Source of the DNA: Clostridiales bacterium UBA5448
GTDB taxonomy: Bacteria > Bacillota > Clostridia > Oscillospirales > SIG627
Assembly: GCA_002427425.1 (NCBI GenBank)
Contig: DIRA01000037.1
Coordinates: 36,509 to 100,508, forward strand
Length of the DNA stretch: 64,000 bases
Direction: 5' to 3'
A model generated the notes under the pieces. That model was given only the letters and a program-made list of their open reading frames with translations. It had not been told where the DNA came from and did no database searches. Shown here in pieces: positions 1 through 64,000 of the stretch; positions within the stretch are counted from its first letter, which is position 1; every line of letters starts with the position of its first letter. Made by a program: the position numbers and the translations under genes.

Positions 1-44
1 AATACTATCACAGGCAATCTTTGAAAAAAAGGAGTGTTTTCCTC

Positions 45-725
45 ATGAGTGAGAAATTTAAAACCAACTGCAAAAAGTTCTTTGCCGGCGGGGGCTTATA
101 CATAGCCCTTGCGCTATGTATTCTCGCCATCATCAGCATAGCCGTTTATTCGGCCATTCGTTCTGTCCTGACCACACCTGACCAAGGCGACCTGAATTCC
201 AACGATCCACTGGCACCTTCGGGTAAGGACGATGATAAAGACGACGGAAAACCGACAGACGGCAACCCCCTCGATGATGATGACGATTCTCTGGATACCG
301 GCGTTCCTGTGAAAGTTATGTATTCCTATCCTTTGACAGGGCAAGTGACAAAAGACTTTTCCGATGAAACACTGGTTTTCTCTGTTACTATGAACGATTA
401 TCGGACCCATGCAGCTCTCGATATCGGCGCAACCATCGGTACCGCGGTGAAAGCAGCAGCAGATGGTATGATCACCGCCGTATACGCCGACCCGCTCATG
501 GGGCAAACCATTGAAATCACCCATGCCGACGGAATAATCAGCAAATATCAGAACCTAGCTTCCCTCCTTCCTCAGACTGTTGAACTCGGTGCCACTGTCA
601 CCCGCGGCGATGTAATCGGCGGTGTAGGCGAAACCGCTCTCGTCGAATGTGCGGAAGAACCCCATCTCCATTTGGAGTTCATCTCAGATGGTGAAAAAGT
701 CAATCCCAAAAATCATATCGGTTAA
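45..725 (+). CDS. M23/LytM family metallopeptidase, membrane anchored
   Basis: The ORF 21..725 begins at TTG. The ATG at 45 has AAGGAG about 10 nt upstream. There is one N-terminal TM (GGGLYIALALCILAIISIAVY), an Asp/Lys-rich linker, and a C-terminal LytM domain with H-x3-D (THAALD) and HxH (HLHLEF) zinc motifs. Confidence 0.8.
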   Translation: MSEKFKTNCKKFFAGGGLYIALALCILAIISIAVYSAIRSVLTTPDQGDLNSNDPLAPSGKDDDKDDGKPTDGNPLDDDDDSLDTGVPVKVMYSYPLTGQVTKDFSDETLVFSVTMNDYRTHAALDIGATIGTAVKAAADGMITAVYADPLMGQTIEITHADGIISKYQNLASLLPQTVELGATVTRGDVIGGVGETALVECAEEPHLHLEFISDGEKVNPKNHIG

Positions 726-755
726 AAAAAAGCACGGGGTTCCGTGCTTTTTTTA
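724..755. terminator. Bidirectional intrinsic terminator between convergent genes
   Basis: Hairpin agcacgg-ggtt-ccgtgct is flanked by an A7 run and a T7 run. It overlaps both stop codons. Confidence 0.7.
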
Positions 756-3242
756 TTCCCATTTGAATACCGGCCCCGATTCACCCATCTTCCAGACCAG
801 TGAAAAATCGAACCCTTGTAACGTGGATTCATATAGCAAATCAAAGGCAGTCACAAGGGTAACATAGATTCCATTTTCATCGGAAACCGCAAACAGAGTG
901 TTTTTATCCAGCGTATATTCCACACTGCGTCCGTATTTTTCATTGGGTGCCCATACAAACCCGATGAGGGCACATTTGAACACGTTGTCGCATTTGGCAG
1001 CCGCCACCGCGGTAGAATAACAATTCTTGATAACAAACGAGGCATCGTCATTTTTGGACATCACATATAACCGACCGATCATTTGCCCCGTACACCGTTT
1101 GTTGGTATAATCGTTCGACGAGGCCAGTTTGGATACACCGGTTCCCACAACGGTACCCGTGGTATAACAATCGATCATGCTGGCAGAACCATACCCATAA
1201 ATGCCTCCCACATCGCCTTCCCCTTCTACATGCCCCCGAAAGCAACATTTCACAACCGCACTGGTTGAAACGGTGGATTCAAATTGCCCGACCAGCCCGC
1301 CTATTTTCGAGCCGGTACCGCTGATAGTACCCGTTACCATGCATCTGTGCACACCGCCTTGTCGGGTGATCCAACCGGCAATGCCGCCCACATGCTCGTT
1401 GCCCATCACTCTTCCGGAGACCGTACAGGCAGAAATCAAAGTGATATCCTCCGGGGTGTTGGTTTGAGTTTTACCTGCAATGCCACCGACATAATGGTTT
1501 TGATATACCGGCTTTTGGTTGGCATCATAACCGACGGCTTTTCCGATTTCACAGCTTATCACATGGCAATCGGTGATCTCGCTGTTGATGGCCATGGCTG
1601 CGATGCCACCTTGATATAGACCGGCCTGTATGGTGGCATTTTTCACCATGCATCCGGTGATGGTGGTTTTTTCACAATAGGCTACAATTCCTGCAAAGTA
1701 TTTCGCCGTCACCTCATCAGATGTGATAAAAAGGGAATCAATATAGATGTTTTTCAGCGTAGCTCCGCTTGATTTGGCAAATAAGGCCAAATAGCCATTG
1801 AGAAAATAATCGTTTTCTTTGATGGAAAGATTTTGAATCTTCTTGCCGTTGCCGTCATATGTACCTTGAAACGATAAATCGGTTTCATACCCAATGGGCC
1901 GGAAGTCTTTGACAGCCGACAAATCCAGATCAAGTACCTGTTGAAAGAATACGTTTGATTTTCCCAAATATGCTTCCATGTTTTTGAGATCCCCATAAGA
2001 AGCAATCAAATATGGGTCTTTTTTCGTGCCGCTTCCACCGCTGAAGGAATCCGAACCCGTTACGGTGATGGTGATGGTGCCCGCAGTACCGCTGCCGTCC
2101 ATGGCAGATGCCTCCACAACCACCGTTCCTTTGGAAAGAGCGGTAAATAGCCCTTTTTGGTCCACACTGCCACAACTTTCCCCAGAAAGAATACGCCAGA
2201 CCAACCCTTTGTTTACCGCCTTCTCGGGTAAAATAAAGGCCAAAATGTTCATTTGACTGCCGGTGGTAATCATGGCAGCTTCCGCGGACAGGGAAATGAC
2301 CGACACTTTGTCCGTAGGAATATAGGGATTCACTTTGATCCGTATCATCCCGCTGGTTTCACTACCATCCGCTGCGGTGGCTTTGACGGTGGCGGTTCCG
2401 GCTTTCAATGCCAAAATCAGCCCTGTTTGCGAGATAGATACAAGGTCGTCCCCTTCCGTAACCGACCAAACAACCGCTTTGTTCTTAGCATCTTCGGGAA
2501 ACACCGTACAACCAATCTTCAGGCTTTGACCCACCGTGATTTCACTGTCAACAGACAAGGAAATGGACGTTGCTTTCCCCGTTTCCGTGACGGGTTCAAA
2601 CACTTTGATGGTATATGTAGCCGATAAATCCAAGGATTTATCGGTTGCCCTGATAACCGTCTTTCCGGGGAAAAGACCGGTCGCCACCCCTTGGGGGGAA
2701 AGGGAAATGCATGCTTTTCCTGACACCACAGACCAGATAAGCTGGGAAGGATTTATGGCTTGGCCGCCCCATTCGCAGCATATCGTCAGGATTTTTCCCA
2801 CTTGTACACAATCGTTTTCGGCATATAAAACCAACGTGTCCAAAGGATGCTTTTCTTTCACTTGAAACGTGACGGAAGCTTTGGTTTCTGCACTGTTTTG
2901 ATAGGATACCTCTATGGTCACCTGACCGGGAGCCACTCCGATGACAATCCCGTTTTCGCTCAGTTCAATCAAGTCTTTCCCTTCCGTCACTACCCAGGTC
3001 AAATCTGCAGCACTGACTCCTTCGGGAAGGTTTTCCGGGGTGATGATGGTCATATCCCCCACTTCCAGGGTGATAATTTCAGGAAGTTGGATCTGCGAAT
3101 AGGTTTCATTCTCTTGGGAGGTATCGTCCTTCTGGTGATTGTTCTCCCCGTCAGGCGGCAAATCATTGCTTTTTGCTTTGCCGCAAGAAAACAAAAACAA
3201 GGCAGAAAACAAAATTACTACGCAAAAACATATTTTTTTCAT
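753..3242 (-). CDS. Surface lipoprotein with Big_2 Ig-like repeats and a GLUG-motif domain
   Basis: Lipobox signal peptide (LFLFSCGK). Several repeats of the Big_2 type (e.g. GTATVKATAADGSETSG..IRIKV). The C-terminal half has repeated VGGIAG / IGGLVG / VGGIYG (GLUG-type) motifs. Confidence 0.75.
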   Translation of the reverse strand: MKKICFCVVILFSALFLFSCGKAKSNDLPPDGENNHQKDDTSQENETYSQIQLPEIITLEVGDMTIITPENLPEGVSAADLTWVVTEGKDLIELSENGIVIGVAPGQVTIEVSYQNSAETKASVTFQVKEKHPLDTLVLYAENDCVQVGKILTICCEWGGQAINPSQLIWSVVSGKACISLSPQGVATGLFPGKTVIRATDKSLDLSATYTIKVFEPVTETGKATSISLSVDSEITVGQSLKIGCTVFPEDAKNKAVVWSVTEGDDLVSISQTGLILALKAGTATVKATAADGSETSGMIRIKVNPYIPTDKVSVISLSAEAAMITTGSQMNILAFILPEKAVNKGLVWRILSGESCGSVDQKGLFTALSKGTVVVEASAMDGSGTAGTITITVTGSDSFSGGSGTKKDPYLIASYGDLKNMEAYLGKSNVFFQQVLDLDLSAVKDFRPIGYETDLSFQGTYDGNGKKIQNLSIKENDYFLNGYLALFAKSSGATLKNIYIDSLFITSDEVTAKYFAGIVAYCEKTTITGCMVKNATIQAGLYQGGIAAMAINSEITDCHVISCEIGKAVGYDANQKPVYQNHYVGGIAGKTQTNTPEDITLISACTVSGRVMGNEHVGGIAGWITRQGGVHRCMVTGTISGTGSKIGGLVGQFESTVSTSAVVKCCFRGHVEGEGDVGGIYGYGSASMIDCYTTGTVVGTGVSKLASSNDYTNKRCTGQMIGRLYVMSKNDDASFVIKNCYSTAVAAAKCDNVFKCALIGFVWAPNEKYGRSVEYTLDKNTLFAVSDENGIYVTLVTAFDLLYESTLQGFDFSLVWKMGESGPVFKWE

Positions 3243-3245
3243 CGT

Positions 3246-4469
3246 TTAAAAAGCCCAATTTCCGTATTTGAAAATTTGTACTTTTTCCCCTTCATGGGTG
3301 ATACCCACAATAGACAGGTCCTCATTTCCGATCATAAAGTCAACATGAATGAGGGAATCGTTGATACCCATTTCCCGCGCCTCGGCGGTGGTATAGTTCC
3401 CATAATCCTTCAAACAGTTGGAAAAGCCTCTGCCCAATGCCAAATGACTGGCGGCATTTTCATCAAACAAGGTGTTATAAAACAATAGCCCGGTTTCCCG
3501 AATGGGGGAATCATACGGTACAAACGCGCATTCGCCCAACATGGCGGCCCCCTCGTCCATTCCGATCATTTCCTTGAGTAGATTTTCATTCTTTTCCGCT
3601 TTGACTTTTGTGACTTTTCCATCTTGAAACGTGATGGAAAAATTCTCGATCAATTGGCCTTGATAGGACAGAGGTTTTGTTGCATACACAATCCCTTCCG
3701 CTTTTCCCCGCATGGGAGAAATAAACACTTCTTCCGTGGGCATGTTGGCATTGAAATAGATTCCCTGCAAAGAATATTCTCCCGCTGCCATAAACCGCGC
3801 TTGGGGAATCAGCCCCACAGTCAGATCCGTGCCGTTGGATGAAGTATAATGGAGGCTATCCAATCCCAAACCATTCAGGTATTGACAACGAGACTGGAGG
3901 TCCCTGTCATGTTCTTCCCAGGCTTTCATAGAATCATTTCCCACACGGCAGGTAAACAGAATTGCTTCCCACAACTTTTCCACGGCTTTTGACACGTGTA
4001 AATCGGGAAATATTTTTTTCGCCCAGGCTTTCCCCGGAACAGCGGCAATACACCACTGGTATTTGTTTTCCATTTCATCCCTATAAGGTTTGATCACCTG
4101 TAAGCGTGCTTGGTGTCCCTTGGCGTGTTTGGAGGGATTGACACCCGCCAATCCGTCCGGATCTTCGGAGATCAGATAGATGGATACAGGAAGGGTTTTC
4201 ACCCGGTGTGCCCACTTGGCTTCTTCCCAAGGTTCCACTTTAGACAATACGTTCAGGCTGCGATGTCTGACATGCAGTTTGGTCAAAGGCTGATAATCCC
4301 ATTCCACCATTACTTTGCTTGCCCCTGCCTTGTAGCATTCTTCCACCATCATATATACAAAAGCAGGCTGGTCCAGTTGGGCAAATACCATGACTTCCTG
4401 TCCTTTCCGGACATTACCGCCTGCGCGGACAATCAGCCTTGCATACGCATGCAGCGCAGATTTTTTCAT
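3246..4469 (-). CDS. Aminopeptidase, M29 (AmpS/PepS) family
   Basis: The full-length 407 aa matches the remembered thermophilic metalloprotease M29 pattern (LIVRAGGNV.KGQ.V, EWDYQPL, C-terminal HVDFMIG). It lies 3 nt upstream of the lipoprotein gene, so the two are probably an operon. Confidence 0.8.
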   Translation of the reverse strand: MKKSALHAYARLIVRAGGNVRKGQEVMVFAQLDQPAFVYMMVEECYKAGASKVMVEWDYQPLTKLHVRHRSLNVLSKVEPWEEAKWAHRVKTLPVSIYLISEDPDGLAGVNPSKHAKGHQARLQVIKPYRDEMENKYQWCIAAVPGKAWAKKIFPDLHVSKAVEKLWEAILFTCRVGNDSMKAWEEHDRDLQSRCQYLNGLGLDSLHYTSSNGTDLTVGLIPQARFMAAGEYSLQGIYFNANMPTEEVFISPMRGKAEGIVYATKPLSYQGQLIENFSITFQDGKVTKVKAEKNENLLKEMIGMDEGAAMLGECAFVPYDSPIRETGLLFYNTLFDENAASHLALGRGFSNCLKDYGNYTTAEAREMGINDSLIHVDFMIGNEDLSIVGITHEGEKVQIFKYGNWAF

Positions 4470-4546
4470 ATTTCTACTCTCCTTTGGCTATATTGACAAT
4501 TTACCCGAAATATGTTAGGATTATACAAATTTACTCGGAGGTTGCC

Positions 4547-5080
4547 ATGAATCCATCCACCCAGGAAATTCTGGATTTTCTCGATCAACATTACATACAA
4601 CATATTCGATTTTCTCACCCCGTGGTTTTCACCTCGGAAGAAAAAAAACAAAACGATCTAAACAACGGCATAGTCGGTGCCACCCACTGCAAAAATCTGC
4701 TTCTCTGCAATCGCCAGGGTACCTTGTTTTATTTGCTCATACTCCCCTTTGAAAAAAACTTTCGCACCGCGGAAATCTCAAAACAACTGGGCGTGTCCAG
4801 ATTGAGTTTTTCAACCGAGGAAAAATTGGAAAAATTTCTGCATACCCATGCCGGTGCCGTCAGTCCCCTGGGTCTGATGTACGATCAAGATTTTCGTATC
4901 GGTCTTGCCATGGACCAAGAACTGAAAGACAAGGCCCTGCTTTGCTTTCACCCCAATGAGGAATCCATCACCTGCATCTTTAACAATGACGTGTTTTACA
5001 ATCAATTGCTTCCTCTTTTGCGGCACAGGCCCCACTTTATTAAAGTGGAAGAAATTCCCATGCATCATACCGAAGTATAA
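4547..5080 (+). CDS. Prolyl-tRNA-synthetase-associated (YbaK/ProX-like) aminoacyl-tRNA deacylase domain protein
   Basis: An internal ATG at 4547 has GGAG 7 nt upstream. The ORF-track start at 4439 overlaps the divergent gene. The motif pattern HCKNLLL...GAVSPLGL is typical of the ProX/YbaK family. Confidence 0.7.
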   Translation: MNPSTQEILDFLDQHYIQHIRFSHPVVFTSEEKKQNDLNNGIVGATHCKNLLLCNRQGTLFYLLILPFEKNFRTAEISKQLGVSRLSFSTEEKLEKFLHTHAGAVSPLGLMYDQDFRIGLAMDQELKDKALLCFHPNEESITCIFNNDVFYNQLLPLLRHRPHFIKVEEIPMHHTEV

Positions 5081-5101
5081 CACAATATTCGACAAAATTC
5101 A

Positions 5102-5137
5102 AGCCGGAAACAGACTGCTGTTTCCGGCTCTCTTTTT
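5102..5137. terminator. Bidirectional terminator between convergent genes
   Basis: A 12-bp perfect stem agccggaaacag-actg-ctgtttccggct is followed by ctcttttt. Confidence 0.75.
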
Positions 5138-7409
5138 ACATATTGTCCTTTTCGCGGATATCCACCCGGCGGATCTTTCCGCTGATGGTCTTAGGCAATT
5201 CATCTGTAAATTCCACGATGCGGGGATATTTATAAGGTGCGGTATGGGTTTTTACATATTCTTTGATTTCCTTGATCAAGTCATCGCTGCCCACGGTACC
5301 TTTTGTCAGCACGATGGTGGCTTTGACAACCTGACCGCGAACGGGATCGGGAACACCGGTAACAGCGCATTCCAGTACATAGGGAAGTTCCATCAGAACA
5401 CTTTCGATTTCAAAAGGCCCGATACGGTAACCGGAGGATTTGATCAAATCATCCACACGGCCCACAAACCAGAAATAGCCGTCTTCATCCCGCCAGGCGG
5501 TGTCGCCGGTATGATAATAGCCATCATGCCATGCCTTGTCGGTGGCTTCCTGGTTTCGATAGTAACCGGAGAACAAGCCGCAAGGTTTGTTGTCCGGGGT
5601 GGCACGAACGACAATTTCGCCCACCTCCCCCACTTTACAGGATACGCCCCCGCTGTTTAGCAGATCCATATGATACATGGGGCTTGGTTTTCCCATGGAA
5701 CCGGGCTTCATGTCCTCCCCTAAGAGGTTACAGATGGTCAGGGTGGTTTCGGTTTGACCGAATCCTTCCATCAGCTTGATACCGGTTGCAAGCAAAAATT
5801 GCTGGTATACTTCCGGGTTGAGTGCTTCGCCGGCAGTGGAAGCATATTCCAAACTGGAAAGATCATAGGAAGACAAATCTTCTTTGATAAAGAAACGATA
5901 CATGGTAGGTGGGGCGCAGAAAGTGGTGATTCCATATTTGCTGAAAAGAGGTAAAATGTCTTTTGCATCAAACTTATGAAAATCATAGGTGAAAATGGCT
6001 GCTTCGCATAGCCACTGACCATAGATCTTACCCCACAAGGCTTTCCCCCATCCCGTATCGGAAATGGTAAAGTGGATACCGTCGGGATTGACATTGTGCC
6101 AGGATTTCGCTGTAATCAAATGACCCAAAGAATAGGTGTAACTATGGGCAGCGATTTTGGGATACCCGGTGGTACCGGAGGTAAAGTACATCAACGAAAC
6201 TTCGTCGAACTTATTGTCTACCCGGCGGATGAAATCGCTATGGTTGGCATATTCCGTGTTGAAATGATACCATCCTTCTCTGGGAGAACCTACCATGATT
6301 TTGGTTTCAATGCCGTTGTATTCTTCCATGGCCAGTTCAACCTGATGGGATACATCCCCTTGGGAGGTACAAACCAAAGCGGATACGCCGGCTGCCTGGA
6401 AACGGTAAACCAAATCTTTTTTCACCAACTGGTCGGTGGCAGGGATAACAATGGCACCCAGCTTATGAAGTGCCAAGATGGAATACCAAAATTGGTAGTG
6501 TCGTTTCAAAATCAGCATGACACGATCGCCTTTTTTGATACCCAGTGAAGCAAAATAATTGGCTGTGCGGGAAGATTCTCTGGCCATATCGCCAAAGGAA
6601 AAGCGGCGCTCGGTCTTATTTTCATCCAAATGGAGCATGGCAAGTTTATCGGGACATTTTTTCGCCAATGCATCCACAACATCATAAGCAAAGTTATAAT
6701 TATCGGGATAATGGAAAGAAATATCGATCAGCTTTCCTTTTTCGTCTTCCACAAGATCGGCAAATCTGCGGAAGATACTGTCCGCATCGTTTCTGCGATG
6801 AGCGAAGTGATAATGACCACCGCGCGAGACATTGTCATGCCCGGTTTCATTGTCCATGACCACCGCAAGAAAGGTGCAATCTGCGTCCCAGGCAATCATA
6901 CCGTGAGGAATGGAGCTGTCATAGTACAACGTATCTCCTTCACTTAATACCTCTTCGCTGTCGCCGATTACGACTTTGAGCTTGCCTTTTAGGATATAGT
7001 CAAACTCTTCCCCCTTATGGGTAGAAACAGGAATGGGTTTGTTCATTTCGGCCGGATCAAACTTGGCTTGCACCAGGAAGGGTTCACTGAATTTTCCCTT
7101 AAAGTTGGTTGCCAGGAGTTGATAGGAAAAACCTTCTGTACGATTTAGCATGGCACCCTCTCCTTTACGGAGAACGGAGTACCGGGAAAGTTTCGGCTGT
7201 TCCCCGGTCAGAAGGTCGTTGATGTCGATATCGAAAATATCGGCACATTTGTGAAGCATGGCAAACGTAAAATCTGTTTCTCCGCTTTCACATTTTAAAT
7301 ACAATTCGGTTTCCATGCCCAGCATGGATGCCATTTCATCGCTGGTTTTACCTGAGATCCGTCGCAACTCGGCCACACGGCTTGCGATTAAGATGTTGTT
7401 GTTATCCAT
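5136..7409 (-). CDS. Fusion protein: XRE-family HTH + cupin domain + AMP-forming short/medium-chain acyl-CoA synthetase
   Basis: The start is the ATG at 7409 (MDNNNIL) with GAGGGAAA upstream. The longer track ORF to 7535 would run through the T-box terminator. The N-terminus is an HTH_3-like domain (SGKTSDEMASMLGMETELYLKCESGE). It is followed by a cupin (HKGEEFDYILKGKL...GDTLYYDSSIPHG). The remainder is an ACSM-like AMP-binding enzyme (NFAYDVVD, YFTSGTTGYPK, YHTGD, GRVDDLIKSSGYRIGPFEIE, PKTISGKIRR). Confidence 0.85.
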   Translation of the reverse strand: MDNNNILIASRVAELRRISGKTSDEMASMLGMETELYLKCESGETDFTFAMLHKCADIFDIDINDLLTGEQPKLSRYSVLRKGEGAMLNRTEGFSYQLLATNFKGKFSEPFLVQAKFDPAEMNKPIPVSTHKGEEFDYILKGKLKVVIGDSEEVLSEGDTLYYDSSIPHGMIAWDADCTFLAVVMDNETGHDNVSRGGHYHFAHRRNDADSIFRRFADLVEDEKGKLIDISFHYPDNYNFAYDVVDALAKKCPDKLAMLHLDENKTERRFSFGDMARESSRTANYFASLGIKKGDRVMLILKRHYQFWYSILALHKLGAIVIPATDQLVKKDLVYRFQAAGVSALVCTSQGDVSHQVELAMEEYNGIETKIMVGSPREGWYHFNTEYANHSDFIRRVDNKFDEVSLMYFTSGTTGYPKIAAHSYTYSLGHLITAKSWHNVNPDGIHFTISDTGWGKALWGKIYGQWLCEAAIFTYDFHKFDAKDILPLFSKYGITTFCAPPTMYRFFIKEDLSSYDLSSLEYASTAGEALNPEVYQQFLLATGIKLMEGFGQTETTLTICNLLGEDMKPGSMGKPSPMYHMDLLNSGGVSCKVGEVGEIVVRATPDNKPCGLFSGYYRNQEATDKAWHDGYYHTGDTAWRDEDGYFWFVGRVDDLIKSSGYRIGPFEIESVLMELPYVLECAVTGVPDPVRGQVVKATIVLTKGTVGSDDLIKEIKEYVKTHTAPYKYPRIVEFTDELPKTISGKIRRVDIREKDNM

Positions 7410-7437
7410 ACTATTTCCCTCTTCTTTCCTCTTATAT

Positions 7438-7690
7438 AAAAAAGTCCGCCCCTGTGAATCAGGGACGGACAAAATCCGTGGTACCACCCATATTGGCAGA
7501 TACAATCTGCCCGCTTTCAGGTCAAATAACCTCATTGCCTTAACGCGGCCCAGCTCGTTGCCGCCTACTTTTCAGCGGCACCGCTCAGAAATGATGTGTT
7601 CAAACGACTTCTCACCGACTTGCACCACCCGTCGGCTCTCTGTATAGGAGTACTTGTTCAAACCGTTTTCGTCACAGCGTTTGTGTTTTT
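7438..7690 (-). promoter_or_regulatory. T-box leader RNA (tRNA-sensing transcription attenuator)
   Basis: Read on the minus strand. A K-turn-like Stem I base (CGC-UGU-GA-C-GAAA ... UUUC-U-GA-GCG). An S-turn-like AAGUA. The AG bay AGAGAG. A distal hairpin CCGAC-GGGUGGUGCAA-GUCGG. Stem III GGCAGAU-UGU-AUCUGCC. The T-box sequence AAUAUGGGUGGUACCACGG. An antiterminator (GGG/CCC and ACGGA/UCCGU around a UGGUACC bulge) that competes with the terminator GUCCGUCCCUG-AUUCA-CAGGGGCGGAC-U6 (7438-7470). Confidence 0.85.
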
Positions 7691-7693
7691 TAC

Positions 7694-7722
7694 ATTATAT
7701 GATGTTCGTTTTATTTTGTCAA
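7694..7722 (-). promoter_or_regulatory. Consensus sigma-A type promoter for the T-box leader
   Basis: Minus strand TTGACA-17 nt-TATAAT, an exact consensus, about 12 nt after the stop of the upstream LtaS-family gene. Confidence 0.7.
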
Positions 7723-7734
7723 GTGGTTTAGAAA

Positions 7735-10041
7735 TTATTTTTTCATGGATGCTGCATGAGCAGCGGCAGCCTCCGGGAACAAAATGGCATAATAATCGTT
7801 ATTCAAAATCGCTGTAGAAGCCGTACATTTGTTCTTAACAACCTCAATAACCGCTTCCACATATCCCTGAGGAATGAGATATTCATCCACAAGATAAGTG
7901 ATCTGACGAGTAGAAGCGTTGTATTTCACATAGTCGGTAATAAAGGACTGATCGCTGAGAATGGCAATCCCGGCGGCAGAGGAGAACACATCGTTGCCGG
8001 AAAGAAGCCTGGAATCGTATTCAAATCCGAACAGATTCAAAATTGTGGGAAGGACATCAATGGCACAGCAGGTCTTGGTAACGGTTCTTTCTTCCTCGGT
8101 CATGGTATGAATCATTTGGGAGTTATAGAGAATCAATGTGCTGTTGTATTTATCAAAGCCGGTATCAATGGTTTCGCCCACCAGGTTGTTATATTGTTTA
8201 GATGACAATCCATAGGGGTAATGATCGGCACCCAGCACGAATACTGTTTTATCTAAAACACCGGCTTCTTCCAACCGTTTACACAGTTCTTCTAACATTT
8301 TGTCCAGCTCAATATGGCAAGCCAGATATGCCTGACATACTTCGTCGTACTTCTCGCCATTTTTATTGTACTGGTGTTTTTGTGTCGCACTCTTATTTTT
8401 CACGGCCATATAGTTTAAAGGAACCAGATTCCCGTCGGAGTCTTCCTTCAGCTCAAAGGTATACCGATAGTGGCCGCTGACAGTCATATAATACGCATGG
8501 AATTGCTCCATGTTGATAAAATCACCGTAGGACTGCTTGGCCATTTCATAGTCGGATTCCGGCCAACCGGTCACAGATAAGCCCTGGTTTCTGGCCTTAA
8601 AGATATACCCCATGTTGGGATGGGTAATGTTTCTGGAATAGTACGTTTTGGTGTGGTTGTGATAAGCATAAGCCTGAACGCCAATGGAATCAAACGCATT
8701 GCCCAGACAGTAGGGCATATAGTTTTCCTTGGAAGCCACAAAACTGCCATTGGATTTTTCTCTCGCCAAGTCAGGAATCAAACCGGTACAAAACGCATAT
8801 TCCCCATTGGTGGTATTAGAAGGGAACATGGTGTAATAGTTGTTAAAAATGAACCCTTCCGTGGCCATTTTATACAAGGTAGGAGTCAATTCGGGTTCAA
8901 TAATAGCACCGGATGAAAAGCTTTCCGCGCAAATATAGATCAGATTATACCCTTTGAACATACCGGTATACTCATTCTTAGTAGTACCGGAAATGGTTTT
9001 ATAATACTCATGAAGCTTTTTGATGACATGATTGGTTTCCCCGGCGATCATGGCATCAAAGTCGATCTCCAGCACGTTATAGGTAACTTCGGGATTGGGC
9101 GTACCGGGATTATCTCCGTTGGAATTGTCAGGATCCTTGTTTCCGTCAGGACCCGGCTTCACATCGATCGAAGGTACATCCACAGGATCCAGCGTCACTT
9201 CCTTGTCTCCCGTCTCGTATTTGGGGCGCAATCCCATATCCTGCAACGTAGCGGTTACCATCCCCAGTTTGGATATCTGCGTGCTGAGCGCACCGGAATT
9301 GAAATAGAGATCATACGGTGTATGATAACCGGTACCGGGGATAAACAAGGAAAGGACGGTTATGCCGTAACTGAGAATCATGACGATGCTCAATACCAAC
9401 TGCGCCTTGGGAGGTCTGCGTTGAAAAAAATAAAAATTCTTTTTAATATAAATGCTGATATTACCAATGAATTTTTCAACGTGATTTCCCGTGGTCAACC
9501 GCTCCACTCTGGAAGGTTTACCAGCGATCCAATATTGAACAACGATGAAAAGATATACCAGAAGCGGGACACATAAAATCACAATGTTTCCCAAATTGAT
9601 GTAGATTAAATGAATGATTTCATCTGCAAACGTGTTCATGGCATCCTCTGCCACGCCTTTGAGAGAAAATGTAAAGAAATCGTTGAAAATATCGTAGTAA
9701 ATCATTTGGAAATTATAGTAGAAGCTGAACATTAAGAGAAAAAGCCCCATTATAATTCCATTTGCAATCTTGTGAAACGGCGTCGAAAACAAACTCAGTA
9801 AACAACCAACGGGAATTGCAAACAATACAGGATATAAAAAGTAAATGTCAATACTGCCAAATGTCATCGCTTGTATAATAATTTCGTAATAAACGATAGA
9901 AACAATAAAAAACATTGCCGGCTTGTTCTTTTTGATCCAATTCCAAATGCCCTTAAACAGCTTCTGGCATACCGTCAGACAATCCTGACCAACTGCCTTG
10001 AGCCCTTCCAACCATTTCATGGAATCTTTACCTCTTTTCAT
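7735..10041 (-). CDS. LTA synthase / sulfatase-family phosphoglycerol-type transferase, polytopic membrane protein
   Basis: The N-terminal ~280 aa contain multiple TM helices, followed by a Pro/Asp/Asn-rich linker. The C-terminal alkaline-phosphatase-superfamily domain has LIYICAESFSS and GADHYPYG motifs as in LtaS-like enzymes. Confidence 0.75.
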   Translation of the reverse strand: MKRGKDSMKWLEGLKAVGQDCLTVCQKLFKGIWNWIKKNKPAMFFIVSIVYYEIIIQAMTFGSIDIYFLYPVLFAIPVGCLLSLFSTPFHKIANGIIMGLFLLMFSFYYNFQMIYYDIFNDFFTFSLKGVAEDAMNTFADEIIHLIYINLGNIVILCVPLLVYLFIVVQYWIAGKPSRVERLTTGNHVEKFIGNISIYIKKNFYFFQRRPPKAQLVLSIVMILSYGITVLSLFIPGTGYHTPYDLYFNSGALSTQISKLGMVTATLQDMGLRPKYETGDKEVTLDPVDVPSIDVKPGPDGNKDPDNSNGDNPGTPNPEVTYNVLEIDFDAMIAGETNHVIKKLHEYYKTISGTTKNEYTGMFKGYNLIYICAESFSSGAIIEPELTPTLYKMATEGFIFNNYYTMFPSNTTNGEYAFCTGLIPDLAREKSNGSFVASKENYMPYCLGNAFDSIGVQAYAYHNHTKTYYSRNITHPNMGYIFKARNQGLSVTGWPESDYEMAKQSYGDFINMEQFHAYYMTVSGHYRYTFELKEDSDGNLVPLNYMAVKNKSATQKHQYNKNGEKYDEVCQAYLACHIELDKMLEELCKRLEEAGVLDKTVFVLGADHYPYGLSSKQYNNLVGETIDTGFDKYNSTLILYNSQMIHTMTEEERTVTKTCCAIDVLPTILNLFGFEYDSRLLSGNDVFSSAAGIAILSDQSFITDYVKYNASTRQITYLVDEYLIPQGYVEAVIEVVKNKCTASTAILNNDYYAILFPEAAAAHAASMKK

Positions 10042-10140
10042 ATTTACCTTTTACTTATGCAAAAATAATATGTCAAATGTTATTTGTTTTCTCTCCAATA
10101 AAAAACAAACAACACATTTATGCGTACAATCATATTGAGC

Positions 10141-10169
10141 ATTATATACTACCTGATTTTTTTTGTCAA
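10141..10169 (-). promoter_or_regulatory. Sigma-A type promoter for the LtaS-family gene
   Basis: Minus strand TTGACA-17 nt-TATAAT, about 100 nt upstream of the start codon. Confidence 0.6.
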
Positions 10170-10322
10170 TATAAGAATATGCAGCTTTTTATTTGCCATG
10201 GTTCTATTTTTTCTACGCTTTATACAAACATGCTCGCATCATACGTGAACTCTCTCATCCTTAATCACCTTCATGATTATATCGATTTCACGGTTTTTAG
10301 AATAGAACCCTATGGAGGTCAT

Positions 10323-10348
10323 CCCAAAAATCATACCTACCGGTATGA
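10323..10348 (-). terminator. Intrinsic terminator after the lipoprotein gene
   Basis: Minus strand hairpin ucauacc-ggua-gguauga followed by UUUUU. It lies about 100 nt downstream of the stop at 10451. Confidence 0.5.
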
Positions 10349-10450
10349 CCGGTAATGAGCAGAAATCCCTGCATCCGCCTTCCCCTTGCAAACATAAAAA
10401 GCAACAAAACCGAGAAGTCAAATTCCCGGCTTTGCTTGATTGTTCCGTTT

Positions 10451-11872
10451 TCAATCGTAAAACGTATAATCCCTGATAAACCTTGTAAAGGAATTATTCG
10501 CATTGTTATACAGCTTGCGGTATTCCATGCCGTGAACAACGGTGTTCACCAGCACATCCCGGGATGCGCTGTACAGGGTGGTATAAATTTCACCGTAATC
10601 GATCCCCAGATCAGTATAAACCGAATCGCTGATCAATCGGTACATTTTGGCGGCAGTATTGCTGGGCAGGAAAGAATACACCGCCGAAGAGAGCCTGCCT
10701 TGTTTCAGCTCGTAGGAAGCGGCGGCCAGAGTGTTGATGATTTTTCCCGAAAAGGCATAATCCGTGCCTTTCATCACCCCCATACACATCCGATCCACAC
10801 CCATCCGGGCAGCATATCCGCTACCTGCCTCTCCATCGTGGGGCAGAGGCAGAATCCCCCAGGGAACGGTGGTGTTTTTCAAGCTTTCCCCATCGGCAAG
10901 ATCCCCCAGATAAAAGGCACAATTACCCCGAGAAAACACTTTTAAAGCGGAAAAAGCATCCGCAAAATAAGAAACTTTCGCATCCTGTTTGAGCTTTGAA
11001 AACTGCTGAGAAAAGGCGGTTACTATTTCTTCCATATCTTTCAGGGAGGGGGTTTTGGGAGGATTGTTCACCATGAAGGCATCTCCGCCCCCGAGAAATA
11101 GATCCAATGCCAATTCTTCTTCGTTCCCGTTCACAGCCAGTCCGGCAGTAAAGGCAGTGCTTTTTACCGCGGTGTAAAAAGCATCATAATCCCAGGTGCC
11201 GTTGAGGACGGCATCATATAAAACGTTGGCATCTTTCACCCCGTTTTCATTCACATACAAGCAACGAATAAAGGGGGAACTGTCGGCAATGTCGGAAAAA
11301 TACCCGTACCCCACCGTACCTACAGTGTAGGCGGCCATTTCCTTTTGATGGGTGTATTTGGCATCCATATCCAGAAAAGGCACTGAATGGATATTTACCA
11401 GCAACCCGTTCACGGCAAACAGGGACATGACACGAACAGGCACCAGCAAACCATCACATTTCAAGGTGCCACTTTGGTAAGCGGTACGAAGATCCGTATA
11501 AAATGATTCGGCGGTCAGATTCTGATACGAAACGAGGGAAACACCGCATTTTGCTTCAACGGCGGCGTTTCTCGTCACCAGTGCCGCCTGATAACCATCG
11601 GTACTGCCATCCCCGAAAAAATCACACCCATCGTAGACCGCCACCGTAAAGGCGCGGCCACCGAACTGATAGGTCTGCAAAGAATCCAAAGGGGAAGATT
11701 GCATCTGGGTTCCCTCTTCTTCGTCCCATTCTTCCCCGGCAGCCCCTTCTTTGGTGAGCAAATCGGGCAGCTCGGTCTGGGAAGGATACCCGGTGCCGGG
11801 TTTGACTGTCAAGGAACAGGAAAACAGGGAGAGACAGAGAAACAACACGAGGCATTGGAAGCCGAGTTTCAT
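10451..11872 (-). CDS. Lipoprotein of unknown function (weakly solute-binding-protein-like)
   Basis: Lipobox (LSLFSCSL). A 473-aa soluble domain. Its start overlaps the stop of the upstream SpoIID-like gene (ATGA), indicating translational coupling. I recognised no family motif with confidence. Confidence 0.55.
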   Translation of the reverse strand: MKLGFQCLVLFLCLSLFSCSLTVKPGTGYPSQTELPDLLTKEGAAGEEWDEEEGTQMQSSPLDSLQTYQFGGRAFTVAVYDGCDFFGDGSTDGYQAALVTRNAAVEAKCGVSLVSYQNLTAESFYTDLRTAYQSGTLKCDGLLVPVRVMSLFAVNGLLVNIHSVPFLDMDAKYTHQKEMAAYTVGTVGYGYFSDIADSSPFIRCLYVNENGVKDANVLYDAVLNGTWDYDAFYTAVKSTAFTAGLAVNGNEEELALDLFLGGGDAFMVNNPPKTPSLKDMEEIVTAFSQQFSKLKQDAKVSYFADAFSALKVFSRGNCAFYLGDLADGESLKNTTVPWGILPLPHDGEAGSGYAARMGVDRMCMGVMKGTDYAFSGKIINTLAAASYELKQGRLSSAVYSFLPSNTAAKMYRLISDSVYTDLGIDYGEIYTTLYSASRDVLVNTVVHGMEYRKLYNNANNSFTRFIRDYTFYD

Positions 11873-13677
11873 GAAAAGAATTCCTCCATATCCGCAATTT
11901 TTGAGCCGGGATAAAAGAAGGTGGCAATTTCTTCATACTGCCAGCCCAAATTAGCAAGATCCCGGGCGCAGTATTGGCTCATGCCGATTCCATGACCATA
12001 GCCTTGACCGAAAATACCGTACGTGGAATTATCCACCTGATAGCCGGATACTTGATTTTCGGAAAAGGTTCCTTCCGGTACGTGAGAAAGCATGGCAATG
12101 CTGTTTACGTTGAGATAGGAATAATACAACTTGCCGTTGACGGACCAAACCTGATTGCCGCCCGGCATTCGCAAGGTAGTGGGGTTTGCTAATTTAAAGT
12201 TTGCACTTTTCACGGAAAAAACACTGCGGATATTGCTGCACTGGGAATATGTATAGGTTTTCCCCGCCGAATTGGTCAGGCGAACCTTGTATACATACCC
12301 GCTTTCGGTGTAAGACAGCACCTCCACCTTGGTGATTTTTTTCGTTCCCAAGGTACTTGTGACCCTGGAACTGTCCAGTAGTAAATCGGACATTTGGGTG
12401 GCGGTATAGGTAGAACTCCAGGTGGCACCCGAAATCTGGTCATAGGTTTCCTGGGGCATGTACACCGGGGAAAGATAGGAATATTTCACGGGATCGGAAC
12501 CCCATACGTTTTTGGCAGACTCGCTGACCCCGCCGTGGGAGGAAGAATAATAGGCAACCACCAGCTTGTTTTTACAGGATAATACCATCCCCCGGGTGAC
12601 TTCCACCGCACGATCAGTTGCCACGGTGGCTTTCAGCCGCCCCTTGTAAACCTGACAGTGGGTGGTGGGGCAAATGTGGAATCCCTGGGCGGCATGATTG
12701 GAGGAAATAATTTTATCCAACGAATATGACCGCACCGCAATGGAAAAGCCTTTCAAGCATTCTTCCGGCCAGGTGTTGAACACTTCGGAAGGGACCACGC
12801 ACTTGATGTATTCTTCAAAATCCACCACATTGGTCAAAGACATGCCCGTATCGGTAGCGGCATATTCAAAGACACCGGGATACGCGTTGCCCAAAAGCAC
12901 CTGAGTGTAATACACCTGTACAGTGGAATAATCGGGCTGTACGGGATAAGCATTTAAGAGGTTTTGTCCGGTCACCACTTTGGTAATGACCCGTCCCTGG
13001 GACACCACCGCCAAGGTGGTTTCATCTCCGACAAACACCTCGTAGGTAAAAGGAGTGTCCTTTTGCAGGGTTTCAATGGCGGCGGTGGCATCGGCGGCGG
13101 TGGCATACTGCCCCACCCCCACATATAAAGCCTGATCTTCAGCGATGGTGTACACATCCACCGTGCCTCCGAAGGCATCGGAAACATCCCGGATAGCACG
13201 CTCAATGACAAAGGGAGAAAAACTCCGCTTTGTAATCAAAGAATAAGGCAAAAAGGTCGGCTTGGAGGAAGAAACATAATTTCCCGAAGCATCCAAAGCG
13301 GCGGCCTTGTTTCTTACCACCGAGGCAGATTTTTCCACCACGCCCAAAGGATATTTCACCCCGTCGATCTCGGTGAAAAAGGTCAAGCCTTTGGCAGCGG
13401 AAATGGTCTGGGAAAACGCCAGGGTATTGATAGAGGAATACTTATATAACAGCCCTACACGAATGGTAATGTTATCAGTGTTTGGCAAAATATTCTCTCC
13501 CGTCCATTCCTTTTCAGGGGTATCGTATCGAGTGGCTTCGTCTACGAGGAAAGTGTGCAGCCAGTCACCATCTTGGGCAAATACACGGGCACCGCAAGCC
13601 GAAAACAATGCCGCGCCAGCCAATATCAGACACAAACCGGCGGCAATGATTCGCATGATAAGTCCTTTAGGGTTCAT
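11869..13677 (-). CDS. SpoIID/LytB domain protein with a long N-terminal extension
   Basis: AAGGAGGGA RBS. Signal/anchor sequence (IIAAGLCLILAGAALFSAC). The C-terminal half carries SpoIID-type motifs (VVPSEV, AVRSYS, CPTTHCQVYKG, YYSSSHGGVSE). At 602 aa it is much longer than the ~340 aa of canonical SpoIID. Confidence 0.8.
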   Translation of the reverse strand: MNPKGLIMRIIAAGLCLILAGAALFSACGARVFAQDGDWLHTFLVDEATRYDTPEKEWTGENILPNTDNITIRVGLLYKYSSINTLAFSQTISAAKGLTFFTEIDGVKYPLGVVEKSASVVRNKAAALDASGNYVSSSKPTFLPYSLITKRSFSPFVIERAIRDVSDAFGGTVDVYTIAEDQALYVGVGQYATAADATAAIETLQKDTPFTYEVFVGDETTLAVVSQGRVITKVVTGQNLLNAYPVQPDYSTVQVYYTQVLLGNAYPGVFEYAATDTGMSLTNVVDFEEYIKCVVPSEVFNTWPEECLKGFSIAVRSYSLDKIISSNHAAQGFHICPTTHCQVYKGRLKATVATDRAVEVTRGMVLSCKNKLVVAYYSSSHGGVSESAKNVWGSDPVKYSYLSPVYMPQETYDQISGATWSSTYTATQMSDLLLDSSRVTSTLGTKKITKVEVLSYTESGYVYKVRLTNSAGKTYTYSQCSNIRSVFSVKSANFKLANPTTLRMPGGNQVWSVNGKLYYSYLNVNSIAMLSHVPEGTFSENQVSGYQVDNSTYGIFGQGYGHGIGMSQYCARDLANLGWQYEEIATFFYPGSKIADMEEFFS

Positions 13678-13738
13678 ATAACTTCCCTCCTTTTGATATG
13701 CTTCTGTAGGTTATACCGGCAAGGCTATTTTGTGATTC

Positions 13739-13768
13739 ATTATAGCATACGCAATTTAGTCAAGTCAA
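13739..13768 (-). promoter_or_regulatory. Candidate sigma-A type promoter for the SpoIID-like operon
   Basis: Minus strand TTGACT-18 nt-TATAAT. Confidence 0.5.
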
Positions 13769-13939
13769 GCACAAGATATAGGCAAAAATCTGAAACAGGA
13801 AGGAACCGGGCATATGACAACAAAAAATTCCGACACTGCATTAAGGTATGGGTTTCATGCCCTTTTGTGCCTTGTAGCGTAGCAGAAAGGAACGGTCATC
13901 ATGATGTAAAATCCACCCTGAGCCTTCTTTTAAGGGGCA

Positions 13940-13973
13940 ATACATAAACAACAGCCGCCTAAAAAGGCGGCTG
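13940..13973 (-). terminator. Intrinsic terminator after the S26-type peptidase gene
   Basis: Hairpin cagccgcc-uuuuua-ggcggcug followed by a U-rich tract on the minus strand. Confidence 0.6.
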
Positions 13974-13980
13974 CACATCC

Positions 13981-14430
13981 TTATTTCCGAAACATGCGTT
14001 TGATCCTGGCAGGCAAGGCGCGAACAGGACGGGAAAAAACCCACAGCCGGGCATAAACCCGGTAAACAAGGGAGGTGTTCACATCTACATACTTGCCGTT
14101 TTGCTGATAGTAACCTTTGACCACACCGATAATCATGCTGTCGGTAACGGGATATTCCTTGGTAATCTGTCCGTCGCCGCAGCAAAGATACCCCCTATCC
14201 TTCACCCCAATGATACGATGAAGCACATACTGCCCGTTATGGCGGCGGAAAAAGGGGATGTCATATTTTTTGAGTTTTCCCTTTGGTTTGGTCAGGATCA
14301 CCCGGTTTTTCCCCGATTGGAGCAGGGGGCGCATGGAATTGCCCGTAGGGATAAATTCCACATCTTTTCCCTCCTCAAACAAGGAGAGAATCAGGGGCGT
14401 TAGTTCCTCATAGGAAAGAGAGGGGATCAT
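13981..14430 (-). CDS. S24/S26-family serine peptidase, soluble, with ER/SipW-like Ser-His arrangement
   Basis: A GNSMRP nucleophile box. LHRIIG occupies the position of the K-R-(V/I)-I-G box, with His where bacterial SPase I has Lys. A CCGDG box. No N-terminal TM anchor. Its start overlaps the PqqD-like stop (ATGA). Confidence 0.65.
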   Translation of the reverse strand: MIPSLSYEELTPLILSLFEEGKDVEFIPTGNSMRPLLQSGKNRVILTKPKGKLKKYDIPFFRRHNGQYVLHRIIGVKDRGYLCCGDGQITKEYPVTDSMIIGVVKGYYQQNGKYVDVNTSLVYRVYARLWVFSRPVRALPARIKRMFRK

Positions 14431-14693
14431 TCTTCCAGGAAATCCTGCTCACGGAGTTTTTTTAGAAAATCGTCCACATCCTGGAAAGCACGATTTCGCT
14501 CTACGTCATATTCCTGCAAAAGACTATCCACCAGCGCATCCCGGTCAGTGGGCGTTTCCAGTTTCTTCCAGAGAAAAGCCGCTACGCCGTTGAGAGACAT
14601 CATACCGCGAAAAGTAACCGCTGCTTCGCCGGTGGGTATCACCACTTGATTACCCGCTACTTCCCGAAGCAAAAATCCGTCCTTGATTTTCAT
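14427..14693 (-). CDS. PqqD-family protein (RiPP recognition element-like)
   Basis: The 88-aa protein has the typical PqqD pattern: an N-terminal beta-strand region (FLLREVAGNQVVIP) and LNGVAAFLWKKLETP...LVDSLLQEYDV....DVDDFLKKL. Confidence 0.7.
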   Translation of the reverse strand: MKIKDGFLLREVAGNQVVIPTGEAAVTFRGMMSLNGVAAFLWKKLETPTDRDALVDSLLQEYDVERNRAFQDVDDFLKKLREQDFLEE

Positions 14694-14722
14694 ACATCCA
14701 TCTCCTCTGCTATTCTTGGATT

Positions 14723-14752
14723 AGTATAACAGAAAGAAAGCCTGCCTGTCAA
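14723..14752 (-). promoter_or_regulatory. Promoter for the PqqD-like/S26 pair
   Basis: Minus strand TTGACA-18 nt-TATACT in the 67-nt gap after the endolysin gene. A GGAG RBS follows. Confidence 0.55.
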
Positions 14753-14760
14753 GGAAAAAC

Positions 14761-15561
14761 TTATTTTGCAATCACAGGCGGTTTGATGAGTTTACCTTTT
14801 TTGAGCAAGTTCAGCATCCTGGTGTTCCCCGGGGCAGTCCCTATCCCCTCAATGTTGTTTGCCTTGCCGATGATTTTCCGATTAGACAGGGAATTGTCCT
14901 CTGCTATGAGCTTTAGCGCCTGAGAAATGGAATTGCCCGTGTACCCCACAGGAACGGCATAGTATTGAACCTTCTCCGGCACCCGATGGAACAAGTTGTC
15001 GATGGCATCCGCTTCGGAGATGGCCAATTGATTCAAATTTTTATCCTCCATCAGCCAGCGTGTGGCAGCGGTATTTGTGTGGAAGGAATGTTCGATGAGG
15101 TAGGCATTGGGACAGCCCACGGCACGAGCCCCCCGTAACACCCCCAGATAATCCAGCCCCTTGTCCCCCACTTTCGTGGCCTTTTTCCCTTCCTGCCGTG
15201 TACCCATGGTTTTAGCTATGGCTTGCGACAAATTCAGAGCCCACTTACCCCCTTCGGGGGTGTTGGTGAGGGAATAATATACCTTTGGATAATCTACGGT
15301 ATCGTTTGTTTTTCCCCCGCCCACCGCGTTGGAATGGAAAGATAAAAAGGCATCATACCCTTTGGCTTTTTTCCCCCGCTTGGTTACTTCCAGATCGGTA
15401 TTGATATCCGTGCGGGTATACCCCACGGAATACCCCCGTTTTTTCAATTCCTCCCCCACTTTTTTGTGAAGGAGCCACATTTGTTTGGATTCATAGTACC
15501 GCTTATCAGCCGGAGAACGGTTGTATGCACCGTAATGACCGGCGTCTAGCATAATTTTCAT
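14761..15561 (-). CDS. N-acetylmuramoyl-L-alanine amidase (Amidase_3), phage-type endolysin
   Basis: MLDAGHYG, FLSFHSNA and YLIEHSFHTN motifs of MurNAc-LAA amidases. The ~70-aa C-terminal tail is of unknown binding type. There is a 4-nt overlap with the holin gene. Confidence 0.85.
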   Translation of the reverse strand: MKIMLDAGHYGAYNRSPADKRYYESKQMWLLHKKVGEELKKRGYSVGYTRTDINTDLEVTKRGKKAKGYDAFLSFHSNAVGGGKTNDTVDYPKVYYSLTNTPEGGKWALNLSQAIAKTMGTRQEGKKATKVGDKGLDYLGVLRGARAVGCPNAYLIEHSFHTNTAATRWLMEDKNLNQLAISEADAIDNLFHRVPEKVQYYAVPVGYTGNSISQALKLIAEDNSLSNRKIIGKANNIEGIGTAPGNTRMLNLLKKGKLIKPPVIAK

Positions 15562-15815
15562 ACGTTCTCCCCCTTGTCGACTTCCTGCTCATCAAGATAG
15601 TCGTCGTCGTTTCCGGGCTTTGTGAAATTCATATTCATGACGGCGGCGATGCCTGCCGCCACCGCCGATGTGGCAAGACCGATGATGGAAGTTCGGACCA
15701 CGGAAAAGTTAGAAAAATCCCCCATGTTAGTGACGTACAACATCATATTGGCGGCGATAAAGCCCAAAGCCGCCTGCAAAAACGTACGCAAAGCACGTCT
15801 GACCCATTCTTGCAT
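15558..15815 (-). CDS. Putative phage holin (two TM helices, acidic C-terminus)
   Basis: 85 aa. TM1 is FLQAALGFIAANMMLYV and TM2 is IIGLATSAVAAGIAAVM. The charged tail is NDDDYLDEQEVDKGENV. It sits immediately upstream of the endolysin. AAAGGAG RBS. Confidence 0.65.
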   Translation of the reverse strand: MQEWVRRALRTFLQAALGFIAANMMLYVTNMGDFSNFSVVRTSIIGLATSAVAAGIAAVMNMNFTKPGNDDDYLDEQEVDKGENV

Positions 15816-15818
15816 GCA

Positions 15819-16100
15819 TTATTCTCCTTTCAACGTATCAACGCGTTTGTGTGCTTGTTTGAGAGATTCCTCACAACGGGTGAGCCGTTCGGTAATCCCG
15901 GAAAGCCGCTGGGCGAATTCCCGGTTTTCCCGTTTGAGATCGTCCACACCCGCTTTGATATATCCCACATCTGAGACCAGGACCCCTTTGTTTACCCCTT
16001 CCCCCGCAATGTCTTTACGGCTGGTCTGTCGAAAGACCAGCGCCGAGATCAGCATTCCGGCAACCCCCGTTAAAATGGGAATCACAGTCACCCAGCTCAT
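15819..16100 (-). CDS. Small membrane-anchored coiled-coil protein of the lysis cassette (XhlA-like role possible)
   Basis: The ATG at 16100 overlaps the upstream stop (ATGA). An N-terminal TM (VTVIPILTGVAGMLISALVF) is followed by a heptad-like region (DDLKRENREFAQRLSGITERLTRCEESLKQAHKRVDTLK). Its orientation is opposite to B. subtilis XhlA, so the family assignment is uncertain. Confidence 0.45.
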   Translation of the reverse strand: MSWVTVIPILTGVAGMLISALVFRQTSRKDIAGEGVNKGVLVSDVGYIKAGVDDLKRENREFAQRLSGITERLTRCEESLKQAHKRVDTLKGE

Positions 16101-18358
16101 GCCGACACCGGGAAAGCGCTGCTTTCCAGAAGCCAGACAGACCCCGACCATTTGCCCCGAAGGATATACAGCGTGTTTGCAGCGGGGGTCAGGGAAAACG
16201 AACCGATATTCCCCGACATCGTCAATGCGGTGGGAACGCTGCCCGAAGCAAAACAGACAAAGCAGGTCTGTCCCCGTGCGCCGGAGGCAGGAAGAGAAAA
16301 AGACAAAGAAGTCTTCTCTCCTACATAATATTCCGTTTGGGGTATAAGAATGCCATTTTCCGGCAAAATCGTTTCTGTTTTAGGCAAAACCGAGCGGACG
16401 GCATAGTCCAGAAGGGCCGGGGTAATCGGTCTGCAGTTGTTGGCGGTCACGCTGCCTGTTGGATCTTCCATAGCGGATCTGCTATCAATAATTGCATTGG
16501 TGGCAGGAAAAACGCGGGGATAGGTATTGCCGTAATAAGTACCTGAAGTGATACCACCCGTGGTTATGTTATAAAAACCGATCACCCCTGCACCTGTTCC
16601 GGCGGAAGTCAGAGAGTTTGCCTTGTCGGCATATTTGACCAGAGGAGTCCAGGTGCTTACCTCCCCGCCGGATGTACAAAGAAACAGTTTCCCCGTCATG
16701 CTATTGCGGTAAATACTCCCCGCCTGCCCAACAGCGGAGGGGGTGGGATCGGTAGGACCGGTTAGAAATTTAGGCTCGGCATATAAGAACAACGCGTCAG
16801 AAAACCTCAGATTGTACGTTACATCCAAACAGCCGCTTGCCGTTTCCGAAACAGACAAAACGGTTGTTGTTGGATATACAGATTGTAAACTGTTTATTTC
16901 AACCGTGTCGCCTTCGGTCAAACTGCCTGAGATAGCATATTTTTGACATCCTTGATATTGAATATCGTCTGTTTTTATGCTTCCAACTTCAAGCATCGGA
17001 ACAATCGTATCATTTAAAGTTGCGCCGGGGTGTCCTTGGATATAAATACGATGAATGTAAGCCGCTTCTGTCAGTGTAAACACACCGCTTTTGTTTCCTG
17101 CGTTGCTTGTTTGTATCACAACACTGATATTGCTGTCCCATCGGGTGCAGTAGGTTCCCGCCGGTATTTTAATGCGTTGTTTTTCCTGGATTGGTACGGA
17201 AAAGAATGCCGTATACGCTGGCACTTCGGGTGTCCCAACCAACGTATAAGAGCCATCTCCGTTGTTTGTGCACGTAATGCCATTTTGGGTTTCGGTCTGA
17301 ATAGCATATAAGCTATCATCCAATAAATTTTTTCCATATACGTGCACAATTGGATTCACTACGTATCCATCCACCCCTTCTTTTCCATGTAACACAACCC
17401 CTAATTTGTGACTGACGATGGAAACATTGTCTAATCGGCACGGATTAATCTGTAAATGTGTTTGTTTTACCGCCTCACCGTAAGCGCTCATGTTCGGCTT
17501 GTTTTTGATGTAATCCGTGGCATCGATATCAGTTTGGCTCCAATCGGATACCGCCCCCGATTCCAAACGGGACAGACGGGTATCAAAACAAAGTGCCTTT
17601 TCCCCGGCGGAAAGGATGGGGCTGTATGCCGTATTCAGGGCATTGAATTTCATGTCGGCATTTTCGTCATAGGCTTTCATGGACGTTGTATGGAGGAAAT
17701 TGTAGGCGGCGGTTTTTTCCGTTGCGTTTTGGTCAAAATTGGTTTTAGCAACAGAAGAAAGAGAAGAGATTTCTGACAGTGCCGTGTTTTTTTGATTGCA
17801 TATAGAAGTTTTTGCATGTTCGGCATCGGTGGCAAAGGTTGCATTCCAGTCTGCCACCTGTGCGGCAAAATCCTCCTGCACCCATACCGTGGTGATATAG
17901 GCCTCGCTGCTTGCGGCACTTTGAGCGGCATGTGCGGCGGCGACGGCAGCGGCAGCGGCAGAGGCGGCAGCGGTGAGGACTTCCTGCACATACTGGTTGA
18001 AAATGTCGGGCGTGGGCGTGGGCAATTCATTGTGTAAAAGCCCCGAATCGGTTACTTCCACTGTGATTACGTTGGTAGTGGCACGATACGTTTCCCCCTT
18101 GACCCCAAACAGACAGATGGTAAAGACGCCCCCCTCCACGAGGACTTCGTTGGGGACCGGATAGGATTTGTTTGGCCGGATGCCCCCCACATGGTAGGCG
18201 GTTTCATCCCCCAAGCGGTGAAATTGGGCAGAAACGGAATAACCTTCCCAGCTTTCGTCGCAGACGTAAGAAAAAGTAGAAAAACCATATCCCCCGGCAA
18301 CAATGGCATCTGAATCGGTTCTGCATAAAGACTGTCCCTGACAGCGTAAAACAATCAT
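16097..18358 (-). CDS. Phage tail-fibre-like / receptor-binding-like protein
   Basis: The ATG at 18358 (MIVLRC) has GGAGGTG 6 nt upstream. The 753-aa protein has an Ala-rich coiled segment (AAASAAAAAVAAAHAAQSAASS) and a beta-rich C-terminal part. It sits directly upstream of the lysis genes. The assignment rests on context and composition, not on a motif. Confidence 0.5.
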   Translation of the reverse strand: MIVLRCQGQSLCRTDSDAIVAGGYGFSTFSYVCDESWEGYSVSAQFHRLGDETAYHVGGIRPNKSYPVPNEVLVEGGVFTICLFGVKGETYRATTNVITVEVTDSGLLHNELPTPTPDIFNQYVQEVLTAAASAAAAAVAAAHAAQSAASSEAYITTVWVQEDFAAQVADWNATFATDAEHAKTSICNQKNTALSEISSLSSVAKTNFDQNATEKTAAYNFLHTTSMKAYDENADMKFNALNTAYSPILSAGEKALCFDTRLSRLESGAVSDWSQTDIDATDYIKNKPNMSAYGEAVKQTHLQINPCRLDNVSIVSHKLGVVLHGKEGVDGYVVNPIVHVYGKNLLDDSLYAIQTETQNGITCTNNGDGSYTLVGTPEVPAYTAFFSVPIQEKQRIKIPAGTYCTRWDSNISVVIQTSNAGNKSGVFTLTEAAYIHRIYIQGHPGATLNDTIVPMLEVGSIKTDDIQYQGCQKYAISGSLTEGDTVEINSLQSVYPTTTVLSVSETASGCLDVTYNLRFSDALFLYAEPKFLTGPTDPTPSAVGQAGSIYRNSMTGKLFLCTSGGEVSTWTPLVKYADKANSLTSAGTGAGVIGFYNITTGGITSGTYYGNTYPRVFPATNAIIDSRSAMEDPTGSVTANNCRPITPALLDYAVRSVLPKTETILPENGILIPQTEYYVGEKTSLSFSLPASGARGQTCFVCFASGSVPTALTMSGNIGSFSLTPAANTLYILRGKWSGSVWLLESSAFPVSA

Positions 18359-18485
18359 AAGATACACCTCCAAATTTGATGCCTCATTTTACCCTGTAAC
18401 CCGACTGACAAATCGTGACAAAGATAAATTGTTTTATAGTATTTTAAGTAGATAATAAAAAATATTATCCTTCAAAACTCTTTAC

Positions 18486-18514
18486 TTTACGACAGGAGTA
18501 TGGTATGCTATAAA
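18486..18514 (+). promoter_or_regulatory. Candidate promoter for nifJ
   Basis: TTTACG-17 nt-TATAAA with a TGc extended -10. It lies about 55 nt upstream of the AAGGAGG RBS. Confidence 0.45.
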
Positions 18515-18571
18515 TTGCGTTCAGTATGAGCGCCTGAAATGTGTTAACAAAATCAAGGAGGATAAACTCAC

Positions 18572-21500
18572 ATGGCAAGAAAGAAACTCACCATGGACGG
18601 CAACAACGCGGCGGCGCATGTATCCTATGCGTTTACCGAAGTTGCCGGCATCTACCCCATTACCCCTTCCAGCCCCATGGCAGACTACGTGGATCAGTGG
18701 TCGGCACAGGGTTTAAAAAACATTTTCGGTACCACGGTGAATGTGGTGGAAATGCAGTCTGAAGCAGGGGCAGCAGGTACGGTTCACGGTTCGTTGGCAG
18801 CCGGTGCGCTGACCACCACCTATACCGCATCCCAGGGCCTGCTTTTGATGATCCCCAATATGTATAAAATTGCCGGGGAACTTCTTCCCTGCGTTTTCCA
18901 TGTAACCGCCCGTACCCTCGCTTCTCACGCGCTGAACATTTTCGGCGACCACTCCGACGTGTATGCCTGCCGTCAGACCGGTTTTGCCATGTTGGCGGAA
19001 ACCAACCCCCAGGAAGTCATGGATTTGTCTGCCGTTGCCCACTTGGCTACCATCAAGAGCAGAGTACCGTTTATCAACTTCTTTGACGGGTTCAGAACCT
19101 CCCACGAGATCCAGAAGATCGATGTATGGGATTATGAAGATTTGGCTTCCCTGTGCGACATGGAAGCTGTAGACGCTTTCCGCAAGCGCGCCCTCAACCC
19201 CGAAAGACCCGCGATGCGCGGTTCTCATGAAAACGGCGATATTTTCTTCCAGCACAGAGAAGCTTGCAACCGATACTATGAAGCGGTTCCCGGCATCGTG
19301 GAAGATTACATGAACAAAGTCAACAAAAAGTTGGGTACCCATTATAAACCCTTCAATTACTACGGTGCTCCCGATGCCGAACGCGTCATCGTCGCCATGG
19401 GTTCGATCTGCGATGTAGCGGAAGAAGTCATCGATTATTTGATGGCCAGAGGCGAAAAAGTGGGCTTGGTAAAAGTCCGTTTGTACCGTCCTTTTTCGGC
19501 GGAAAGATTGCTGGAAGCCATTCCCGCCTCCTGTAAGAAGCTGGCTGTTTTGGATCGTACCAAAGAACCCGGTGCCCTGGGCGAACCTTTGTATCTGGAC
19601 GTGGTGACCTCTTTGGCAGAAGCCGGCAGAACCATGACCGTCATCGGCGGCCGTTACGGCTTGGGCTCCAAAGACACGCCTCCCTCCTCCGTCTTCGCCG
19701 TATACGAGGAATTGAATCAGGACAAACCGAAAAGACAGTTCACCCTGGGTATCCACGACGATGTAACCAACCTATCTTTGGAAGAAAAGATTTCCCCCAA
19801 TACTGCGGCACCCGGCACCATCGAATGCAAATTCTGGGGTCTGGGCGGCGACGGTACCGTGGGCGCGAACAAAAACTCCATCAAGATCATCGGTGACCAT
19901 ACCGACAAATACGTACAGGCTTATTTCCAGTACGATTCCAAAAAAACCGGTGGTATCACTATTTCCCACCTGCGTTTCGGCGACAACCTCATCAAATCTC
20001 CTTATTACATCAATAAGGCTGACTTTGTTGCCTGCCACAACCCCTCCTATGTGACCAAGGGATACAAAATGGTCAACGATGTCAAGCCCGGCGGTGCGTT
20101 TTTGATCAACTGCCAATGGACACCCGAAGAATTGGCTGAACAGCTTAATGCCCAAGCAAAGCGCTATATCGCCAAAAACGACATCCGGCTTTATACCGTC
20201 AACGCCATTGACATTGCCGACAAAATCGGCATGGGAAAGCGTACCAATACCATTCTGCAGGCTTCTTTCTTTGCGCTGTCAAAAGTCATGCCCATCGAAG
20301 AAGCGATTGAATACATGAAGAAAGCCGCCACCAAGTCCTATGCTCGAAAGGGGCAGGACATTGTAGACATGAACCACAAGGCCATTGAAGCCGGCGTGAG
20401 TGCCTTTGTAAAGATCGACGTTCCCGCCGATTGGGCAAACGCCGTGGACGAAGTCATTGCCGACGAAGAAAAAGGCGCCTCCAAACTGGTGAAGATGATC
20501 AACAACCTCATGAAGCCCGTGGCTTTGATGAACGGCGACTCTCTCCCCGTTTCCGCCTTCATCGATCATGCGGACGGTACCTTTGAACTGGGTGCTGCCG
20601 CCTATGAAAAACGCGGCGTTGCCGTCACCGTGCCCGAATGGGACCCCGAGTCCTGCGCCAAGTGCAACCGCTGTTCTTACGTATGTCCTCACGCCACCAT
20701 TCGTCCTTATGCACTGAACGAAGAAGAATTGGCAGCTGCTCCCGCCCAGCTGAAAAAGGCTCCCAAACCCGTTGTGAAAACCAACTATACCTACAGCCTG
20801 GCGATTTCTCCTGCCGACTGTATGGGATGTACCGTTTGTGTGGGTGTTTGCCCCACCGATTCATTGAAGATGGTTCCGAGGGAATCTCAGTTGGATCAGC
20901 AGGAAGTCTTTGACTACTGCGTAGAAAACGTCAGCGAAAAACCCGAAATCACTGAAAAGCTCACTCTTTTGACCAGCCAGTTCAAGAAACCGTTGCTAGA
21001 ATTCTCCGGCTCCTGTGCAGGTTGTGCCGAAACCTCCTACGCCAGACTGGTCACCCAGTTGTTCGGTGACAGAATGTATATCTCCAATGCCACCGGCTGT
21101 TCCTCCATCTGGGGCGGCCCTGCGGCCACTTCTCCGTATACCGTCAACAAAGACGGCCGTGGTCCTGCCTGGGCAAACTCCCTATTTGAAGACAACGCCG
21201 AACACGGTATGGGTATGTTCTTAGGTCAGAAAGCCCTCCGGGACAGACAGATCGAGAAAGTGAAGAAGATCGTGGCTTCCGACGCGGCCAACGCCGATTT
21301 GAAAGCCGCTGCCGAAGGCTATCTCGCCACTGTGGACAACGGCGATACCAACGTGAAAGCCACCGATAAACTGGTTGCCGAACTGGTAAAGGTTGCCGAC
21401 AAGTGCGACAACTGCCATAGCATTTTGGAGAACAAAGAATTCCTGTCCAAGAAGTCCGTCTGGATCTTTGGCGGCGACGGCTGGGCATATGACATCGGCT

Positions 21501-22120
21501 TCGGCGGATTGGATCACGTTTTAGCATCCGGCGCAGACGTCAACGTCTTCGTGTTCGATACCGAAGTATACTCCAACACCGGCGGACAAGCCTCCAAGGC
21601 ATCCCAGATAGGTCAGGTTGCCCAGTTTGCAGCGGCGGGTAAATCCATCGCCAAGAAATCATTGGCGGAAATCGCCATGTCTTACGGGTATGTGTACGTG
21701 GCACAAGTTGCCATGGGTGCCGACCTGAACCAGACATTGAAGGCAATCCAGGAAGCGGAAGCCTATCACGGACCATCTCTCATCATCGGTTACGCTCCTT
21801 GCGAAATGCACTCCATCAAGGGTGGCATGGCAAACTGCCAGAGCGAAATGAAGAAGGCTGTGGAAAGCGGCTATTGGAACATGTTCCGCTTTAATCCCGT
21901 TTTGAAGTCTGCAGGAAAGAATCCCTTGACCTTGGACAGCAAGCCCGCGACCGGCGACTACAAAGAGTTCATTTTGAACGAAGCCCGATACTCATCTTTG
22001 ACCAGATCCTTCCCCGAAAGAGCGGAAGAACTGTTCAACAAAGCGTCCGAAAACGCCAAAGCGCAGAGAGAACATCTGGAAAGACTGGTCAAACTCTACG
22101 CCCCCTCCGACGCCGAATAA
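18572..22120 (+). CDS. nifJ: Pyruvate:ferredoxin (flavodoxin) oxidoreductase
   Basis: The 1182-aa single-chain PFOR has a characteristic N-terminus (MDGNNAAAHVSYAFTEVAGIYPITPSS), two 4Fe-4S ferredoxin motifs (CAKCNRCSYVCPH, CMGCTVCVGVCP) and a TPP-binging C-terminal domain (GGDGWAYDIGFGGLDH). Confidence 0.95.
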   Translation: MARKKLTMDGNNAAAHVSYAFTEVAGIYPITPSSPMADYVDQWSAQGLKNIFGTTVNVVEMQSEAGAAGTVHGSLAAGALTTTYTASQGLLLMIPNMYKIAGELLPCVFHVTARTLASHALNIFGDHSDVYACRQTGFAMLAETNPQEVMDLSAVAHLATIKSRVPFINFFDGFRTSHEIQKIDVWDYEDLASLCDMEAVDAFRKRALNPERPAMRGSHENGDIFFQHREACNRYYEAVPGIVEDYMNKVNKKLGTHYKPFNYYGAPDAERVIVAMGSICDVAEEVIDYLMARGEKVGLVKVRLYRPFSAERLLEAIPASCKKLAVLDRTKEPGALGEPLYLDVVTSLAEAGRTMTVIGGRYGLGSKDTPPSSVFAVYEELNQDKPKRQFTLGIHDDVTNLSLEEKISPNTAAPGTIECKFWGLGGDGTVGANKNSIKIIGDHTDKYVQAYFQYDSKKTGGITISHLRFGDNLIKSPYYINKADFVACHNPSYVTKGYKMVNDVKPGGAFLINCQWTPEELAEQLNAQAKRYIAKNDIRLYTVNAIDIADKIGMGKRTNTILQASFFALSKVMPIEEAIEYMKKAATKSYARKGQDIVDMNHKAIEAGVSAFVKIDVPADWANAVDEVIADEEKGASKLVKMINNLMKPVALMNGDSLPVSAFIDHADGTFELGAAAYEKRGVAVTVPEWDPESCAKCNRCSYVCPHATIRPYALNEEELAAAPAQLKKAPKPVVKTNYTYSLAISPADCMGCTVCVGVCPTDSLKMVPRESQLDQQEVFDYCVENVSEKPEITEKLTLLTSQFKKPLLEFSGSCAGCAETSYARLVTQLFGDRMYISNATGCSSIWGGPAATSPYTVNKDGRGPAWANSLFEDNAEHGMGMFLGQKALRDRQIEKVKKIVASDAANADLKAAAEGYLATVDNGDTNVKATDKLVAELVKVADKCDNCHSILENKEFLSKKSVWIFGGDGWAYDIGFGGLDHVLASGADVNVFVFDTEVYSNTGGQASKASQIGQVAQFAAAGKSIAKKSLAEIAMSYGYVYVAQVAMGADLNQTLKAIQEAEAYHGPSLIIGYAPCEMHSIKGGMANCQSEMKKAVESGYWNMFRFNPVLKSAGKNPLTLDSKPATGDYKEFILNEARYSSLTRSFPERAEELFNKASENAKAQREHLERLVKLYAPSDAE

Positions 22121-22133
22121 ACCATATCTTCAT

Positions 22134-22165
22134 GAGCCTTCCCCCCAGGGAAGGCTCCGTTTTCT
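22134..22165 (+). terminator. Intrinsic terminator after nifJ
   Basis: Hairpin gagccttcc-ccccag-ggaaggctc followed by cgttttcttcc. Confidence 0.6.
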
Positions 22166-22448
22166 TCCCCATCGCTCCCGCTTCTAGAAAAAAACTGCAA
22201 ACTTTGGCACATTGCACAGAATAAACAGGATATAACGGTTGCATTGTTGCTGATTTTACGATTTTTGGTCCATTTCAAGTTTATTCGTCACGAAATTGAT
22301 TTTTCCCATGGGAAATAGTATCTTGTACAAAAATTTTTTGACGAATAATAAAAAAATATTTTATTCCTTCGCCTCTCTTCGACATAATATTTCATCTCCC
22401 TGTGCTTAAATAGGTGTACACAAGTTCAAAGAAAAGGAGATGATAGAA

Positions 22449-22640
22449 ATGAACGAACTGTTTGAAGCCATAGCAATACAGGAAGGCGTATCGGAAGAAG
22501 AAGTCCGAAATGAAATCATCTTTGCCATTCAGCTGGCTATGACCGACCCCGAACTCACAGAAATATGGGATGCGATCGGAGAAGGGCAAATCCCCACACC
22601 CGAACAACTGGTGGAATATTTAAGTTGTCAAATTCACTGA
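22449..22640 (+). CDS. Small Spo0A C-terminal-domain-like protein (63 aa)
   Basis: The ATG at 22449 is 9 nt after AAGGAG. The pattern IAIQEGVSEEEVRNEIIFAIQLAM....IWDAIG....PTPEQLVEYLSCQI parallels the Spo0A_C segment [24 protein letters not shown]...LFG...PTNSEFIAMVADKL. Confidence 0.45.
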   Translation: MNELFEAIAIQEGVSEEEVRNEIIFAIQLAMTDPELTEIWDAIGEGQIPTPEQLVEYLSCQIH

Positions 22641-22653
22641 CCAACGGATATCT

Positions 22654-22688
22654 CCCCTGCAACCATGTTAGGTGCAGGGGTTTATTTT
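22654..22688 (+). terminator. Intrinsic terminator
   Basis: An 8-bp stem cccctgca/tgcagggg followed by tttatttt. Confidence 0.7.
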
Positions 22689-22760
22689 CCCCCATCTCAT
22701 ATTTCGCTGCGCTTCACCAATGCCCCCCAAGACACACTGCTTACTCTCTTTTTTCACCCC

Positions 22761-22815
22761 GACAGAATGTCCCCGCATTGTCTGTCAAAAACAAAGAATG
22801 TCCCCGCATTCTTTG
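22761..22815. repeat. Two tandem hairpins sharing the core GAATGTCCCCGCATT
   Basis: The hairpins are gacagaatg-tcccc-gcattgtctgtc (22761-22786) and caaagaatg-tccccg-cattctttg (22792-22815). They lie between two convergent terminators. Confidence 0.5.
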
Positions 22816-22825
22816 CGCAAATCCC

Positions 22826-22861
22826 CAAAAAACAGGAGGGAATTTTTTTCCCTCCTTTTTT
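22826..22861. terminator. Bidirectional terminator after the ABC-2 permease gene
   Basis: Hairpin ggaggga-attttttt-tccctcc flanked by an A6 run and a T6 run. Confidence 0.7.
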
Positions 22862-22865
22862 CATG

Positions 22866-24101
22866 CTATTGTTTTGATTCCTTCAGCATCTTCACCATTT
22901 CCTTGATTTTAGGCGGCTGCCCGTACATGAGTACCCCCATCCGATAGATCCCCGCCGCCAAATAACCCACCAACAGGGCGGTCGCCATTAAAAAGACAAC
23001 AGAAAAAACAATGCCCAAAGCAGTCACATTTCCCATGGCAATACGGACAAACATGGCCATGGGCGAGGTAAAGGGAATATAGGAAAGGACTTTCATGAAA
23101 GTGCTATCCACCGCTCCTCCCGACATGGAAAACACCACCGCCATAAAGGCAAAAACGAACAAAAAGGTCACGGGCATCACCGCCGTATTCATTTGTTCGA
23201 TGCGACTGACCATCGAACCCAGTGCCCCGTATAAAAAGGCGTACAGGAAAAATCCCAGCACCAAAAACATAAGCGCATACAACAAAATGGATAAAGGCAT
23301 ATTGAAAATAGATTGGATCATAGGTTGATCCGCATAATAGCCGGCATTGAGTTGATAAAACCCATAGGCGCTGCCGAAAATCAGGATAAATTGCATAAGA
23401 CCCGCACAGCCGGCACCCAGGATTTTGCCGAACATGAAATGCTTGGGATTGGCGGAAGTGATCAACAATTCCATGGCACGGCTACTTTTTTCTGTGGCAA
23501 CGCTCATGGCAACAAACTGCCCGTACAGAAGAATCAGCATATACAACGCGATCATCAGAATGTAGGTATAAAAAAAGGTGTTCAGCTGATCTTTACCACC
23601 ATGGGTCTGGACCACCTCGCCGGATACGGCGGCAGACAAAAAGGCGGCAATTTCTTCTTCGTTTGCCCCCAACTGTGAAAGAGCCAATGCCTGGTATCGG
23701 GTTTTCATGACCTCATTCACCACAGTCTGGGTGGTATCATACATCCCGATGTTTTTCACAATATATTGATAGGAATGATCCTCCAGAATAAAAACGGCGG
23801 ATTCGTATACGCCCTTGTCCACATCTTGTTTCAACTCGTCCGCGGATTTTTCCACCATTTCAACGGTCTTATCCGGCATGGCGTGTTGAAAATAGGCCAA
23901 GTCCCCCGCGTCGGTCACCCCCCCTAAGGCAATCACGGCTTTTTCCTCGGTGGTTGTATCGGAGGCGAAAAATTCGGAAATCCGCGGAAAAGACAGCACA
24001 ATGCCGATCACCACAATCAAAAACAGGGTGATTCCCAAAAAAACTTTATTTTTGATGTAATTCATACTTTCAAATTGAAAGATACTCCAAAATCGCTTCA
24101 T
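22866..24101 (-). CDS. ABC-2 type transporter permease (NatB-like)
   Basis: 411 aa with one N-terminal TM, a large extracytoplasmic loop and five C-terminal TMs. It sits directly downstream of the ATPase gene with a 2-nt gap. Confidence 0.7.
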   Translation of the reverse strand: MKRFWSIFQFESMNYIKNKVFLGITLFLIVVIGIVLSFPRISEFFASDTTTEEKAVIALGGVTDAGDLAYFQHAMPDKTVEMVEKSADELKQDVDKGVYESAVFILEDHSYQYIVKNIGMYDTTQTVVNEVMKTRYQALALSQLGANEEEIAAFLSAAVSGEVVQTHGGKDQLNTFFYTYILMIALYMLILLYGQFVAMSVATEKSSRAMELLITSANPKHFMFGKILGAGCAGLMQFILIFGSAYGFYQLNAGYYADQPMIQSIFNMPLSILLYALMFLVLGFFLYAFLYGALGSMVSRIEQMNTAVMPVTFLFVFAFMAVVFSMSGGAVDSTFMKVLSYIPFTSPMAMFVRIAMGNVTALGIVFSVVFLMATALLVGYLAAGIYRMGVLMYGQPPKIKEMVKMLKESKQ

Positions 24102-24103
24102 GT

Positions 24104-25006
24104 CTACACCTCCGTATATTTGACAAAAATATCTTGCAGGGTGGGTTCAAACACCTGCACCCCGTCAAAATCAATACCAAGAGCGGCCATGGCAGAAATA
24201 AACTTTACCTTGTGCCCTTCGGCACGCAGACACACCGCCACATGATCCCCCTGCACCTCTTTGCAGGCGATATAGTCCGCCAACCGTTCTCCGATGGCGC
24301 TTGCCAGTTTAGGCGCTTCAGGGGAGGCAATCACCAACTTTTTCCGATCAGTGCTCCGCTTGATGTCCTTGATTTTCCCTTCCAGCACAACTTTTCCATC
24401 CCGCATGATGGCAATTTTTTCACAAAACTCTTCGACATAGTTCATCATGTGGCTGGAAAAAAGCAAAATCCTGCCTTTTTTTATCACTTCCGCCACCACG
24501 CCTTTTAAGAGCATGGCATTCACGGGATCCAGTCCCGAAAAAGGCTCGTCCAAAATGATGATGTCGGGATCCGTCACCAAGGCGCAAGCAAGCTGGATCT
24601 TCTGCTGATTTCCTTTGGAAAGGGTATCCAGACGCGCATCGGCATACTGGGTCATTTCCAGACGGTCAAGCCAGGATAGGACGGATTCTTTGGCGTTCTT
24701 TTTTGACATGCCCCGCAACATACCAAAGTATGTCAATTGTTCTGAAATTTTCTTTTTGGGATACAACCCCCGCTCTTCGGGGAGATAACCGAAATTGATT
24801 TCACGTCGGTTGATAGATTTTCCGTCTAAAAGAACTTCCCCCTCGCCGCCAAAGACACCCATGATGATACGGATGGCGGTGGTTTTTCCTGCGCCGTTTC
24901 TGCCCAAAAGCCCCAGCGCCGTCCCACTTTCCACCGAAAAGTCGACCCCTTGGAGAACCTGCTTGTCCCCAAAGTTTTTGTATAGGTCTTTCACTTCCAA
25001 TTTCAT
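24104..25006 (-). CDS. ABC transporter ATP-binding protein (NatA-like)
   Basis: The ATG at 25006 (MKLEVKDLYKNFG) has AGGAG upstream. Walker A is GRNGAGKTT, the signature is LSKGNQQK and Walker B is IIILDEPFSGLD. I reject the longer track ORF to 25222. Confidence 0.85.
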   Translation of the reverse strand: MKLEVKDLYKNFGDKQVLQGVDFSVESGTALGLLGRNGAGKTTAIRIIMGVFGGEGEVLLDGKSINRREINFGYLPEERGLYPKKKISEQLTYFGMLRGMSKKNAKESVLSWLDRLEMTQYADARLDTLSKGNQQKIQLACALVTDPDIIILDEPFSGLDPVNAMLLKGVVAEVIKKGRILLFSSHMMNYVEEFCEKIAIMRDGKVVLEGKIKDIKRSTDRKKLVIASPEAPKLASAIGERLADYIACKEVQGDHVAVCLRAEGHKVKFISAMAALGIDFDGVQVFEPTLQDIFVKYTEV

Positions 25007-25330
25007 ATCGGCAAACACTCCTAACACATAATAAAATGAGTATATCATACTTAAGATCAGAGGAAAAGGTTTTTGAATAACTTGACCAAAAAAAGGAAAT
25101 TCTATACCCAATGACGTTCTTTCACATACCATTCGCTGCGTTATCATACCATAGTATTCCTCCGACAGAAGGTTCGAAATGGTTTTTTTCACTTTATTTC
25201 CGTGAGAAGTGTGAAAAAACAATTATAAATACCGATCTTCACACATCCAGGCTCAAACATTCCCCCCTTTTGCATTTTTTAGCATATAAAAAAACAAAGA
25301 AAAAAAGATCCTACCCTGGAGAGAAATACC

Positions 25331-26065
25331 ATGAGAGGGTTCATATCATTTTACCATGGAAAAAAAGTCGCCTGTGCCCTTATATGGATAATGTGTATCC
25401 TGATATTGGCAGGATGCGGGCTGCGCTCCCACCCTCCCTTGACCTTTCAGGAGAAAATGGCCTGTCGCATTGAATATTTCCCAGCAAAACAGGCAACGGA
25501 TGGCAAAGCAGAAGAAGTTTCCGACGTTTTAGGAGACGGGGAATTGATTTTATCGGTGGAAATATTGGATGTGGTTCACCAATTTGTACGGGAAGGTAAC
25601 CGCATGGACGGGCGGACACTGACCACGGTGAAAGTGAAGAAGGTGCTGGATGCTAACCATACCATCGGAGCGGAAGAAAACACCGAGCTAAACCTGGTAC
25701 AGGATTATTATTTTTGTTTCGAAAACGATATGGATTTCGCCCGCTATATTGAGGGGTTGGGCGGGGTTGTGTATTATACCACCGGAGGTAAGCCCTTATC
25801 ATTTGAACTGGCAGACGGGCAATATGAAGTGAAACTATATGAGGGGATTTCCTATATTCTGTACGATGGCAAAAACGTCCTGCCCATGGAAACCGGAAAA
25901 GAATACCTGGTTGTAATCAACGATACAATCCCCCCCTGCCGCCCGTTGTATGTAGTCCCCACGGAAAACCGGGAAATTAAGAAGATTCCCGGATACGACC
26001 ATATCCGGCTGGATGACACCCACATGAAATGGATGCAATGCCTGTTTGATACGTATCGAAAGTAA
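25331..26065 (+). CDS. Lipoprotein of unknown function
   Basis: Lipobox ILILAGCG. No family motif recognised. Confidence 0.5.
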   Translation: MRGFISFYHGKKVACALIWIMCILILAGCGLRSHPPLTFQEKMACRIEYFPAKQATDGKAEEVSDVLGDGELILSVEILDVVHQFVREGNRMDGRTLTTVKVKKVLDANHTIGAEENTELNLVQDYYFCFENDMDFARYIEGLGGVVYYTTGGKPLSFELADGQYEVKLYEGISYILYDGKNVLPMETGKEYLVVINDTIPPCRPLYVVPTENREIKKIPGYDHIRLDDTHMKWMQCLFDTYRK

Positions 26066-26140
26066 TCACACGCAAACCGCATCTTGACGGATACGGTTAT
26101 ATTGTGAGCCTTTTCCTTTGATGAGGTATCTGCCGTAAAT

Positions 26141-26185
26141 GCGCCTTGATTGGGCTTTTCAAAGTCCAATCAAGGCGCATTTCTT
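26141..26185 (+). terminator. Strong hairpin (13-bp stem) downstream of the lipoprotein gene
   Basis: gcgccttgattgg-12 nt loop-ccaatcaaggcgc followed by atttctt. The T tract is weak. Confidence 0.45.
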
Positions 26186-26236
26186 AGCTTATGAGTGATT
26201 GTGTTGTCGCAACATCGTTTTACCACAGCCCCATGA

Positions 26237-26935
26237 TTATTTTATCGGGGATAAGCCGTCAAGAATTTCCTTTTTTCTTCGCCAGTTGGGCATATGGCTG
26301 TCCATAATTTGGACAAATCTTGCTCCATGATTGGCTTCTGCCAGGTGGACCAGCTCATGGAGAATCACATAGTCCAGACAAGTTTCGTCCGCCTGAACCA
26401 ACCAAAAATTGAAATTGATTTTTCGCTTTCGGACATTGCAGCTTCCCCACCGCGTTTTCATCGCCCTTACTTGCCAGGAGGCGCAGGGAAGCCCCGTCAC
26501 TTTTTCCCAGAAGGACAGCTTTTCCCTAATGGCATTCTTACATTGTTCCCGGTACCATTTTTGGACAAAGGCTTCTCTTTGCCGGTCAGTAGTGTTCGCT
26601 TTCAACGACAAAACCGCTTTTTCCTCCGATAGCTCAAGGTGATTGATGGGTTGTCCCTCTTTGACTTCCAGGATATACATTTTTCCCCACACCCGCAGGG
26701 CAGCCCCGGTTTCACAAACCGGGATCTCCAACAGTGTCACGGCACGTATTTTCTCCACTTGTTGACGAATCCAGTCTTCTCTGCCCAAAACGATTTTTTT
26801 TATTTCTTCTATGGGTATTATTTTCGGTGCTGTGATGATTACCTTACCGTGGGGCACTTTGATACATACATTGACATTTCGGATGTTGTTTTTTTGAATG
26901 ATGGTAACAAGAATACCGTTGATGTTATATTCCAT
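26237..26935 (-). CDS. YgjP/DUF45-type (M48/SprT-like) metal-dependent hydrolase
   Basis: The ATG at 26935 has AAAGGA 6 nt upstream. The zinc motif HELVHLAEANHGARF and the overall pattern (WGSCN....INFNFWL) are typical of the DUF45 family. Confidence 0.7.
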   Translation of the reverse strand: MEYNINGILVTIIQKNNIRNVNVCIKVPHGKVIITAPKIIPIEEIKKIVLGREDWIRQQVEKIRAVTLLEIPVCETGAALRVWGKMYILEVKEGQPINHLELSEEKAVLSLKANTTDRQREAFVQKWYREQCKNAIREKLSFWEKVTGLPCASWQVRAMKTRWGSCNVRKRKINFNFWLVQADETCLDYVILHELVHLAEANHGARFVQIMDSHMPNWRRKKEILDGLSPIK

Positions 26936-27292
26936 ACGCTGTCCTTTTTTACACAATTATTATATACAAGTGCGATTTGACAAACATTATACATTTTTTT
27001 ACAGAATTCTGTCAATTGCCATATATACCAACTTTTTTAAAAAAATATGTGAAAATTTCCAACCACAAGATATAGAATAAAAAATGGGGTCATATGTCCA
27101 TAATCAGTGAAAAACGTATGAAGTTCGCATACGTGTATGAACAATTTACAATTTTTTGTTAACATAACCGTTAAAATTTTGTAACATATCACCATTGCAT
27201 ATATTGTCGATTTCTGTTAGACTAAACTTGTATTTTTTCTTGAGTAAATTCTAAAAATGACTGTCATTTGAATGCGGAAAGGAATGATCAAT

Positions 27293-27868
27293 ATGCGCCT
27301 TTTGGAAGAGCGAATCCGTACCGAAGGGAAAGTGTTGGAAGGCGGCGTATTGAAGGTGGATGGATTTCTCAACCATCAAATCGATGTAACTCTTCTGCAA
27401 GAATTGGGAAAAGAATTTTTTCGGCTATACCATAACTGCACCGTCAACAAAATACTGACCATCGAAGCTTCGGGGATCGGTATCGCTTGCATTACGGCGC
27501 AGTTTTTTGATTGCCCCGTTGTATTTGCAAAAAAAAGCAAGTCGAAGAATATTTCGGATCAGGTGTACGCCTCTCAAGTTGAATCCTTTACCCACTGCGT
27601 GACCAACACCATTTTGGTGTCCAGGGACTACCTGAGCGAACATGATCGGGTGCTGATCATCGATGATTTTCTTGCCAACGGCGCGGCTATAAAGGGTCTG
27701 TTGAATTTGTGTTACCGGGCCGGCGCCACAGTGGTAGGATGTGGCATTTGTGTGGAAAAAGCCTTTCAGCCCGGAGGCGAACGGATTCGCCAAACGGGTG
27801 TTCGCGTAGAATCCTTGGCCAGAGTGGCTTCCATGTCCCCCGCGGATGGAATCACCTTTGTACCTTAA
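27293..27868 (+). CDS. xpt: Xanthine phosphoribosyltransferase
   Basis: Close match to the remembered B. subtilis Xpt (LKVDGFLNHQID, ILTIEASGI, VLIIDDFLANG, VEKAFQPGG, VESLARV). The ATG at 27293 has AAAGGA upstream. Confidence 0.85.
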   Translation: MRLLEERIRTEGKVLEGGVLKVDGFLNHQIDVTLLQELGKEFFRLYHNCTVNKILTIEASGIGIACITAQFFDCPVVFAKKSKSKNISDQVYASQVESFTHCVTNTILVSRDYLSEHDRVLIIDDFLANGAAIKGLLNLCYRAGATVVGCGICVEKAFQPGGERIRQTGVRVESLARVASMSPADGITFVP

Positions 27869-27933
27869 TGTAGGTTTATAAAGCAATTAAGCTTTGTAAA
27901 TAGATATGAATACAAATAAACGGAGGTAAAAAC

Positions 27934-29190
27934 ATGAAGAAACTGCTTTCCCTGCTGTTGGTCATCTGTTTGGTCGCATCCATGACTATGCTGGTCAGCT
28001 GCGGCGACAAAGACAACGACAACGGCAAAGACAACACGGGCGACGGAGACAACAATAAAGGCAAAAACAACGAAAAAGACGACGAAAAACCTACCTCGTT
28101 CCCGGCCATTTCCAAAGAAAACCTGAAAATCGGCGTGATCCATATCGGTGATCCCGCAGACGGTTCCGGCTATTCTTATACCCATGATCTGGGCATCCAG
28201 GGCATGCAGAGAAATCTAGGTTTGTCCGACAATCAAATCGTTCGCAAGCTCAACGTAGACGATGGTGACACCACAGCCATCCGTACCGCCATCGAAGAAT
28301 GCATCACGGACGGATGCAACCTGATTTTCGGTACTTCCTACGGCTATATGCAACCCATGAATGATTTGGCCAAACAATTCCCCGAAGTTCTTTTCTCCCA
28401 TGGCACCGGTTACATGTCCAATGATTACAACTTCAACAACTACTTTGGCCGCATTTACCAGGCCAGATACCTGGCTGGTATCGCTGCCGGTCTGAAAGCA
28501 ACCCAGGGTGGCAAAGTGGGTTATGTGTCTGCATACGGCACCGAATTGGCCGAAACCTGCTCCGGTATCAACGCGTTCGCTCTGGGCGTTCAGTCTGTAA
28601 ACCCCACCGCGGTTGTGTATGTAAAATCCCTCAGTTCCTGGTATGATCCTGGAATGGAAACCGCTTGTGCCAATTCTCTCATCGATATGGGATGTGAAGT
28701 CATTGCCCAACACTGCGATACCGCCAACCCCCAGATTGCTGCCCAGACCAGCGGCGTGTTCGGCTGCGGCTACAACAGCAATATGACCCCGCAGGCCCCC
28801 AATGCCCATCTGACCGCTCCCATCTGGAATTGGGATGTGTATTACACCACCGCAGCCCAGGCTGCCATCGACGGCAAGTTCTCCGAAATGGGTAACTACT
28901 ATGGCGGTTTGAAGGAAGGCTTTGTGGATGTATCCCCCCTGTCCGACAACTGCGTGGAAGGTACACAGGACAAAATCGACGCTGTGAAAGCCCTCATCAT
29001 TACCGGTGAATGGGATGTGTTCTCCGGCGTAAAACTCTCCTTTGATGAAAACGGCGCTCTGGTAAAAACCGACGCCGATCTGAAAGACAATCAAGGCAAA
29101 GTGATCGTGGCAACCGGCGGTGCCTCCGTGGCTGATTCCGTCCTCCAGGGCTCCATGAACTACTTTGTCGCAGGCGTTGACCTGAAATAA
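27934..29190 (+). CDS. BMP-family (PnrA-like) ABC substrate-binding lipoprotein, probable nucleoside binding
   Basis: Lipobox MLVSCGD. A low-complexity Asp/Asn/Lys linker. A BMP-family core (IGVIHIGDP.DGSGYSY.H, GKVGYVSAYG). Confidence 0.8.
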   Translation: MKKLLSLLLVICLVASMTMLVSCGDKDNDNGKDNTGDGDNNKGKNNEKDDEKPTSFPAISKENLKIGVIHIGDPADGSGYSYTHDLGIQGMQRNLGLSDNQIVRKLNVDDGDTTAIRTAIEECITDGCNLIFGTSYGYMQPMNDLAKQFPEVLFSHGTGYMSNDYNFNNYFGRIYQARYLAGIAAGLKATQGGKVGYVSAYGTELAETCSGINAFALGVQSVNPTAVVYVKSLSSWYDPGMETACANSLIDMGCEVIAQHCDTANPQIAAQTSGVFGCGYNSNMTPQAPNAHLTAPIWNWDVYYTTAAQAAIDGKFSEMGNYYGGLKEGFVDVSPLSDNCVEGTQDKIDAVKALIITGEWDVFSGVKLSFDENGALVKTDADLKDNQGKVIVATGGASVADSVLQGSMNYFVAGVDLK

Positions 29191-29221
29191 TTGTAACAAT
29201 CCTAAATACATCTTTGTGCGA

Positions 29222-29248
29222 AAGGGCACTGCATACCGCGGTGCCCTT
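29222..29248 (+). promoter_or_regulatory. Intercistronic hairpin between the binding-protein and ATPase genes
   Basis: aagggcac-11 nt-gtgccctt with no clear T tract. This position is typical for differential expression of the SBP versus the membrane complex. Confidence 0.35.
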
Positions 29249-29281
29249 CGTAAAGTTTCATGAACCTAAGAGAGTTTGTAT

Positions 29282-32023
29282 ATGAAAGAAAAAACAACTG
29301 CCATCGAATTGAGAGGCATCACCAAAGTATTCGGAACAGTCCTTGCCAATGACAGCATTGATTTGATCGCTTATAAAGGCGAGATTCTGGCCCTTTTGGG
29401 CGAAAACGGTTCCGGCAAGACCACCCTGATGAACATGCTGTCGGGCATTTATAAACCCGACGGCGGTGAGATTTTTGTTAACGGGCAATCGGTGATCATA
29501 AACTCTCCCGAAGACTCTAAACGTTTGAAAATCGGTATGGTTTACCAGCATTATAAGCTGGTGGAATCCTTTACCGCAGCCGACAATATCTGGATTTCGG
29601 CAGCCCATGAAAACTATCCCCTGTTAACTGGGGAACGGTATGAAAAAATCCGCACTATTTGTGACAGTTTTGGTTTTGAAATCGACCCTAAAAAAATCGT
29701 AGGCGATATGGCTGTCAGTGAAAAACAGACCGTTGAAATTTTAAAAGTATTGTATAACGGTGCGGATATCTTAATTTTAGACGAACCCACCGCCGTGCTG
29801 ACCCTGCAGGAAACCAAGAAGCTTTTTGCCATTCTGCGGAAAATGCGGGATGCCGGCTGTGCAATTATCATCATCACCCATAAATTGAATGAGGTGATGG
29901 ATATTTCCGACCGTGTCACCATTTTGCGGAAAGGCAAAAGCGTGGCGACGGTGGAAACTTCTGCCACCACCGCCAAGGAATTGACGGATCTCATGATGGG
30001 GCACGCCATCAACTTGTCCATCGAACATCCCGAAGTCACCCCCGGAGAGATCCTGCTGGAACTGGACGGGGTCACCGTCAAAGGGGAAGAAGGCACCTTG
30101 GCGCTGGACAACGTGTCCTTCGAATTGAAAAGCGGAGAAATCTTAGGTGTTGCGGGGGTTTCCGGCTGCGGACAAAAAGAACTCTGCGATGCCATTGCCG
30201 GCTTACAGGCACTGGAAAACGGAAAAATTCTTTTTAAAGGGGAATCCATCGAAGGAAAAAGCCCTCGGGATATCATTCATCGGGGTATTTCCATGAGTTT
30301 TATCCCCGAGGACCGGTTAGGTATGGGCCTAGCGGCGTCTTTGGATATCACCAACAACATGATGCTAAAAAATTACCGGGACGGGCATTCTCCCCTGGTC
30401 AACCGCCGCAAAGCCATCAAGGAAGCCCGGCATGTAGTGCGTGAATTGGGCATCATCACCCCCTCCATTTCCACCCCCGTCCGCCGCCTTTCCGGCGGCA
30501 ACGTGCAGAAAGTCCTGCTGGGTCGTGAAATGCTCTCCGCCCCTCAGGTCATGATTACGGCTTATCCCGTCCGTGGACTGGATATCAACTCTTCCTATAC
30601 TATTTATAACATTCTCAATCGAGAAAAAGAAAAAGGCACCGGCGTGTTGTACGTGGGGGAAGATTTGGACGTGATGCTGGAGCTATGCGACCGGATTCTG
30701 GTGCTGTGCCACGGTAAGCTCACGGGCATTGTCAATGCACGGGAATCTTCCAAGGAAGAGCTGGGTCTGTTGATGACCGATGCCAACAACGCCGTAAACT
30801 TAAAAGAAGATTCCGATGGGAGCGTGGCGGTTTCCTACACCCCCCCTGCCATTAATATCAAAGCTTCAAAAAAAACCCGCCGTCCTTTGCTTCATTTGGT
30901 GCGCCGCCCCGATCTGACCTGGTATCAAACGGTTTTGACCTATACCGTGGGTATACTGGTTGCCGTTCTGATGGGGTCTTTGGTCATCAGCTTGAACCAT
31001 GTGAATCCTCTGGAATATTTCAAAGCATTGATCGAAAAGTGCTTTATGATGCCCCAGGGTATCACCTTATCCAATAATATCAACCTACAAAACACCCTTC
31101 GCATGTACATACCTCTGGTGATCACATCTTTAGGCATCGCTTGTGCTTTTAAGATGAAGTTCTGGAACATCGGTGCCAACGGACAGTTCACCGTGGGCTG
31201 TATGCTGGGTGCCTGGGTGGGTCTGATATGGGGCGATTCTCTCCCCCACTGGGCGGTCATGCTCCTGATGGCGCTGGTGGCCATCGTGGGTACGGGTATC
31301 CTGGGCTTGATTCCCGCACTGTGCAAAGAATATTTCGGCACCAGCGAAACTCTGTTGACCTTGATGTTCAACTACATCGCCATGTATGTGCTGTTTTATC
31401 TGAAAAAAACCTATACCTTCGGTAAACTCAATTTTGCCGGCGTACCCAATAACCGCGACTATGAAACCCTCCCTGAAAATGCCTGGCTGGGCACCACCGA
31501 TTTGGGGAGTGTTACCGTAGACAATTCCCTGTTTGTGGCACTGGTATTGATTATCATTATTTTTATATATTTTAAATTTACTAAACAGGGATATGAAATC
31601 ACCGTGGTGGGTGACAGCCGCAACACCGCCCGCTATGCCGGCATGAACGTGAAACGCATCGTTTTCCGCACCATGTTTTTATCCGCCGCCATTGTGGGTT
31701 TGGGGGGCATGCTTCAGGTTTCCGGCTTTGCGGCAGGTCACCGGCTGGGCGGCAACATCACCGCCGACGTGGGCTGGACAGGCATCATCGTGGCATGGCT
31801 GGCAAAATTGAATCCCGTGGCTATCGCCATTTTGTCTTTGCTGATTGTGGTCCTCCAGAAAGGAGCCACCAGCGTGGAATCCAATTTCCCCACCATGCCT
31901 TCCTCGGTTTCCAACATTTTCATCGCTCTTTTCCTATTTACCCTGTTGGCAACAGACTTCTTTATGAAATATAAGCTTGTTGTTCTCCCTCCATTTCAGA
32001 CGAAAGGAGGCAAAGAAGCATGA
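29282..32023 (+). CDS. Fused ABC transporter protein: tandem ATP-binding domains + permease domain
   Basis: A single uninterrupted ORF. NBD1 has GENGSGKTT, LSVSEKQ-type signature and ILILDEPTA. NBD2 has GVSGCGQKE, LSGGNVQK and VLYVGEDLD. After a ~45-aa linker comes a ~370-aa polytopic permease of the BMP-associated type. Confidence 0.8.
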   Translation: MKEKTTAIELRGITKVFGTVLANDSIDLIAYKGEILALLGENGSGKTTLMNMLSGIYKPDGGEIFVNGQSVIINSPEDSKRLKIGMVYQHYKLVESFTAADNIWISAAHENYPLLTGERYEKIRTICDSFGFEIDPKKIVGDMAVSEKQTVEILKVLYNGADILILDEPTAVLTLQETKKLFAILRKMRDAGCAIIIITHKLNEVMDISDRVTILRKGKSVATVETSATTAKELTDLMMGHAINLSIEHPEVTPGEILLELDGVTVKGEEGTLALDNVSFELKSGEILGVAGVSGCGQKELCDAIAGLQALENGKILFKGESIEGKSPRDIIHRGISMSFIPEDRLGMGLAASLDITNNMMLKNYRDGHSPLVNRRKAIKEARHVVRELGIITPSISTPVRRLSGGNVQKVLLGREMLSAPQVMITAYPVRGLDINSSYTIYNILNREKEKGTGVLYVGEDLDVMLELCDRILVLCHGKLTGIVNARESSKEELGLLMTDANNAVNLKEDSDGSVAVSYTPPAINIKASKKTRRPLLHLVRRPDLTWYQTVLTYTVGILVAVLMGSLVISLNHVNPLEYFKALIEKCFMMPQGITLSNNINLQNTLRMYIPLVITSLGIACAFKMKFWNIGANGQFTVGCMLGAWVGLIWGDSLPHWAVMLLMALVAIVGTGILGLIPALCKEYFGTSETLLTLMFNYIAMYVLFYLKKTYTFGKLNFAGVPNNRDYETLPENAWLGTTDLGSVTVDNSLFVALVLIIIIFIYFKFTKQGYEITVVGDSRNTARYAGMNVKRIVFRTMFLSAAIVGLGGMLQVSGFAAGHRLGGNITADVGWTGIIVAWLAKLNPVAIAILSLLIVVLQKGATSVESNFPTMPSSVSNIFIALFLFTLLATDFFMKYKLVVLPPFQTKGGKEA

Positions 32024-33000
32024 GTGCCTTGATTGCTTATTTATTTGCCGCCATCGCCCGCAGCACCCCCCTTCTGATGGGTACCACCGGGGAAATCATG
32101 ACGGAAAAAGGAGGCTCCTTAAACCTCGGTGTAGAAGGCATGATGGCAGTAGGCGCCATCACCGGATATTTGGCAGCGGTGACTTTCGACAACCTGCTTC
32201 TGGGGATCGTAGCATCCTTCATCGGTGCCGCTTTATGCGGATTGTTGTATGCCTTTTTGACCGTGACCCTCCAGTCCAACCAAAACGTCACCGGGATTGC
32301 CCTATCCACCTTCGGTGTTGCCTTGTATAAATTCATCGGCAACCGTATGACCCAATGGGACGGCGGTTTTCCCGTGGCAAGCAAATTTCCCCATTTGACC
32401 GGAGTCCTGCGTATCCAAGGCATTCCCGTGCTACGAGATATCCCCTACGTAGGTCCTTTGCTTTTTTCCCATAACCTTCTTGTGTATTTCGCTGTTTGCG
32501 TTTCTGTTTTGTGCTGGTTGTATATTTTCAAAACCAAAAACGGTTTAAAACTCCGTGCCGTGGGAGAAAATCCTTCGGCGGCGGACGCAGCCGGAGTCAA
32601 CGTAGGCCGATACCGTTATATCCACGACATCATCGGCGGCGGCATTTGCGGCATCGGCGGTTTGTATCTGGGTCTTGTGACCAACGGCAGTTGGAACGAA
32701 AGTTGGATCAACGGCACCGGCTGGATTGCTGTGGCTCTGGTTATATTCGCCAACTGGAACCCCCTCATCGCCATTTTCGGTTCTTTCTTCTTTGGTATGC
32801 TTCAGGAATTGACCGTGAGAAAAGGAAATTTGGTAGAAGAATTCCCCGGACTATCCTTTTTGAATGACATACCGGATGATTTTTACAACCTGCTCCCCTT
32901 TGCCTTCACCGCTTTGGTACTGATTCTGGCAGGTGTGTTGAAAAGAAAAAATGCTGAACCTTCCGGGCTGGGGCTCAATTACTTTCGGGAAGAACGCTGA
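32020..33000 (+). CDS. ABC transporter permease (second membrane subunit)
   Basis: ATGA overlap with the fused gene. 326 aa, multi-TM, with G-rich helices typical of the nucleoside/sugar CUT2-like permeases. Confidence 0.8.
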   Translation: MSALIAYLFAAIARSTPLLMGTTGEIMTEKGGSLNLGVEGMMAVGAITGYLAAVTFDNLLLGIVASFIGAALCGLLYAFLTVTLQSNQNVTGIALSTFGVALYKFIGNRMTQWDGGFPVASKFPHLTGVLRIQGIPVLRDIPYVGPLLFSHNLLVYFAVCVSVLCWLYIFKTKNGLKLRAVGENPSAADAAGVNVGRYRYIHDIIGGGICGIGGLYLGLVTNGSWNESWINGTGWIAVALVIFANWNPLIAIFGSFFFGMLQELTVRKGNLVEEFPGLSFLNDIPDDFYNLLPFAFTALVLILAGVLKRKNAEPSGLGLNYFREER

Positions 33001-33009
33001 CTCCTTTGA

Positions 33010-33062
33010 AAACAAGCACGGCATTGCCGATGAATGCGGTTATTGCTGTGCTTGTTTAATTA
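33010..33062 (+). terminator. Terminator after the ABC importer operon
   Basis: A 10-bp outer stem aaacaagcac/gtgcttgttt with a structured loop, followed by aatt. Confidence 0.45.
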
Positions 33063-33141
33063 AGTATTGTAAAAATAATTGACAATTTATGAAAAATGTG
33101 TTAGAATCATCAATCTACACAACATTGAAAGGAGTAACCCT

Positions 33142-34131
33142 ATGACTTTGGCAAAGAAAATTCGCATCGCCATTGCCGGTTGGGGTAATTTGGGAAAAGG
33201 GGCGTGTCAAGCCATTTGGCAATCTCCCGATACCCATTTGATTTGTGTGTTCTCCCGTCGTGATCCCGCCTCCCTGCAGTTACCCGACCACGTGGTGGGT
33301 AAACACATCGATGAAGCAAAGAACATGACAAACGATGTGGACGTCCTGTTGGTGTGCGGCGGATCCGCCACGGATTTGCCAAACCAAACTCCTGCCTTTA
33401 CTCGGTTGTTTAATACGGTGGATTCCTTTGATACCCACGCCAAAATCCCGGAATACTTCGAAGTGGTGAACCGTGCCGCCAAGGAAACGGGTCATTTGTC
33501 CGCCATTTCCGTCGGATGGGATCCGGGTCTGTTTTCTTTGAATCGTTTATATGCAAAAAGCATTTTACCCGTGGGCAATACGTATACCTTCTGGGGCAAA
33601 GGGGTGAGCCAGGGTCATTCCGATGCCATCCGCCGTGTGAGCGGCGTGAAAAAAGGCATACAGTACACCGTGCCGGTAGAAGATGCCATGCATAGAGTCC
33701 GCAGTGGGGAACATCCCCTCTTATCCACCCGGGATAAACATATCCGGGTTTGCTATGTGGTACCCCGGAAAGGAGCGGATTTAGACGCTATCACCCGCAC
33801 TATCCAAACCATGCCCGCCTATTTTTCCGACTATCATACCCAGGTGCATTTTATCACCGAGGAAGAGTTCGATGCCAACCATACTGCCATGCCCCACGGC
33901 GGCTTTGTAATCCACAGCGGCAAAACGTTCAGCGGCAGCAAACACATCATCGAATACAGCCTAAAACTGGACAGCAACCCGGAATTCACTTCTTCCGTGC
34001 TGGTGGCAGCCGCCCGGGCGGTATACCGTATGAAACAGGAAGGAAAAACCGGCGCTATCACCTTGTTTGATATCCCCCCGGCGTATCTGTCTCCCCTTTC
34101 AGGAAATGAACTGCGACGTCAATTTCTATAA
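33142..34131 (+). CDS. ddh: meso-Diaminopimelate D-dehydrogenase
   Basis: The ATG at 33142 has AAAGGAG upstream. Strong match to the remembered C. glutamicum Ddh (IRIAIAGWGNLG, GWDPGLFSLNR, FWGKGVSQGHSDAIRR, MPHGGFVIHSG, LKLDSNPEFT). Confidence 0.88.
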   Translation: MTLAKKIRIAIAGWGNLGKGACQAIWQSPDTHLICVFSRRDPASLQLPDHVVGKHIDEAKNMTNDVDVLLVCGGSATDLPNQTPAFTRLFNTVDSFDTHAKIPEYFEVVNRAAKETGHLSAISVGWDPGLFSLNRLYAKSILPVGNTYTFWGKGVSQGHSDAIRRVSGVKKGIQYTVPVEDAMHRVRSGEHPLLSTRDKHIRVCYVVPRKGADLDAITRTIQTMPAYFSDYHTQVHFITEEEFDANHTAMPHGGFVIHSGKTFSGSKHIIEYSLKLDSNPEFTSSVLVAAARAVYRMKQEGKTGAITLFDIPPAYLSPLSGNELRRQFL

Positions 34132-34227
34132 ATCCCCCCTTTCAGACAAACTATCAAACTTCGATGACCCACCGAGGCTTTTAACCTTAGTTTTTAATCT
34201 AACTTACTCATTCGTTTTATTAAATAA

Positions 34228-34256
34228 TTGCGTTATCCCTAAAAATATGCTAAAAT
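34228..34256 (+). promoter_or_regulatory. Candidate promoter for the plus-strand arm of the glycan locus
   Basis: TTGCGT-17 nt-TAAAAT with a TGc extended -10. Confidence 0.5.
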
Positions 34257-34291
34257 GCAAAAAATACATCGATATAACCGGAGATGTACCC

Positions 34292-36160
34292 ATGAAGCAA
34301 AAGAATTTCATACAGACATACTTTCCCAATGTACCCATGATGATGGCGGATGCTTTTCTTGCCATCATGGCATCGTTTTTGGGAATTTGCCTCCGTCTTG
34401 ATTTTGATTTTGATAGCATCCGACCCATGATGACCCACTTTGTGTATGGTATTCCCCTCCTTGCTTTGTCAGTCATGATCATATTTTATTCCGTGGGGAT
34501 TTATAAAATCATGTGGGCGTATGCCGCCATCAATGACGTGGTGAAAACCGTGGTGGCAGTCCTGTTGCCCTTCGTTTTCCAATTTGTGTTTCAGGAAGTG
34601 ACCTACGACCTGCTGAAACCCACCCATCGGGGAATGATGAAAGTATCCGGCTGGTCATATCCTCTGGCAATTTTGTTGGCGGTGGTGTTTATACTTGCGC
34701 TAAGAATGTGCATCCGCCGCAAAAGCACCAGTAAATCCAAGACGGAGAAAAACCATCCTGTCATGATCATCGGCGCGGGTGACGCGGGGGCGAATTTGTA
34801 CCGCAACTTTGCCAACCATCCCGAATACAATTACCAAATCGTTTGCTTCGTTGACGATTCCTGTTCCAAAATCGGGCGGCAGGTATACGGTATTCCCGTG
34901 GTGGGCAACCGCTACGCCATCATGAAAGCGGTCGAAGAATATGAAATCAAAACCATTATTTTCGCCATCCCTTCCTGTCCGTCCAAAGATAAAACAGAAA
35001 TATTGAACATCTGTTCCCGTACGAAATGCGAACTGAAACTTCTTCCCTCCATCGATCAGATGCTAGACGGGCAAATCCGCATATCCGATGTGAGGAAAGT
35101 GGAATTGGACGATTTGCTGGGCAGGGATCCCATTGCAATCGATGTAGATACCGTGGCAGGCTATGTGGAAGGAAAAACCATCCTGGTGACGGGGGCGGGC
35201 GGCAGCATCGGCAGCGAATTGTCCCGTCAGATCGCCTCTCATCATCCCAAACAATTGATTTTATTTGACGTATATGAAAACACCACCTATGAAATTTTAC
35301 AGGAATTAAAACGTACTTACCCCTCACTGGATGTGAAAGCGTGGATCGGATCCGTTCGGGACGAAGTGCTGCTGGATCGGCTGTTTGCCACCTTTCAACC
35401 CCAAATCGTGTACCACGCGGCGGCGCATAAGCATGTACCCCTCATGGAGGACAGCCCCAACGAATCGGTGAAAAATAACGTGCTTGGCACGTTGCGTATC
35501 GTCCGCATGTCGGATCATTACAAAGTGAATCGGTTTGTCCTCATTTCCACCGATAAAGCGGTGAACCCCACCAATATCATGGGGGCGACCAAACGCATTT
35601 GTGAAATGATCATCCAGTGCTATAATCAAAAGAGCGAAACAGAATTTGTAGCGGTGCGCTTTGGCAACGTGCTGGGCTCCAACGGCTCGGTGATCCCTTT
35701 GTTCAAACGGCAGATCGAAGAGGGTGGTCCGTTGACTGTAACCCATCGGGAAATTATCCGGTATTTCATGACCATTCCCGAAGCGGTTTCCCTGGTACTC
35801 CAAGCAGGAGCCACGGCCAAGGGCGGGGAAATTTTCGTGCTGGACATGGGAAAACCCGTTCGGATTATAGATCTGGCGGAAAATCTCATTCGTCTGTCAG
35901 GATTTGAACCCTACAAAGACATCAACATCGTGTTTACGGGGTTGCGGCCTGGTGAAAAGCTGTATGAAGAACTTTTGATGAACGAAGAAGGTCTTCAAAG
36001 TACGGAAAACAAACTCATTTACATCGGAAAACCCATTGATATCCAAGAAGATACTCTGTTTGCCGCCCTGGAAGAACTAGATCGGGCGGCCAATCGGGAA
36101 GATCCCGACATTCGGGCATACGTGCAAAAAATAGTCCCCACCTATCATCCCAACTGTTAA
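34292..36160 (+). CDS. capD: Membrane-bound UDP-N-acetylglucosamine 4,6-dehydratase (CapD/PglF/WbpM family)
   Basis: The ATG at 34292 has GGAGA upstream. There are four N-terminal TMs and two Rossmann motifs (IIGAGDAGANL; VTGAGGSIGSEL). The SDR core has YHAAAHKHVPLME, ISTDKAVNPTN.MGATKR and RFGNVLGSNGSVIPLF. Confidence 0.85.
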   Translation: MKQKNFIQTYFPNVPMMMADAFLAIMASFLGICLRLDFDFDSIRPMMTHFVYGIPLLALSVMIIFYSVGIYKIMWAYAAINDVVKTVVAVLLPFVFQFVFQEVTYDLLKPTHRGMMKVSGWSYPLAILLAVVFILALRMCIRRKSTSKSKTEKNHPVMIIGAGDAGANLYRNFANHPEYNYQIVCFVDDSCSKIGRQVYGIPVVGNRYAIMKAVEEYEIKTIIFAIPSCPSKDKTEILNICSRTKCELKLLPSIDQMLDGQIRISDVRKVELDDLLGRDPIAIDVDTVAGYVEGKTILVTGAGGSIGSELSRQIASHHPKQLILFDVYENTTYEILQELKRTYPSLDVKAWIGSVRDEVLLDRLFATFQPQIVYHAAAHKHVPLMEDSPNESVKNNVLGTLRIVRMSDHYKVNRFVLISTDKAVNPTNIMGATKRICEMIIQCYNQKSETEFVAVRFGNVLGSNGSVIPLFKRQIEEGGPLTVTHREIIRYFMTIPEAVSLVLQAGATAKGGEIFVLDMGKPVRIIDLAENLIRLSGFEPYKDINIVFTGLRPGEKLYEELLMNEEGLQSTENKLIYIGKPIDIQEDTLFAALEELDRAANREDPDIRAYVQKIVPTYHPNC

Positions 36161-36171
36161 CGGAGGTTTCT

Positions 36172-37080
36172 ATGACCCATACATCTCCCATCGCCATTCT
36201 TCTTTGTGCAGGTCAGGGCAGCCGCATGCATGATAACCGCACCCACAAGGTTTGTTATGAAATCGCAGGGATCCCTGCCATCCGGCGTTCCCTTTCCCAT
36301 TTTCGCCGGGCAGGGGTGGAGCGGTTTTTGGTGGTAGTGGGATACAAAGCCGCACTGGTCATGGACTGCCTTTCCGGCGAGCCCGGTGTGCAGTTTGCGT
36401 TTCAAGCCGAACAAAAAGGCACGGGGCACGCCACCTTGTGCGCTTTGGAATTTTTGGAAAAAACAGGATACGAGGGCCTGGTTATCGTAGCAATGGGGGA
36501 TAAACTCATTGCGCCCCGGGTCATTCGGGATTTGATTGAAAAAGCCCGGAACAACAGAAAAAAAGTGGTGTTTGCCGTTCAACCCAAAGCATATAATCCC
36601 TCCGGCGGGAGAATTGTCATGAAAAACGGCCGGGTTTACGGCATTTATGAAATGATGGACAGTTATTTGCTTTCCCTCTCTGGCTGTCGCTCTCTGGAAG
36701 AGATCCGAACTGCCGTGGATACCATGCCATTGAACCCTAAGAAAAAGGAACTCTTGCTATCCAAAGCGACAAACATGGCCATCATCCCCTCTTCCGTATC
36801 ATTAGCCGGAGAATTCTTTACCCATACGGAAATCGAATCCACCCCCTTTGTAAATACCGCCACCTATTTATTCGATACGACGTCATTGAAAACGGCCCTG
36901 GAACAGGTCGATGATGACAATGCCCAAGGGGAAATTTATTTAACCGACGGGGTCAACCGCCTAAGCATGGATGGCGGCTGTGATATCGTTCCTTTAGAAG
37001 ACCAAATGGAAATGCTCTCTTTCAGCACCTTGGAAGATATCGAAACAATCAGTGACTACTATCGAGGGAGAGAAATATGA
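36172..37080 (+). CDS. Sugar-1-phosphate nucleotidylyltransferase (NTP_transferase family)
   Basis: N-terminal LLCAGQGSRM (the G-x-G-x-R box), then QAEQKGTGHA and AMGDKLI. Specificity is unknown. Confidence 0.65.
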   Translation: MTHTSPIAILLCAGQGSRMHDNRTHKVCYEIAGIPAIRRSLSHFRRAGVERFLVVVGYKAALVMDCLSGEPGVQFAFQAEQKGTGHATLCALEFLEKTGYEGLVIVAMGDKLIAPRVIRDLIEKARNNRKKVVFAVQPKAYNPSGGRIVMKNGRVYGIYEMMDSYLLSLSGCRSLEEIRTAVDTMPLNPKKKELLLSKATNMAIIPSSVSLAGEFFTHTEIESTPFVNTATYLFDTTSLKTALEQVDDDNAQGEIYLTDGVNRLSMDGGCDIVPLEDQMEMLSFSTLEDIETISDYYRGREI

Positions 37081-38678
37081 GCATTCTACTGCCTGCATCC
37101 AAATGGATTGAGCGCATTCAAATCTGGAATCGGTATACCAGAGAGCAGTTTGAGCAAATATATGGCACCAGTCCCACCGCTTTGGACAATCGCCGGGAAG
37201 CATACATATCCTTATTAAAAGCGTTTCAGGAAAAGTACGGAAATAAAAACGTCATCATCGCCCGCAGCACGGGTCGGGCCAATTTAATGGGAAGACACAT
37301 AGAACACCGTGGCGGTAGCATCAATGTGATTTGCATCAATCGGGAAGTGTTGTTGGCAGCCTCCCCCCGCAACGACGATAGGGTGCATTTGTCAGATCTT
37401 TGCCCGCGGTTTTTCGATAATTCATTTTCCATTAACCGGGACTACAATTTATACCAAACAAACAACTGGAAACACTTTATCGAAAGTGAACCCATTCTCT
37501 CCTTGGTACAGCAAAGTAAGGGGGAGTGGATTAACTATATCCGGGCGGCGGTGCTGCGACTGCAAATGGCATATCCCCACATTCCCATGCGGGGCATGGA
37601 CATGATGTTCAGCGGCGATATTCCCTGTGCAGCGGGGGTTTCATCTTCTTCCGCCATGGTGGTATCTACCATGGAAGCGGCCGTGGCATTAAACCAAATT
37701 CCTATCAGCGACAAGGATTTTGTGGAGTTGTGTGGTGAAGGAGAATGGTTTGTGGGCTCCCGGGGCGGCGCCGGCGATCACGGGGCGATGAAATGCGGCT
37801 TACGGGGGAAGATCACCCATTTAAACTTTTTCCCCTTTTCCATTGGAAAATCTGTTACTTTCCCCGGAGATTACCAGCTGATTGTGGCAAACAGCTTTGA
37901 GGAAGCCAAAAAAAGCGCGGGTGCCAAAGACATTTTCAATCAGAAAGTGGCATGTTACGTCTTTGCGCTCATGATGATCAAGAAAATGTTTCCCCATCAT
38001 GCCCCGAACTTACATTATTTCAGAGACATCAATCCGGATACCCTGCGGGTCGGACAGGACAAAATATACAGCATGCTGTTGGCTTTGCCGGAACGGGTCA
38101 CCCATCAAGAACTTTACTCTATGCTGCCGGAATGCAGAGAAGAAATCGAAGAAGTGCAAAAATGCCACCGCATACCCGATCACTATGACATCCGGGGCGT
38201 GGCATTGTACGGCATAGCGGAGTGCATGCGGGCAAAAAAATGCATCGATATGCTGGACAACGGAGATTACCCCTCCTTGGGCAGACTGATGAACATTTCC
38301 CATGACGGCGATCGGGTCAATAAAAACGGAAAACCCTTTTCCTATCAGGTCAGCGACGAATATCTGGAAGGGCTCATTGCAGACATCCGCAGTGGGGATC
38401 CCGTCCGGGTAGAGCGGGCACAGTTGTACTACCAGCCCGGCGCCTACGGTTGCTCCACCTCAACCATCGATGAAATGATAGATTTCGTCAACAACTGCGA
38501 TGGGGTTGTGGGATCGGAACTGGCAGGAGCCGGATTGGGCGGTTGCATTTTAATTCTGGTTCACCATGCCCATGCCAAAAATCTGCTTTCCACCCTGCAA
38601 AAACTGTATTATGAAAAGCGCAATCTCCCCATGGGCGCAGACATTTATACCCCCATCGGCGGTTCGCTGGTATTATAA
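37077..38678 (+). CDS. GHMP-family sugar kinase, galactokinase-like, enlarged (533 aa)
   Basis: ATGA overlap with the upstream gene. A galactokinase signature-like GRANLMGRHIEHRGG. The GHMP motif II is PCAAGVSSSSAMVVS. The C-terminal motif is GAGLGGCILILV. Confidence 0.75.
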   Translation: MSILLPASKWIERIQIWNRYTREQFEQIYGTSPTALDNRREAYISLLKAFQEKYGNKNVIIARSTGRANLMGRHIEHRGGSINVICINREVLLAASPRNDDRVHLSDLCPRFFDNSFSINRDYNLYQTNNWKHFIESEPILSLVQQSKGEWINYIRAAVLRLQMAYPHIPMRGMDMMFSGDIPCAAGVSSSSAMVVSTMEAAVALNQIPISDKDFVELCGEGEWFVGSRGGAGDHGAMKCGLRGKITHLNFFPFSIGKSVTFPGDYQLIVANSFEEAKKSAGAKDIFNQKVACYVFALMMIKKMFPHHAPNLHYFRDINPDTLRVGQDKIYSMLLALPERVTHQELYSMLPECREEIEEVQKCHRIPDHYDIRGVALYGIAECMRAKKCIDMLDNGDYPSLGRLMNISHDGDRVNKNGKPFSYQVSDEYLEGLIADIRSGDPVRVERAQLYYQPGAYGCSTSTIDEMIDFVNNCDGVVGSELAGAGLGGCILILVHHAHAKNLLSTLQKLYYEKRNLPMGADIYTPIGGSLVL

Positions 38679-38689
38679 TCCCTTTCATT

Positions 38690-38780
38690 TGATAAAGGCA
38701 ATCGAGCAAACCCATAGTCACCTTATGGCAGATGCTTGCCCTCTCCTTGTTATAGGCGGCTCGCTGGTGATTAAAACCAC
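38690..38780 (+). pseudogene. Relic 3' end of a second GHMP-kinase allele
   Basis: Frame translation ...LMADACPLLVIGGSLVI... parallels the real kinase C-terminus ...LPMGADIYTPIGGSLVL*. At the DNA level ggcggctcgctggtgatt compares with ggcggttcgctggtatta. No start codon and no upstream kinase body are present. Confidence 0.4.
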
Positions 38781-38803
38781 GCATTACATAAAATACGAAC
38801 ATG

Positions 38804-38839
38804 TTCCACACCATTTTGTGATGGTGTGGAATATTTTTA
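38804..38839 (+). terminator. Intrinsic terminator
   Basis: An 11-bp stem ttccacaccat-tttgtg-atggtgtggaa followed by tattttta. Confidence 0.7.
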
Positions 38840-39164
38840 CCTTTTCAACCCTCATGATGGTCTATATATAATAGAAAATGAAGGTAGGCGATCAATAGTA
38901 AATTTTTAAATTAGTATAAAAAACGCATAATTACTTATATTATATGAAAAATGAAATGGGAAGTTTTCATAATAGAACCGTAAGGGATGATGTATCCTAC
39001 CTCTCCCTCTCATTTGATATCCAAACCATCCTTACAGGCCCCAACAAACCATAAGTTAATCACCCCTTCCCCTGAAAATATACTAAACCGGTCATGATTA
39101 GACGAAATACTACACATTCTGATGAACATTATATAAATTCGTATGCGATTTTTTGTTATATCGA

Positions 39165-39193
39165 TTGACAATGAGACAATTGTTTGATATTAT
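39165..39193 (+). promoter_or_regulatory. Promoter of the first XRE gene
   Basis: TTGACA-17 nt-TATTAT. Confidence 0.6.
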
Positions 39194-39221
39194 AACTATA
39201 AACCGCATAGGAGATGATGAG

Positions 39222-39521
39222 ATGATTACATTGCACGATCTGATCCGCATAGAGCTTTTTAGACAGTATGGAAGTCTGCGGCAATTTTCTTCTCGCACAG
39301 GCATTCCCCTCTCTACCGTTAACTGTCTCATCATGCACGGTATCAACTATTGCTCTTTTAATACCGTGGTCACTGTGTGTAATGCTCTATCCATTCAACC
39401 GATAGATCTATATCAAGACGAGGGAAAGCTGCTGGACCGCCTGGAGTTGTTGGATACCAAAGGGCTGAGAGCGGTAAACGCTATTTTTAAGATGATTAAA
39501 GATGAAACATTTAATATTTAA
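39222..39521 (+). CDS. XRE-family helix-turn-helix protein (99 aa)
   Basis: The ATG at 39222 has AGGAG 8 nt upstream. The HTH is GSLRQFSSRTGIPLSTVNCLIMHG..CSFNTVVTVCNAL. The C-terminal segment LELLDTKGLRAVNAIFKMI is shared in pattern with the next gene. Confidence 0.7.
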   Translation: MITLHDLIRIELFRQYGSLRQFSSRTGIPLSTVNCLIMHGINYCSFNTVVTVCNALSIQPIDLYQDEGKLLDRLELLDTKGLRAVNAIFKMIKDETFNI

Positions 39522-39552
39522 TAGAAAAATAGCAAAATTCATAAAAAAATCA

Positions 39553-39581
39553 TTGACATTTCGTCATTTCTATGTTAGAAT
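39553..39581 (+). promoter_or_regulatory. Promoter of the second XRE gene
   Basis: TTGACA-17 nt-TAGAAT preceded by TGt (extended -10). Confidence 0.65.
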
Positions 39582-39617
39582 AACCTGAAAAATATTGTGA
39601 AAGTTGAGGTGAAAAAA

Positions 39618-40043
39618 ATGGATTTACTCACTGCAGCCATCAAAAAGGAAATCGCTCTTCGTTACAAAAGCGTACGTCGGTTTTCCATCGAATCCGGCAT
39701 ACCCCAGTCTACCTTGGTCAGTGCTCTGAAAAAGGGTTTCGGCGGCACATCATATGATACGGTTATGTATATATGCAAGCTTTTAGAGTTGAACCCTTTC
39801 GATTATTCCCCGGCAGGTCAACAGAATCCCCCCGTCACGATAACCTCTGCATATTACGAACTGGATCCCATTGGCCGTCATACGGTAGACTCTATCATCA
39901 CGGTTGAACTCCTCCGCTGCAAAGGCAGTGTGATCGGGTTGGCCGCCGCATATGAGGGTATGGGTTTAGAAACCTTCGTATCCCAGCAGGACCAGGCAGA
40001 AGCTGCCGAGGCACTCAGAGAAATTAAAAAAATCGATGAGTAA
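39618..40043 (+). CDS. XRE-family helix-turn-helix protein (141 aa), paralogue of the preceding gene
   Basis: The ATG at 39618 has GAGGTGA upstream. The HTH is KSVRRFSIESGIPQSTLVSALKKG...SYDTVMYICKLL, followed by YYELDPIGRHTVDSIITVEL. Confidence 0.7.
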   Translation: MDLLTAAIKKEIALRYKSVRRFSIESGIPQSTLVSALKKGFGGTSYDTVMYICKLLELNPFDYSPAGQQNPPVTITSAYYELDPIGRHTVDSIITVELLRCKGSVIGLAAAYEGMGLETFVSQQDQAEAAEALREIKKIDE

Positions 40044-40045
40044 GT

Positions 40046-40696
40046 ATGATGACAACAAGAAAACTGGTGAAATCTTTTAAACATGAATATGCTTTAAAGG
40101 AGATAACCCCCTGCAGTCTAAAAAAAACTCTGAGCAATCATGGCTACACTTTGGTTTATTTCAGCCATTTAACCAACTCGGAGCCGGTGGCTAAACTACT
40201 TCTTGCCTTAGGTTTAACGACCTATGCCATGACCGTGAATGCCTTCACTTACAAAGATTGTCAATTTCGGCTGGTTTTTATTTTAGAAAACTTATCGGAT
40301 GAAGAACAAAAAGTATTGTTGGCTCACGAATTGGGGCATATTGTCTTAAAGCATACCGACAAGAAGTGCTCGGGCACTGAAGGTATCCTTCGGGAAAAGG
40401 AAGCCAATGAATTTGCACTGGAGCTACTGCGTATTCCCCAAAAAAAGCCTTACTTCATAGCGGCAGTCTTGTGCGTCACGGTTCTCTCCATTCTGTTAAC
40501 CTTCTTTCTTGTTATGGAGGCATCTCATACCGTGGTAACGGGTGATACCAAATTTTGGGTTACCACTGCCGGCAAAAAATTTCACCGTAACACTTGCGGG
40601 TGCATCAAATGGAACACCAGCATATCCTCCCTTTCTTACAAAGAACTGTTGGAGGAAGGGTATGAGCCTTGCAAATTGTGCAATCCCTTGGATTAA
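40046..40696 (+). CDS. ImmA/IrrE-family (M78) zinc metallopeptidase with a TM helix and a C-terminal Cys-rich metal-binding motif
   Basis: HEXXH is present as LAHELGHIVLKH with EANEFALELL downstream. The TM helix is YFIAAVLCVTVLSILLTFFLV. The C-terminus KKFHRNTCGCI....LSYKELLEEGYEPCKLCNP matches the common YH..C......EA...GY.PC..C motif. It lies 2 nt after the second XRE gene. Confidence 0.75.
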   Translation: MMTTRKLVKSFKHEYALKEITPCSLKKTLSNHGYTLVYFSHLTNSEPVAKLLLALGLTTYAMTVNAFTYKDCQFRLVFILENLSDEEQKVLLAHELGHIVLKHTDKKCSGTEGILREKEANEFALELLRIPQKKPYFIAAVLCVTVLSILLTFFLVMEASHTVVTGDTKFWVTTAGKKFHRNTCGCIKWNTSISSLSYKELLEEGYEPCKLCNPLD

Positions 40697-40739
40697 CAAA
40701 AAGCAGACAGAAAGCAAATGCTTTCTGTCTGCTTTTTTA
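40697..40739. terminator. Bidirectional terminator at the convergence point of the glycan locus
   Basis: A 15-bp perfect stem aagcagacagaaagc-aaat-gctttctgtctgctt flanked by A-rich and T6 tracts. Confidence 0.8.
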
Positions 40740-41879
40740 TACTTCCAAAAAGTACGTATCGGGATAGGCGGGATCAAAACATTCGCTGGCCCACATCAGA
40801 GTGACCATGTCTGTATCTCCTATGTTTTCGATGTTATGGGTATATCCTACCGGGATATCCACCACTTCCAGCATATCTCCCGATACATAGTAGGAAAAAA
40901 CCGTACTATCATCCGGTTTGCGGAATCGGATGACTCCCTGTCCGCTGACCACCAAAAACTTCTCGTTTTTGGTATGATGCCAGTGATTACCCTTGGTGAT
41001 ATGAGGTTTGGAAATATTCACCGAAACCTGTCCCCGCTCAGCGGTGCGAAACACCTCGGTAAAACTCCCCCGGTGATCCTCGTGGCTTTGGAGCGGGTAG
41101 GAAAATCCGTCGGTGGGTAAATAGGATAAATACGTGGCATACAGTTTTTTGGTAAACGCATTCCCCATATCGGGAATGCGTTTGTTTTCGCGGCACCCTT
41201 GAAAAGAACGGATCAAATCGGCAATTTGTCCCAAGGGGATGGTGTGGACTGTAGGAACATGGCAGTAATCCCCGATTTGGTGAGCCTGCCCCGACAGCGC
41301 CCGAATCAATTCTTCCACCACATCGTCGATATATACCAGATTCATCACCACATGCGGATCATGGACGGTGATGGGCAGGTTGTTTGCAATATTGTAACAA
41401 AAAGTGGCAACAACACTGTTGTAATTGGGTTTACACCACTTTCCGAACACGTTGGGGAACCGATAAATAAAGACGTTGGCACCCGTTTCTTTTGCATAGG
41501 AAAAAAGAAGATCTTCTCCGGCTTTTTTGGACTGGCCATACGGATTGCCCAGCGCCGCCTGGATGGAGGAGGACAACAAAACAGGACAGGTGTTGTTATG
41601 TTTTTTCAAGGTATCCAATAACACAGAGGTGAATCCAAAATTGCCTGCCATAAATTCTGATGGGTCTTTAGGACGGTTGACCCCCGCCAGATGAAATACA
41701 AAGTCCGCCTCTTTACAGTAGATATCAAGCAAAGCGGGGTCGGTGTCCACATCAAAAGGAAATATGGTCAAATCGAAGGAAATGAAGGCGTTTTTTTCAT
41801 TGCCTTTCTGGATGTTATGCAGCTGCGCCGTGAGATTTTTCCCGATAAACCCCTTGGCGCCGGTGATGAGGATGTTCAT
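40737..41879 (-). CDS. capF: CapF/FnlB-type bifunctional SDR + cupin enzyme (UDP-2-acetamido-2,6-dideoxy-L-talose-forming reductase/epimerase)
   Basis: Near-colinear match to the remembered S. aureus CapF (MNI.ITGAKGF.GKNL, FGKWCKPNYNSV.ATFCY, SVNISKP.ITKGNHWHHTKNEKFLVVSG.GVIRFR, VDIPVGYTHNIEN.GDTDMVT.MW, PDTYFLEV). The ATG at 41879 overlaps the capE stop (ATGA). Confidence 0.9.
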   Translation of the reverse strand: MNILITGAKGFIGKNLTAQLHNIQKGNEKNAFISFDLTIFPFDVDTDPALLDIYCKEADFVFHLAGVNRPKDPSEFMAGNFGFTSVLLDTLKKHNNTCPVLLSSSIQAALGNPYGQSKKAGEDLLFSYAKETGANVFIYRFPNVFGKWCKPNYNSVVATFCYNIANNLPITVHDPHVVMNLVYIDDVVEELIRALSGQAHQIGDYCHVPTVHTIPLGQIADLIRSFQGCRENKRIPDMGNAFTKKLYATYLSYLPTDGFSYPLQSHEDHRGSFTEVFRTAERGQVSVNISKPHITKGNHWHHTKNEKFLVVSGQGVIRFRKPDDSTVFSYYVSGDMLEVVDIPVGYTHNIENIGDTDMVTLMWASECFDPAYPDTYFLEV

Positions 41880-42916
41880 TTGTTTCCCCATCCTTTCAGT
41901 TCCTCTTGCATATACTCCAAAGCCAATAATTTGTCTTTCACTTCTTCCACGGTCAACAGGGTGGTATTGTTGGAATTGAATTCCCGCAATGGATTACGGG
42001 TTACATCGCCATTATCAAAGAATTTATCGTAATTCAAATCTCGTTTGTCACAGGGAACCCGATAGAAATCACCCAAATCCATGGCATGGGTGCATTCTTC
42101 ATTGGTCAGGAGAGTTTCGTACATTTTTTCCCCATGACGAATGCCGATGACATTAATGGGATTCTCTGATGAAAACAATGATTTTACCGCCTGTGCCAGG
42201 ATGCCGATGGTACAGGCGGGTGCTTTTTGCACCAGAATATCCCCCGATTTTCCTTGTTCAAAAGCAAACAGCACCAGATCCACCGCTTCGTCCAAAGACA
42301 TCATAAACCGGGTCATAGAAGGTTCGGTGACGGTAAGAGGGTTGCCGCTTTTAATTTGCCGGATAAATAAAGGGATGACCGAACCGCGGGAACACATGAC
42401 ATTGCCGTAACGGGTACAGCAAATGGTTGTTTTTTCCGGCGGCACGGTACGGGACTTGGCAACAATGACCTTTTCCATCATGGCTTTAGAGGTCCCCATA
42501 GCGTTGACGGGATAGGCCGCCTTATCGGTGGACAGGCAAATGACCTTTTTGACGCCCCCGTCGATGGCGGCAGTCAGCACATGATCAGTGCCGATAATAT
42601 TGGTTTTCACCGCTTCCATCGGGAAAAATTCACAGGAAGGCACCTGTTTTAAAGCGGCGGCATGAAATATAAAATCCACCCCGTGGATAGCGTTTTTCAC
42701 CGAAGCCAGATCCCGCACGTCCCCGATGATAAACTTGATTTTATCCACACAGTCGGCGTACAGAGACTGATACATATGGCGCATATCATCCTGCTTTTTT
42801 TCATCCCGGGAAAAAATACGGATTTCTTTTAAGTCGGTTTTCAGGAAGCGGTTGAGTATGGCATTGCCAAAACTCCCGGTTCCCCCGGTGATCATGAGCG
42901 TTTTATTGGCAAACAT
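41876..42916 (-). CDS. capE: CapE/FnlA-type UDP-GlcNAc 4,6-dehydratase/5-epimerase
   Basis: The ATG at 42916 has GGGGAG upstream. It matches the remembered CapE (ITGGTGSFGNA...RFL, IRIFSRDEKKQDD, FHAAALKQVPSCEFFP.EAVKTNI.GT, CLSTDKAAYP.NAMG.SKAMMEK, RYGNVM.SRGSVIPLF). Confidence 0.9.
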   Translation of the reverse strand: MFANKTLMITGGTGSFGNAILNRFLKTDLKEIRIFSRDEKKQDDMRHMYQSLYADCVDKIKFIIGDVRDLASVKNAIHGVDFIFHAAALKQVPSCEFFPMEAVKTNIIGTDHVLTAAIDGGVKKVICLSTDKAAYPVNAMGTSKAMMEKVIVAKSRTVPPEKTTICCTRYGNVMCSRGSVIPLFIRQIKSGNPLTVTEPSMTRFMMSLDEAVDLVLFAFEQGKSGDILVQKAPACTIGILAQAVKSLFSSENPINVIGIRHGEKMYETLLTNEECTHAMDLGDFYRVPCDKRDLNYDKFFDNGDVTRNPLREFNSNNTTLLTVEEVKDKLLALEYMQEELKGWGNK

Positions 42917-42948
42917 ATTTTTCTCCCCTTTGGTTGATTCTAATATAT

Positions 42949-44394
42949 TCATATCTGTTTTCTTGCAACAAATTGTTTGATAACTTCCTTTGAAAAGGTA
43001 TAGCTTTCCATGCGAAACAAGACAGACACCCCTCCATAAACCCCCAAACCCACCAGAATTTGGATACACAGCAAAGGAAGAACAGGCAAAGGCAGATAAC
43101 CTGTGAGATAGACAGCCCCACCCATGACGGTGGATAATAGCAAATTGGGCATAACATCCTGCAATTGTTTGAGAGGGCCGTATCCGATGAGGATATAGTT
43201 GGGATATGCATTGATAAAAAATTCTAGAATGGCGATGATCAATACCACGATGGAGATCATCATCACCCCTTTGTGCATGACCAGTAGAAGAGCCGCCACC
43301 GATACCACTTTTTTCACTGTTTGGAGGATGAGATAAAAATCACTCCGCCCGGTGCTTTTGATGGTCTGGATGTTGATGGTCTGAAGGGGTATGAGGATGT
43401 AGACAAAGCAAAAAACCTGGAGATATGGCACGCAGGGAAGCCATTTTTCGGTAAGTAAAAGCACCACGAACGGCTTTGCCACCATAGCCATCCCCACCAG
43501 TAGGGGGGTCAGCAGATAGGTGCTGGTTTTTATGCCCCGCTTGACCATGGCACGGATGGCTTCCCGGTTATCCTGTTCCCGGGACATAGCGGGAAAGAGA
43601 ACGCCGCTGATGGACGTGTTGATGGTGTCGATGACCAGACGGGGAAAACTTTCCCCTTTGTTATAATACGCCAGATCCCCGGAGGAATACACTTTGCCGA
43701 TGATGAGAGTCCGCAATTCGTTGTATCCCACTTCCAAAAAACCCGCGGCAACCATTTTCCAGCCGTATCCGATCAGATGTTGTAGCCGCTGCCAGGAAAA
43801 CATCCACTTCGGACGCCACTTCACCGTGAAAAACAGCACGCAAATGTCCATCACGGTGTGAACCAGATAATTGACAACCAAGGCCCAGACGCCGAATCCC
43901 AGATACGCCAGGGCAATTCCTACCACCCCTGACACCAAGGTGCCGGCGAGGGTGGAAAAGAAATATTTCTTGAACATCATGTGCTTGGAGACATAGGCAT
44001 GCTGGACATTGCTGACGGCAATCAACGGAATACGCAGAGCCAACACCCGCAGGGTGGGCACGACCAAAGGACTGTGATAGTATACCGCAATGGCGGGAGC
44101 GCAGGCATAAACGATACCGAACAAGATCAAAGAAAACGCGACATTGAAATAAAAAACCGAAGAAAAATCCAGTTCGTCCGCATTCTTTTTCTGAATGAGC
44201 GCAGAGCCGAAGCTGCTGGTCACAAAAACGTTGGCAAGAGCGATAAACACCAAAAGAAGGGCCACCAGACCGTAATCTTCCGGAATCAGCAGACGGGCGA
44301 GAATGAGAGAAATGACAAAAGACATTGCCTGGGCACCGAACCGTTCTCCAAACTGCCAGAACAGACCCGACACCACATTTTCACGATTTGACAT
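42949..44394 (-). CDS. wzx: Wzx-type oligosaccharide flippase (MOP superfamily)
   Basis: 481 aa with about 12-14 TMs. The N-terminal pattern (GLFWQFGERFGAQAMSFVISLILARLL.PEDYG) is typical of polysaccharide biosynthesis flippases. Confidence 0.8.
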   Translation of the reverse strand: MSNRENVVSGLFWQFGERFGAQAMSFVISLILARLLIPEDYGLVALLLVFIALANVFVTSSFGSALIQKKNADELDFSSVFYFNVAFSLILFGIVYACAPAIAVYYHSPLVVPTLRVLALRIPLIAVSNVQHAYVSKHMMFKKYFFSTLAGTLVSGVVGIALAYLGFGVWALVVNYLVHTVMDICVLFFTVKWRPKWMFSWQRLQHLIGYGWKMVAAGFLEVGYNELRTLIIGKVYSSGDLAYYNKGESFPRLVIDTINTSISGVLFPAMSREQDNREAIRAMVKRGIKTSTYLLTPLLVGMAMVAKPFVVLLLTEKWLPCVPYLQVFCFVYILIPLQTINIQTIKSTGRSDFYLILQTVKKVVSVAALLLVMHKGVMMISIVVLIIAILEFFINAYPNYILIGYGPLKQLQDVMPNLLLSTVMGGAVYLTGYLPLPVLPLLCIQILVGLGVYGGVSVLFRMESYTFSKEVIKQFVARKQI

Positions 44395-44413
44395 GTATGT
44401 GTTACTCCAAACT

Positions 44414-45127
44414 TTATTTTAAATCGGACAGATGGATTTTTTTCGCCATGAGCAAATCCCCCACGCAATCCACTTCGGTCCAGGAATACGTACAAATATC
44501 TTCGTATTTCAGAGAAAAATCATGATTGAAAATCATTTGTACCAGGGCATTTTCATACCATTGGTCATACATGCTGTTTTCCACCATGGTGCAAACTTCT
44601 TCTTTGAGCAACTTAGCGGAATCCCGGTCCAGTTTTGTGATACCGGCATATTCTCCGTAATAGACTTGAAGCTCTTTGCTCATGACCACCACGTTGTCCC
44701 CGTTGACCTGTACATTATAATCCCCATCGTTTTTGATGGAACTGTCTAAGAATACCATGGGACGATCCACGGGTTTGCACAGCTTTTCGGCAATAAGTTT
44801 TTCTTCCAGCACCACATCCCCGTTGATGATGGTGATCTGTTCATCATCCATATATTCTCGAGCAAACCACAAGGAAGCGATGGAATTGGTCACCGCGAAA
44901 AAGGGATTGAACAGGAAGGAAGCCCCTTCCACCCCATGTTCCAGGGTTTCATGGGCAAAGCCCGTCACCGCCACGATGCGGGCGCCCCGGTCATATTTAC
45001 GGATAAAACCCACCATCCGCTGCAACACAGTGGTGTTTTTATCCAACTTATACATGGATTTGGGTGTTTTCAAAGTCAGAGGATGGAGGCGGGAACCTTT
45101 TCCTGCCACTAAAATGATATAGGTCAT
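44414..45127 (-). CDS. Nucleotidyltransferase (LicC/TarI-like NTP_transf family); activated substrate unknown
   Basis: The ATG at 45127 is 8 nt after AAGGAG; the track start at 45136 is a GTG. The N-terminus has ILVAGKGSRLHPLTLKTPKSM (G-x-G-x-R-L). Size is ~237 aa. Confidence 0.65.
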   Translation of the reverse strand: MTYIILVAGKGSRLHPLTLKTPKSMYKLDKNTTVLQRMVGFIRKYDRGARIVAVTGFAHETLEHGVEGASFLFNPFFAVTNSIASLWFAREYMDDEQITIINGDVVLEEKLIAEKLCKPVDRPMVFLDSSIKNDGDYNVQVNGDNVVVMSKELQVYYGEYAGITKLDRDSAKLLKEEVCTMVENSMYDQWYENALVQMIFNHDFSLKYEDICTYSWTEVDCVGDLLMAKKIHLSDLK

Positions 45128-45145
45128 GTATGACACTCCTTTCTT

Positions 45146-45685
45146 TTACCAAACAATGGCGCCCACACGCAGTATGGACTCTTTTGGGGGGAATTCGACG
45201 ATACAGCCCACCTTGGCGGCAGTTTTCACCACATTGATCCCAGCGGCTTCCAGGGACATTCTCGCCATGGCGGGATTATTGCATTTCTCGATGCCGCAGC
45301 CGTTTTTACACAATTTGCAGGACCCGCCGATGAAAGACACGGCGGTGGCATTGTCATGCTCCCACAATTCTTTTTCCAGCGCCAACAGCCCTTTATGGAG
45401 AAACAAAGACGAATTCACCCGCACATCCGCAAAATCCTGTCCAATCAGAGGGAGAGCCAGGGTAATGAGGACGCAATGCTCGTATTCGGATAAGACTTGC
45501 CTATAATCCAGTGCCGGAATCCGGGGCGGGCATTTCCAGTTCACATTGTATTTGGGGCAGTAAAAGCAATTGAGCTTTACCCGTTCCTCAAATACCATGT
45601 CTTGGGGACACATGGGGTAGGCGCGCCATTCTCCCGTGGGATAGAGAGAACGTACTATGTTCAAAAAAAGATGCAGATCTTTCAT
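45146..45685 (-). CDS. DUF2284-like Cys-rich predicted metal-binding protein
   Basis: The 179-aa protein has CFYCPKYNVNWKCPP and GGSCKLCKNGCG...C clusters, as remembered for DUF2284. There is a 4-nt overlap with the upstream gene. Confidence 0.55.
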   Translation of the reverse strand: MKDLHLFLNIVRSLYPTGEWRAYPMCPQDMVFEERVKLNCFYCPKYNVNWKCPPRIPALDYRQVLSEYEHCVLITLALPLIGQDFADVRVNSSLFLHKGLLALEKELWEHDNATAVSFIGGSCKLCKNGCGIEKCNNPAMARMSLEAAGINVVKTAAKVGCIVEFPPKESILRVGAIVW

Positions 45686-46611
45686 TCTTTACTCCTTGGC
45701 CAATGTATGGCCCGTTGAAACAGCCATTTTACATCCAGTTTCCATGCATGAAACCGGCTTGGGGAGGTATCTACCCTGGGCTGCAAAAAATCCAGCAGTT
45801 CACTTGCGGGAACAAACCACCCGTTTCGAGCGGACAAATCATCAATGGTGTCCTTGAACCCTTGGTTCAAATGTCCCTCTTCGTCCACAAAATCATACCC
45901 GAAATGGGTGTAGACGATGCAGACACCCCCCTCTTTTTCCAACGTATCCAGATTCTTTTTTGAGAGCAGGGATAAAAAGGTGGATAGGCGCAGGCCATCG
46001 GAAGAGGAAAACCACAGATTGGAATACGTATCTTTTCCGTACTCCCGGGTGGGAAAGCGGTTGTCCGCTTGTAAGGTATTCACCTGACGAAACACCCGGT
46101 TTCGGATGTATGTAATATGTTCTTTGGCTTTGTCCCCCCAGAAATAAGGGCTGTCTTTTTCATCCCCCCGGGAATGGACGGTGGGTTTGAATCGTCCGTA
46201 CAACTTTTGAAACAGGGGTGAAAACCGCTTGGAACCCCAGTACAAATTTTCCTCGTTTTCCCCATGATTGATATGTAATTTGGGATAAAACCCCAACGTT
46301 TCTTTGAAAAATTCCAAGGCCGCCAAGGTTTCGTCTCGGGTAAAACCGCCCGACCCGGCATTGTGAAACCCGATTTCAAACCCTTTTTTGGATAAATCCT
46401 GCACAAAATGCCGATATCCTTCATCCGACAAAGACTCCCCTTGGTAATGGTCCCGGGAGGGATACACCCACACGGTTTTGGTGGTAAAAATCCCTTTTTC
46501 AAACAGGTATTGATATACCGGCCGGACGTTTTCCACCGTTGCTCCGTCGGTATCGTCCACCACGGTAAAGGCAAAGGTTTTCCCCTGGGGCCATTTGATT
46601 TTATTTGCCAT
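45682..46611 (-). CDS. Polysaccharide-deacetylase-like (CE4-superfamily-like) protein, tentative
   Basis: FAFTVVDDTDG, GFEIGFHNAG and LHINHGEN resemble the D-D / H-x-x-H metal-site pattern of deacetylase-fold proteins. The assignment is weak. Confidence 0.35.
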   Translation of the reverse strand: MANKIKWPQGKTFAFTVVDDTDGATVENVRPVYQYLFEKGIFTTKTVWVYPSRDHYQGESLSDEGYRHFVQDLSKKGFEIGFHNAGSGGFTRDETLAALEFFKETLGFYPKLHINHGENEENLYWGSKRFSPLFQKLYGRFKPTVHSRGDEKDSPYFWGDKAKEHITYIRNRVFRQVNTLQADNRFPTREYGKDTYSNLWFSSSDGLRLSTFLSLLSKKNLDTLEKEGGVCIVYTHFGYDFVDEEGHLNQGFKDTIDDLSARNGWFVPASELLDFLQPRVDTSPSRFHAWKLDVKWLFQRAIHWPRSKE

Positions 46612-47419
46612 ATCTATCCCCCAAATCACACTCTATGATCCCGTGGGTGGGTTGCCGCTTTTCGATGGGCGGCATCCGCATGTAATCATGATAGCACATG
46701 GTCAGGATTTTTTCCTTTTTTCTGGGGGCAGGGAAGGTCTGGCATTCAAAGGGGATATCAACCAAGTCTGTCACGTCTCCTATGTCAAAAAGGGGCCAGT
46801 GTCTCCCCCGATGGCAAAGCTGATTGACCGTATGCAAAGGAAACAAATTCAAAAACCGCATGATGCCTTCGGTCAATGCGCGGCAAAGCCGCAAGGGCAT
46901 CCAACCGTACAGGATTCTTTTGCCCCATCCCCCGTTTTTTTTCCCACGGGGTAGGAGCTTATAATTCCGAACAGATTGTAGTTTTATCAATAAAGCGGTT
47001 TGCAGTTTAAAAACCGGTTTCCACACCTTATCCAGAGGGAACACGTCCACATACACGCCCTGATGGATATTCAAATGAGAAAAAATGGCTTCCACATACC
47101 GGGTACCATTCAACTTAATTTTTAAAATAGACAAAGGATTGTTTATGTTTGCAAAATAATCTTCCGCATAATACTCTTTTGACAGATATTTTTTAACCAC
47201 TCTTTTAAATTTATTATAATTTTTACGGGTCATGGCAATATCCAGGTCGTCGTCCCAGGGAATGAATCCCCCGTGTCGCACCGCCCCCAGCAAGGTGCCG
47301 CCGTATAAGAAATACTCAATCTTGTGTTCCCGGCATAGGGCATCAATATCGGTCATGATGGATAAGATCACCGCTTGCACATCCCGGATATCGTGTCCGC
47401 AAATTGCATACTGTTCCAT
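46601..47419 (-). CDS. licD: LicD-family phosphotransferase
   Basis: The N-terminal pattern IMTDIDALCREHKIEYFLYGGTLLGAVRHGGFIPWDDDLDIAM is diagnostic for the LicD/FKTN-type nucleotidyltransferase-fold family. Confidence 0.8.
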   Translation of the reverse strand: MEQYAICGHDIRDVQAVILSIMTDIDALCREHKIEYFLYGGTLLGAVRHGGFIPWDDDLDIAMTRKNYNKFKRVVKKYLSKEYYAEDYFANINNPLSILKIKLNGTRYVEAIFSHLNIHQGVYVDVFPLDKVWKPVFKLQTALLIKLQSVRNYKLLPRGKKNGGWGKRILYGWMPLRLCRALTEGIMRFLNLFPLHTVNQLCHRGRHWPLFDIGDVTDLVDIPFECQTFPAPRKKEKILTMCYHDYMRMPPIEKRQPTHGIIECDLGDRYGK

Positions 47420-47431
47420 GTTGATTTCCCT

Positions 47432-48559
47432 TTACTGTTTTGATTGATACACCTGAAATAAGCTTTGGGCAGAATGCTTCCATGTATACCCATTGAATAC
47501 GGTTTTCCGTCCCGCACGCCCCATTTGTTCCCGCTTTTCGGGGTATTCATAGAGATAGCACAAACGTTCTCCCAGTTCCTTGCTTTCCTGTGGTTTTACC
47601 AAATAGCCGTTTTCACCGGAAAAAATGATCTCCTCGATTCCCTGTCCCGCACACCCTACCACGGGGGTCCCGCAAGCCATGGCTTCCAGATACACGCAAC
47701 CCAATGCCTCAAAATAAGAAGGCATGGCAAACACATGGGACCTGCTCAGACAGTTTGCCACCTTTGGATAGTCCATGGCGCCGGTAAAAACAGTTTGTTT
47801 TTCAATCCCAAGCTCCACGGCCAAGGTTTTGAGTGTTCCCTCCATGGGACCCGTTCCCACCACCACCAGCTGCACATCGGAATGGATGTTTTTCAAGTAA
47901 GAAAAGGCATGGAACAATGGCAAATGCCCCTTGATGGGAATGAGGTTGGCAACAATGGAAACGGTAAAAACATTTGCTTTTTCTCCGGGCACAAACAAAT
48001 CGGGATCAACCCCGTTGTACACCACATGAGAATTTGTGTGGGGCAATCCTTCCCGGATCCGGTCACATACCTTTTGACTGACGCCAATCAACCCATCGAC
48101 ACTTTGGAGCAGGAATTTTCTTCGCCATGCCAACACCTTTCCCAGCATAGGATGGGCTTCGTTGTAATCATGCCACACGTTTTGACCGTGGAAATGGAGA
48201 AAAGTTTTCACGCCGGCTTGTTTGGCACACGAAATGAGAGAATGCTTGATGCAGTCGGGGGCCAAATGGATGGACAAGCAATCATATCCCCCCAGCAATT
48301 GAGTTGCCAATGATGCAAAGGAGCCTTTAATTCCATAGGTCAGCAGGGATGCTTTTGTACGTGTAAACCCGATGCGGTACATATCCAATCCTCTAAAATG
48401 CTCTTTTATTACGTGTGAGGTATCCCCCCCCTCCCAAGGGATCAGCACATCCACCCGATGTCCCAAATCCATGAGCGCTTTGGCTTGCTGATAAAGATAT
48501 ACACAGTAATAGGGGCGATTTTCCTGGGGAAATTGGGTGGAAGCAAATAATATGTTCAT
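47432..48559 (-). CDS. Glycosyltransferase, GT4 (GT-B fold)
   Basis: The C-terminal domain has FAMPSYFEALGCVYLEAMACGTPVVG (E-x7-E region). Confidence 0.8.
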   Translation of the reverse strand: MNILFASTQFPQENRPYYCVYLYQQAKALMDLGHRVDVLIPWEGGDTSHVIKEHFRGLDMYRIGFTRTKASLLTYGIKGSFASLATQLLGGYDCLSIHLAPDCIKHSLISCAKQAGVKTFLHFHGQNVWHDYNEAHPMLGKVLAWRRKFLLQSVDGLIGVSQKVCDRIREGLPHTNSHVVYNGVDPDLFVPGEKANVFTVSIVANLIPIKGHLPLFHAFSYLKNIHSDVQLVVVGTGPMEGTLKTLAVELGIEKQTVFTGAMDYPKVANCLSRSHVFAMPSYFEALGCVYLEAMACGTPVVGCAGQGIEEIIFSGENGYLVKPQESKELGERLCYLYEYPEKREQMGRAGRKTVFNGYTWKHSAQSLFQVYQSKQ

Positions 48560-49734
48560 AGTTCATTCCTTTTCACAGCCAAGTACATTTGATCCTGTGA
48601 AATAGGCTTTGCCCGGCTGCAAGGACCCGAGGGGGGAATGTCCCCTTCCCCTACCGTGAGATATCTGACCAGTTCCAGCAGACGTTTGGCAGCATTTTCC
48701 CCGTTCCACTCCGAAGTGATGGTATTGTAAGCCGCAAGTCCCATATCATACCGCTGTTTTGGATTTTCCAATAACGTTTTGATGTGGTGATACAACGCGT
48801 CCCGATCGCCGCTGGGATACACAAAACCGTTGACCCCATCTTGGATTAAAAAGGGGACCGCTCCGGCAGCCACCGATGCCACCACGGCGCAGCCGGAATT
48901 CATGGCCTCGTTGAGAACCGCGCCCCATCCTTCCCGATAATCGCTGGTGAAGAGGAATATCGCAGCTTTTTCCATCAAATCACGAACTTCCGCAGTGCTT
49001 TTTTCCCCATAAAACCTGACACACTTCTCCAAAGATGCGTCCTTGACTTGTTTTCGCGAATTTTCTTCTTCTTCTCCACTCCCCACCACATGGAATCGGA
49101 AGGAATATCCCTCCTTGGCGAGCCGTTCTATCACCGCCACCCCATCCAAGGGACGCTTGAAGAAAAGTAACCGCCCCGCCCAAAGGATATCCACCGGTTC
49201 GGTGGTTTTTTGAGCCATGAGCGTAGAGGGATCATAGGTGCGCATAAGGGGAAAATATCCCCATTTGAACGTTTTTTCTTTATAATGGCGGAATCTGGCA
49301 CAATCCCCCGCGTTGTATCCGCTGGCGCAGAGCATATATAAAGGGTAGGATTGAAACCGGCCATGATGGAGATAGGTGCCGATACGGGCACGAAGATACC
49401 GCCTCCATCCCAGCCCGTCACGATAGAGCCGTTCCAGATAGCGAAACGTCAGCTTGCCATTTTTCAGCCGTTTTATCATCCAGTCATCGGATGCAAAACC
49501 GATGATCGCCGCATCCGCCTCCCCAATCAGAGAAAGGCAAACCTCCCGTTCTTCATACCCTTTCTTTACAAAAGGGTAGTCAGAAAGAGAAACCCGGGCA
49601 CCCTTAGAAACAAAGGTATCTCCCCGATCCTCTTCCTGCACAAAGGTAAACCCCTCCCCCAGCAAGGCATACATGGCTTGACAAAAGGGAATTTGATGGG
49701 GAGTGAGGGCATTGGATACAAAAACCACTTTCAC
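48556..49734 (-). CDS. Glycosyltransferase, GT4-like (GT-B fold)
   Basis: FLFTSDYREGWGAVLNEAMNSGCAVVAS (E-x7-E region). There is a 4-nt overlap with the downstream gene. Confidence 0.7.
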   Translation of the reverse strand: MKVVFVSNALTPHQIPFCQAMYALLGEGFTFVQEEDRGDTFVSKGARVSLSDYPFVKKGYEEREVCLSLIGEADAAIIGFASDDWMIKRLKNGKLTFRYLERLYRDGLGWRRYLRARIGTYLHHGRFQSYPLYMLCASGYNAGDCARFRHYKEKTFKWGYFPLMRTYDPSTLMAQKTTEPVDILWAGRLLFFKRPLDGVAVIERLAKEGYSFRFHVVGSGEEEENSRKQVKDASLEKCVRFYGEKSTAEVRDLMEKAAIFLFTSDYREGWGAVLNEAMNSGCAVVASVAAGAVPFLIQDGVNGFVYPSGDRDALYHHIKTLLENPKQRYDMGLAAYNTITSEWNGENAAKRLLELVRYLTVGEGDIPPSGPCSRAKPISQDQMYLAVKRNEL

Positions 49735-49736
49735 CG

Positions 49737-50927
49737 TTATACCCCCTCCTCGTTATCCCGAAAGTTAGACATCATGAGAAACGATGCCACAAAAATATAC
49801 AAACCCATACCGTTGGCATACAAAGAAGCCTCCGCTGCCCCCGATGCTATGAGCCCGATAAATCCCGCCAAAGCAAAAGAAGTCAAAAGAGTGGTACATT
49901 TGCTGTTGGCTTGTAAACAGATTTTAATATGATAATAGGCAAAAAGCAAATAGTTGATGATTCCATAGGAGGCCAAGGTGTCAAGATGGGTGTTATGCAG
50001 TTGAAAAGATCCTCTTCCTCCTTCAATGATGCTGTATCCGCCGATGATAGGGTGAGCTTCAAAATAAGCAAGGGCGTACTTCCAAATTTCAATGCGGCTA
50101 TCGTTGGCTTTTTCCCCGTATTCGATCATTTCCCGGTTGCTTTCCAAAATGCCCGCTTCGAATAAAAATATATAACCCAAAGCAAACAACATAGGATACA
50201 GCATCATGGCCACAATACTGACCTTGTTATAGGGATATTTCTTTTCAAACACTTTATATAAAATAAAAAAGGCAGCAATCCCCAAAGCAATCCAGATATT
50301 CCGCGCTTCAGTTTTATAAATAAAATAGCACAAAAATCCCAGAAGGACCGCCACATAAAAACGGGAACGGCGGGTTTTCATCGTTACAAAAGTATAAATC
50401 AATAAAAGCGCGGATACAAAAAGCCACATCGCCACAAAGTTTGAGTTGGAAAAATCAAAAGTCAGACGTCCACCGGGCGTGTACACACCGGGAAAGAAGA
50501 AACGGATCACATATGCGGTGCTGATGACCAGATTCAAATTCAAGAGCAGCCTGATACTCTTTTTTTCCGGAGGCAAATTTACCGCCAAATAAAACGAAAT
50601 TAGGGTGGTGAGATAAATGATGTACTTTTTTATATAATCAAAAGAAACTTTCCCCCGGAATACCGATACAAACGAAAGTATGGCGATGCAAAACAGGGTG
50701 ATGAGCAAAAACCTGTTTTCCTCGGTGATATAGGTATGGCGGGTGGCAAAAAGCACCAGCAGCAAAAAGGTGACCACAAAAGAAAGCATAAACAAGAGGG
50801 AGGTAATGGCGGTATATCCAAACATGGAGGTCAAAGCAATCCCCCCGGCAATCCAGATATTGATGCGCCAAATGCTGTTTTCCAGCGTGAACCCCAGAAT
50901 ATCCCGGGGATAGTTGTTCTGTTTCAT
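49737..50927 (-). CDS. wzy: O-antigen polymerase/ligase family membrane protein (Wzy-like)
   Basis: About 10-11 TMs. It has a periplasmic-loop motif region with HNTHLDTLASYGI, typical of the Wzy_C/O-antigen ligase family. Confidence 0.7.
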   Translation of the reverse strand: MKQNNYPRDILGFTLENSIWRINIWIAGGIALTSMFGYTAITSLLFMLSFVVTFLLLVLFATRHTYITEENRFLLITLFCIAILSFVSVFRGKVSFDYIKKYIIYLTTLISFYLAVNLPPEKKSIRLLLNLNLVISTAYVIRFFFPGVYTPGGRLTFDFSNSNFVAMWLFVSALLLIYTFVTMKTRRSRFYVAVLLGFLCYFIYKTEARNIWIALGIAAFFILYKVFEKKYPYNKVSIVAMMLYPMLFALGYIFLFEAGILESNREMIEYGEKANDSRIEIWKYALAYFEAHPIIGGYSIIEGGRGSFQLHNTHLDTLASYGIINYLLFAYYHIKICLQANSKCTTLLTSFALAGFIGLIASGAAEASLYANGMGLYIFVASFLMMSNFRDNEEGV

Positions 50928-52156
50928 GGATATGACTCCTGTTGTGCTTTGTTCAAAATATCCTCATATAGCCCCATCAATTGACCCACATTGGTTTCAT
51001 AACTGAAAGACTCCCGGGTGGTTTTCACGCAGGCATCCCTGTAGTAATCCTTGCCGTTTTTAAAAATCTCCTGTACATATTTATATACCTGATCCATATC
51101 CCCGGGATCGGCGGCATAGCCACCGCCCTTTGCCACCAGTTCGGGGCATCCGGTGGAACGAAACACCACCGCGGGGGTTCCGCAGGCCATGGCCTCGGCA
51201 ATCACCTTGCCAAAGGTATCTTCCAGGGAAAAATGAACGTATACATGGGCACTGGAATAGAGTTTTGCCAGCAATCCCGTATCGCTGACATATGCCACAT
51301 GGAAAACTTTTTCTGATTTTATGGGACGGTCACACTGCCCCACCACAATAAACTGGGTGTTTTCATCCACCCTTTGTATGAGTTGCTTTAAGTATTCATA
51401 CCGCACGGACCCCTCTGCCCAGGACACGGACACACAGATAACGGTAAATTTTTCGGGATCTGCCCCAAACCGGGCAAGGACGTTTTCTTCTCTGGGATAA
51501 AACACCTGCAGATTGATCCAGTTGTAGATACGCTCAATGCGGCGGTCTTTCAGATACGACTGTCTGGCCTGATCCGCTGTCCAATCGGATACACCCACCA
51601 CCGTAAGATTGGGAATGCCGGCAAGCCAAGCTTTTTTCTCCCGGTGCATTTTCCGGGTGAAATCAAAGAAATAGCTGTGGGGATACTGATGTACCACCTC
51701 TTTGGGACAGCGGTAACAGGTTTCTTTCCATTTATAACAGCCCCGTACCGTATAATGGGCGCATTTTCCGGTTAAGATCCAGCAGTCGTGGAGATTGTAA
51801 ACCACGGGTTTTCCCGCTTTTTTCAGATAGCGAAACAGCAGCGGGTAGTGAAGATAATGGGCATGAAGATTACGCAGATGAATGATATCGGGATCAAACC
51901 GCCGTATGTACCGAAGCAGCCGTTTGGTGGCAAAATACATACAATGCCCGTGATACCCCGTGATCCTACCGAGAATGTTGGAAACATAATATTCTGCTTT
52001 CGTTCCGATTTTATAGGCGTTGGGGGAATCATGTTGCCCCACCCCGTAAGCGGTGCGGCATTCGTGTCCGGCTTTGACAAGAGCCTGTTCCACTTCGAGG
52101 CAGGTTCTTCCCGTGCTTTTTTCAGCATACACACTGTTGATTTGTAATATTTTCAT
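50924..52156 (-). CDS. Glycosyltransferase, GT4 (GT-B fold)
   Basis: VHFSLEDTFGKVIAEAMACGTPAVV (E-x7-E region). N-terminal MKILQINSVY....STGR. Confidence 0.8.
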   Translation of the reverse strand: MKILQINSVYAEKSTGRTCLEVEQALVKAGHECRTAYGVGQHDSPNAYKIGTKAEYYVSNILGRITGYHGHCMYFATKRLLRYIRRFDPDIIHLRNLHAHYLHYPLLFRYLKKAGKPVVYNLHDCWILTGKCAHYTVRGCYKWKETCYRCPKEVVHQYPHSYFFDFTRKMHREKKAWLAGIPNLTVVGVSDWTADQARQSYLKDRRIERIYNWINLQVFYPREENVLARFGADPEKFTVICVSVSWAEGSVRYEYLKQLIQRVDENTQFIVVGQCDRPIKSEKVFHVAYVSDTGLLAKLYSSAHVYVHFSLEDTFGKVIAEAMACGTPAVVFRSTGCPELVAKGGGYAADPGDMDQVYKYVQEIFKNGKDYYRDACVKTTRESFSYETNVGQLMGLYEDILNKAQQESYP

Positions 52157-53442
52157 GTATTTCCCTCACAGATGCTGCGGATGATGGCATTCATCTGTTT
52201 CCCATTGGTGTTCAGATGATGGAATACCCGGGCCTGTTTCAGCGCAGCGTCAATATAACTTTCACGCAGAGCTTCTTCATCGATCAGCTCTTTGATTTTA
52301 TCATACAACTCGGCTTGATTTTCTATGACACAGCCCAGATGGTTGTCTTTGAAATACGCAATGCTTGCAATGTCGGGGGAACCGTACAGGATACTGCAGC
52401 ATCCGCTTGAAAGCATATCGGCAATTTTGGTGGAAAAGGCATATTTGATTTCTTTTTTATGCCACGCGGATTGATTTTCCATATGCAGCACAAAATCGCT
52501 TTGCTTTAAAATCCGCTGCACCTCGTCATAGGAAACCGCACCATGCATCCGAATGCCGTTTTGCTCGGTCAGCTCTGACAAATGATCCCCCCGGGAAGCG
52601 GTATACACATCGATATGATACCCCAAGCTTTTGATCGCCCGGCCCATTTCCACCAACGGTTCGCATCGTCCGACGGCGGGGCCTAAGTTCCCGGCATAGG
52701 TAAAGGAAACAGCCTGCTTGTCAAATGCCTTTTCTGTGCGACGGGGTTCCAACACAGTGGGTTTCATGATGACAGTCCCCGACGTGGTAAAATATTGTTC
52801 ATAATCCCGCTTCAGGGCATCGCAGAGATACACACAGTGAGAAGCATATTGCATGGTTTTTTCAAATTCTCTTTTGTATGCCTTGCGGTAAATTTTGTAA
52901 AGAAGGGAATGTTCCTCTTCATCCTTTAAGTAGTAAGCTTCCGATTGATGGATCATCAGGGGAATCTGCAGCTTTTTCGCGAGGGTTCGAGCCAGTTGAT
53001 ACAGGTAGGTAAAATCCCCCGGCTGTAATACAATGATTTGGGGATCAAAATCAAGGATCCATGTTTTGAAACGCCGATTGTTCCAAACCTTGGATGCCCA
53101 GACCATATTCCGGACCAAATGCATCCAGGGGCGGTGTTTTTTTCCGATCTTATCTGCTTTTGCGGCGGCACCGGGGGTATCCTTCAGTTCCTCAGCAGTA
53201 AAAAGCATGCTTTTCCCAATAGGTTTGAAAAAAGGATTGGTCAACTTATTGACCACCTCGTTGTCAGTGACGCAGTAATAACGAAAACAAACCGGGATAT
53301 CCGGCCTCATGTCCTTAATGAAAAACTGAGCTACCTTTTCCGGCGGATACTGATGAAAATACGCCGCCAGCGTACTTCCCATCGAATCCGATGTTGTAAA
53401 GGCTGTATGGCTGATGACCAAAACGCGAGGGAATGGCTCCAT
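52153..53442 (-). CDS. Probable GT-B fold glycosyltransferase
   Basis: A two-Rossmann-like layout with C-terminal FSTKIADMLSSGCCSILYG. There is no strong family signature. Confidence 0.5.
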   Translation of the reverse strand: MEPFPRVLVISHTAFTTSDSMGSTLAAYFHQYPPEKVAQFFIKDMRPDIPVCFRYYCVTDNEVVNKLTNPFFKPIGKSMLFTAEELKDTPGAAAKADKIGKKHRPWMHLVRNMVWASKVWNNRRFKTWILDFDPQIIVLQPGDFTYLYQLARTLAKKLQIPLMIHQSEAYYLKDEEEHSLLYKIYRKAYKREFEKTMQYASHCVYLCDALKRDYEQYFTTSGTVIMKPTVLEPRRTEKAFDKQAVSFTYAGNLGPAVGRCEPLVEMGRAIKSLGYHIDVYTASRGDHLSELTEQNGIRMHGAVSYDEVQRILKQSDFVLHMENQSAWHKKEIKYAFSTKIADMLSSGCCSILYGSPDIASIAYFKDNHLGCVIENQAELYDKIKELIDEEALRESYIDAALKQARVFHHLNTNGKQMNAIIRSICEGNT

Positions 53443-53458
53443 AGATTACTTTCTCCGT

Positions 53459-54259
53459 TTACTTGGTTTCTTTTTCAATTCGGTTTACAGGTTTACAAAA
53501 ATTCCTCACGCCTTTAAAAGAATATCTCAGGGCATCTCCAAGGGAAATATCACCATGCCTATGCCGAATCACATCCTGCACGCACAAAAAAGGTGCCCAA
53601 AATTTTGACACGGCGGCAAACAAAACTCCTTTGTCGTAGTAGTATTTTTCATTGTATCCACGAAACCAGGTAGACTCTCTTTCATCGGAAAGGGTGGCGA
53701 TGCTGTCGGGAACGGCATAGATTTTCAAGCCTTTTTGCAAACAGCTGTGTAAAAACAAAGTGTCTTCCCCGCTGGAATGGGGGGTTCCGCCCCCAAAATT
53801 CTGATTAAAGAAAATCCCGTATTCGGAAATACTTTTTCTGCGAAAGGCAATGCGGGCGGCGCCATACCGCATGAAATTCCAGAAGCGAATCCGTTTCACC
53901 TTTGGATTGGAATATCCCGTTGAGGCTGTTCGTTCGATGTTGAAAATGAGAATGTCCGCTTGAGGGTATCGAGCAAACCAGGTTTTGACTTTCTGTTCGT
54001 ATCCGTCGTCGAAGACCATATCGTCATCTGCCAGGATGCAAATGTCCGCCGTAGCTCGCATGAGGGCGTTGTTTCGATTCAGCCCCACCCCCCGCTCACA
54101 AAAGGAAAGATATCTGATTTTGTGACCCTGATAAATAAAATTCTCGATTTCATTTCTGTCACACTGATTGCCGATGATGGCATCAGATTGTATATTCATT
54201 TTTTGTAACAGCCCATGGTTTGTTTGATGCATGGACGCTACCAATACTTCCACTGTCAT
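53459..54259 (-). CDS. Glycosyltransferase, GT2 (GT-A fold)
   Basis: The ATG at 54259 has AGGTG upstream. VLVASMHQ...., the ILADDDMVF (DxD) motif and GEDTLF. Confidence 0.7.
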   Translation of the reverse strand: MTVEVLVASMHQTNHGLLQKMNIQSDAIIGNQCDRNEIENFIYQGHKIRYLSFCERGVGLNRNNALMRATADICILADDDMVFDDGYEQKVKTWFARYPQADILIFNIERTASTGYSNPKVKRIRFWNFMRYGAARIAFRRKSISEYGIFFNQNFGGGTPHSSGEDTLFLHSCLQKGLKIYAVPDSIATLSDERESTWFRGYNEKYYYDKGVLFAAVSKFWAPFLCVQDVIRHRHGDISLGDALRYSFKGVRNFCKPVNRIEKETK

Positions 54260-54272
54260 AATAGACACCTGC

Positions 54273-55553
54273 TTAATGTAAGTCCGAAATAAAATCACAA
54301 AATTTTTTTGTGTAATCCCGTTTCAATGCCTTAGAGCAGATCGCCACCTCTATATCATCATGAAAATAACGACGGCATTCTTCCAGGATTCTGTGTTTAT
54401 TTTCCTCGTCAATTTCCTGTTCCAGGTTGATGGTCAGTTTTCCCGGAACTGTCTGCACAGCCTGATAATTCCACATGTGTCCGTAAGTCCGGGTGTAATT
54501 TTTAAATATATAGTACAATGTCAAACCGGGATATGAATCTTCTTTTCCGTAAATCAGCTTGCCAACCCGACCCGAAATTTCCCCGATGCATGTATGCTGC
54601 ATACCGCAAGGGCAATGGGATGAGCGATCCAACACGATGCCGTCCCCCAGTTGATAGCGGATCAAAGGAACGGAAAAAGAATTCAGATTGGTGATAACTG
54701 CTTCCCCCTTAATTTCTTCCACAATCACATTTTCCATGATGATGTGCTGCCGCCCATATGTACATTCATAGGCGATTAGCCCCGTTTCCATAGAACCGTA
54801 TTCGCTGATCATTTTCTGTCCAAAGGCTTTTTGCACTTCATCCTGATAATAGTCGTAAATCTGTTCCGATGTTCCCTTCACCATTTTCAGATGATAGGGG
54901 CCCAGTTTCAGGCGATTGATGACCTTGGCCACCTCATAAATCATGGAAGCATAGCCTTCAATATAGACCGCTTTACAAAGCTTGTTTGCAAAGGCGATAA
55001 TTTCCTCCTCTTGATAGGAAAAAAGGCGAAACCGATTCATCAAACCATCCATCAGCCTGACTTTGCATGTTTTGGCAAAATGGTTGGAATAACCCCAAAA
55101 ATACCCGTTCTTTTCCCAGGGGTTCACACCATACCAGGAATATCCCCGCAGTTGGGCAGCACGGGCGGAAGTATCCCATTTTTCATTGCGGTCAAGGCAC
55201 AATGCCTCTCCAGTACTGCCGGATGTTTCTGCATAGTAGGATTTTCCTGCGTGGATATTGGTCATTTCATCCAAATGGTTGATGACAAAACGCTTGTTTA
55301 TAATAGGAAGCAGGGACAGTTTATCCAAACAATCTATTTCTTCCGGAAGCATATGCATACGATCGAACAAGTTTTTGTAATACACAGTTTGGTCATATGC
55401 CGTACGTAGCTGATGGCGAAGTTTGTTGAGCTGCAATGCCTTCAACTGTTCAATGGACCACTTTTCCGTTCTTTTCAAGAAGGCATATTCTTCAAATAAA
55501 CGGGGCCGCTGTACCTTGACACCCAGCTTATATATGTATTTTTTAATACCCAT
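54273..55553 (-). CDS. Phenylacetate-CoA-ligase-like adenylate-forming enzyme (CapK family)
   Basis: The N-terminal W..EQLKALQL.KLR.....Y....YY..LF pattern and the ETSGSTGEAL P-loop are typical of the PaaK/CapK/F390-synthetase family. Confidence 0.7.
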   Translation of the reverse strand: MGIKKYIYKLGVKVQRPRLFEEYAFLKRTEKWSIEQLKALQLNKLRHQLRTAYDQTVYYKNLFDRMHMLPEEIDCLDKLSLLPIINKRFVINHLDEMTNIHAGKSYYAETSGSTGEALCLDRNEKWDTSARAAQLRGYSWYGVNPWEKNGYFWGYSNHFAKTCKVRLMDGLMNRFRLFSYQEEEIIAFANKLCKAVYIEGYASMIYEVAKVINRLKLGPYHLKMVKGTSEQIYDYYQDEVQKAFGQKMISEYGSMETGLIAYECTYGRQHIIMENVIVEEIKGEAVITNLNSFSVPLIRYQLGDGIVLDRSSHCPCGMQHTCIGEISGRVGKLIYGKEDSYPGLTLYYIFKNYTRTYGHMWNYQAVQTVPGKLTINLEQEIDEENKHRILEECRRYFHDDIEVAICSKALKRDYTKKFCDFISDLH

Positions 55554-55569
55554 ATATGTACCTCTTGGA

Positions 55570-56565
55570 TTATTTATATTTGTGCATGCTTACAAGTCCA
55601 TACAGAGATCCGATGCCATAGGAAATATGAAACAGCGGAAAAAGAATCAATTTCAATAACCACGGGTTGGGCTGACCGGGATCGGCATTTTTAAAAGAAA
55701 AAACCACATCCAGAAGGGTATACAGCCCAAGCTCCAACAACAGTAAATATGCAAAGGGTCTCAAAAAGATAGAAATGATGCTCAAACCAATCACCGACAG
55801 CACAAAAGCAAGAGGGATAAAATGTCGCACACTCATGGAGCCGGGGCACAATTTGTTGGTAATGACATTCCATTTGCCGTTTTCAAAGGATTGTTTGCAA
55901 ATCCCCGATAAGGTGTTCCGGCAAAAATAGTCCAGCATGATATCAGCATTCAAATAAATTTTGCCCCCGTTTTTTCGGATACGCTGATTCAATTCATAAT
56001 CCTGATTCCGGCAAAGCCGCTCGTCATACAGCCCGTATTTCTCAAAAGCTTCCCGTCTGAACGCACCAAAAGGCACCGTATCCGTAAAACCCGACTGGGC
56101 ATTAGTACGAAATCCCGAATTGCCCACCCCAAACTTGGAGGAAAGAACCTGGGAAAAGGCACGCCCGATGGGCCCCTTCCCACGGGTGCGCACCAGTCCC
56201 CCCGCATTGTCCGCCCCGGTAGAAAGAAGGGTTTTTACGCAATCTTCTACATAGGTAGCAGGATAGGCGGAATGGGCATCCAAGCGGACGAGGATATCAT
56301 GTTTGGCTACCCGGATCCCGATGTTCATCGCCACGGGGGCAATTCTTTTTGGGTTGTCCAGAACTATCATCTCCAACCCGTGGTCTTGGGCAAAAGAAGC
56401 GATTGTGTCCTTAGTTTTGTCGGTGGAAGCTCCGTCCACAAACAAAATTTCCATCTTGTCTTTGGGATAGCTTTGGTTCAGAATGGACTCCATGCAGGCG
56501 ACGATGTAATGTTCCTCGTTCCGCACGGGAATCACCAGGGAAACGGATATGTATTCTTTCATCAT
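55570..56565 (-). CDS. Glycosyltransferase, GT2, with C-terminal TM helices
   Basis: SLVIPVRNEE, FVDGASTDKT, RLDAH and the NQDYELN (QxxRW-like region). There are 3-4 C-terminal TMs. Confidence 0.8.
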   Translation of the reverse strand: MMKEYISVSLVIPVRNEEHYIVACMESILNQSYPKDKMEILFVDGASTDKTKDTIASFAQDHGLEMIVLDNPKRIAPVAMNIGIRVAKHDILVRLDAHSAYPATYVEDCVKTLLSTGADNAGGLVRTRGKGPIGRAFSQVLSSKFGVGNSGFRTNAQSGFTDTVPFGAFRREAFEKYGLYDERLCRNQDYELNQRIRKNGGKIYLNADIMLDYFCRNTLSGICKQSFENGKWNVITNKLCPGSMSVRHFIPLAFVLSVIGLSIISIFLRPFAYLLLLELGLYTLLDVVFSFKNADPGQPNPWLLKLILFPLFHISYGIGSLYGLVSMHKYK

Positions 56566-56569
56566 GTCC

Positions 56570-57241
56570 TCACAGCAATTGTTTGGCTTCGTCTTGCTTC
56601 ATGCAGTAGGTGTCACAATCCACTTTTCCTACACGCAACAGATAATCGCCGTAATCCTCGGCAGTGGCCATGCCCTGGGTCTGTACATCTTCCCGGGCAA
56701 ACACCTTTGTCACAGTTTTGAACATGATTTTCATATCGTTCACTAAGGTGATGTTTTCTATGTATTGCAAATCATATTGAAACTTGGCTTCCCAGGAAAT
56801 ATCGTTGCGCCCGTTAATCTGAGCCAAACCGGATAAACCGGGACGCACCGAATGGCGCTTACGCACATCTTGTGACATGAACACCATATCCCGCACCAAT
56901 TGGGGGCGGGGTCCAATGATGGCCATATCCCCCCGGAGAATATTAAACAGTTCCGGCAGCTCGTCTAAACTGGTGCTGCGCAAAAACTGCCCGAAAGACG
57001 TGAGCCGCACATCATCCGGGAGCAAATTTCCCTTTTCATCCCGCTCATTGGTCATGGTGCGGAATTTATATAGCATAAAGACTTTTTCATCCTTGCCGGG
57101 TCGCTTTTGTTTGAAAATCACAGGAGCCCCCAGCTTGATCCGCACCAAAATTGCCACCGCAATCAATGCGGGGGCAAGAACAATCAGTGCCGGCAGGGTC
57201 AATGTAATATCTAAAATCCGTTTGATACCGTTTTTGTACAT
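56570..57241 (-). CDS. Initiating undecaprenyl-phosphate sugar-phosphate transferase (small PglC/WecP-like Bac_transf family)
   Basis: KRILDITLTLPALIVLAPALI, PVIFKQKRPGK....F.LYKFRTM, IIGPRP and PGLSGLAQINGRN. Confidence 0.85.
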   Translation of the reverse strand: MYKNGIKRILDITLTLPALIVLAPALIAVAILVRIKLGAPVIFKQKRPGKDEKVFMLYKFRTMTNERDEKGNLLPDDVRLTSFGQFLRSTSLDELPELFNILRGDMAIIGPRPQLVRDMVFMSQDVRKRHSVRPGLSGLAQINGRNDISWEAKFQYDLQYIENITLVNDMKIMFKTVTKVFAREDVQTQGMATAEDYGDYLLRVGKVDCDTYCMKQDEAKQLL

Positions 57242-57256
57242 AGTTCAATTTTCCTC

Positions 57257-58411
57257 TTAGAAAAGACTGTTGATTATTTTAATCACGTTATCCTGTGCGT
57301 GAGCAGTCATTTTGATATCGCTGGGCAAACACAGTCCGCGATGGAAAATATCGCCTCCGACCCCATCCCCCTCTTCCATGGAAATAAAGGGTTTGTCGGA
57401 AAAGAAAGGTTGCATATGCATGGGTTTCCAAATGGGACGGGCTTCGATATTTTCTTTGCCCAATGCTTCCATGATTTGGGTGGGAGTTACGGGACAATTT
57501 TTGTCCAACAGCAAACAGGACAGCCAAAAGTTTGGTTTGGAATTGGCTGCATCGTAGGGATTCAGGGATAAACAGGAAATATCCTCGAGTCCCCGGGCAT
57601 AGCGGCGATAAATTTCTTCTTTTTTATCTCTGTGTTCTTCTATGTGCAGCAGTTGCCCCCGCCCGATCCCGGCAACAATGTTGCTCATGCGGTAGTTGTA
57701 CCCCAGCTCGCTGTGCTGATAATGGGGGGCGGGATCCCTGGACTGGGTGGACCAAAACCTTGCCTTTTGAATATCTTGCACCCGGTCGGAAACCAACATG
57801 CCCCCGCCGGAGGAGGTGATAATTTTATTGCCGTTGAAGGAATAAACCCCGTATTTCCCAAAGGTACCGGTTTGTTTTCCCCGATAGGTAGCGGACAAGC
57901 TTTCCGCGGCATCTTCAATGAGAGGCACGTTGTATTCCTCGCAAAGTGCCATGATGTCCGCTAGTTTAGCAGGCGTACCGTACAAATGCACCAGCACCAC
58001 CGCTTTGGGACGGGGTTTTTTTACACCGTCGTAGAATTGGAACGCTTTTTTCAATGCGTTGGGGTCCATATTCCAGGTGTCTCGCTCGCTGTCAATGAGA
58101 ACCTGCGTTCCCTTTTCATAGGATACAGGATTCACGGTCGCGGAAAAGGTCAAATCGGAGCAAAAAACAATGTCCCCTTGCTCCACCCCGGCCAGTTTTA
58201 TAGCCAGATGCAATGCAGCGGTACCGGCAGTCAAAGCGGCGGCGGCGACTGAACCGGTATATGCGCAGATTTCTTTTTCAAAGCCGTCCACATTGGCGCC
58301 CAAAGGAGCAACCCAGTTGGTGTCAAAGGCTTCCTGCACAAATCTCTGTTCATCTCCGTGCATGGTGGGAGAGGACAAATAAACCCGCTGTTTTTGATGG
58401 ATGCGGTGCAT
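57257..58411 (-). CDS. DegT/DnrJ/EryC1/StrS-family PLP-dependent sugar 4-aminotransferase (PglE-like)
   Basis: LSSPTMHGDEQRFVQEAFDTNWVAPLG, DAAESL, the FSFNGNKIITSSGGGMLV (PLP-Lys region) and GYNYRMSNI. Confidence 0.85.
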   Translation of the reverse strand: MHRIHQKQRVYLSSPTMHGDEQRFVQEAFDTNWVAPLGANVDGFEKEICAYTGSVAAAALTAGTAALHLAIKLAGVEQGDIVFCSDLTFSATVNPVSYEKGTQVLIDSERDTWNMDPNALKKAFQFYDGVKKPRPKAVVLVHLYGTPAKLADIMALCEEYNVPLIEDAAESLSATYRGKQTGTFGKYGVYSFNGNKIITSSGGGMLVSDRVQDIQKARFWSTQSRDPAPHYQHSELGYNYRMSNIVAGIGRGQLLHIEEHRDKKEEIYRRYARGLEDISCLSLNPYDAANSKPNFWLSCLLLDKNCPVTPTQIMEALGKENIEARPIWKPMHMQPFFSDKPFISMEEGDGVGGDIFHRGLCLPSDIKMTAHAQDNVIKIINSLF

Positions 58412-58471
58412 AAACATCTACCCCTTTTAGTCTGTTAAAATAACGTAAATAAGCTAATCATTATTTTTTTA

Positions 58472-58500
58472 ATCATAACATATTTTTTTACATATTGCAA
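58472..58500 (-). promoter_or_regulatory. Candidate promoter of the minus-strand glycan operon
   Basis: Minus strand TTGCAA-17 nt-TATGAT, about 60 nt upstream of the aminotransferase start. Confidence 0.5.
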
Positions 58501-58611
58501 TAAATCTCCATGAAATTGGTATACATATAATCAAATCGCCCTATTTTTTGTTACATTGTATCCCACTCCATCCATCCTGCATAAAAAGTACTGGGGATGA
58601 GGGATGATGAC

Positions 58612-58643
58612 AAAAAAGGCTCGCATGTCAGCAAGCCTTTTTT
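58612..58643 (-). terminator. Intrinsic terminator after paralogue A
   Basis: ggcuugc-ugacau-gcgagcc followed by U6 on the minus strand. It is A/T flanked, so possibly bidirectional. Confidence 0.7.
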
Positions 58644-58674
58644 ATAGTACCCGTATCCCTTCATCCACCCATTC

Positions 58675-60651
58675 TCACGCTTCGGTTTTTCCTTCCCCAT
58701 CGATGCTTTCTGTTTGGGTCAAAACCGTTTTTCCACCGCCATTTTCTGATAGCTCATTTTCACTTTCCTCTTGAGTGGGAACATCTGTTTCCTTTTCTTG
58801 GGCCATGGCGGGAAATTCTTCCCCCAGGGCATCCATATCTATATCATCGGCGATGCCAACCGGTTCCCTGTGGGGTTCCCCCTCCACCGCTGATACGATT
58901 TCGGGGTGTTCTTCCAGAATATCTACCACCGTGCTGCCATCTGTTTCGAACAATGTCTTGTTGGGAATCACATTGGTTCCGGCAACCACCCCTTCCTCAT
59001 CGCACATTTTTTCCGTTCCGGGAACGGTCTGGCAGGTGACCCCCTCTTCATCCGCCGGCACCTTCTTTTTGCAGGCAGAAGCAGGCATGAGCGTAGCATT
59101 GGGGGCTGTCAACACCAAATAATGGAGGATGCTCCAGCAAATCAGAGGTAATCCCGCCACAGCGGCGATCCATTCATAATAATACACCACAGGGCTCATA
59201 CAGGCAAGCCCCAGAAGCCCGTAAAACAAAGCGATTGAAACGGCTTTTTTTCGGGAAACGGGACCTTTCTTGATCCACATGCGGTATAACACGATGGGCA
59301 GCGGATAGAGGCAGAAAATCACAAACAATCCCAGGATGAGATAGAGTCTCCGGTCAATGGGTTCTATTTTCTTCGGTTCATCGGTCACTTCCGATTGATC
59401 GGATTCTTTCGGGCACTCGACGGGGACGTCATTCGGTTCTTTCACCGCAGGTTTTTCGGTGGGATAAACCAAACCGGGAAGCACCGCATTGGAAAGAACG
59501 GATTTAAAACCAGGAAAATACCGACTGATTCTATGCCCGGTAAAATCAAAAATATAGGCATACCCGTTGTGGACCCAAATACAATTATATCTCCATTGGG
59601 GTACTTCCTGCCCCATGAAGGTGTCCAAATATACATATTCGCACTCAAAATATTTGTTGTTCTTATACTTGGTTTTGCTCATGAAGCGTTCATCCATTTC
59701 CAGCAGAGAAGCGAGCTGGTCGGTGCGAATCCCATTGAAATTGATTTGTTCCCGCGTTTTATCCTTTTTTTCCAGTTCCGACATCAATTCCCACAAATCA
59801 ATTCCGCGGAAAATGATTTCACAGTCGGGATCTTCCACATGGGCAAATGAAAGCTGCACGTCTTTGTTATCTTTATATGTATCGGTCTTTACCCATCCGG
59901 CAGGGACCGTAAACTGCATGCCGCCGGCATCGTTAGAATAGACAAACGGTTCTTTTGCCTTGCCAAAATCAATTTCAGGCTGTACGGGCTCCTGATCAAA
60001 CACAATCGTATCCACGATGGAACACATATACTGTTCCCACTCATCGTTTAGCGGCCTGCCAAAGGGGTGTGAAAATGGTTTTACAAACATATAATCATAG
60101 GGAAAAAATATGATGTCGATTTGTTTGCCATTGATGACCGTGGTATATTCCACGATATATTCCGCGATATAATCTGCATATTCTCTGTAATCTGTGTAAT
60201 AGGTTTTAATAAATTTACAGTTTCCCGCTGTATAGATTTCGGAAACAACCCATTCTAACTCCTCCGTGTTTTCATTATCTTTATTGAAATTCAAAAAAAC
60301 CATGGACAAAAGCTCAGAATCGGTATATAAATTGTAATCTTCCTCTTTGCTTATTTTCATGTTGACATACACCTGACAAAAGTGTACATCGTCCCAACAA
60401 ATGAGGTATCCATTGGTTTTTTTCATCATTTTGAAAAATTTCTCCACTGTCATATCATATGCAGTCTCAATGAACGGTTTTTTGAACTTGATATTTTCAC
60501 GGGTGATGACCTCACTGTTTTGCGGCATGGTGATGGTAATCCCCACATCTTTCAAATGACACGTAGTCTGAGGACCGGCCAAAACAAAAAAGGGTAATGC
60601 AAGACCAAACAGAAAAACAACGGCTAAACATAAACTGCAAACTTTTTTCAT
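58675..60651 (-). CDS. Uncharacterised protein, paralogue A: signal peptide + ~420-aa extracytoplasmic region + 3 TM + long acidic tail
   Basis: AGGAGG lies 4 nt upstream of the ATG. Signal peptide MKKVCSLCLAVVFLFGLALPFFVLAG. Conserved blocks are shared with 60964..64000 (LYTDSELL, EYTTVINGKQI, FAHVEDPDCEI, CIWVHNGYAYIFDF). There are three TMs near aa 440-530. The C-terminal ~130 aa are Glu/Asp-rich. Confidence 0.7.
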   Translation of the reverse strand: MKKVCSLCLAVVFLFGLALPFFVLAGPQTTCHLKDVGITITMPQNSEVITRENIKFKKPFIETAYDMTVEKFFKMMKKTNGYLICWDDVHFCQVYVNMKISKEEDYNLYTDSELLSMVFLNFNKDNENTEELEWVVSEIYTAGNCKFIKTYYTDYREYADYIAEYIVEYTTVINGKQIDIIFFPYDYMFVKPFSHPFGRPLNDEWEQYMCSIVDTIVFDQEPVQPEIDFGKAKEPFVYSNDAGGMQFTVPAGWVKTDTYKDNKDVQLSFAHVEDPDCEIIFRGIDLWELMSELEKKDKTREQINFNGIRTDQLASLLEMDERFMSKTKYKNNKYFECEYVYLDTFMGQEVPQWRYNCIWVHNGYAYIFDFTGHRISRYFPGFKSVLSNAVLPGLVYPTEKPAVKEPNDVPVECPKESDQSEVTDEPKKIEPIDRRLYLILGLFVIFCLYPLPIVLYRMWIKKGPVSRKKAVSIALFYGLLGLACMSPVVYYYEWIAAVAGLPLICWSILHYLVLTAPNATLMPASACKKKVPADEEGVTCQTVPGTEKMCDEEGVVAGTNVIPNKTLFETDGSTVVDILEEHPEIVSAVEGEPHREPVGIADDIDMDALGEEFPAMAQEKETDVPTQEESENELSENGGGKTVLTQTESIDGEGKTEA

Positions 60652-60963
60652 GTTTCCTCCTAAAATCTTGGGTCATTCAAAAGATGACCGATGGTTACAC
60701 GGTTGACGGGTGATTATATGAAAAACATACAATTATTTTGCAGAAAATCCCGATTTCCCCTACCAATTGATGCAAAATAGTACATTCACAGTATATCATA
60801 GTTTGTTTCGTGTTAAAACAGTTTTTATAAAAATAAGTTGCGAATATTCAAAAGAATATCAAAACAAGAACAGTCTCTTCCCAAAAAAACTATGAATTTG
60901 GGGAAAACTTATTATTTAACGCGTTATTTCTCTGTTTTTTGGCGCTTTCGTCTGTAAAACACC

Positions 60964-63900
60964 TCAGTCTTGGAAATCCCCAAGTTGATTTGACTTGCCA
61001 TCAAATGAATCATTTTCAACAGAGATTGCTTGTGCACAAGGTTTGCCCCGGAGTTTTGGCAGTACCGACAGAAAGGCAATCCCGCACAAATACTGGATGG
61101 GTACGATTCCAAAAAGGACGCGCTCACAGTCCGAGAGACGCACACAGGTTCCGCACCCGATAGCAAGAAGAGTGTATATCAACAGTAATAAACAAATTGT
61201 TTTTTTAGAAAACGCATTTTTTCGACTCAACAAGATCAACAAACAAATGAAAGGGAACAGCAACAGCAGTACATATGATCCCATTAAAATAAGCATCTTT
61301 TTTTCTTGGTTTTGAACCCTGTGTCCGGAATCTTCTTCAGTGATATTGTTTATTTTTCCGGCAGGCTGATTATCAGATTCACCCACATGTTTTTCAAGGG
61401 ATTCATCGGCGGGCTTTTCGGTGAGTCCCGTTTGACCCGGCAGCACCGCATGCATCAGCATATCTTTGAATGCAACATAGTATCGGCTTTCTTTCCCTCC
61501 GCCAAAGCGGAAGACATAGGCATAGCCGTTGTGAATCCAGACACATAACAGTCTGTCCGAGACCACGGTTTTGTTCTGCTCAGTTCGGGCAGTCGTCCCA
61601 TCGGATACAAAATACTCGTTGTTACCATATGCCATCCGTACAAAGTAGGCATCTTGCTCCCCGATTTTCTCAGCCACCCACTTCCCTTTGACTTTTTCAT
61701 AGGACAACTCTTCGCGACTGATTCCCTGCTTTTCATCACAAGATACTTGTTCCCACAAATCCACACACTGCACCTTTATCTGACAATCAGGATCTTCGAT
61801 ATGAGCTAGAGACAAGAGCAGGGATGGATCCTCTGGATCGGTTTTGTTTTTTGCCCAGCCGGGGAGCATGGTCAGCGTAACGCTGGTTTGGATGTTTTCA
61901 TAGGTATGGCTCGGTGCTGCGACAATGTCTTTTTCGTGTGCAGGGGCAGGCACCTGAAGAGTAATGGTACGCAGGATGGATTCAATATAGTCGGCCGTTT
62001 CTTCTTCCAGCAGCGGTAGCTGCAAACATTCCCCATTCTTTTGATTTTTAGTGATTTCCACCAAAAAACCGATTTCTTTTCCGTCATGAACGGTGGTGTA
62101 TTCCATCGCGAAATAGGTGCGGGATACATTCAAATACGTATTCCGTACAAATTTCAACTCTCTTGTTGCAAACACACGGGCATCCACCCACAGATCAAAC
62201 CGATCCCGGTCTTTTTTTTGCTTCCCAGCATTGGCTTTCAGCAGCTCCGAATCGGTACACAGGTTGCAAGTTTTTTCCTTGCTTTTCACCATGGTGACAT
62301 AAACATCATACCAATGCTCAAAGGGATTTTGATATACATAATTATGATTATCAAATCCCATGACATAGGCGTTCTTTTTCTTCATACGTGTTTGCATCTG
62401 TTCTACGGTCATGAGGTATTTGGCTATGTTTGAAGGGTCATCCTTACACGTATCCCGGGTAAAGTACTCCAGGGATGCGGGAAGAACAAAGGACATGCCC
62501 AGTTCTTTGATATCCGTCGTATGGAAATCCGCCCTTCCCGAAATCGGCATCACCACACCATGAAGTAAACAAAAAGCAAGACAGATACAAATGATTGTTT
62601 TCATCCTTCCTCCCGAAAAAAAGGAAGCGGAAAAGGGATCGTGTTTCCCCGTTGAAAGCAGCCAGAGAACGCCGCTGGCAAGCAGGAAAGGAATTCCCGC
62701 CATCAACAAGACGTCGATTTTCAGTGAAACTAAAAATCCAAACGTAAACGAGCAAAGAAAGACAAAAAGACACACCAGACACAGAACAGTTTTATTGCCA
62801 TAGGCCTGCTTTCGAAGAAAAAGCCGATTCAAGGCAGCCAGCAGAGGAAATAACGTCAATGTCACATAGGCGATCACCAAAGCGACGGATTTGGCTTTCG
62901 CGGCAAGGCGTGGCTCATCATTGTCCCCCACCGTGGTATCATCGGATATACCGGAAACCAGCTTGTTCGTTTCACCCGTATCCATCGTGAGAAAATCGGC
63001 ATCGGGTTGATTGGTAAGATGGGCAGTTTTCAACAAGGAAAGATACTCCTGATAACTGCTTTGGATGGAATCTCCCGTGTAATAAAATACATAGGCATAA
63101 CCCTTATCCGGAAAAAGACCGAAAGCGGTGCTCTTTTTAAGGGCTTCCCCCATCAGACCGGGCGTTGAAAACCCCGAATATTCATAGTAGGTATTTTGAT
63201 CGTAAACCGTTTTCTTGATATGTTCGACGGGGGCGGACATTAACTCCGAAAGCCGGATGCGTGTGAAAATCTTTTCAGAAATCGTCTCCCGTATAAGCTT
63301 GCTTTTTTCCTCTTCGGTCAGGTGTTCCCAAACATCGATTTTCAATAAAAAGACCTCGTTTTCCGGATGATTTCCATCACGCAGGGAAAGCAGCAGAGAT
63401 TCGTCCCCGGCATAACGGTCTGTTTCGACCCATCCAGCAGGAAGGGAAAAAGAAATGCCGGTTTCCTTGTTTTCATAGGAGAATTCGCTTGCGGGAATCT
63501 GGATATCCTGTTCTGTGACATCCGCGGTATGAAATACAAGATTATCCATGATCGTCCGTATGTCCGCATAGCCGGTATACATATTGACGAGATCGTTCAT
63601 GCCGTGAGAAACCCGCAACAGCAAATCACCATGACAGGCTTTCTGAAACGAGAGGCAAATTTCTTTGCCGTCCCGAACCGTAACCATCGTGTATTCATAG
63701 ACATTTTGTTCTATGCCGGGTTCATCGTCATACATATCAATGTTGAACACAAACTTCGCCTGGGGGTGATAATATATTTGGGAATAGAGATGCTCCGGGT
63801 GAGTTTTTGCATTCTGCCACAACAATTCCCAGTCGCTGATGTGGGCGTAATCCTGCCGGGAAGAATCCGCCATACTCACCTGCATGGTAAAGCGTTCCTC

Positions 63901-64000
63901 TTCATCCATCGCCACCAGATATCGGTTTTTGGTTTTCATCTCCCCCAACAATGCTTGCGGGGTGTACCCGTACCATTTCAGTATTTTGGACTGCCTTTTT
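60964..64000 (-). CDS. Uncharacterised protein (5' end outside the window): two tandem copies of the paralogue-A module fused in frame
   Basis: The ORF is open to the window edge; I translated 63952-64000 and found no stop. Module B1 (aa up to ~450) and module B2 (from the MKTIICICLAF... ATG at 62604) each carry the family blocks (EYTMVTVRDGKEI / EYTTVHDGKEI; GYAYVFYYTG / CVWIHNGYAYVFRF; LAHIEDPDCQI) followed by 3 TMs. Confidence 0.65.
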   Translation of the reverse strand, partial: KRQSKILKWYGYTPQALLGEMKTKNRYLVAMDEEERFTMQVSMADSSRQDYAHISDWELLWQNAKTHPEHLYSQIYYHPQAKFVFNIDMYDDEPGIEQNVYEYTMVTVRDGKEICLSFQKACHGDLLLRVSHGMNDLVNMYTGYADIRTIMDNLVFHTADVTEQDIQIPASEFSYENKETGISFSLPAGWVETDRYAGDESLLLSLRDGNHPENEVFLLKIDVWEHLTEEEKSKLIRETISEKIFTRIRLSELMSAPVEHIKKTVYDQNTYYEYSGFSTPGLMGEALKKSTAFGLFPDKGYAYVFYYTGDSIQSSYQEYLSLLKTAHLTNQPDADFLTMDTGETNKLVSGISDDTTVGDNDEPRLAAKAKSVALVIAYVTLTLFPLLAALNRLFLRKQAYGNKTVLCLVCLFVFLCSFTFGFLVSLKIDVLLMAGIPFLLASGVLWLLSTGKHDPFSASFFSGGRMKTIICICLAFCLLHGVVMPISGRADFHTTDIKELGMSFVLPASLEYFTRDTCKDDPSNIAKYLMTVEQMQTRMKKKNAYVMGFDNHNYVYQNPFEHWYDVYVTMVKSKEKTCNLCTDSELLKANAGKQKKDRDRFDLWVDARVFATRELKFVRNTYLNVSRTYFAMEYTTVHDGKEIGFLVEITKNQKNGECLQLPLLEEETADYIESILRTITLQVPAPAHEKDIVAAPSHTYENIQTSVTLTMLPGWAKNKTDPEDPSLLLSLAHIEDPDCQIKVQCVDLWEQVSCDEKQGISREELSYEKVKGKWVAEKIGEQDAYFVRMAYGNNEYFVSDGTTARTEQNKTVVSDRLLCVWIHNGYAYVFRFGGGKESRYYVAFKDMLMHAVLPGQTGLTEKPADESLEKHVGESDNQPAGKINNITEEDSGHRVQNQEKKMLILMGSYVLLLLFPFICLLILLSRKNAFSKKTICLLLLIYTLLAIGCGTCVRLSDCERVLFGIVPIQYLCGIAFLSVLPKLRGKPCAQAISVENDSFDGKSNQLGDFQD

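Follow-up and report, generated by a model that had tools for sequence, protein, structure and literature searches.

In the window, that is, the whole 64,000-nt stretch of DNA that was analyzed, one open reading frame on the minus strand encodes a protein of 757 residues in which a helix-turn-helix (HTH)-like domain, a cupin, and a complete short/medium-chain acyl-CoA synthetase (ACS) are joined; it is preceded by a promoter and a T-box leader RNA (Table 1). This composition, put forward in an earlier sequence-only reading of the same DNA, is seen in the translation as well as in Pfam, where Cupin_2, AMP-binding, and AMP-binding_C are matched and the HTH part scores at the cutoff's edge (see below).

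Table 1. Features of the fused gene and its leader, in the order of transcription; positions are those of the window.
Feature	Position	Strand	Basis or remark
Sigma-70-type promoter: TTGACA (7722..7717), 17-nt spacer, TATAAT (7699..7694)	7694..7722	-	Read from the sequence
T-box leader RNA: Stem I with specifier loop, Stem II/III, antiterminator	7458..7684	-	Rfam RF00230
AUC specifier codon (Ile); the next base is A, at 7592	7593..7595	-	Rfam alignment, specifier positions of the model
T-box sequence UGGGUGGUACCACGG, antiterminator bulge pairing with the tRNA 3' NCCA end	7476..7490	-	Rfam and sequence
Intrinsic terminator: GUCCGUCCCUG / loop AUUCA / CAGGGGCGGAC, then U6	7438..7470	-	RNA fold
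Ribosome-binding site AGAGGG	7422..7417	-	7 nt upstream of the ATG at 7409
Coding sequence, 757 residues plus stop	5136..7409	-	Uninterrupted in translation
HTH-like five-helix domain, residues 1-72	7194..7409	-	XRE fold, net charge -7; Pfam, AlphaFold2
Cupin barrel, residues 76-186	6852..7184	-	Pfam Cupin_2, residues 127-183, 40 bits
Cupin triad His131, Glu135, His169	7019..7017, 7007..7005, 6905..6903	-	Invariant in alignments A1, A2, and A3
Linker, residues 187-209	6783..6851	-	Low pLDDT; stand-alone homologs end here
Short/medium-chain acyl-CoA synthetase, residues 210-757	5139..6782	-	Pfam AMP-binding and AMP-binding_C; PDB 3ETC
Codon of Gly455 in SDTGW-G-K, acyl-pocket position	6045..6047	-	Tracks the T-box specifier

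The gene and its T-box leader

The ATG at 7409 was chosen as the start codon in each of three independent assemblies (one from NCBI, two from ENA), which contain the identical protein in the same gene neighborhood. The longest possible ORF would begin at 7535, a start that was rejected for its position inside the T-box leader, upstream of the terminator. Full-length fusions of HTH, cupin, and synthetase are encoded in 80 of the 80 best species-level relatives, and the same architecture recurs in at least 120 protein clusters (~60-65% identity). Since three assemblies agree on the protein and each of the 80 relatives is full-length, the fusion is real; an assembly artefact, named in the sequence-only reading as one of the outcomes that would refute it, is contradicted. 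The gene is monocistronic.

The promoter is situated ~10 nt upstream of the first position of the T-box model, and the leader matches RF00230 over the full model (positions 1-219), scoring 107.2 bits where the gathering score is 93 (E=1e-22); the UGGN expected of a T-box is present in it as UGGGUGGUACC. In the RNA fold, the AUC specifier is unpaired and lies in an internal loop of Stem I. A T-box for either isoleucine or valine had been suggested; as its specifier is AUC, the leader reads isoleucine rather than valine. The terminator hairpin has a folding energy of -21.7 kcal/mol (z=-6.7), and 0 of 200 shuffled sequences fold as well. Because so strong a terminator ends the leader, read-through is expected only when uncharged tRNA-Ile stabilizes the antiterminator; judged by these elements, it is uncharged tRNA-Ile that should switch the gene on.

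Orthologs without any amino-acid-linked regulation would likewise have spoken against the sequence-only reading, but the regulation by an amino acid extends to the orthologs, the T-box motif CAAUUUGAGUGGUACCGCGG together with a terminator being found upstream in 69 of 80 orthologous loci. In the surveyed loci, 86 fused genes have a T-box of their own, with the specifier AUC (Ile) in 55 cases, GUA in 22 and GUC in five (both Val), and four specifiers unresolved; in the alignment, the specifier column is AUC in the 55 orthologous leaders and GUA or GUC in 27 paralogous ones. Independently, AUC, GUA, and CUG specifiers are obtained from Rfam (E of 1e-17 or better), and in the phylogeny the Val-T-box proteins form one clade. 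A T-box is absent from some orthologs, for example those of the rumen Ruminococcus MAGs L012, L027, L040, L045, and L067, and from the split forms, in which the N-terminal module and an unfused ACS are separate genes.

The N-terminal module

The five helices of the HTH-like domain are predicted by AlphaFold2 at residues 3-18, 23-29, 34-42, 49-58, and 63-68; the model of the module (HTH plus cupin) has a pLDDT of 88.5, and the linker following it is disordered (pLDDT <50 at residues 188-205; pTM 0.65). The same layout, a five-helix HTH-like domain followed by a cupin, is found in the fosfomycin enzyme HppE and in the uncharacterized Vibrio cholerae protein 1Y9Q, which are the top matches in Foldseek (E=4e-15 with a TM of only 0.49 for HppE, TM of 0.67-0.74 for 1Y9Q). 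A profile made from alignment A3 matches HppE over both domains (E=6e-10; profile 7-184 on HppE 10-196), and the triad of the cupin coincides with the His, Glu, and His of the HppE segments SGHAGNEF and VPHAF. Sequence identity to these proteins is only ~20%.

In the sequence-only reading the module was taken for a transcription factor of the PuuR/SutR type, which left two roles for the fusion, autoregulation or ligand-gated activity. If the module were a true DNA-binding regulator, possibly one whose co-effector is the acyl-adenylate or a ligand of the cupin, the protein would couple catalysis to transcription as a trigger enzyme of the BirA type. Enzymes of that type likewise unite an N-terminal HTH fold with an acyl-adenylate-forming enzyme; BirA itself contains a winged helix and binds a defined operator, its corepressor being biotinyl-AMP. 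In keeping with such a function, the N-terminus is assigned to the HTH_19, HTH_3, and HTH_31 families by Pfam and by precomputed annotations (homologs carry precomputed HTH_19 and HTH_3 matches), the real repressors SinR, 434 repressor, and DdrO are among the other profile matches of the module, and 1Y9Q, whose fold it shares, was deposited as a transcriptional regulator; further, the split forms and some orthologs do without a T-box and therefore need other regulation. However, the HTH_19 match (residues 10-71) stays, with 30.0 bits, marginally under the Pfam cutoff of 30.2, and that to HTH_31 is also under its cutoff. The domain is acidic, with group medians of the net charge from -5 to -8 among 100 fused and 39 stand-alone members, versus +2 to +9 in the reference HTHs of 434 Cro, 434 repressor, and SinR, and its recognition helix has the consensus G-V-S-x-E-E-Y, that is, it contains Glu residues. 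No inverted repeat was found at the promoter of the window gene (7680-7760), and upstream of three split forms there are unrelated repeats only, with no operator-like repeat in common. The T-box already controls transcription, and HppE, despite the same two-domain layout, is an enzyme. Unlike BirA, then, the window protein has an acidic HTH-like domain, no operator was found at its promoter, and transcription is governed by a T-box; a trigger enzyme is unlikely. With the acidic domain, the Glu residues of the recognition helix, and the alignment to HppE over both domains, the assignment to PuuR/SutR-type factors is not supported, and autoregulation lacks an operator-like repeat at the promoter; ligand-gated activity is the better fit.

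Nearly all residues that distinguish the Ile from the Val paralogs lie in the module. When Ile and Val paralogs of the same 18 genomes were compared, they differed at 14 of 68 positions conserved in both groups in the N-terminal module versus 1 of 279 in the catalytic domain; likewise, the ratio of paralog to ortholog identity is 0.73-0.79 for the module and 0.98-1.04 for the catalytic domain. Residues of the module that are specific to one paralog could stem from drift after duplication rather than from a change of ligand, and the argument for a sensor is one from divergence patterns only. In three of four cases checked, a separate module gene is located directly upstream of, or overlaps, the gene for an unfused ACS. 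Rather than regulating by binding DNA, the module may sense a ligand specific to its pathway, through a His/Glu/His site that is probably metal-dependent; we favor this tentatively, with slightly less than even confidence.

The synthetase, its paralogs, and their neighbors

The catalytic part matches AMP-binding (residues 249-617; 187.9 bits, cutoff 29.9) and AMP-binding_C (residues 667-745; 83.2 bits, cutoff 24.5). The ANL signature, defined here as (S/T)GTTGxPK for motif I, YxxGD for motif III, and the catalytic Lys of motif A10, is present in the translation as YFTSGTTGYPK, YYHTGDTAW, and PKTISGKIRR, all invariant in alignment A1; NFAYDVVD and GYRIGPFEIE, which had been quoted along with the first and last of these, are found there as well. 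Much the closest solved relative is MacsMa of Methanosarcina acetivorans (MA4008, PDB 3ETC), with 688 bits and 57% identity over 524 aligned residues. The preferred substrate of MacsMa is 2-methylbutyrate, and Trp259 is a critical residue of its acyl pocket (PMC10455477). Trp437 of the window protein aligns with that residue (in AKYW) and is invariant in alignment A1, and both proteins have the pocket motif SDxGW-G-K with Gly. Among NCBIfam models the best is MbcS (NF047394) with 461.3 bits; as this is far under the equivalog cutoff of 850, the window protein is no MbcS equivalog. The activation of a branched short-chain acid, proposed in the sequence-only reading, agrees with both relationships, and we infer with strong comparative support that the synthetase activates 2-methylbutyrate to 2-methylbutyryl-CoA.

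The acyl pocket also follows the leader: all 55 Ile-T-box proteins have Gly at residue 455, whereas 26 of the 27 Val-T-box proteins have Ala there, and this residue is the sole difference among the 279 catalytic-domain positions mentioned above. It falls at position 310 of Salmonella enterica Acs (HMMER coordinates 400-752 / 255-616), which, from these coordinates and the Acs motif, is probably Val310. Because the adenylation step of MacsMa has a broad range, arguments from the pocket are no more than suggestive.

In related genomes there can be as many as three parallel units, and the T-box of each tells which amino acid it serves. The AUC unit consists of the HTH-cupin-ACS with Gly in the acyl pocket. 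In the GUA/GUC unit, the HTH-cupin-ACS with Ala is followed by genes for a P-loop protein, the delta, alpha, beta, and gamma subunits of a VorB-type 2-oxoacid:ferredoxin oxidoreductase (VOR), and IlvE. The CUC/CUG unit encodes a LeuA-like protein, which is catalytically dead but has kept its Leu-binding allosteric domain, and then a different fused ACS; this pairing is a parallel to the sensor suggested for the N-terminal module. Downstream on the same strand, the P-loop protein is encoded in 29 loci, VOR alpha in 26, VOR beta in 22, VOR gamma in 20, and IlvE in 15, many of these loci ending at contig ends. The VOR alpha neighbor passes the NCBIfam model for VorB (547 bits, cutoff 399) and the IlvE neighbor its own (505 bits, cutoff 307); the VOR delta neighbor is a ferredoxin. 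This gene order in the Val-T-box loci strongly supports the route foreseen from the sequence, from the CoA ester via reductive carboxylation to transamination. As had also been seen, no VOR gene is adjacent to the window gene; neither VOR nor ilvE genes are present in the 64,000 nt of the window, where the only relative is a NifJ-type PFOR 11 kb away, and the clade of the window gene comprises mostly single-copy loci without VOR neighbors. The window gene is the Ile unit, and the genes for its partner enzymes must lie in another part of the genome.

It could be argued that the product is not returned to isoleucine at all, but that 2-methylbutyrate is scavenged for anteiso fatty-acid primers, which are normally Ile-derived, so that starvation for isoleucine would be the inducer. 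A role of this kind was shown for the related MbcS of Staphylococcus aureus, which activates 2-methylbutyrate and isobutyrate (PMC10026030, PMC11167679); it would be in line with MbcS as the best NCBIfam model and with a window devoid of VOR and ilvE genes. Yet the score is far from that of an equivalog. In ~30 related loci, moreover, a Val T-box precedes the Val-type copy, with VOR and IlvE encoded in the same orientation. Such an arrangement is sensible only in the direction of amino-acid formation, because a starving cell would gain nothing by inducing the breakdown of amino acids; the existence of separate units with Ile, Val, and Leu specifiers, three in all, also matches amino-acid supply. 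Primer synthesis is thus quite unlikely. MbcS, which feeds membrane fatty-acid primers and not amino-acid synthesis, differs from the window protein also in having neither an N-terminal module nor a T-box.

Also to be considered is that the cupin itself catalyzes a metal-dependent reaction, as HppE, HEPD, and MPnS do, and thereby performs an extra step (e.g., epimerization or oxidation) whose substrate would be the acid, its CoA ester, or the corresponding 2-oxo acid. The invariant triad aligns with the iron-binding segments of HppE, and Fe(II) enzymes are the top Foldseek matches. HppE, however, is a free-standing oxidative enzyme of fosfomycin synthesis, while the module discussed here is fused to or located beside a CoA ligase in anaerobes, where the conversion of acid to amino acid lacks no catalytic step. 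Isobutyrate is achiral, yet the module is retained in the Val-type copies; O2-dependent chemistry is hard to reconcile with the hosts, which, as inferred from record titles, live as strict anaerobes in gut and rumen; and the split-gene pairs and paralog-specific residues fit a partner or regulator as well. A catalytic cupin is therefore very unlikely. Very unlikely, too, is another substrate (acetate, propionate, 4-hydroxybutyrate, or an aromatic acid) with the T-box serving some other link to isoleucine: 4-hydroxybutyrate-CoA ligase, with 377 bits, and ACSM2A, with 354 bits, are indeed among the solved relatives, and MacsMa adenylates acids of C3-C8 (PMC10455477), but MacsMa is by a wide margin the closest of them, the Gly/Ala switch follows the Ile and Val specifiers, and the neighboring VOR alpha passes the VorB model.

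A probable salvage route to isoleucine and its relatives

Taken as a whole, the explanation that we consider probable is that of a ligase for the salvage of isoleucine from 2-methylbutyrate which is switched by an Ile T-box and may carry a ligand sensor at its N-terminus. When isoleucine is short, uncharged tRNA-Ile would stabilize the antiterminator and allow read-through into the ligase gene. The synthetase would then convert 2-methylbutyrate to 2-methylbutyryl-CoA, a VorB-type oxidoreductase would reductively carboxylate the latter to 3-methyl-2-oxopentanoate, and IlvE would transaminate this to isoleucine. The N-terminal module may bind an Ile-related molecule (isoleucine, its 2-oxo acid, the acid, or the CoA ester) and tune the ligase, which would add fast feedback at the level of the enzyme to the slower T-box control at the level of RNA.

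Parts of this scheme have counterparts in known systems. MacsMa is archaeal and possesses neither an HTH-cupin module (its match begins at query residue 210) nor a T-box, whereas the window protein has both; we know of no pathway context assigned to MacsMa. In Firmicutes, T-boxes control branched-chain genes such as ileS, valS, and the ilv-leu operon; the leader described here belongs to the same riboswitch class and obeys the same logic, the specifier naming the amino acid that the downstream gene restores. Unlike there, the target is an acid-activating ligase (in relatives, a VOR-IlvE operon) for salvage from branched acids, and no description of T-box control of such a ligase or of VOR-IlvE was found in the literature searched. 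That branched acids are reductively carboxylated on the way to branched-chain amino acids is physiology known since the 1960s, and rumen bacteria were reportedly shown by Allison and Bryant to carry out this conversion. The orthologous operons match this route, with a four-subunit VorB-type enzyme and IlvE directly following the ligase, although VOR genes are not adjacent to the window gene. The classical work was physiological, and neither an assignment of a gene to the activating enzyme nor a gene-level account of such enzymes or their regulation was found in the literature.

It is possible, and proposed here with reserve, that Clostridia of gut and rumen have a modular, hitherto undescribed T-box regulon which rebuilds isoleucine, valine, and leucine from branched fermentation acids, in which the ligase for each acid would be coupled to its own end-product sensor (the acidic HTH-like/cupin module for Ile and Val, the dead LeuA for Leu); the HTH-cupin would then be a new type of allosteric domain in adenylate-forming enzymes, a transcription-factor fold in origin but one that has lost its DNA binding. 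If the sensor reading is true, an HTH fold has here been converted by nature into the sensing part of an adenylating enzyme. Many cellulolytic and starch-degrading bacteria of gut and rumen require isobutyrate, 2-methylbutyrate, or isovalerate, a need recognized since the 1960s, which is why ruminants are fed branched volatile fatty acids. The locus and its relatives provide candidate genes for every step of the salvage, the specifier codons of the T-boxes label the acid served by each ligase, and the one-residue pocket switch between Gly and Ala is open to mutagenesis. Genome-based models would thereby be able to pick out the gut species that use branched acids and are cross-fed by amino-acid fermenters.

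The Fused Gene and Its T-Box Leader

The gene of the window that encodes the fusion of an HTH-like domain, a cupin and an acyl-CoA synthetase (ACS) is controlled by an Ile-specific T-box. Its leader is an ordinary, full-length T-box on the same strand and the single RNA family detected by Rfam across the 64-kb window; the layout runs in order from the promoter through the leader and the terminator hairpin with its U6 tract to the AGAGGG and the ATG at 7409. In the Rfam alignment the specifier positions hold AUC followed by A, and in the fold of the leader ACAUCA is unpaired in Stem I; therefore, the leader reads tRNA-Ile. The sequence-only reading had left the choice between tRNA-Ile and tRNA-Val, of which the latter is ruled out by the AUC codon. 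A longer reading frame with a start at 7535 was discarded because this start falls within the T-box leader. As the gene upstream stops at 7735 and the one downstream, which codes for a YbaK/ProX-type aminoacyl-tRNA editing domain (tRNA_edit, PF04073), is convergent, the fused gene is monocistronic; the stop codons of the two convergent genes are 56 nt apart and a functional link is not evident.

The reading frame codes without interruption for 757 aa, and a Pfam scan places all of the expected domains in it, the HTH-like one marginally below cutoff. An assembly or frameshift artefact, considered in the sequence-only reading, is excluded: one NCBI assembly and two from ENA carry the identical protein with the same genes around it, and the best 80 species-level loci all encode full-length fusions, each spanning query residues 1/8 to 748/756. 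These 80 are the best of at least 599 stretches found to encode a relative of the protein when each species was represented in the scan by a single genome. Cupin and AMP-binding domains occur together in all of the best 120 protein clusters (~58–65% identity), nearly all of which also have the HTH match. The best 80 loci are from metagenome-assembled genomes of gut and rumen Clostridia (Oscillospiraceae, Ruminococcus, Acutalibacteraceae, Christensenellaceae), with two from Lentisphaerae/Victivallaceae (loci L062 and L065); the latter carry full-length fusions with neither T-box nor VOR neighbours and were probably acquired by horizontal transfer out of Clostridia. In a neighbour-joining tree the proteins behind Val T-boxes form one clade and those behind Ile T-boxes two, and the window protein falls in the clade of mostly single-copy loci.

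Partner enzymes are not encoded nearby. By tblastn, no VorB-type 2-oxoacid:ferredoxin oxidoreductase (VOR), branched-chain aminotransferase (IlvE) or second ACS was found in the window, the only matches being the ACS itself and weak ones inside a single-polypeptide, NifJ-type pyruvate:ferredoxin oxidoreductase, the sole 2-oxoacid oxidoreductase there; the sequence-only reading had already noted that no VOR gene is adjacent. VOR and ilvE are also absent from the window's clade of loci. Among 20 further ORFs of the window no branched-chain amino acid genes were found with Pfam; the products recognised were transporters, a DAP dehydrogenase and proteins of a polysaccharide cluster.

Features of the window and of loci in other genomes (L numbers) that carry relatives of the window gene
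Locus	Feature	Position	Strand	Remarks
Window	Promoter TTGACA-17 nt-TATAAT	7722..7694	-	read from sequence
Window	T-box leader	7684..7458	-	Rfam, 107.2 bits (gathering score 93)
Window	Terminator hairpin, then U6	7470..7444	-	fold -21.7 kcal/mol, z=-6.7
Window	Ribosome-binding site AGAGGG	ahead of ATG at 7409	-	read from sequence
Window	Fused gene	7409..5136	-	757 aa
Window	HTH_19	residues 10-71		Pfam, 30.0 bits (cutoff 30.2)
Window	Cupin_2	residues 127-183		Pfam
Window	AMP-binding	residues 249-617		Pfam
Window	AMP-binding_C	residues 667-745		Pfam
Window	tRNA_edit gene	4544-5080	+	PF04073
Window	758-aa ORF	16097-18373		no Pfam match
Window	NifJ-type pyruvate:ferredoxin oxidoreductase	18572-22120	+	1182 aa; POR_N, PFOR_II, POR, EKR, Fer4, TPP_enzyme_C
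Window	PnrA/Bmp-type ABC uptake system	27934-33000	+	includes 915-aa protein with two ABC ATPase domains and permease
Window	Large polysaccharide-biosynthesis cluster	34067-60651
L079	T-box, AUC	4336		Rfam-aligned
L016	T-box, AUC	9662		Rfam-aligned
L016	T-box, GUA	12341		Rfam-aligned
L079	T-box, GUA	7144		Rfam-aligned
L079	T-box, CUG	15622		Rfam-aligned
L016	Tandem Ile-type and Val-type copies	9968-14935
L079	Tandem Ile-type and Val-type copies	4805-9742
L016	6S RNA	8776-8964	-	RF00013, 55.5 bits
L010	Leu unit	4558-8802		also L013, L023, L039, L058-L060, L063, L064, L069, L070, L072, L079
L010	220-aa P-loop protein	12318-12980
L045	Four tRNA genes	12603-12919
L084	Split form	6001-8280		HTH-cupin gene and unfused ACS, no T-box
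L088	Split form	6001-8227		HTH-cupin gene and unfused ACS, no T-box
L089	Split form	4001-6253		HTH-cupin gene and unfused ACS, no T-box
L062	Full-length fusion	10001-12285
L065	Full-length fusion	10001-12258
L025	T-box-like motif in flank	19665		motif scan
L038	T-box-like motif in flank	17531		motif scan
L015	T-box-like motif in flank	14006	-	motif scan
L019	T-box-like motif in flank	4536	-	motif scan
L023	T-box-like motif in flank	15789		motif scan
L032	T-box-like motif in flank	12841		motif scan

Ile, Val and Leu Units among the Relatives

Throughout the fused family the genes are consistently targets of T-boxes whose specifiers read Ile or Val. In 69 of 80 loci the motif CAAUUUGAGUGGUACCGCGG and, after it, a terminator are found 80–300 nt upstream of the gene, the remaining 11 including two with upstream DNA too short to judge; the amino-acid-linked regulation on which the sequence-only reading depended is thus found in the orthologues as well. 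Sixty-six leaders were aligned with MAFFT, and their specifier column is AUC or GUA/GUC; a scan of whole loci gave 86 T-box-preceded fused genes (55 AUC, 22 GUA, 5 GUC, 4 unresolved), counts which, beyond the Rfam-aligned leaders, rest on a motif and regex scan and not on a custom covariance model. Rfam alignments of five leaders, with E-values no worse than 1e-17, independently read AUC, GUA and CUG, although three of the five are slightly under the gathering score; several orthologous leaders reach 84–88 bits where the gathering score is 93, yet they have E-values in that range and align over the full model. Rfam in E-value mode found no T-box at L012, L027, L040, L045 and L067, which with L046 make up a subclade of rumen Ruminococcus-type orthologues lacking the upstream T-box, nor did Rfam find one at the split-form loci L084 and L088. 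Four tRNA genes lie just downstream at L045, at L016 a 6S RNA gene directly precedes the Ile T-box unit, and six more T-box-like motifs, two of them with CUC, were seen in the flanks of other loci.

The ORFs around the 80 genes were clustered and the clusters annotated with Pfam and NCBIfam. In about 30 loci, many broken by contig ends, there is a recurrent co-oriented array of three units, each labelled by its specifier codons. The Ile unit is a T-box (AUC) followed by an HTH-cupin-ACS gene (~755 aa). The Val unit has a T-box (GUA or GUC), an HTH-cupin-ACS ligase gene (~762 aa), and genes for a 220-aa CbiA/ParA-like P-loop protein, a 73-aa two-cluster ferredoxin (VOR delta), an alpha subunit passing the NCBIfam VorB model (547 bits, cutoff 399), a beta subunit (TPP_enzyme_C), a gamma subunit (POR) and IlvE (505 bits, cutoff 307). 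Relatives of the window gene cluster with VOR and IlvE genes, and the route from acid over CoA ester and 2-oxo acid to amino acid, which the sequence-only reading had proposed, is encoded beside its paralogues and orthologues. The P-loop protein (CbiA/ParA/NUBPL-like, without NCBIfam match) has the equivalent position in 29 loci, always between the Val-type ligase and the ferredoxin, and may serve VOR in Fe-S maturation or as an Fe-S carrier.

The Leu unit, present in 15 loci, has a T-box (CUC or CUG), a LeuA-like protein of 454–470 aa and an 839-aa fusion of an AP_endonuc_2 (xylose-isomerase-like) TIM barrel with an AMP-binding ACS of a different subfamily. The LeuA-like protein is below every LeuA cutoff; the catalytic RDGxQ and HxH motifs are missing in 15 of 15 cases, and the LeuA allosteric domain is strongly conserved. 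By its motifs it resembles a leucine sensor kept beside a ligase, and the unit as a whole may lead from isovalerate to leucine, with a pseudoenzyme as its sensor.

The Acyl Pocket and the Divergence of Paralogues

By sequence, the catalytic domain clearly belongs to the MacsMa/ACSM branch of the ANL enzymes. Among solved structures it is nearest to 3ETC, that of MacsMa from Methanosarcina acetivorans (688 bits, 57% identity over 524 aligned residues). 2-Methylbutyrate is the preferred substrate of MacsMa and the sole one to pass cleanly through both half-reactions, and Trp259 is critical (PMC10455477); the latter corresponds to the invariant Trp437 of the window family. A ligase with another substrate is the rival explanation to be weighed against this likeness. 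Another rival, an MbcS-like role in lipid primers, draws on the fact that MbcS is the top NCBIfam model for the window protein; at 461 bits the match is far under the 850-bit cutoff, and the protein is not an MbcS equivalog.

Comparison of 55 proteins behind Ile T-boxes with 27 behind Val T-boxes gave 16 discriminating positions, of which one alone is in the catalytic domain: residue 455 in SDTGW-G-K is Gly in 55/55 Ile-type proteins and Ala in 26/27 Val-type ones. MacsMa carries Gly at the equivalent position, and the split forms L084 and L088 have Met (SDTGWMK). In a HMMER alignment (query 400–752, Acs 255–616) with a shared D-x-G-W motif, residue 455 corresponds to position 310 of S. enterica Acs, which we take to be Val310, a residue of the acetate pocket. 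The direction of the exchange is as expected, the C5 acid going with the smaller side chain and the C4 acid with the one that has a methyl group more.

Tandem Ile-type and Val-type copies are found in 18 loci. In the 18 genomes with both copies, paralogues of the same genome were compared with orthologues between genomes: identities are 71.5% versus ~73% for the ACS N-domain and 90.0% versus ~86% for the C-domain, but 45% versus 58–67% for the HTH-like domain and 54% versus 67–70% for the cupin. That the catalytic domains of paralogues are as alike as those of orthologues while the N-terminal modules (HTH-like domain plus cupin) are far more diverged points to gene conversion in the catalytic part or to a very strong constraint on it, with only Gly455/Ala kept apart. 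Among positions conserved to at least 85% in both groups, the residue differs at 14 of 68 in the module against 1 of 279 in the catalytic domain (Gly455/Ala); therefore, paralogue identity is carried by the module and one pocket residue. Such divergence would be expected, though it is no proof, if the module recognises a pathway-specific molecule.

The N-Terminal Module and the Reading of the Fusion

Stand-alone homologues of the module exist (185–198 aa, ~50% identical), and an exhaustive search for the module, at E-values no higher than 1e-10, counted 552 clusters (50% identity). As three of the four stand-alone genes looked up lie directly upstream of, or overlap, an unfused ACS of the same family (545–553 aa), the two halves are functional partners whether fused or not; the fourth adjoins a DUF2238 gene. 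One split form is very abundant, being listed in 1040 collection blocks, with amylosome-type neighbours; L084, from a very abundant gut species, has dockerin, CBM26 and amylase neighbours, and its host is possibly Ruminococcus bromii.

AlphaFold2 models the module as five helices and a cupin barrel (pLDDT 88.5), with a disordered linker (residues 188–205) and a pTM of 0.65 for the full-length protein. In Foldseek the module is best matched by HppE, an iron enzyme (E=4e-15, TM 0.49), by 1Y9Q, an XRE-cupin protein of V. cholerae that is uncharacterised (TM 0.67–0.74), and by Psf4, HEPD and MPnS. The profile of the module aligns to HppE over both domains (E=6e-10), and the invariant His131, Glu135 and His169 coincide with the H, E and H in SGHAGNEF and VPHAF, two segments of HppE, whose iron-binding triad is His138/Glu142/His180. 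With this His/Glu/His triad common to both, a catalytic cupin has to be considered as a rival explanation.

The sequence-only reading had seen a transcription-factor module here. The XRE-HTH-cupin fold is indeed kept, but the surface does not look like a DNA-binding one: the HTH-like domain is acidic in all members, with a net charge of -7 in the window protein, a median of -5 to -6 across 100 fused proteins and one of -8 across 39 stand-alone homologues, compared with +2 to +9 for 434 Cro, 434 repressor and SinR. The consensus of the recognition helix is G-V-S-x-E-E-Y. No inverted repeat was found at the window promoter, nor one common to the split-form promoters. A BirA-like trigger enzyme is the rival to be held against this evidence.

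We infer with strong support that the window enzyme is a 2-methylbutyrate-CoA ligase starting isoleucine salvage by reductive carboxylation, and, more weakly, that the module is a non-DNA-binding, probably metal-dependent sensor. The ligase would form the CoA ester of 2-methylbutyrate as the first step; the ester would be reductively carboxylated to the 2-oxo acid, which would give the amino acid, and the module would tune the ligase. The Leu unit, with its LeuA-like protein of retained allosteric domain beside a ligase, offers a parallel to the sensor.

What is new is the combination of a branched-acid ligase that is coupled to a sensor-like module, the T-box control of this ligase, and a three-unit Ile/Val/Leu salvage regulon in the relatives; in a full-text literature search the fusion, its T-box control and the operon were nowhere described, though there may be a prior mention. 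The finding is of fairly high interest because gut and rumen bacteria have long been known to require branched acids, and it supplies genes with which this requirement can be tested.

Follow-up and report, generated by a model that had tools for sequence, protein, structure and literature searches.

A predicted tRNA-Ile-specific T-box riboswitch in front of an HTH-cupin-acyl-CoA synthetase gene of UBA5448

Closest Described Systems

T-box leaders of class I (RF00230), among them those of ileS and ilv-leu in Bacillus and Clostridia, control genes for aminoacyl-tRNA synthetases, canonical biosynthesis or transporters. They share a common architecture: a Stem I with a K-turn, a specifier loop, an AG bay and a distal loop, followed by Stem II, a IIA/B region, Stem III and an antiterminator that carries a UGGN bulge and competes with a terminator. 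When the bulge reads UGGU, the cognate tRNA is expected to have the discriminator A73. The third codon position of specifiers favours C (TBDB), a preference that the AUC specifier described below follows. The leader studied here has the same architecture but precedes an acyl-CoA synthetase gene. CoA ligases go unmentioned in the open T-box regulon surveys that we examined, and a link between T-boxes and CoA ligases or the oxidoreductase VOR was not found in the searched literature; a prior mention in Vitreschak et al. (2008) is possible.

Two characterized acyl-CoA synthetases can be compared with the product of the regulated gene. MacsMa of Methanosarcina acetivorans (PDB 3ETC) prefers 2-methylbutyrate and can adenylate propionate, but its CoA step is efficient only with 2-methylbutyrate (PMC10455477). 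MacsMa is archaeal and has neither a T-box nor an HTH-cupin extension. MbcS of Staphylococcus aureus activates 2-methylbutyrate and isobutyrate and is poor with isovalerate (PMC10026030), a selectivity that fits, and is mirrored by, a family that has only Ile and Val leaders. MbcS feeds fatty-acid synthesis and is without the N-terminal module that the window protein carries.

Many gut Clostridia, like the cellulolytic ruminococci, depend on branched volatile fatty acids, and the conversion of these acids to branched-chain amino acids is the classical route in rumen and gut anaerobes. Allison and Bryant reportedly established in the 1960s that rumen bacteria make branched-chain amino acids by reductive carboxylation of branched volatile fatty acids, and labelling work of that decade is said to have followed such carboxylation into Leu, Ile, Val and Phe. 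The carboxylation route in ruminococci is cited in PMC7356843. No report that we found connects this pathway with T-box control or with a fused HTH-cupin ligase, and none in the searched literature assigns the activating enzymes for branched volatile fatty acids or their regulation.

Promoter and Leader RNA

The window, that is, the whole stretch of DNA analysed, is 64 kb long. The leader lies on its minus strand, as do all elements below unless stated otherwise, and element coordinates run from high to low. An earlier note on this DNA had proposed a minus-strand consensus promoter followed by a complete, transcriptional T-box leader, and both are present. The sigma-70-type promoter (7694..7722) has a -35 element TTGACA at 7722..7717, a 17-nt spacer and a -10 element TATAAT at 7699..7694; it matches the consensus at 12/12 positions and is the sole perfect site within 4500..8500. 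The covariance model RF00230, which the earlier note had named as a check, matches 7458..7684 over its full length (positions 1-219 of 219) at 107.2 bits and E 1e-22, where the gathering score is 93, spanning Stem I, Stem II, the IIA/B region, Stem III and the antiterminator. In an Rfam scan of the whole 64 kb this is the lone RNA match at gathering level.

Stem I (7583..7678) is defined by the covariance alignment, the fold and the family consensus. Its K-turn strands are GCUGUGAC at 7678..7671 and UGAGC at 7587..7583, and its basal helix, GAAA/UUUC, pairs 7670..7667 with 7591..7588. The direct repeat that the earlier note had seen on both sides of Stem I, and thought able to self-pair, does so in the fold: the GUUUGAAC copies at 7663..7656 and 7605..7598 pair with each other and form the middle helix. 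The AG bay AGAGA lies at 7641..7637 and the distal hairpin at 7636..7614 (GCCGAC, loop GGGUGGUGCAA, GUCGGU). Compensatory changes are seen at 17 of the 18 Stem I pairs in an alignment of 36 leaders of the same family. The covariance alignment also places Stem II at 7559..7580 (UGCCGCU ... GGCGGCA, with the S-turn elements GAA and AGUA in its loop) and Stem III at 7495..7511 (GGCAGAU-UGU-AUCUGCC), the latter appearing in the centroid fold as well; the T-box sequence AAUAUGGGUGGUACCACGG occupies 7494..7476. Every element that had been proposed for the leader was recovered, and minus-strand 7722..7438 is confirmed to hold a perfect promoter, a genuine full-length T-box leader and a strong terminator. 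The RNA itself is an ordinary class-I transcriptional T-box.

Specifier Codon

The earlier note had left the specifier as either AUC (Ile) or GUC (Val); of these AUC stands and GUC does not. In the Rfam covariance alignment, AUC at 7595..7593 and the conserved purine A at 7592 (together 7592..7595) adjoin the basal helix on its 5' side, a placement of high posterior probability. An unbiased parse gives the same codon, and in the 36-leader alignment the specifier column holds AUC in Ile-type and GUA or GUC in Val-type leaders. A branched-chain codon is therefore what the covariance alignment reads, as the note had anticipated. The pairing of GUUUGAAC with its copy makes AUC-A the final four bases of the specifier loop and leaves GUC (7608..7606) in an internal loop opposite the AG bay, outside the specifier loop. 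As read from this codon, the leader would be specific for tRNA-Ile. GUC, CAC (His) and AAC (Asn) were each considered as specifier and are ruled out by position, since only AUC-A abuts the basal helix.

Expression Platform

The antiterminator (7489..7462) consists of GGG/CCC and ACGGA/UCCGU around the 7-nt bulge UGGUACC (7486..7480), and together with the T-box sequence it spans 7462..7494. Folded alone, this stretch is only weakly stable (-7.8 kcal/mol, z = -0.2), as expected of an antiterminator helix that needs tRNA for stabilisation. The intrinsic terminator (7438..7470) is formed by GUCCGUCCCUG-AUUCA-CAGGGGCGGAC at 7470..7444 and a U6 tract at 7443..7438; it has 11 bp, 8 of them G-C pairs, and a folding energy of -21.7 kcal/mol (z = -6.7; 0/200 shuffles fold equally well). 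The strand UCCGUCCC is common to both structures, as the 3' strand of the antiterminator and the 5' strand of the terminator, and the two are mutually exclusive, as had been proposed; the terminator dominates the fold of the 58-nt expression platform. The start codon ATG (7409..7407), preceded by GAGGG, lies 28 nt past the U-tract, the distance given in the earlier note. The UGGU of the bulge predicts a tRNA with discriminator A73. The 64-kb window contains no tRNA gene, and the 34 related loci contain no tRNA-Ile gene.

Most leaders of the HTH-cupin-ACS family read GAGUGGUACC rather than GGGUGGUACC; the window leader keeps GGG and belongs to a divergent sub-group with GGGUGG, not GAGUGG.

The Regulated Gene

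The gene behind the leader (5136..7409, minus strand) encodes a protein of 757 aa, a predicted 2-methylbutyrate--CoA ligase according to Pfam, NCBIfam and PDB comparisons. Its domains are HTH_19 (aa 10-71; 30.0 bits, just below the Pfam cut-off of 30.2), Cupin_2 (aa 127-183), AMP-binding (aa 249-617) and AMP-binding_C (aa 667-745). The last two bear out the earlier identification of an adenylate-forming acyl-CoA synthetase, to which the N-terminal HTH-cupin fusion now adds a feature missing from the earlier note. The transcription unit is monocistronic and ends in a bidirectional terminator hairpin (5101..5130; 13 bp on the minus and 12 bp on the plus strand) that is common to the convergent gene.

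The best NCBIfam match is MbcS (NF047394), and with 461 bits, where the equivalog cut-off is 850, the protein is not an MbcS orthologue by the NCBI criterion. Residues 210-756, the catalytic part, match MacsMa (3ETC) with 687 bits (E 3e-205). Trp259 of the alternate pocket of MacsMa is conserved as W437, a residue that does not vary among 31 homologues. All Ile-type enzymes (100%) have Gly at position 455, as the window protein does, whereas 95% of the Val-type enzymes have Ala there. By the GW(I/V)T motif, G455 may correspond to the acetate-pocket residue Ile312 of AcsMt. That Ile312 is a pocket residue has been described (PMC3477478). The window protein groups with the Ile-type paralogues at only about 58% identity to that set. 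From the biochemistry of MacsMa and MbcS and the Ile specifier, 2-methylbutyrate is its most likely substrate.

The N-terminal 205 residues are predicted to form a five-helix HTH and a cupin barrel. Their best structural matches are the HppE epoxidase and the HTH_3 regulator 1Y9Q, although a different domain orientation keeps the TM-scores at only about 0.34. HppE and 1Y9Q likewise combine an HTH and a cupin; in the window protein a CoA ligase carries the module, and any binding of DNA or metal by it is putative. The invariant residues H131, E135 and H169 have a spacing like that of a 2-His-1-Glu metal site. A/T-rich palindromes, examined as candidate operators for an XRE-family HTH, occur upstream of the -35 element in 23% of Ile-type promoters against 3.6% of shuffles, an enrichment that is suggestive for Ile-type promoters alone and measured against a weak control (mononucleotide shuffling); the window promoter has only a weak version. 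The module could alter how the gene is controlled.

Conservation of the Leader-Gene Pairing

The comparison set comprises 80 related loci from gut and rumen MAGs. A T-box lies upstream of 77 of the 86 HTH-cupin-ACS genes with enough upstream sequence, and almost every related locus has an equivalent strong promoter in front of its leader. The parsed specifiers are ATC (46), GTA (17) and GTC (3), and Rfam alignments of related leaders independently read AUC or GUA/GUC. In 70 of 72 cases the closest protein neighbour has the same specifier class: the Ile/Val split tracks protein phylogeny.

Detection depends on the motif used. The strict motif NGGNUGGNACCRCG finds a T-box in only 2/80 loci, the misses being false negatives that arise because the family reads GAGUGG; a relaxed motif recovers T-boxes nearly everywhere. 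Similarly, at the Rfam gathering threshold 6 matches are obtained in 10 loci that carry one or two T-boxes each, so a missing gathering-level match is not evidence of absence. A Ruminococcus sub-clade without a T-box has a short leader and no Rfam match, and two Lentisphaerae/Victivallaceae loci have no T-box, as expected outside Firmicutes. The family is large, with at least 8000 candidates scored in one search, and its annotation goes no further than 'AMP-binding protein' or 'acetyl-CoA synthetase'.

Pathway Genes in Relatives and in the Window

In relatives, a single Val leader is followed by the ligase gene and the genes for the delta, alpha, beta and gamma subunits of a VorB-type oxidoreductase, with IlvE next in some loci; in one such locus (L016) the genes are 0-13 nt apart. 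Downstream sequence is long enough for 15 Val-type genes, and 12 of these have OFOR genes behind them on the same strand. Against the VorB model the alpha subunit scores 562 bits, above the cut-off of 399, and the aminotransferase likewise exceeds the cut-off of the IlvE equivalogs (506 vs 307). Thus relatives encode together the ligase and the VorB-type oxidoreductase of the classical rumen pathway, whereas the window ligase stands alone as the only pathway gene present. Searches with tblastn found no VOR subunit, IlvE or LeuA-like protein in the 64-kb window, only an unrelated single-chain PFOR (18572..22120), 11 kb from the ligase gene.

Proposed Mechanism and Alternatives

The following reading builds on the RNA anatomy, the specifier, the pairing of leader and gene family, and the VOR operon link in relatives (with IlvE in some loci). 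We consider it probable that the element is a class-I transcriptional tRNA-Ile T-box through which isoleucine starvation leads to activation of 2-methylbutyrate and hence to isoleucine by reductive carboxylation. Transcription would start at the consensus promoter and by default end before the gene, at the stable terminator (7470..7438). Under isoleucine shortage, the uncharged tRNA-Ile (anticodon GAU) would base-pair twice, with the AUC specifier of Stem I and, through its free 3' end, with the UGGU of the T-box bulge. This pairing would stabilise the antiterminator, and RNA polymerase would continue into the gene. Its product, a MacsMa/MbcS-like short branched-chain acyl-CoA synthetase, would then make 2-methylbutyryl-CoA, from which a VOR-type 2-oxoacid:ferredoxin oxidoreductase, running in the carboxylating direction, could form 2-keto-3-methylvalerate, and a branched-chain aminotransferase isoleucine. 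VOR and IlvE are presumably encoded elsewhere in the UBA5448 genome. An enzyme on the branched-chain amino-acid route from acid through acyl-CoA and 2-oxoacid to amino acid is part of amino-acid supply, and the T-box would therefore gate an amino-acid supply gene. The earlier note had called the target atypical. This holds for the open T-box surveys that we examined, and the comparative context accounts for it: the target is best read as a biosynthesis gene on a non-canonical route to an amino acid.

Two alternatives concern the leader. That it is Val-specific and reads GUC at 7608..7606 is very improbable: a UGGU bulge suits tRNA-Val (A73) and tRNA-Ile alike and Val-specific leaders exist within the gene family, yet this GUC is 5' of the 3' GUUUGAAC strand and faces the AG bay, both the covariance model and the family alignment put AUC-A in the specifier position, and the protein is Ile-type at 10 of 20 discriminating positions and Val-type at 2. 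Still harder to credit is a decayed or constitutively terminating relic, with the gene really controlled by its own HTH domain. Every conserved T-box element is intact, the match exceeds the curated Rfam threshold, the promoter is perfect and the arrangement is retained in 90% of homologues from many species; against this can be set the HTH of the protein and the lack of a T-box in a minority of homologues.

The other alternatives keep the RNA mechanism or the Ile specifier and change the purpose. Under isoleucine limitation the acyl-CoA could prime anteiso branched-chain fatty-acid synthesis, replacing the 2-methylbutyryl-CoA normally derived from isoleucine. This is exactly the role of MbcS, the best-named bacterial relative (PMC10026030), the window gene has no VOR or IlvE nearby, and in relatives, too, VOR is missing within 6.5 kb of about half of the Ile-type genes. 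We nevertheless regard it as unlikely to be the main purpose, as the Val-type paralogues, co-operonic with VorB-type genes and in some loci IlvE, point to amino-acid synthesis, and sensing of tRNA charge is a hallmark of amino-acid supply genes; the two purposes share one acyl-CoA and are not mutually exclusive. It is also conceivable, with a low probability, that the enzyme activates propionate, and that propionyl-CoA is reductively carboxylated to 2-oxobutyrate for the ordinary ilv pathway. The Ile specifier would suit this equally, MacsMa can adenylate propionate, and the PFOR 11 kb away might carboxylate short acyl-CoAs. However, the CoA step of MacsMa is efficient only with 2-methylbutyrate (PMC10455477), the parallel substrate of the sister clade with Val leaders would be isobutyrate, and Gly455 in Ile-type enzymes, smaller than the Ala of Val-type enzymes, is the order expected for a bigger Ile-type substrate.

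Wider Meaning

The isoleucine reading extends the known T-box regulon to acid salvage, and it turns the Ile and Val leaders into a testable annotation in which the substrate can be predicted from the specifier and the pathway from the operon partners (VorB-type oxidoreductase, IlvE). It bears on branched-chain amino-acid auxotrophy in genome-scale models of gut and rumen bacteria, and may bear on branched-VFA supplementation in ruminant nutrition.

A broader proposal, which we put forward tentatively and as a whole consider rather doubtful, is that in gut and rumen Firmicutes the specifier naturally labels the substrate specificity of a whole set of acid-activating ligases, and that the HTH-cupin module is a second sensor. 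The ligase behind an Ile leader would then act on 2-methylbutyrate and that behind a Val leader on isobutyrate, while Leu leaders would go with a separate ligase fused to a TIM barrel and Phe leaders, probably, with PaaK-like phenylacetate ligases. If true, the labelled ligases would together define the genes, long missing, through which reductive carboxylation yields amino acids. With its second sensor the ligase could be a BirA-like enzyme-repressor or an end-product-inhibited enzyme, and the pathway would be gated twice, by tRNA charging and by a small-molecule signal. Within the HTH-cupin module, many residues are specific to the Ile-type or the Val-type proteins.

The T-box leader and its specifier

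Comparison of the whole window with Rfam gives a single match above the curated thresholds in 64 kb, a T-box leader on the minus strand at 7684..7458 (RF00230; 107.2 bits, gathering score 93, E 1e-22, full model). The earlier note had recognized a complete leader here by eye; the match bears this out, with every listed element in its place and AUC-A in the specifier position. The exact consensus promoter that it described is also present, since a consensus scan finds TTGACA-17-TATAAT (12/12 match) at 7722..7694 (minus). The scan also places an 11-bp terminator at 7470..7444 (minus), followed by six U. The terminator folds at -21.7 kcal/mol (z = -6.7) and 0 of 200 shuffles are as stable, whereas the antiterminator region by itself reaches -7.8 kcal/mol, and shuffles do equally well. 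UCCGUCCC is common to the terminator and antiterminator helices, and the two are therefore mutually exclusive, as had been proposed. A strong terminator set against a weak antiterminator is the layout of a transcriptional T-box that is off by default.

The specifier had been left as either Ile or Val, and a direct repeat flanking Stem I was thought to make the folding ambiguous. The covariance alignment reads GAAC-ac-AUC-A-UUUC-UGAGC and, with high posterior probability, sets AUC-A immediately 5' of the basal helix. In the full-length minimum-energy fold, the two GUUUGAAC copies pair to form the 8-bp middle helix of Stem I; the suggested self-pairing of the repeat thus holds and the ambiguity is removed. 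Given this pairing, the 3' side of the specifier loop is AC-AUC-A. The position of AUC-A against the basal helix, together with the GUUUGAAC helix, identifies the specifier as AUC (Ile; 7595..7593, minus). The Val candidate, GUC (7608..7606), falls in an internal loop facing the AG bay once the GUUUGAAC copies pair. The UGGU bulge predicts A73, which we take to suit tRNA-Ile; the window holds no tRNA gene, and 34 related loci yielded no tRNA-Ile gene. The element is very probably an Ile-specific T-box attenuator.

The leader is preceded by a gene (7735..10041, minus) for a 768-aa membrane protein carrying a Sulfatase domain. From the stop of this gene to the -35 hexamer is only 13 nt, and the gap holds no terminator; transcription running on from this gene would enter the T-box leader too.

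The regulated gene and its product

The regulated ORF (7409..5136, minus; 757 aa) carries the Pfam domains HTH_19, Cupin_2, AMP-binding and AMP-binding_C. The last two agree with the acyl-CoA synthetase (ACS) named in the earlier note, from which the N-terminal fusion was absent. The top NCBIfam match is MbcS, which activates 2-methylbutyrate and isobutyrate and is poor on isovalerate (PMC10026030); it is the nearest model, yet its 461 bits are below the equivalog cut-off of 850. The top solved structure is 3ETC (687 bits, E 3e-205, residues 210-756), MacsMa of Methanosarcina acetivorans, which prefers 2-methylbutyrate and in which Trp259 of the alternate pocket is critical (PMC10455477). This residue is kept in the window protein as W437, which aligns with it and is invariant in 31 homologues.

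The gene forms a monocistronic unit that ends at a bidirectional terminator (5101..5130). The terminator is shared with a convergent gene for a YbaK/ProX-like aminoacyl-tRNA editing domain (4544..5080, plus), whose adjacency is probably a coincidence because it was not seen again beside homologues elsewhere.

Conservation of the leader-gene pairing

A protein search returned at least 8000 candidates, the best 120 of which keep the four-domain architecture at ~60% identity and stem mostly from MAGs of Clostridia and Oscillospiraceae. For leader comparison, 80 genomic loci holding homologues (handles beginning with L) were retrieved from gut and rumen MAGs. A strict motif gave only two T-box matches in these loci, an apparent rarity that is an artefact of the motif, since the gene family reads GAGUGGUACC. 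With a relaxed motif, nearly every homologue has a T-box ~100-150 nt upstream, and a further T-box is often found ~2.6 kb away, before a tandem paralogue. An unbiased parse (any codon plus one base, the 4-nt complement of the K-turn-proximal helix, NGAGY) reads AUC or GUA/GUC on the fusion genes, hereafter Ile-type and Val-type, and Rfam alignments of 14 loci agree. When Stem I is aligned across 36 leaders, 17 of 18 pairs in the consensus structure show compensatory changes, and the codon column is immediately 5' of the basal helix.

The final tally comprised 92 fusion ORFs from 75 loci, 86 of them with 330 nt or more of sequence upstream; a T-box precedes 77 of these 86 (90%). The parsed specifiers are ATC (46), GTA (17) and GTC (3); the strict parser failed on the other leaders, and those neither truncated nor masked read AUC or GUA/GUC by eye. 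T-boxes are absent from a Ruminococcus sub-clade of the fusion gene (L027, L040, L045, L046, L067), whose short leader opens with a conserved UAUGUAAGCAC and matches nothing in Rfam, and from before the Lentisphaerae and Victivallaceae copies (L062, L065).

Specifier class follows protein sequence. With 84 proteins aligned, class agrees with that of the nearest labelled neighbour in 70 of 72 cases. The window protein has a mean identity of 58.3% to the Ile-type set versus 55.4% to the Val-type set; of its 20 strongest class-discriminating positions, 10 hold the Ile-type residue and 2 the Val-type. The strongest discriminator in the catalytic domain is position 455, in the SDTGWGK motif: Gly occupies it in 100% of the Ile-type proteins and in the window protein, Ala in 95% of the Val-type ones. 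Motif similarity to acetyl-CoA synthetases suggests that position 455 is in the acyl pocket, where a bulkier residue paired with a smaller acid would be sterically sensible.

Fourteen of the 20 positions lie within the N-terminal HTH-cupin module (residues 1-205; 6795..7409, minus), identified by Pfam and AlphaFold. The AlphaFold model (pLDDT 82.7) has a five-helix HTH and a cupin barrel, and Foldseek ranks the HppE epoxidase and the HTH_3 regulator 1Y9Q highest against it (E ~1e-11, TM ~0.34). H131, E135 and H169 are invariant among homologues and, judged against the HppE ligands, are spaced like a 2-His-1-Glu metal site. Ile-type promoters are enriched in A/T-rich palindromes ahead of the -35 hexamer (23% versus 3.6% of shuffles, a weak control), and Val-type ones are not. 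Inverted repeats such as TTTTCAGAAAATTCTGAAAA lie within the 50 nt upstream of -35 in, for example, L050, L005, L015 and L018, and the window promoter has only a faint version. Such repeats may serve the fused HTH as an operator, or be no more than UP-like A/T tracts.

Pathway context

When neighbouring ORFs are clustered, the relatives show a recurrent order: an Ile leader and ACS, a Val leader and ACS, a P-loop NTPase, a 70-aa 2x[4Fe-4S] protein, the alpha, beta and gamma subunits of a 2-oxoacid:ferredoxin oxidoreductase (OFOR), and a class IV aminotransferase. The neighbours carry the Pfam domains POR_N/PFOR_II, TPP_enzyme_C, POR and Aminotran_4. By NCBIfam, the alpha subunit is VorB, of the branched-chain enzyme VOR (562 bits, cut-off 399), and the aminotransferase is IlvE (506 versus 307, 418 versus 250). 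In locus L016, the Val-T-box operon (8296..14188) comprises the ligase paralogue, P-loop NTPase, 2x[4Fe-4S] protein and VorB-type alpha/beta/gamma subunits; genes behind the leader are 0-13 nt apart and a strong internal terminator is absent. Operons of this kind, headed by a Val T-box, also occur in L010, L025, L036, L054, L057, L058, L060, L072, L077 and L079, and several loci include IlvE. Of the 15 Val-type genes whose downstream sequence is long enough, 12 are followed by VOR genes. Judged by these assignments, ACS, VorB-type OFOR and IlvE would make up a complete set leading from acid to acyl-CoA, 2-oxoacid and amino acid. This gene set matches the ruminococcal route of carboxylation of branched volatile fatty acids, for which references are collected in PMC7356843.

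A tblastn search of the window for VOR subunits, IlvE and a LeuA-like protein finds only a single-chain PFOR (18572..22120, plus; 1182 aa; POR_N, PFOR_II, POR, EKR, Fer4, TPP_enzyme_C), the only 2-oxoacid oxidoreductase there, without a T-box. The full explanation, an Ile T-box governing predicted 2-methylbutyrate activation for isoleucine synthesis, appears likely. A link of T-boxes to acyl-CoA synthetases or VOR was not found in the literature searched, and CoA ligases are unmentioned in two open T-box regulon surveys and in the TBDB paper. What is new here is the class of target, with its implications; the RNA itself is a standard class-I T-box.

Elsewhere in the window (27934..33000, plus), a gene for a PnrA/Bmp-type substrate-binding protein stands before one for a fused ABC ATPase-permease (BPD_transp_2) and one more ORF. 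They probably encode an ABC importer for nucleosides or sugars, with no relation to the T-box.

Related leaders on other ligase genes

Leu and PaaK-associated leaders lend support, of a less secure kind, to T-box-gated acid activation as a general theme. T-boxes with CUC/CUG (Leu) specifiers precede an HMGL-like/LeuA_dimer gene in L010 (558..4802), L039, L059, L042, L064 and L069. The next gene encodes an 839-aa protein in which a xylose-isomerase-like TIM barrel is joined to an AMP-binding ligase; this protein is a possible isovalerate counterpart. A T-box also precedes a PaaK-like phenylacetate-CoA ligase gene in L023 (11572..13226) and L032 (12539..14195). Its specifier reads UUC-C (Phe) with a 5-bp basal helix and UCC-U (Ser) in the model's register; the UGGU bulge favours Phe. 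A route from phenylacetate to phenylalanine is known, and a Phe leader would match it.
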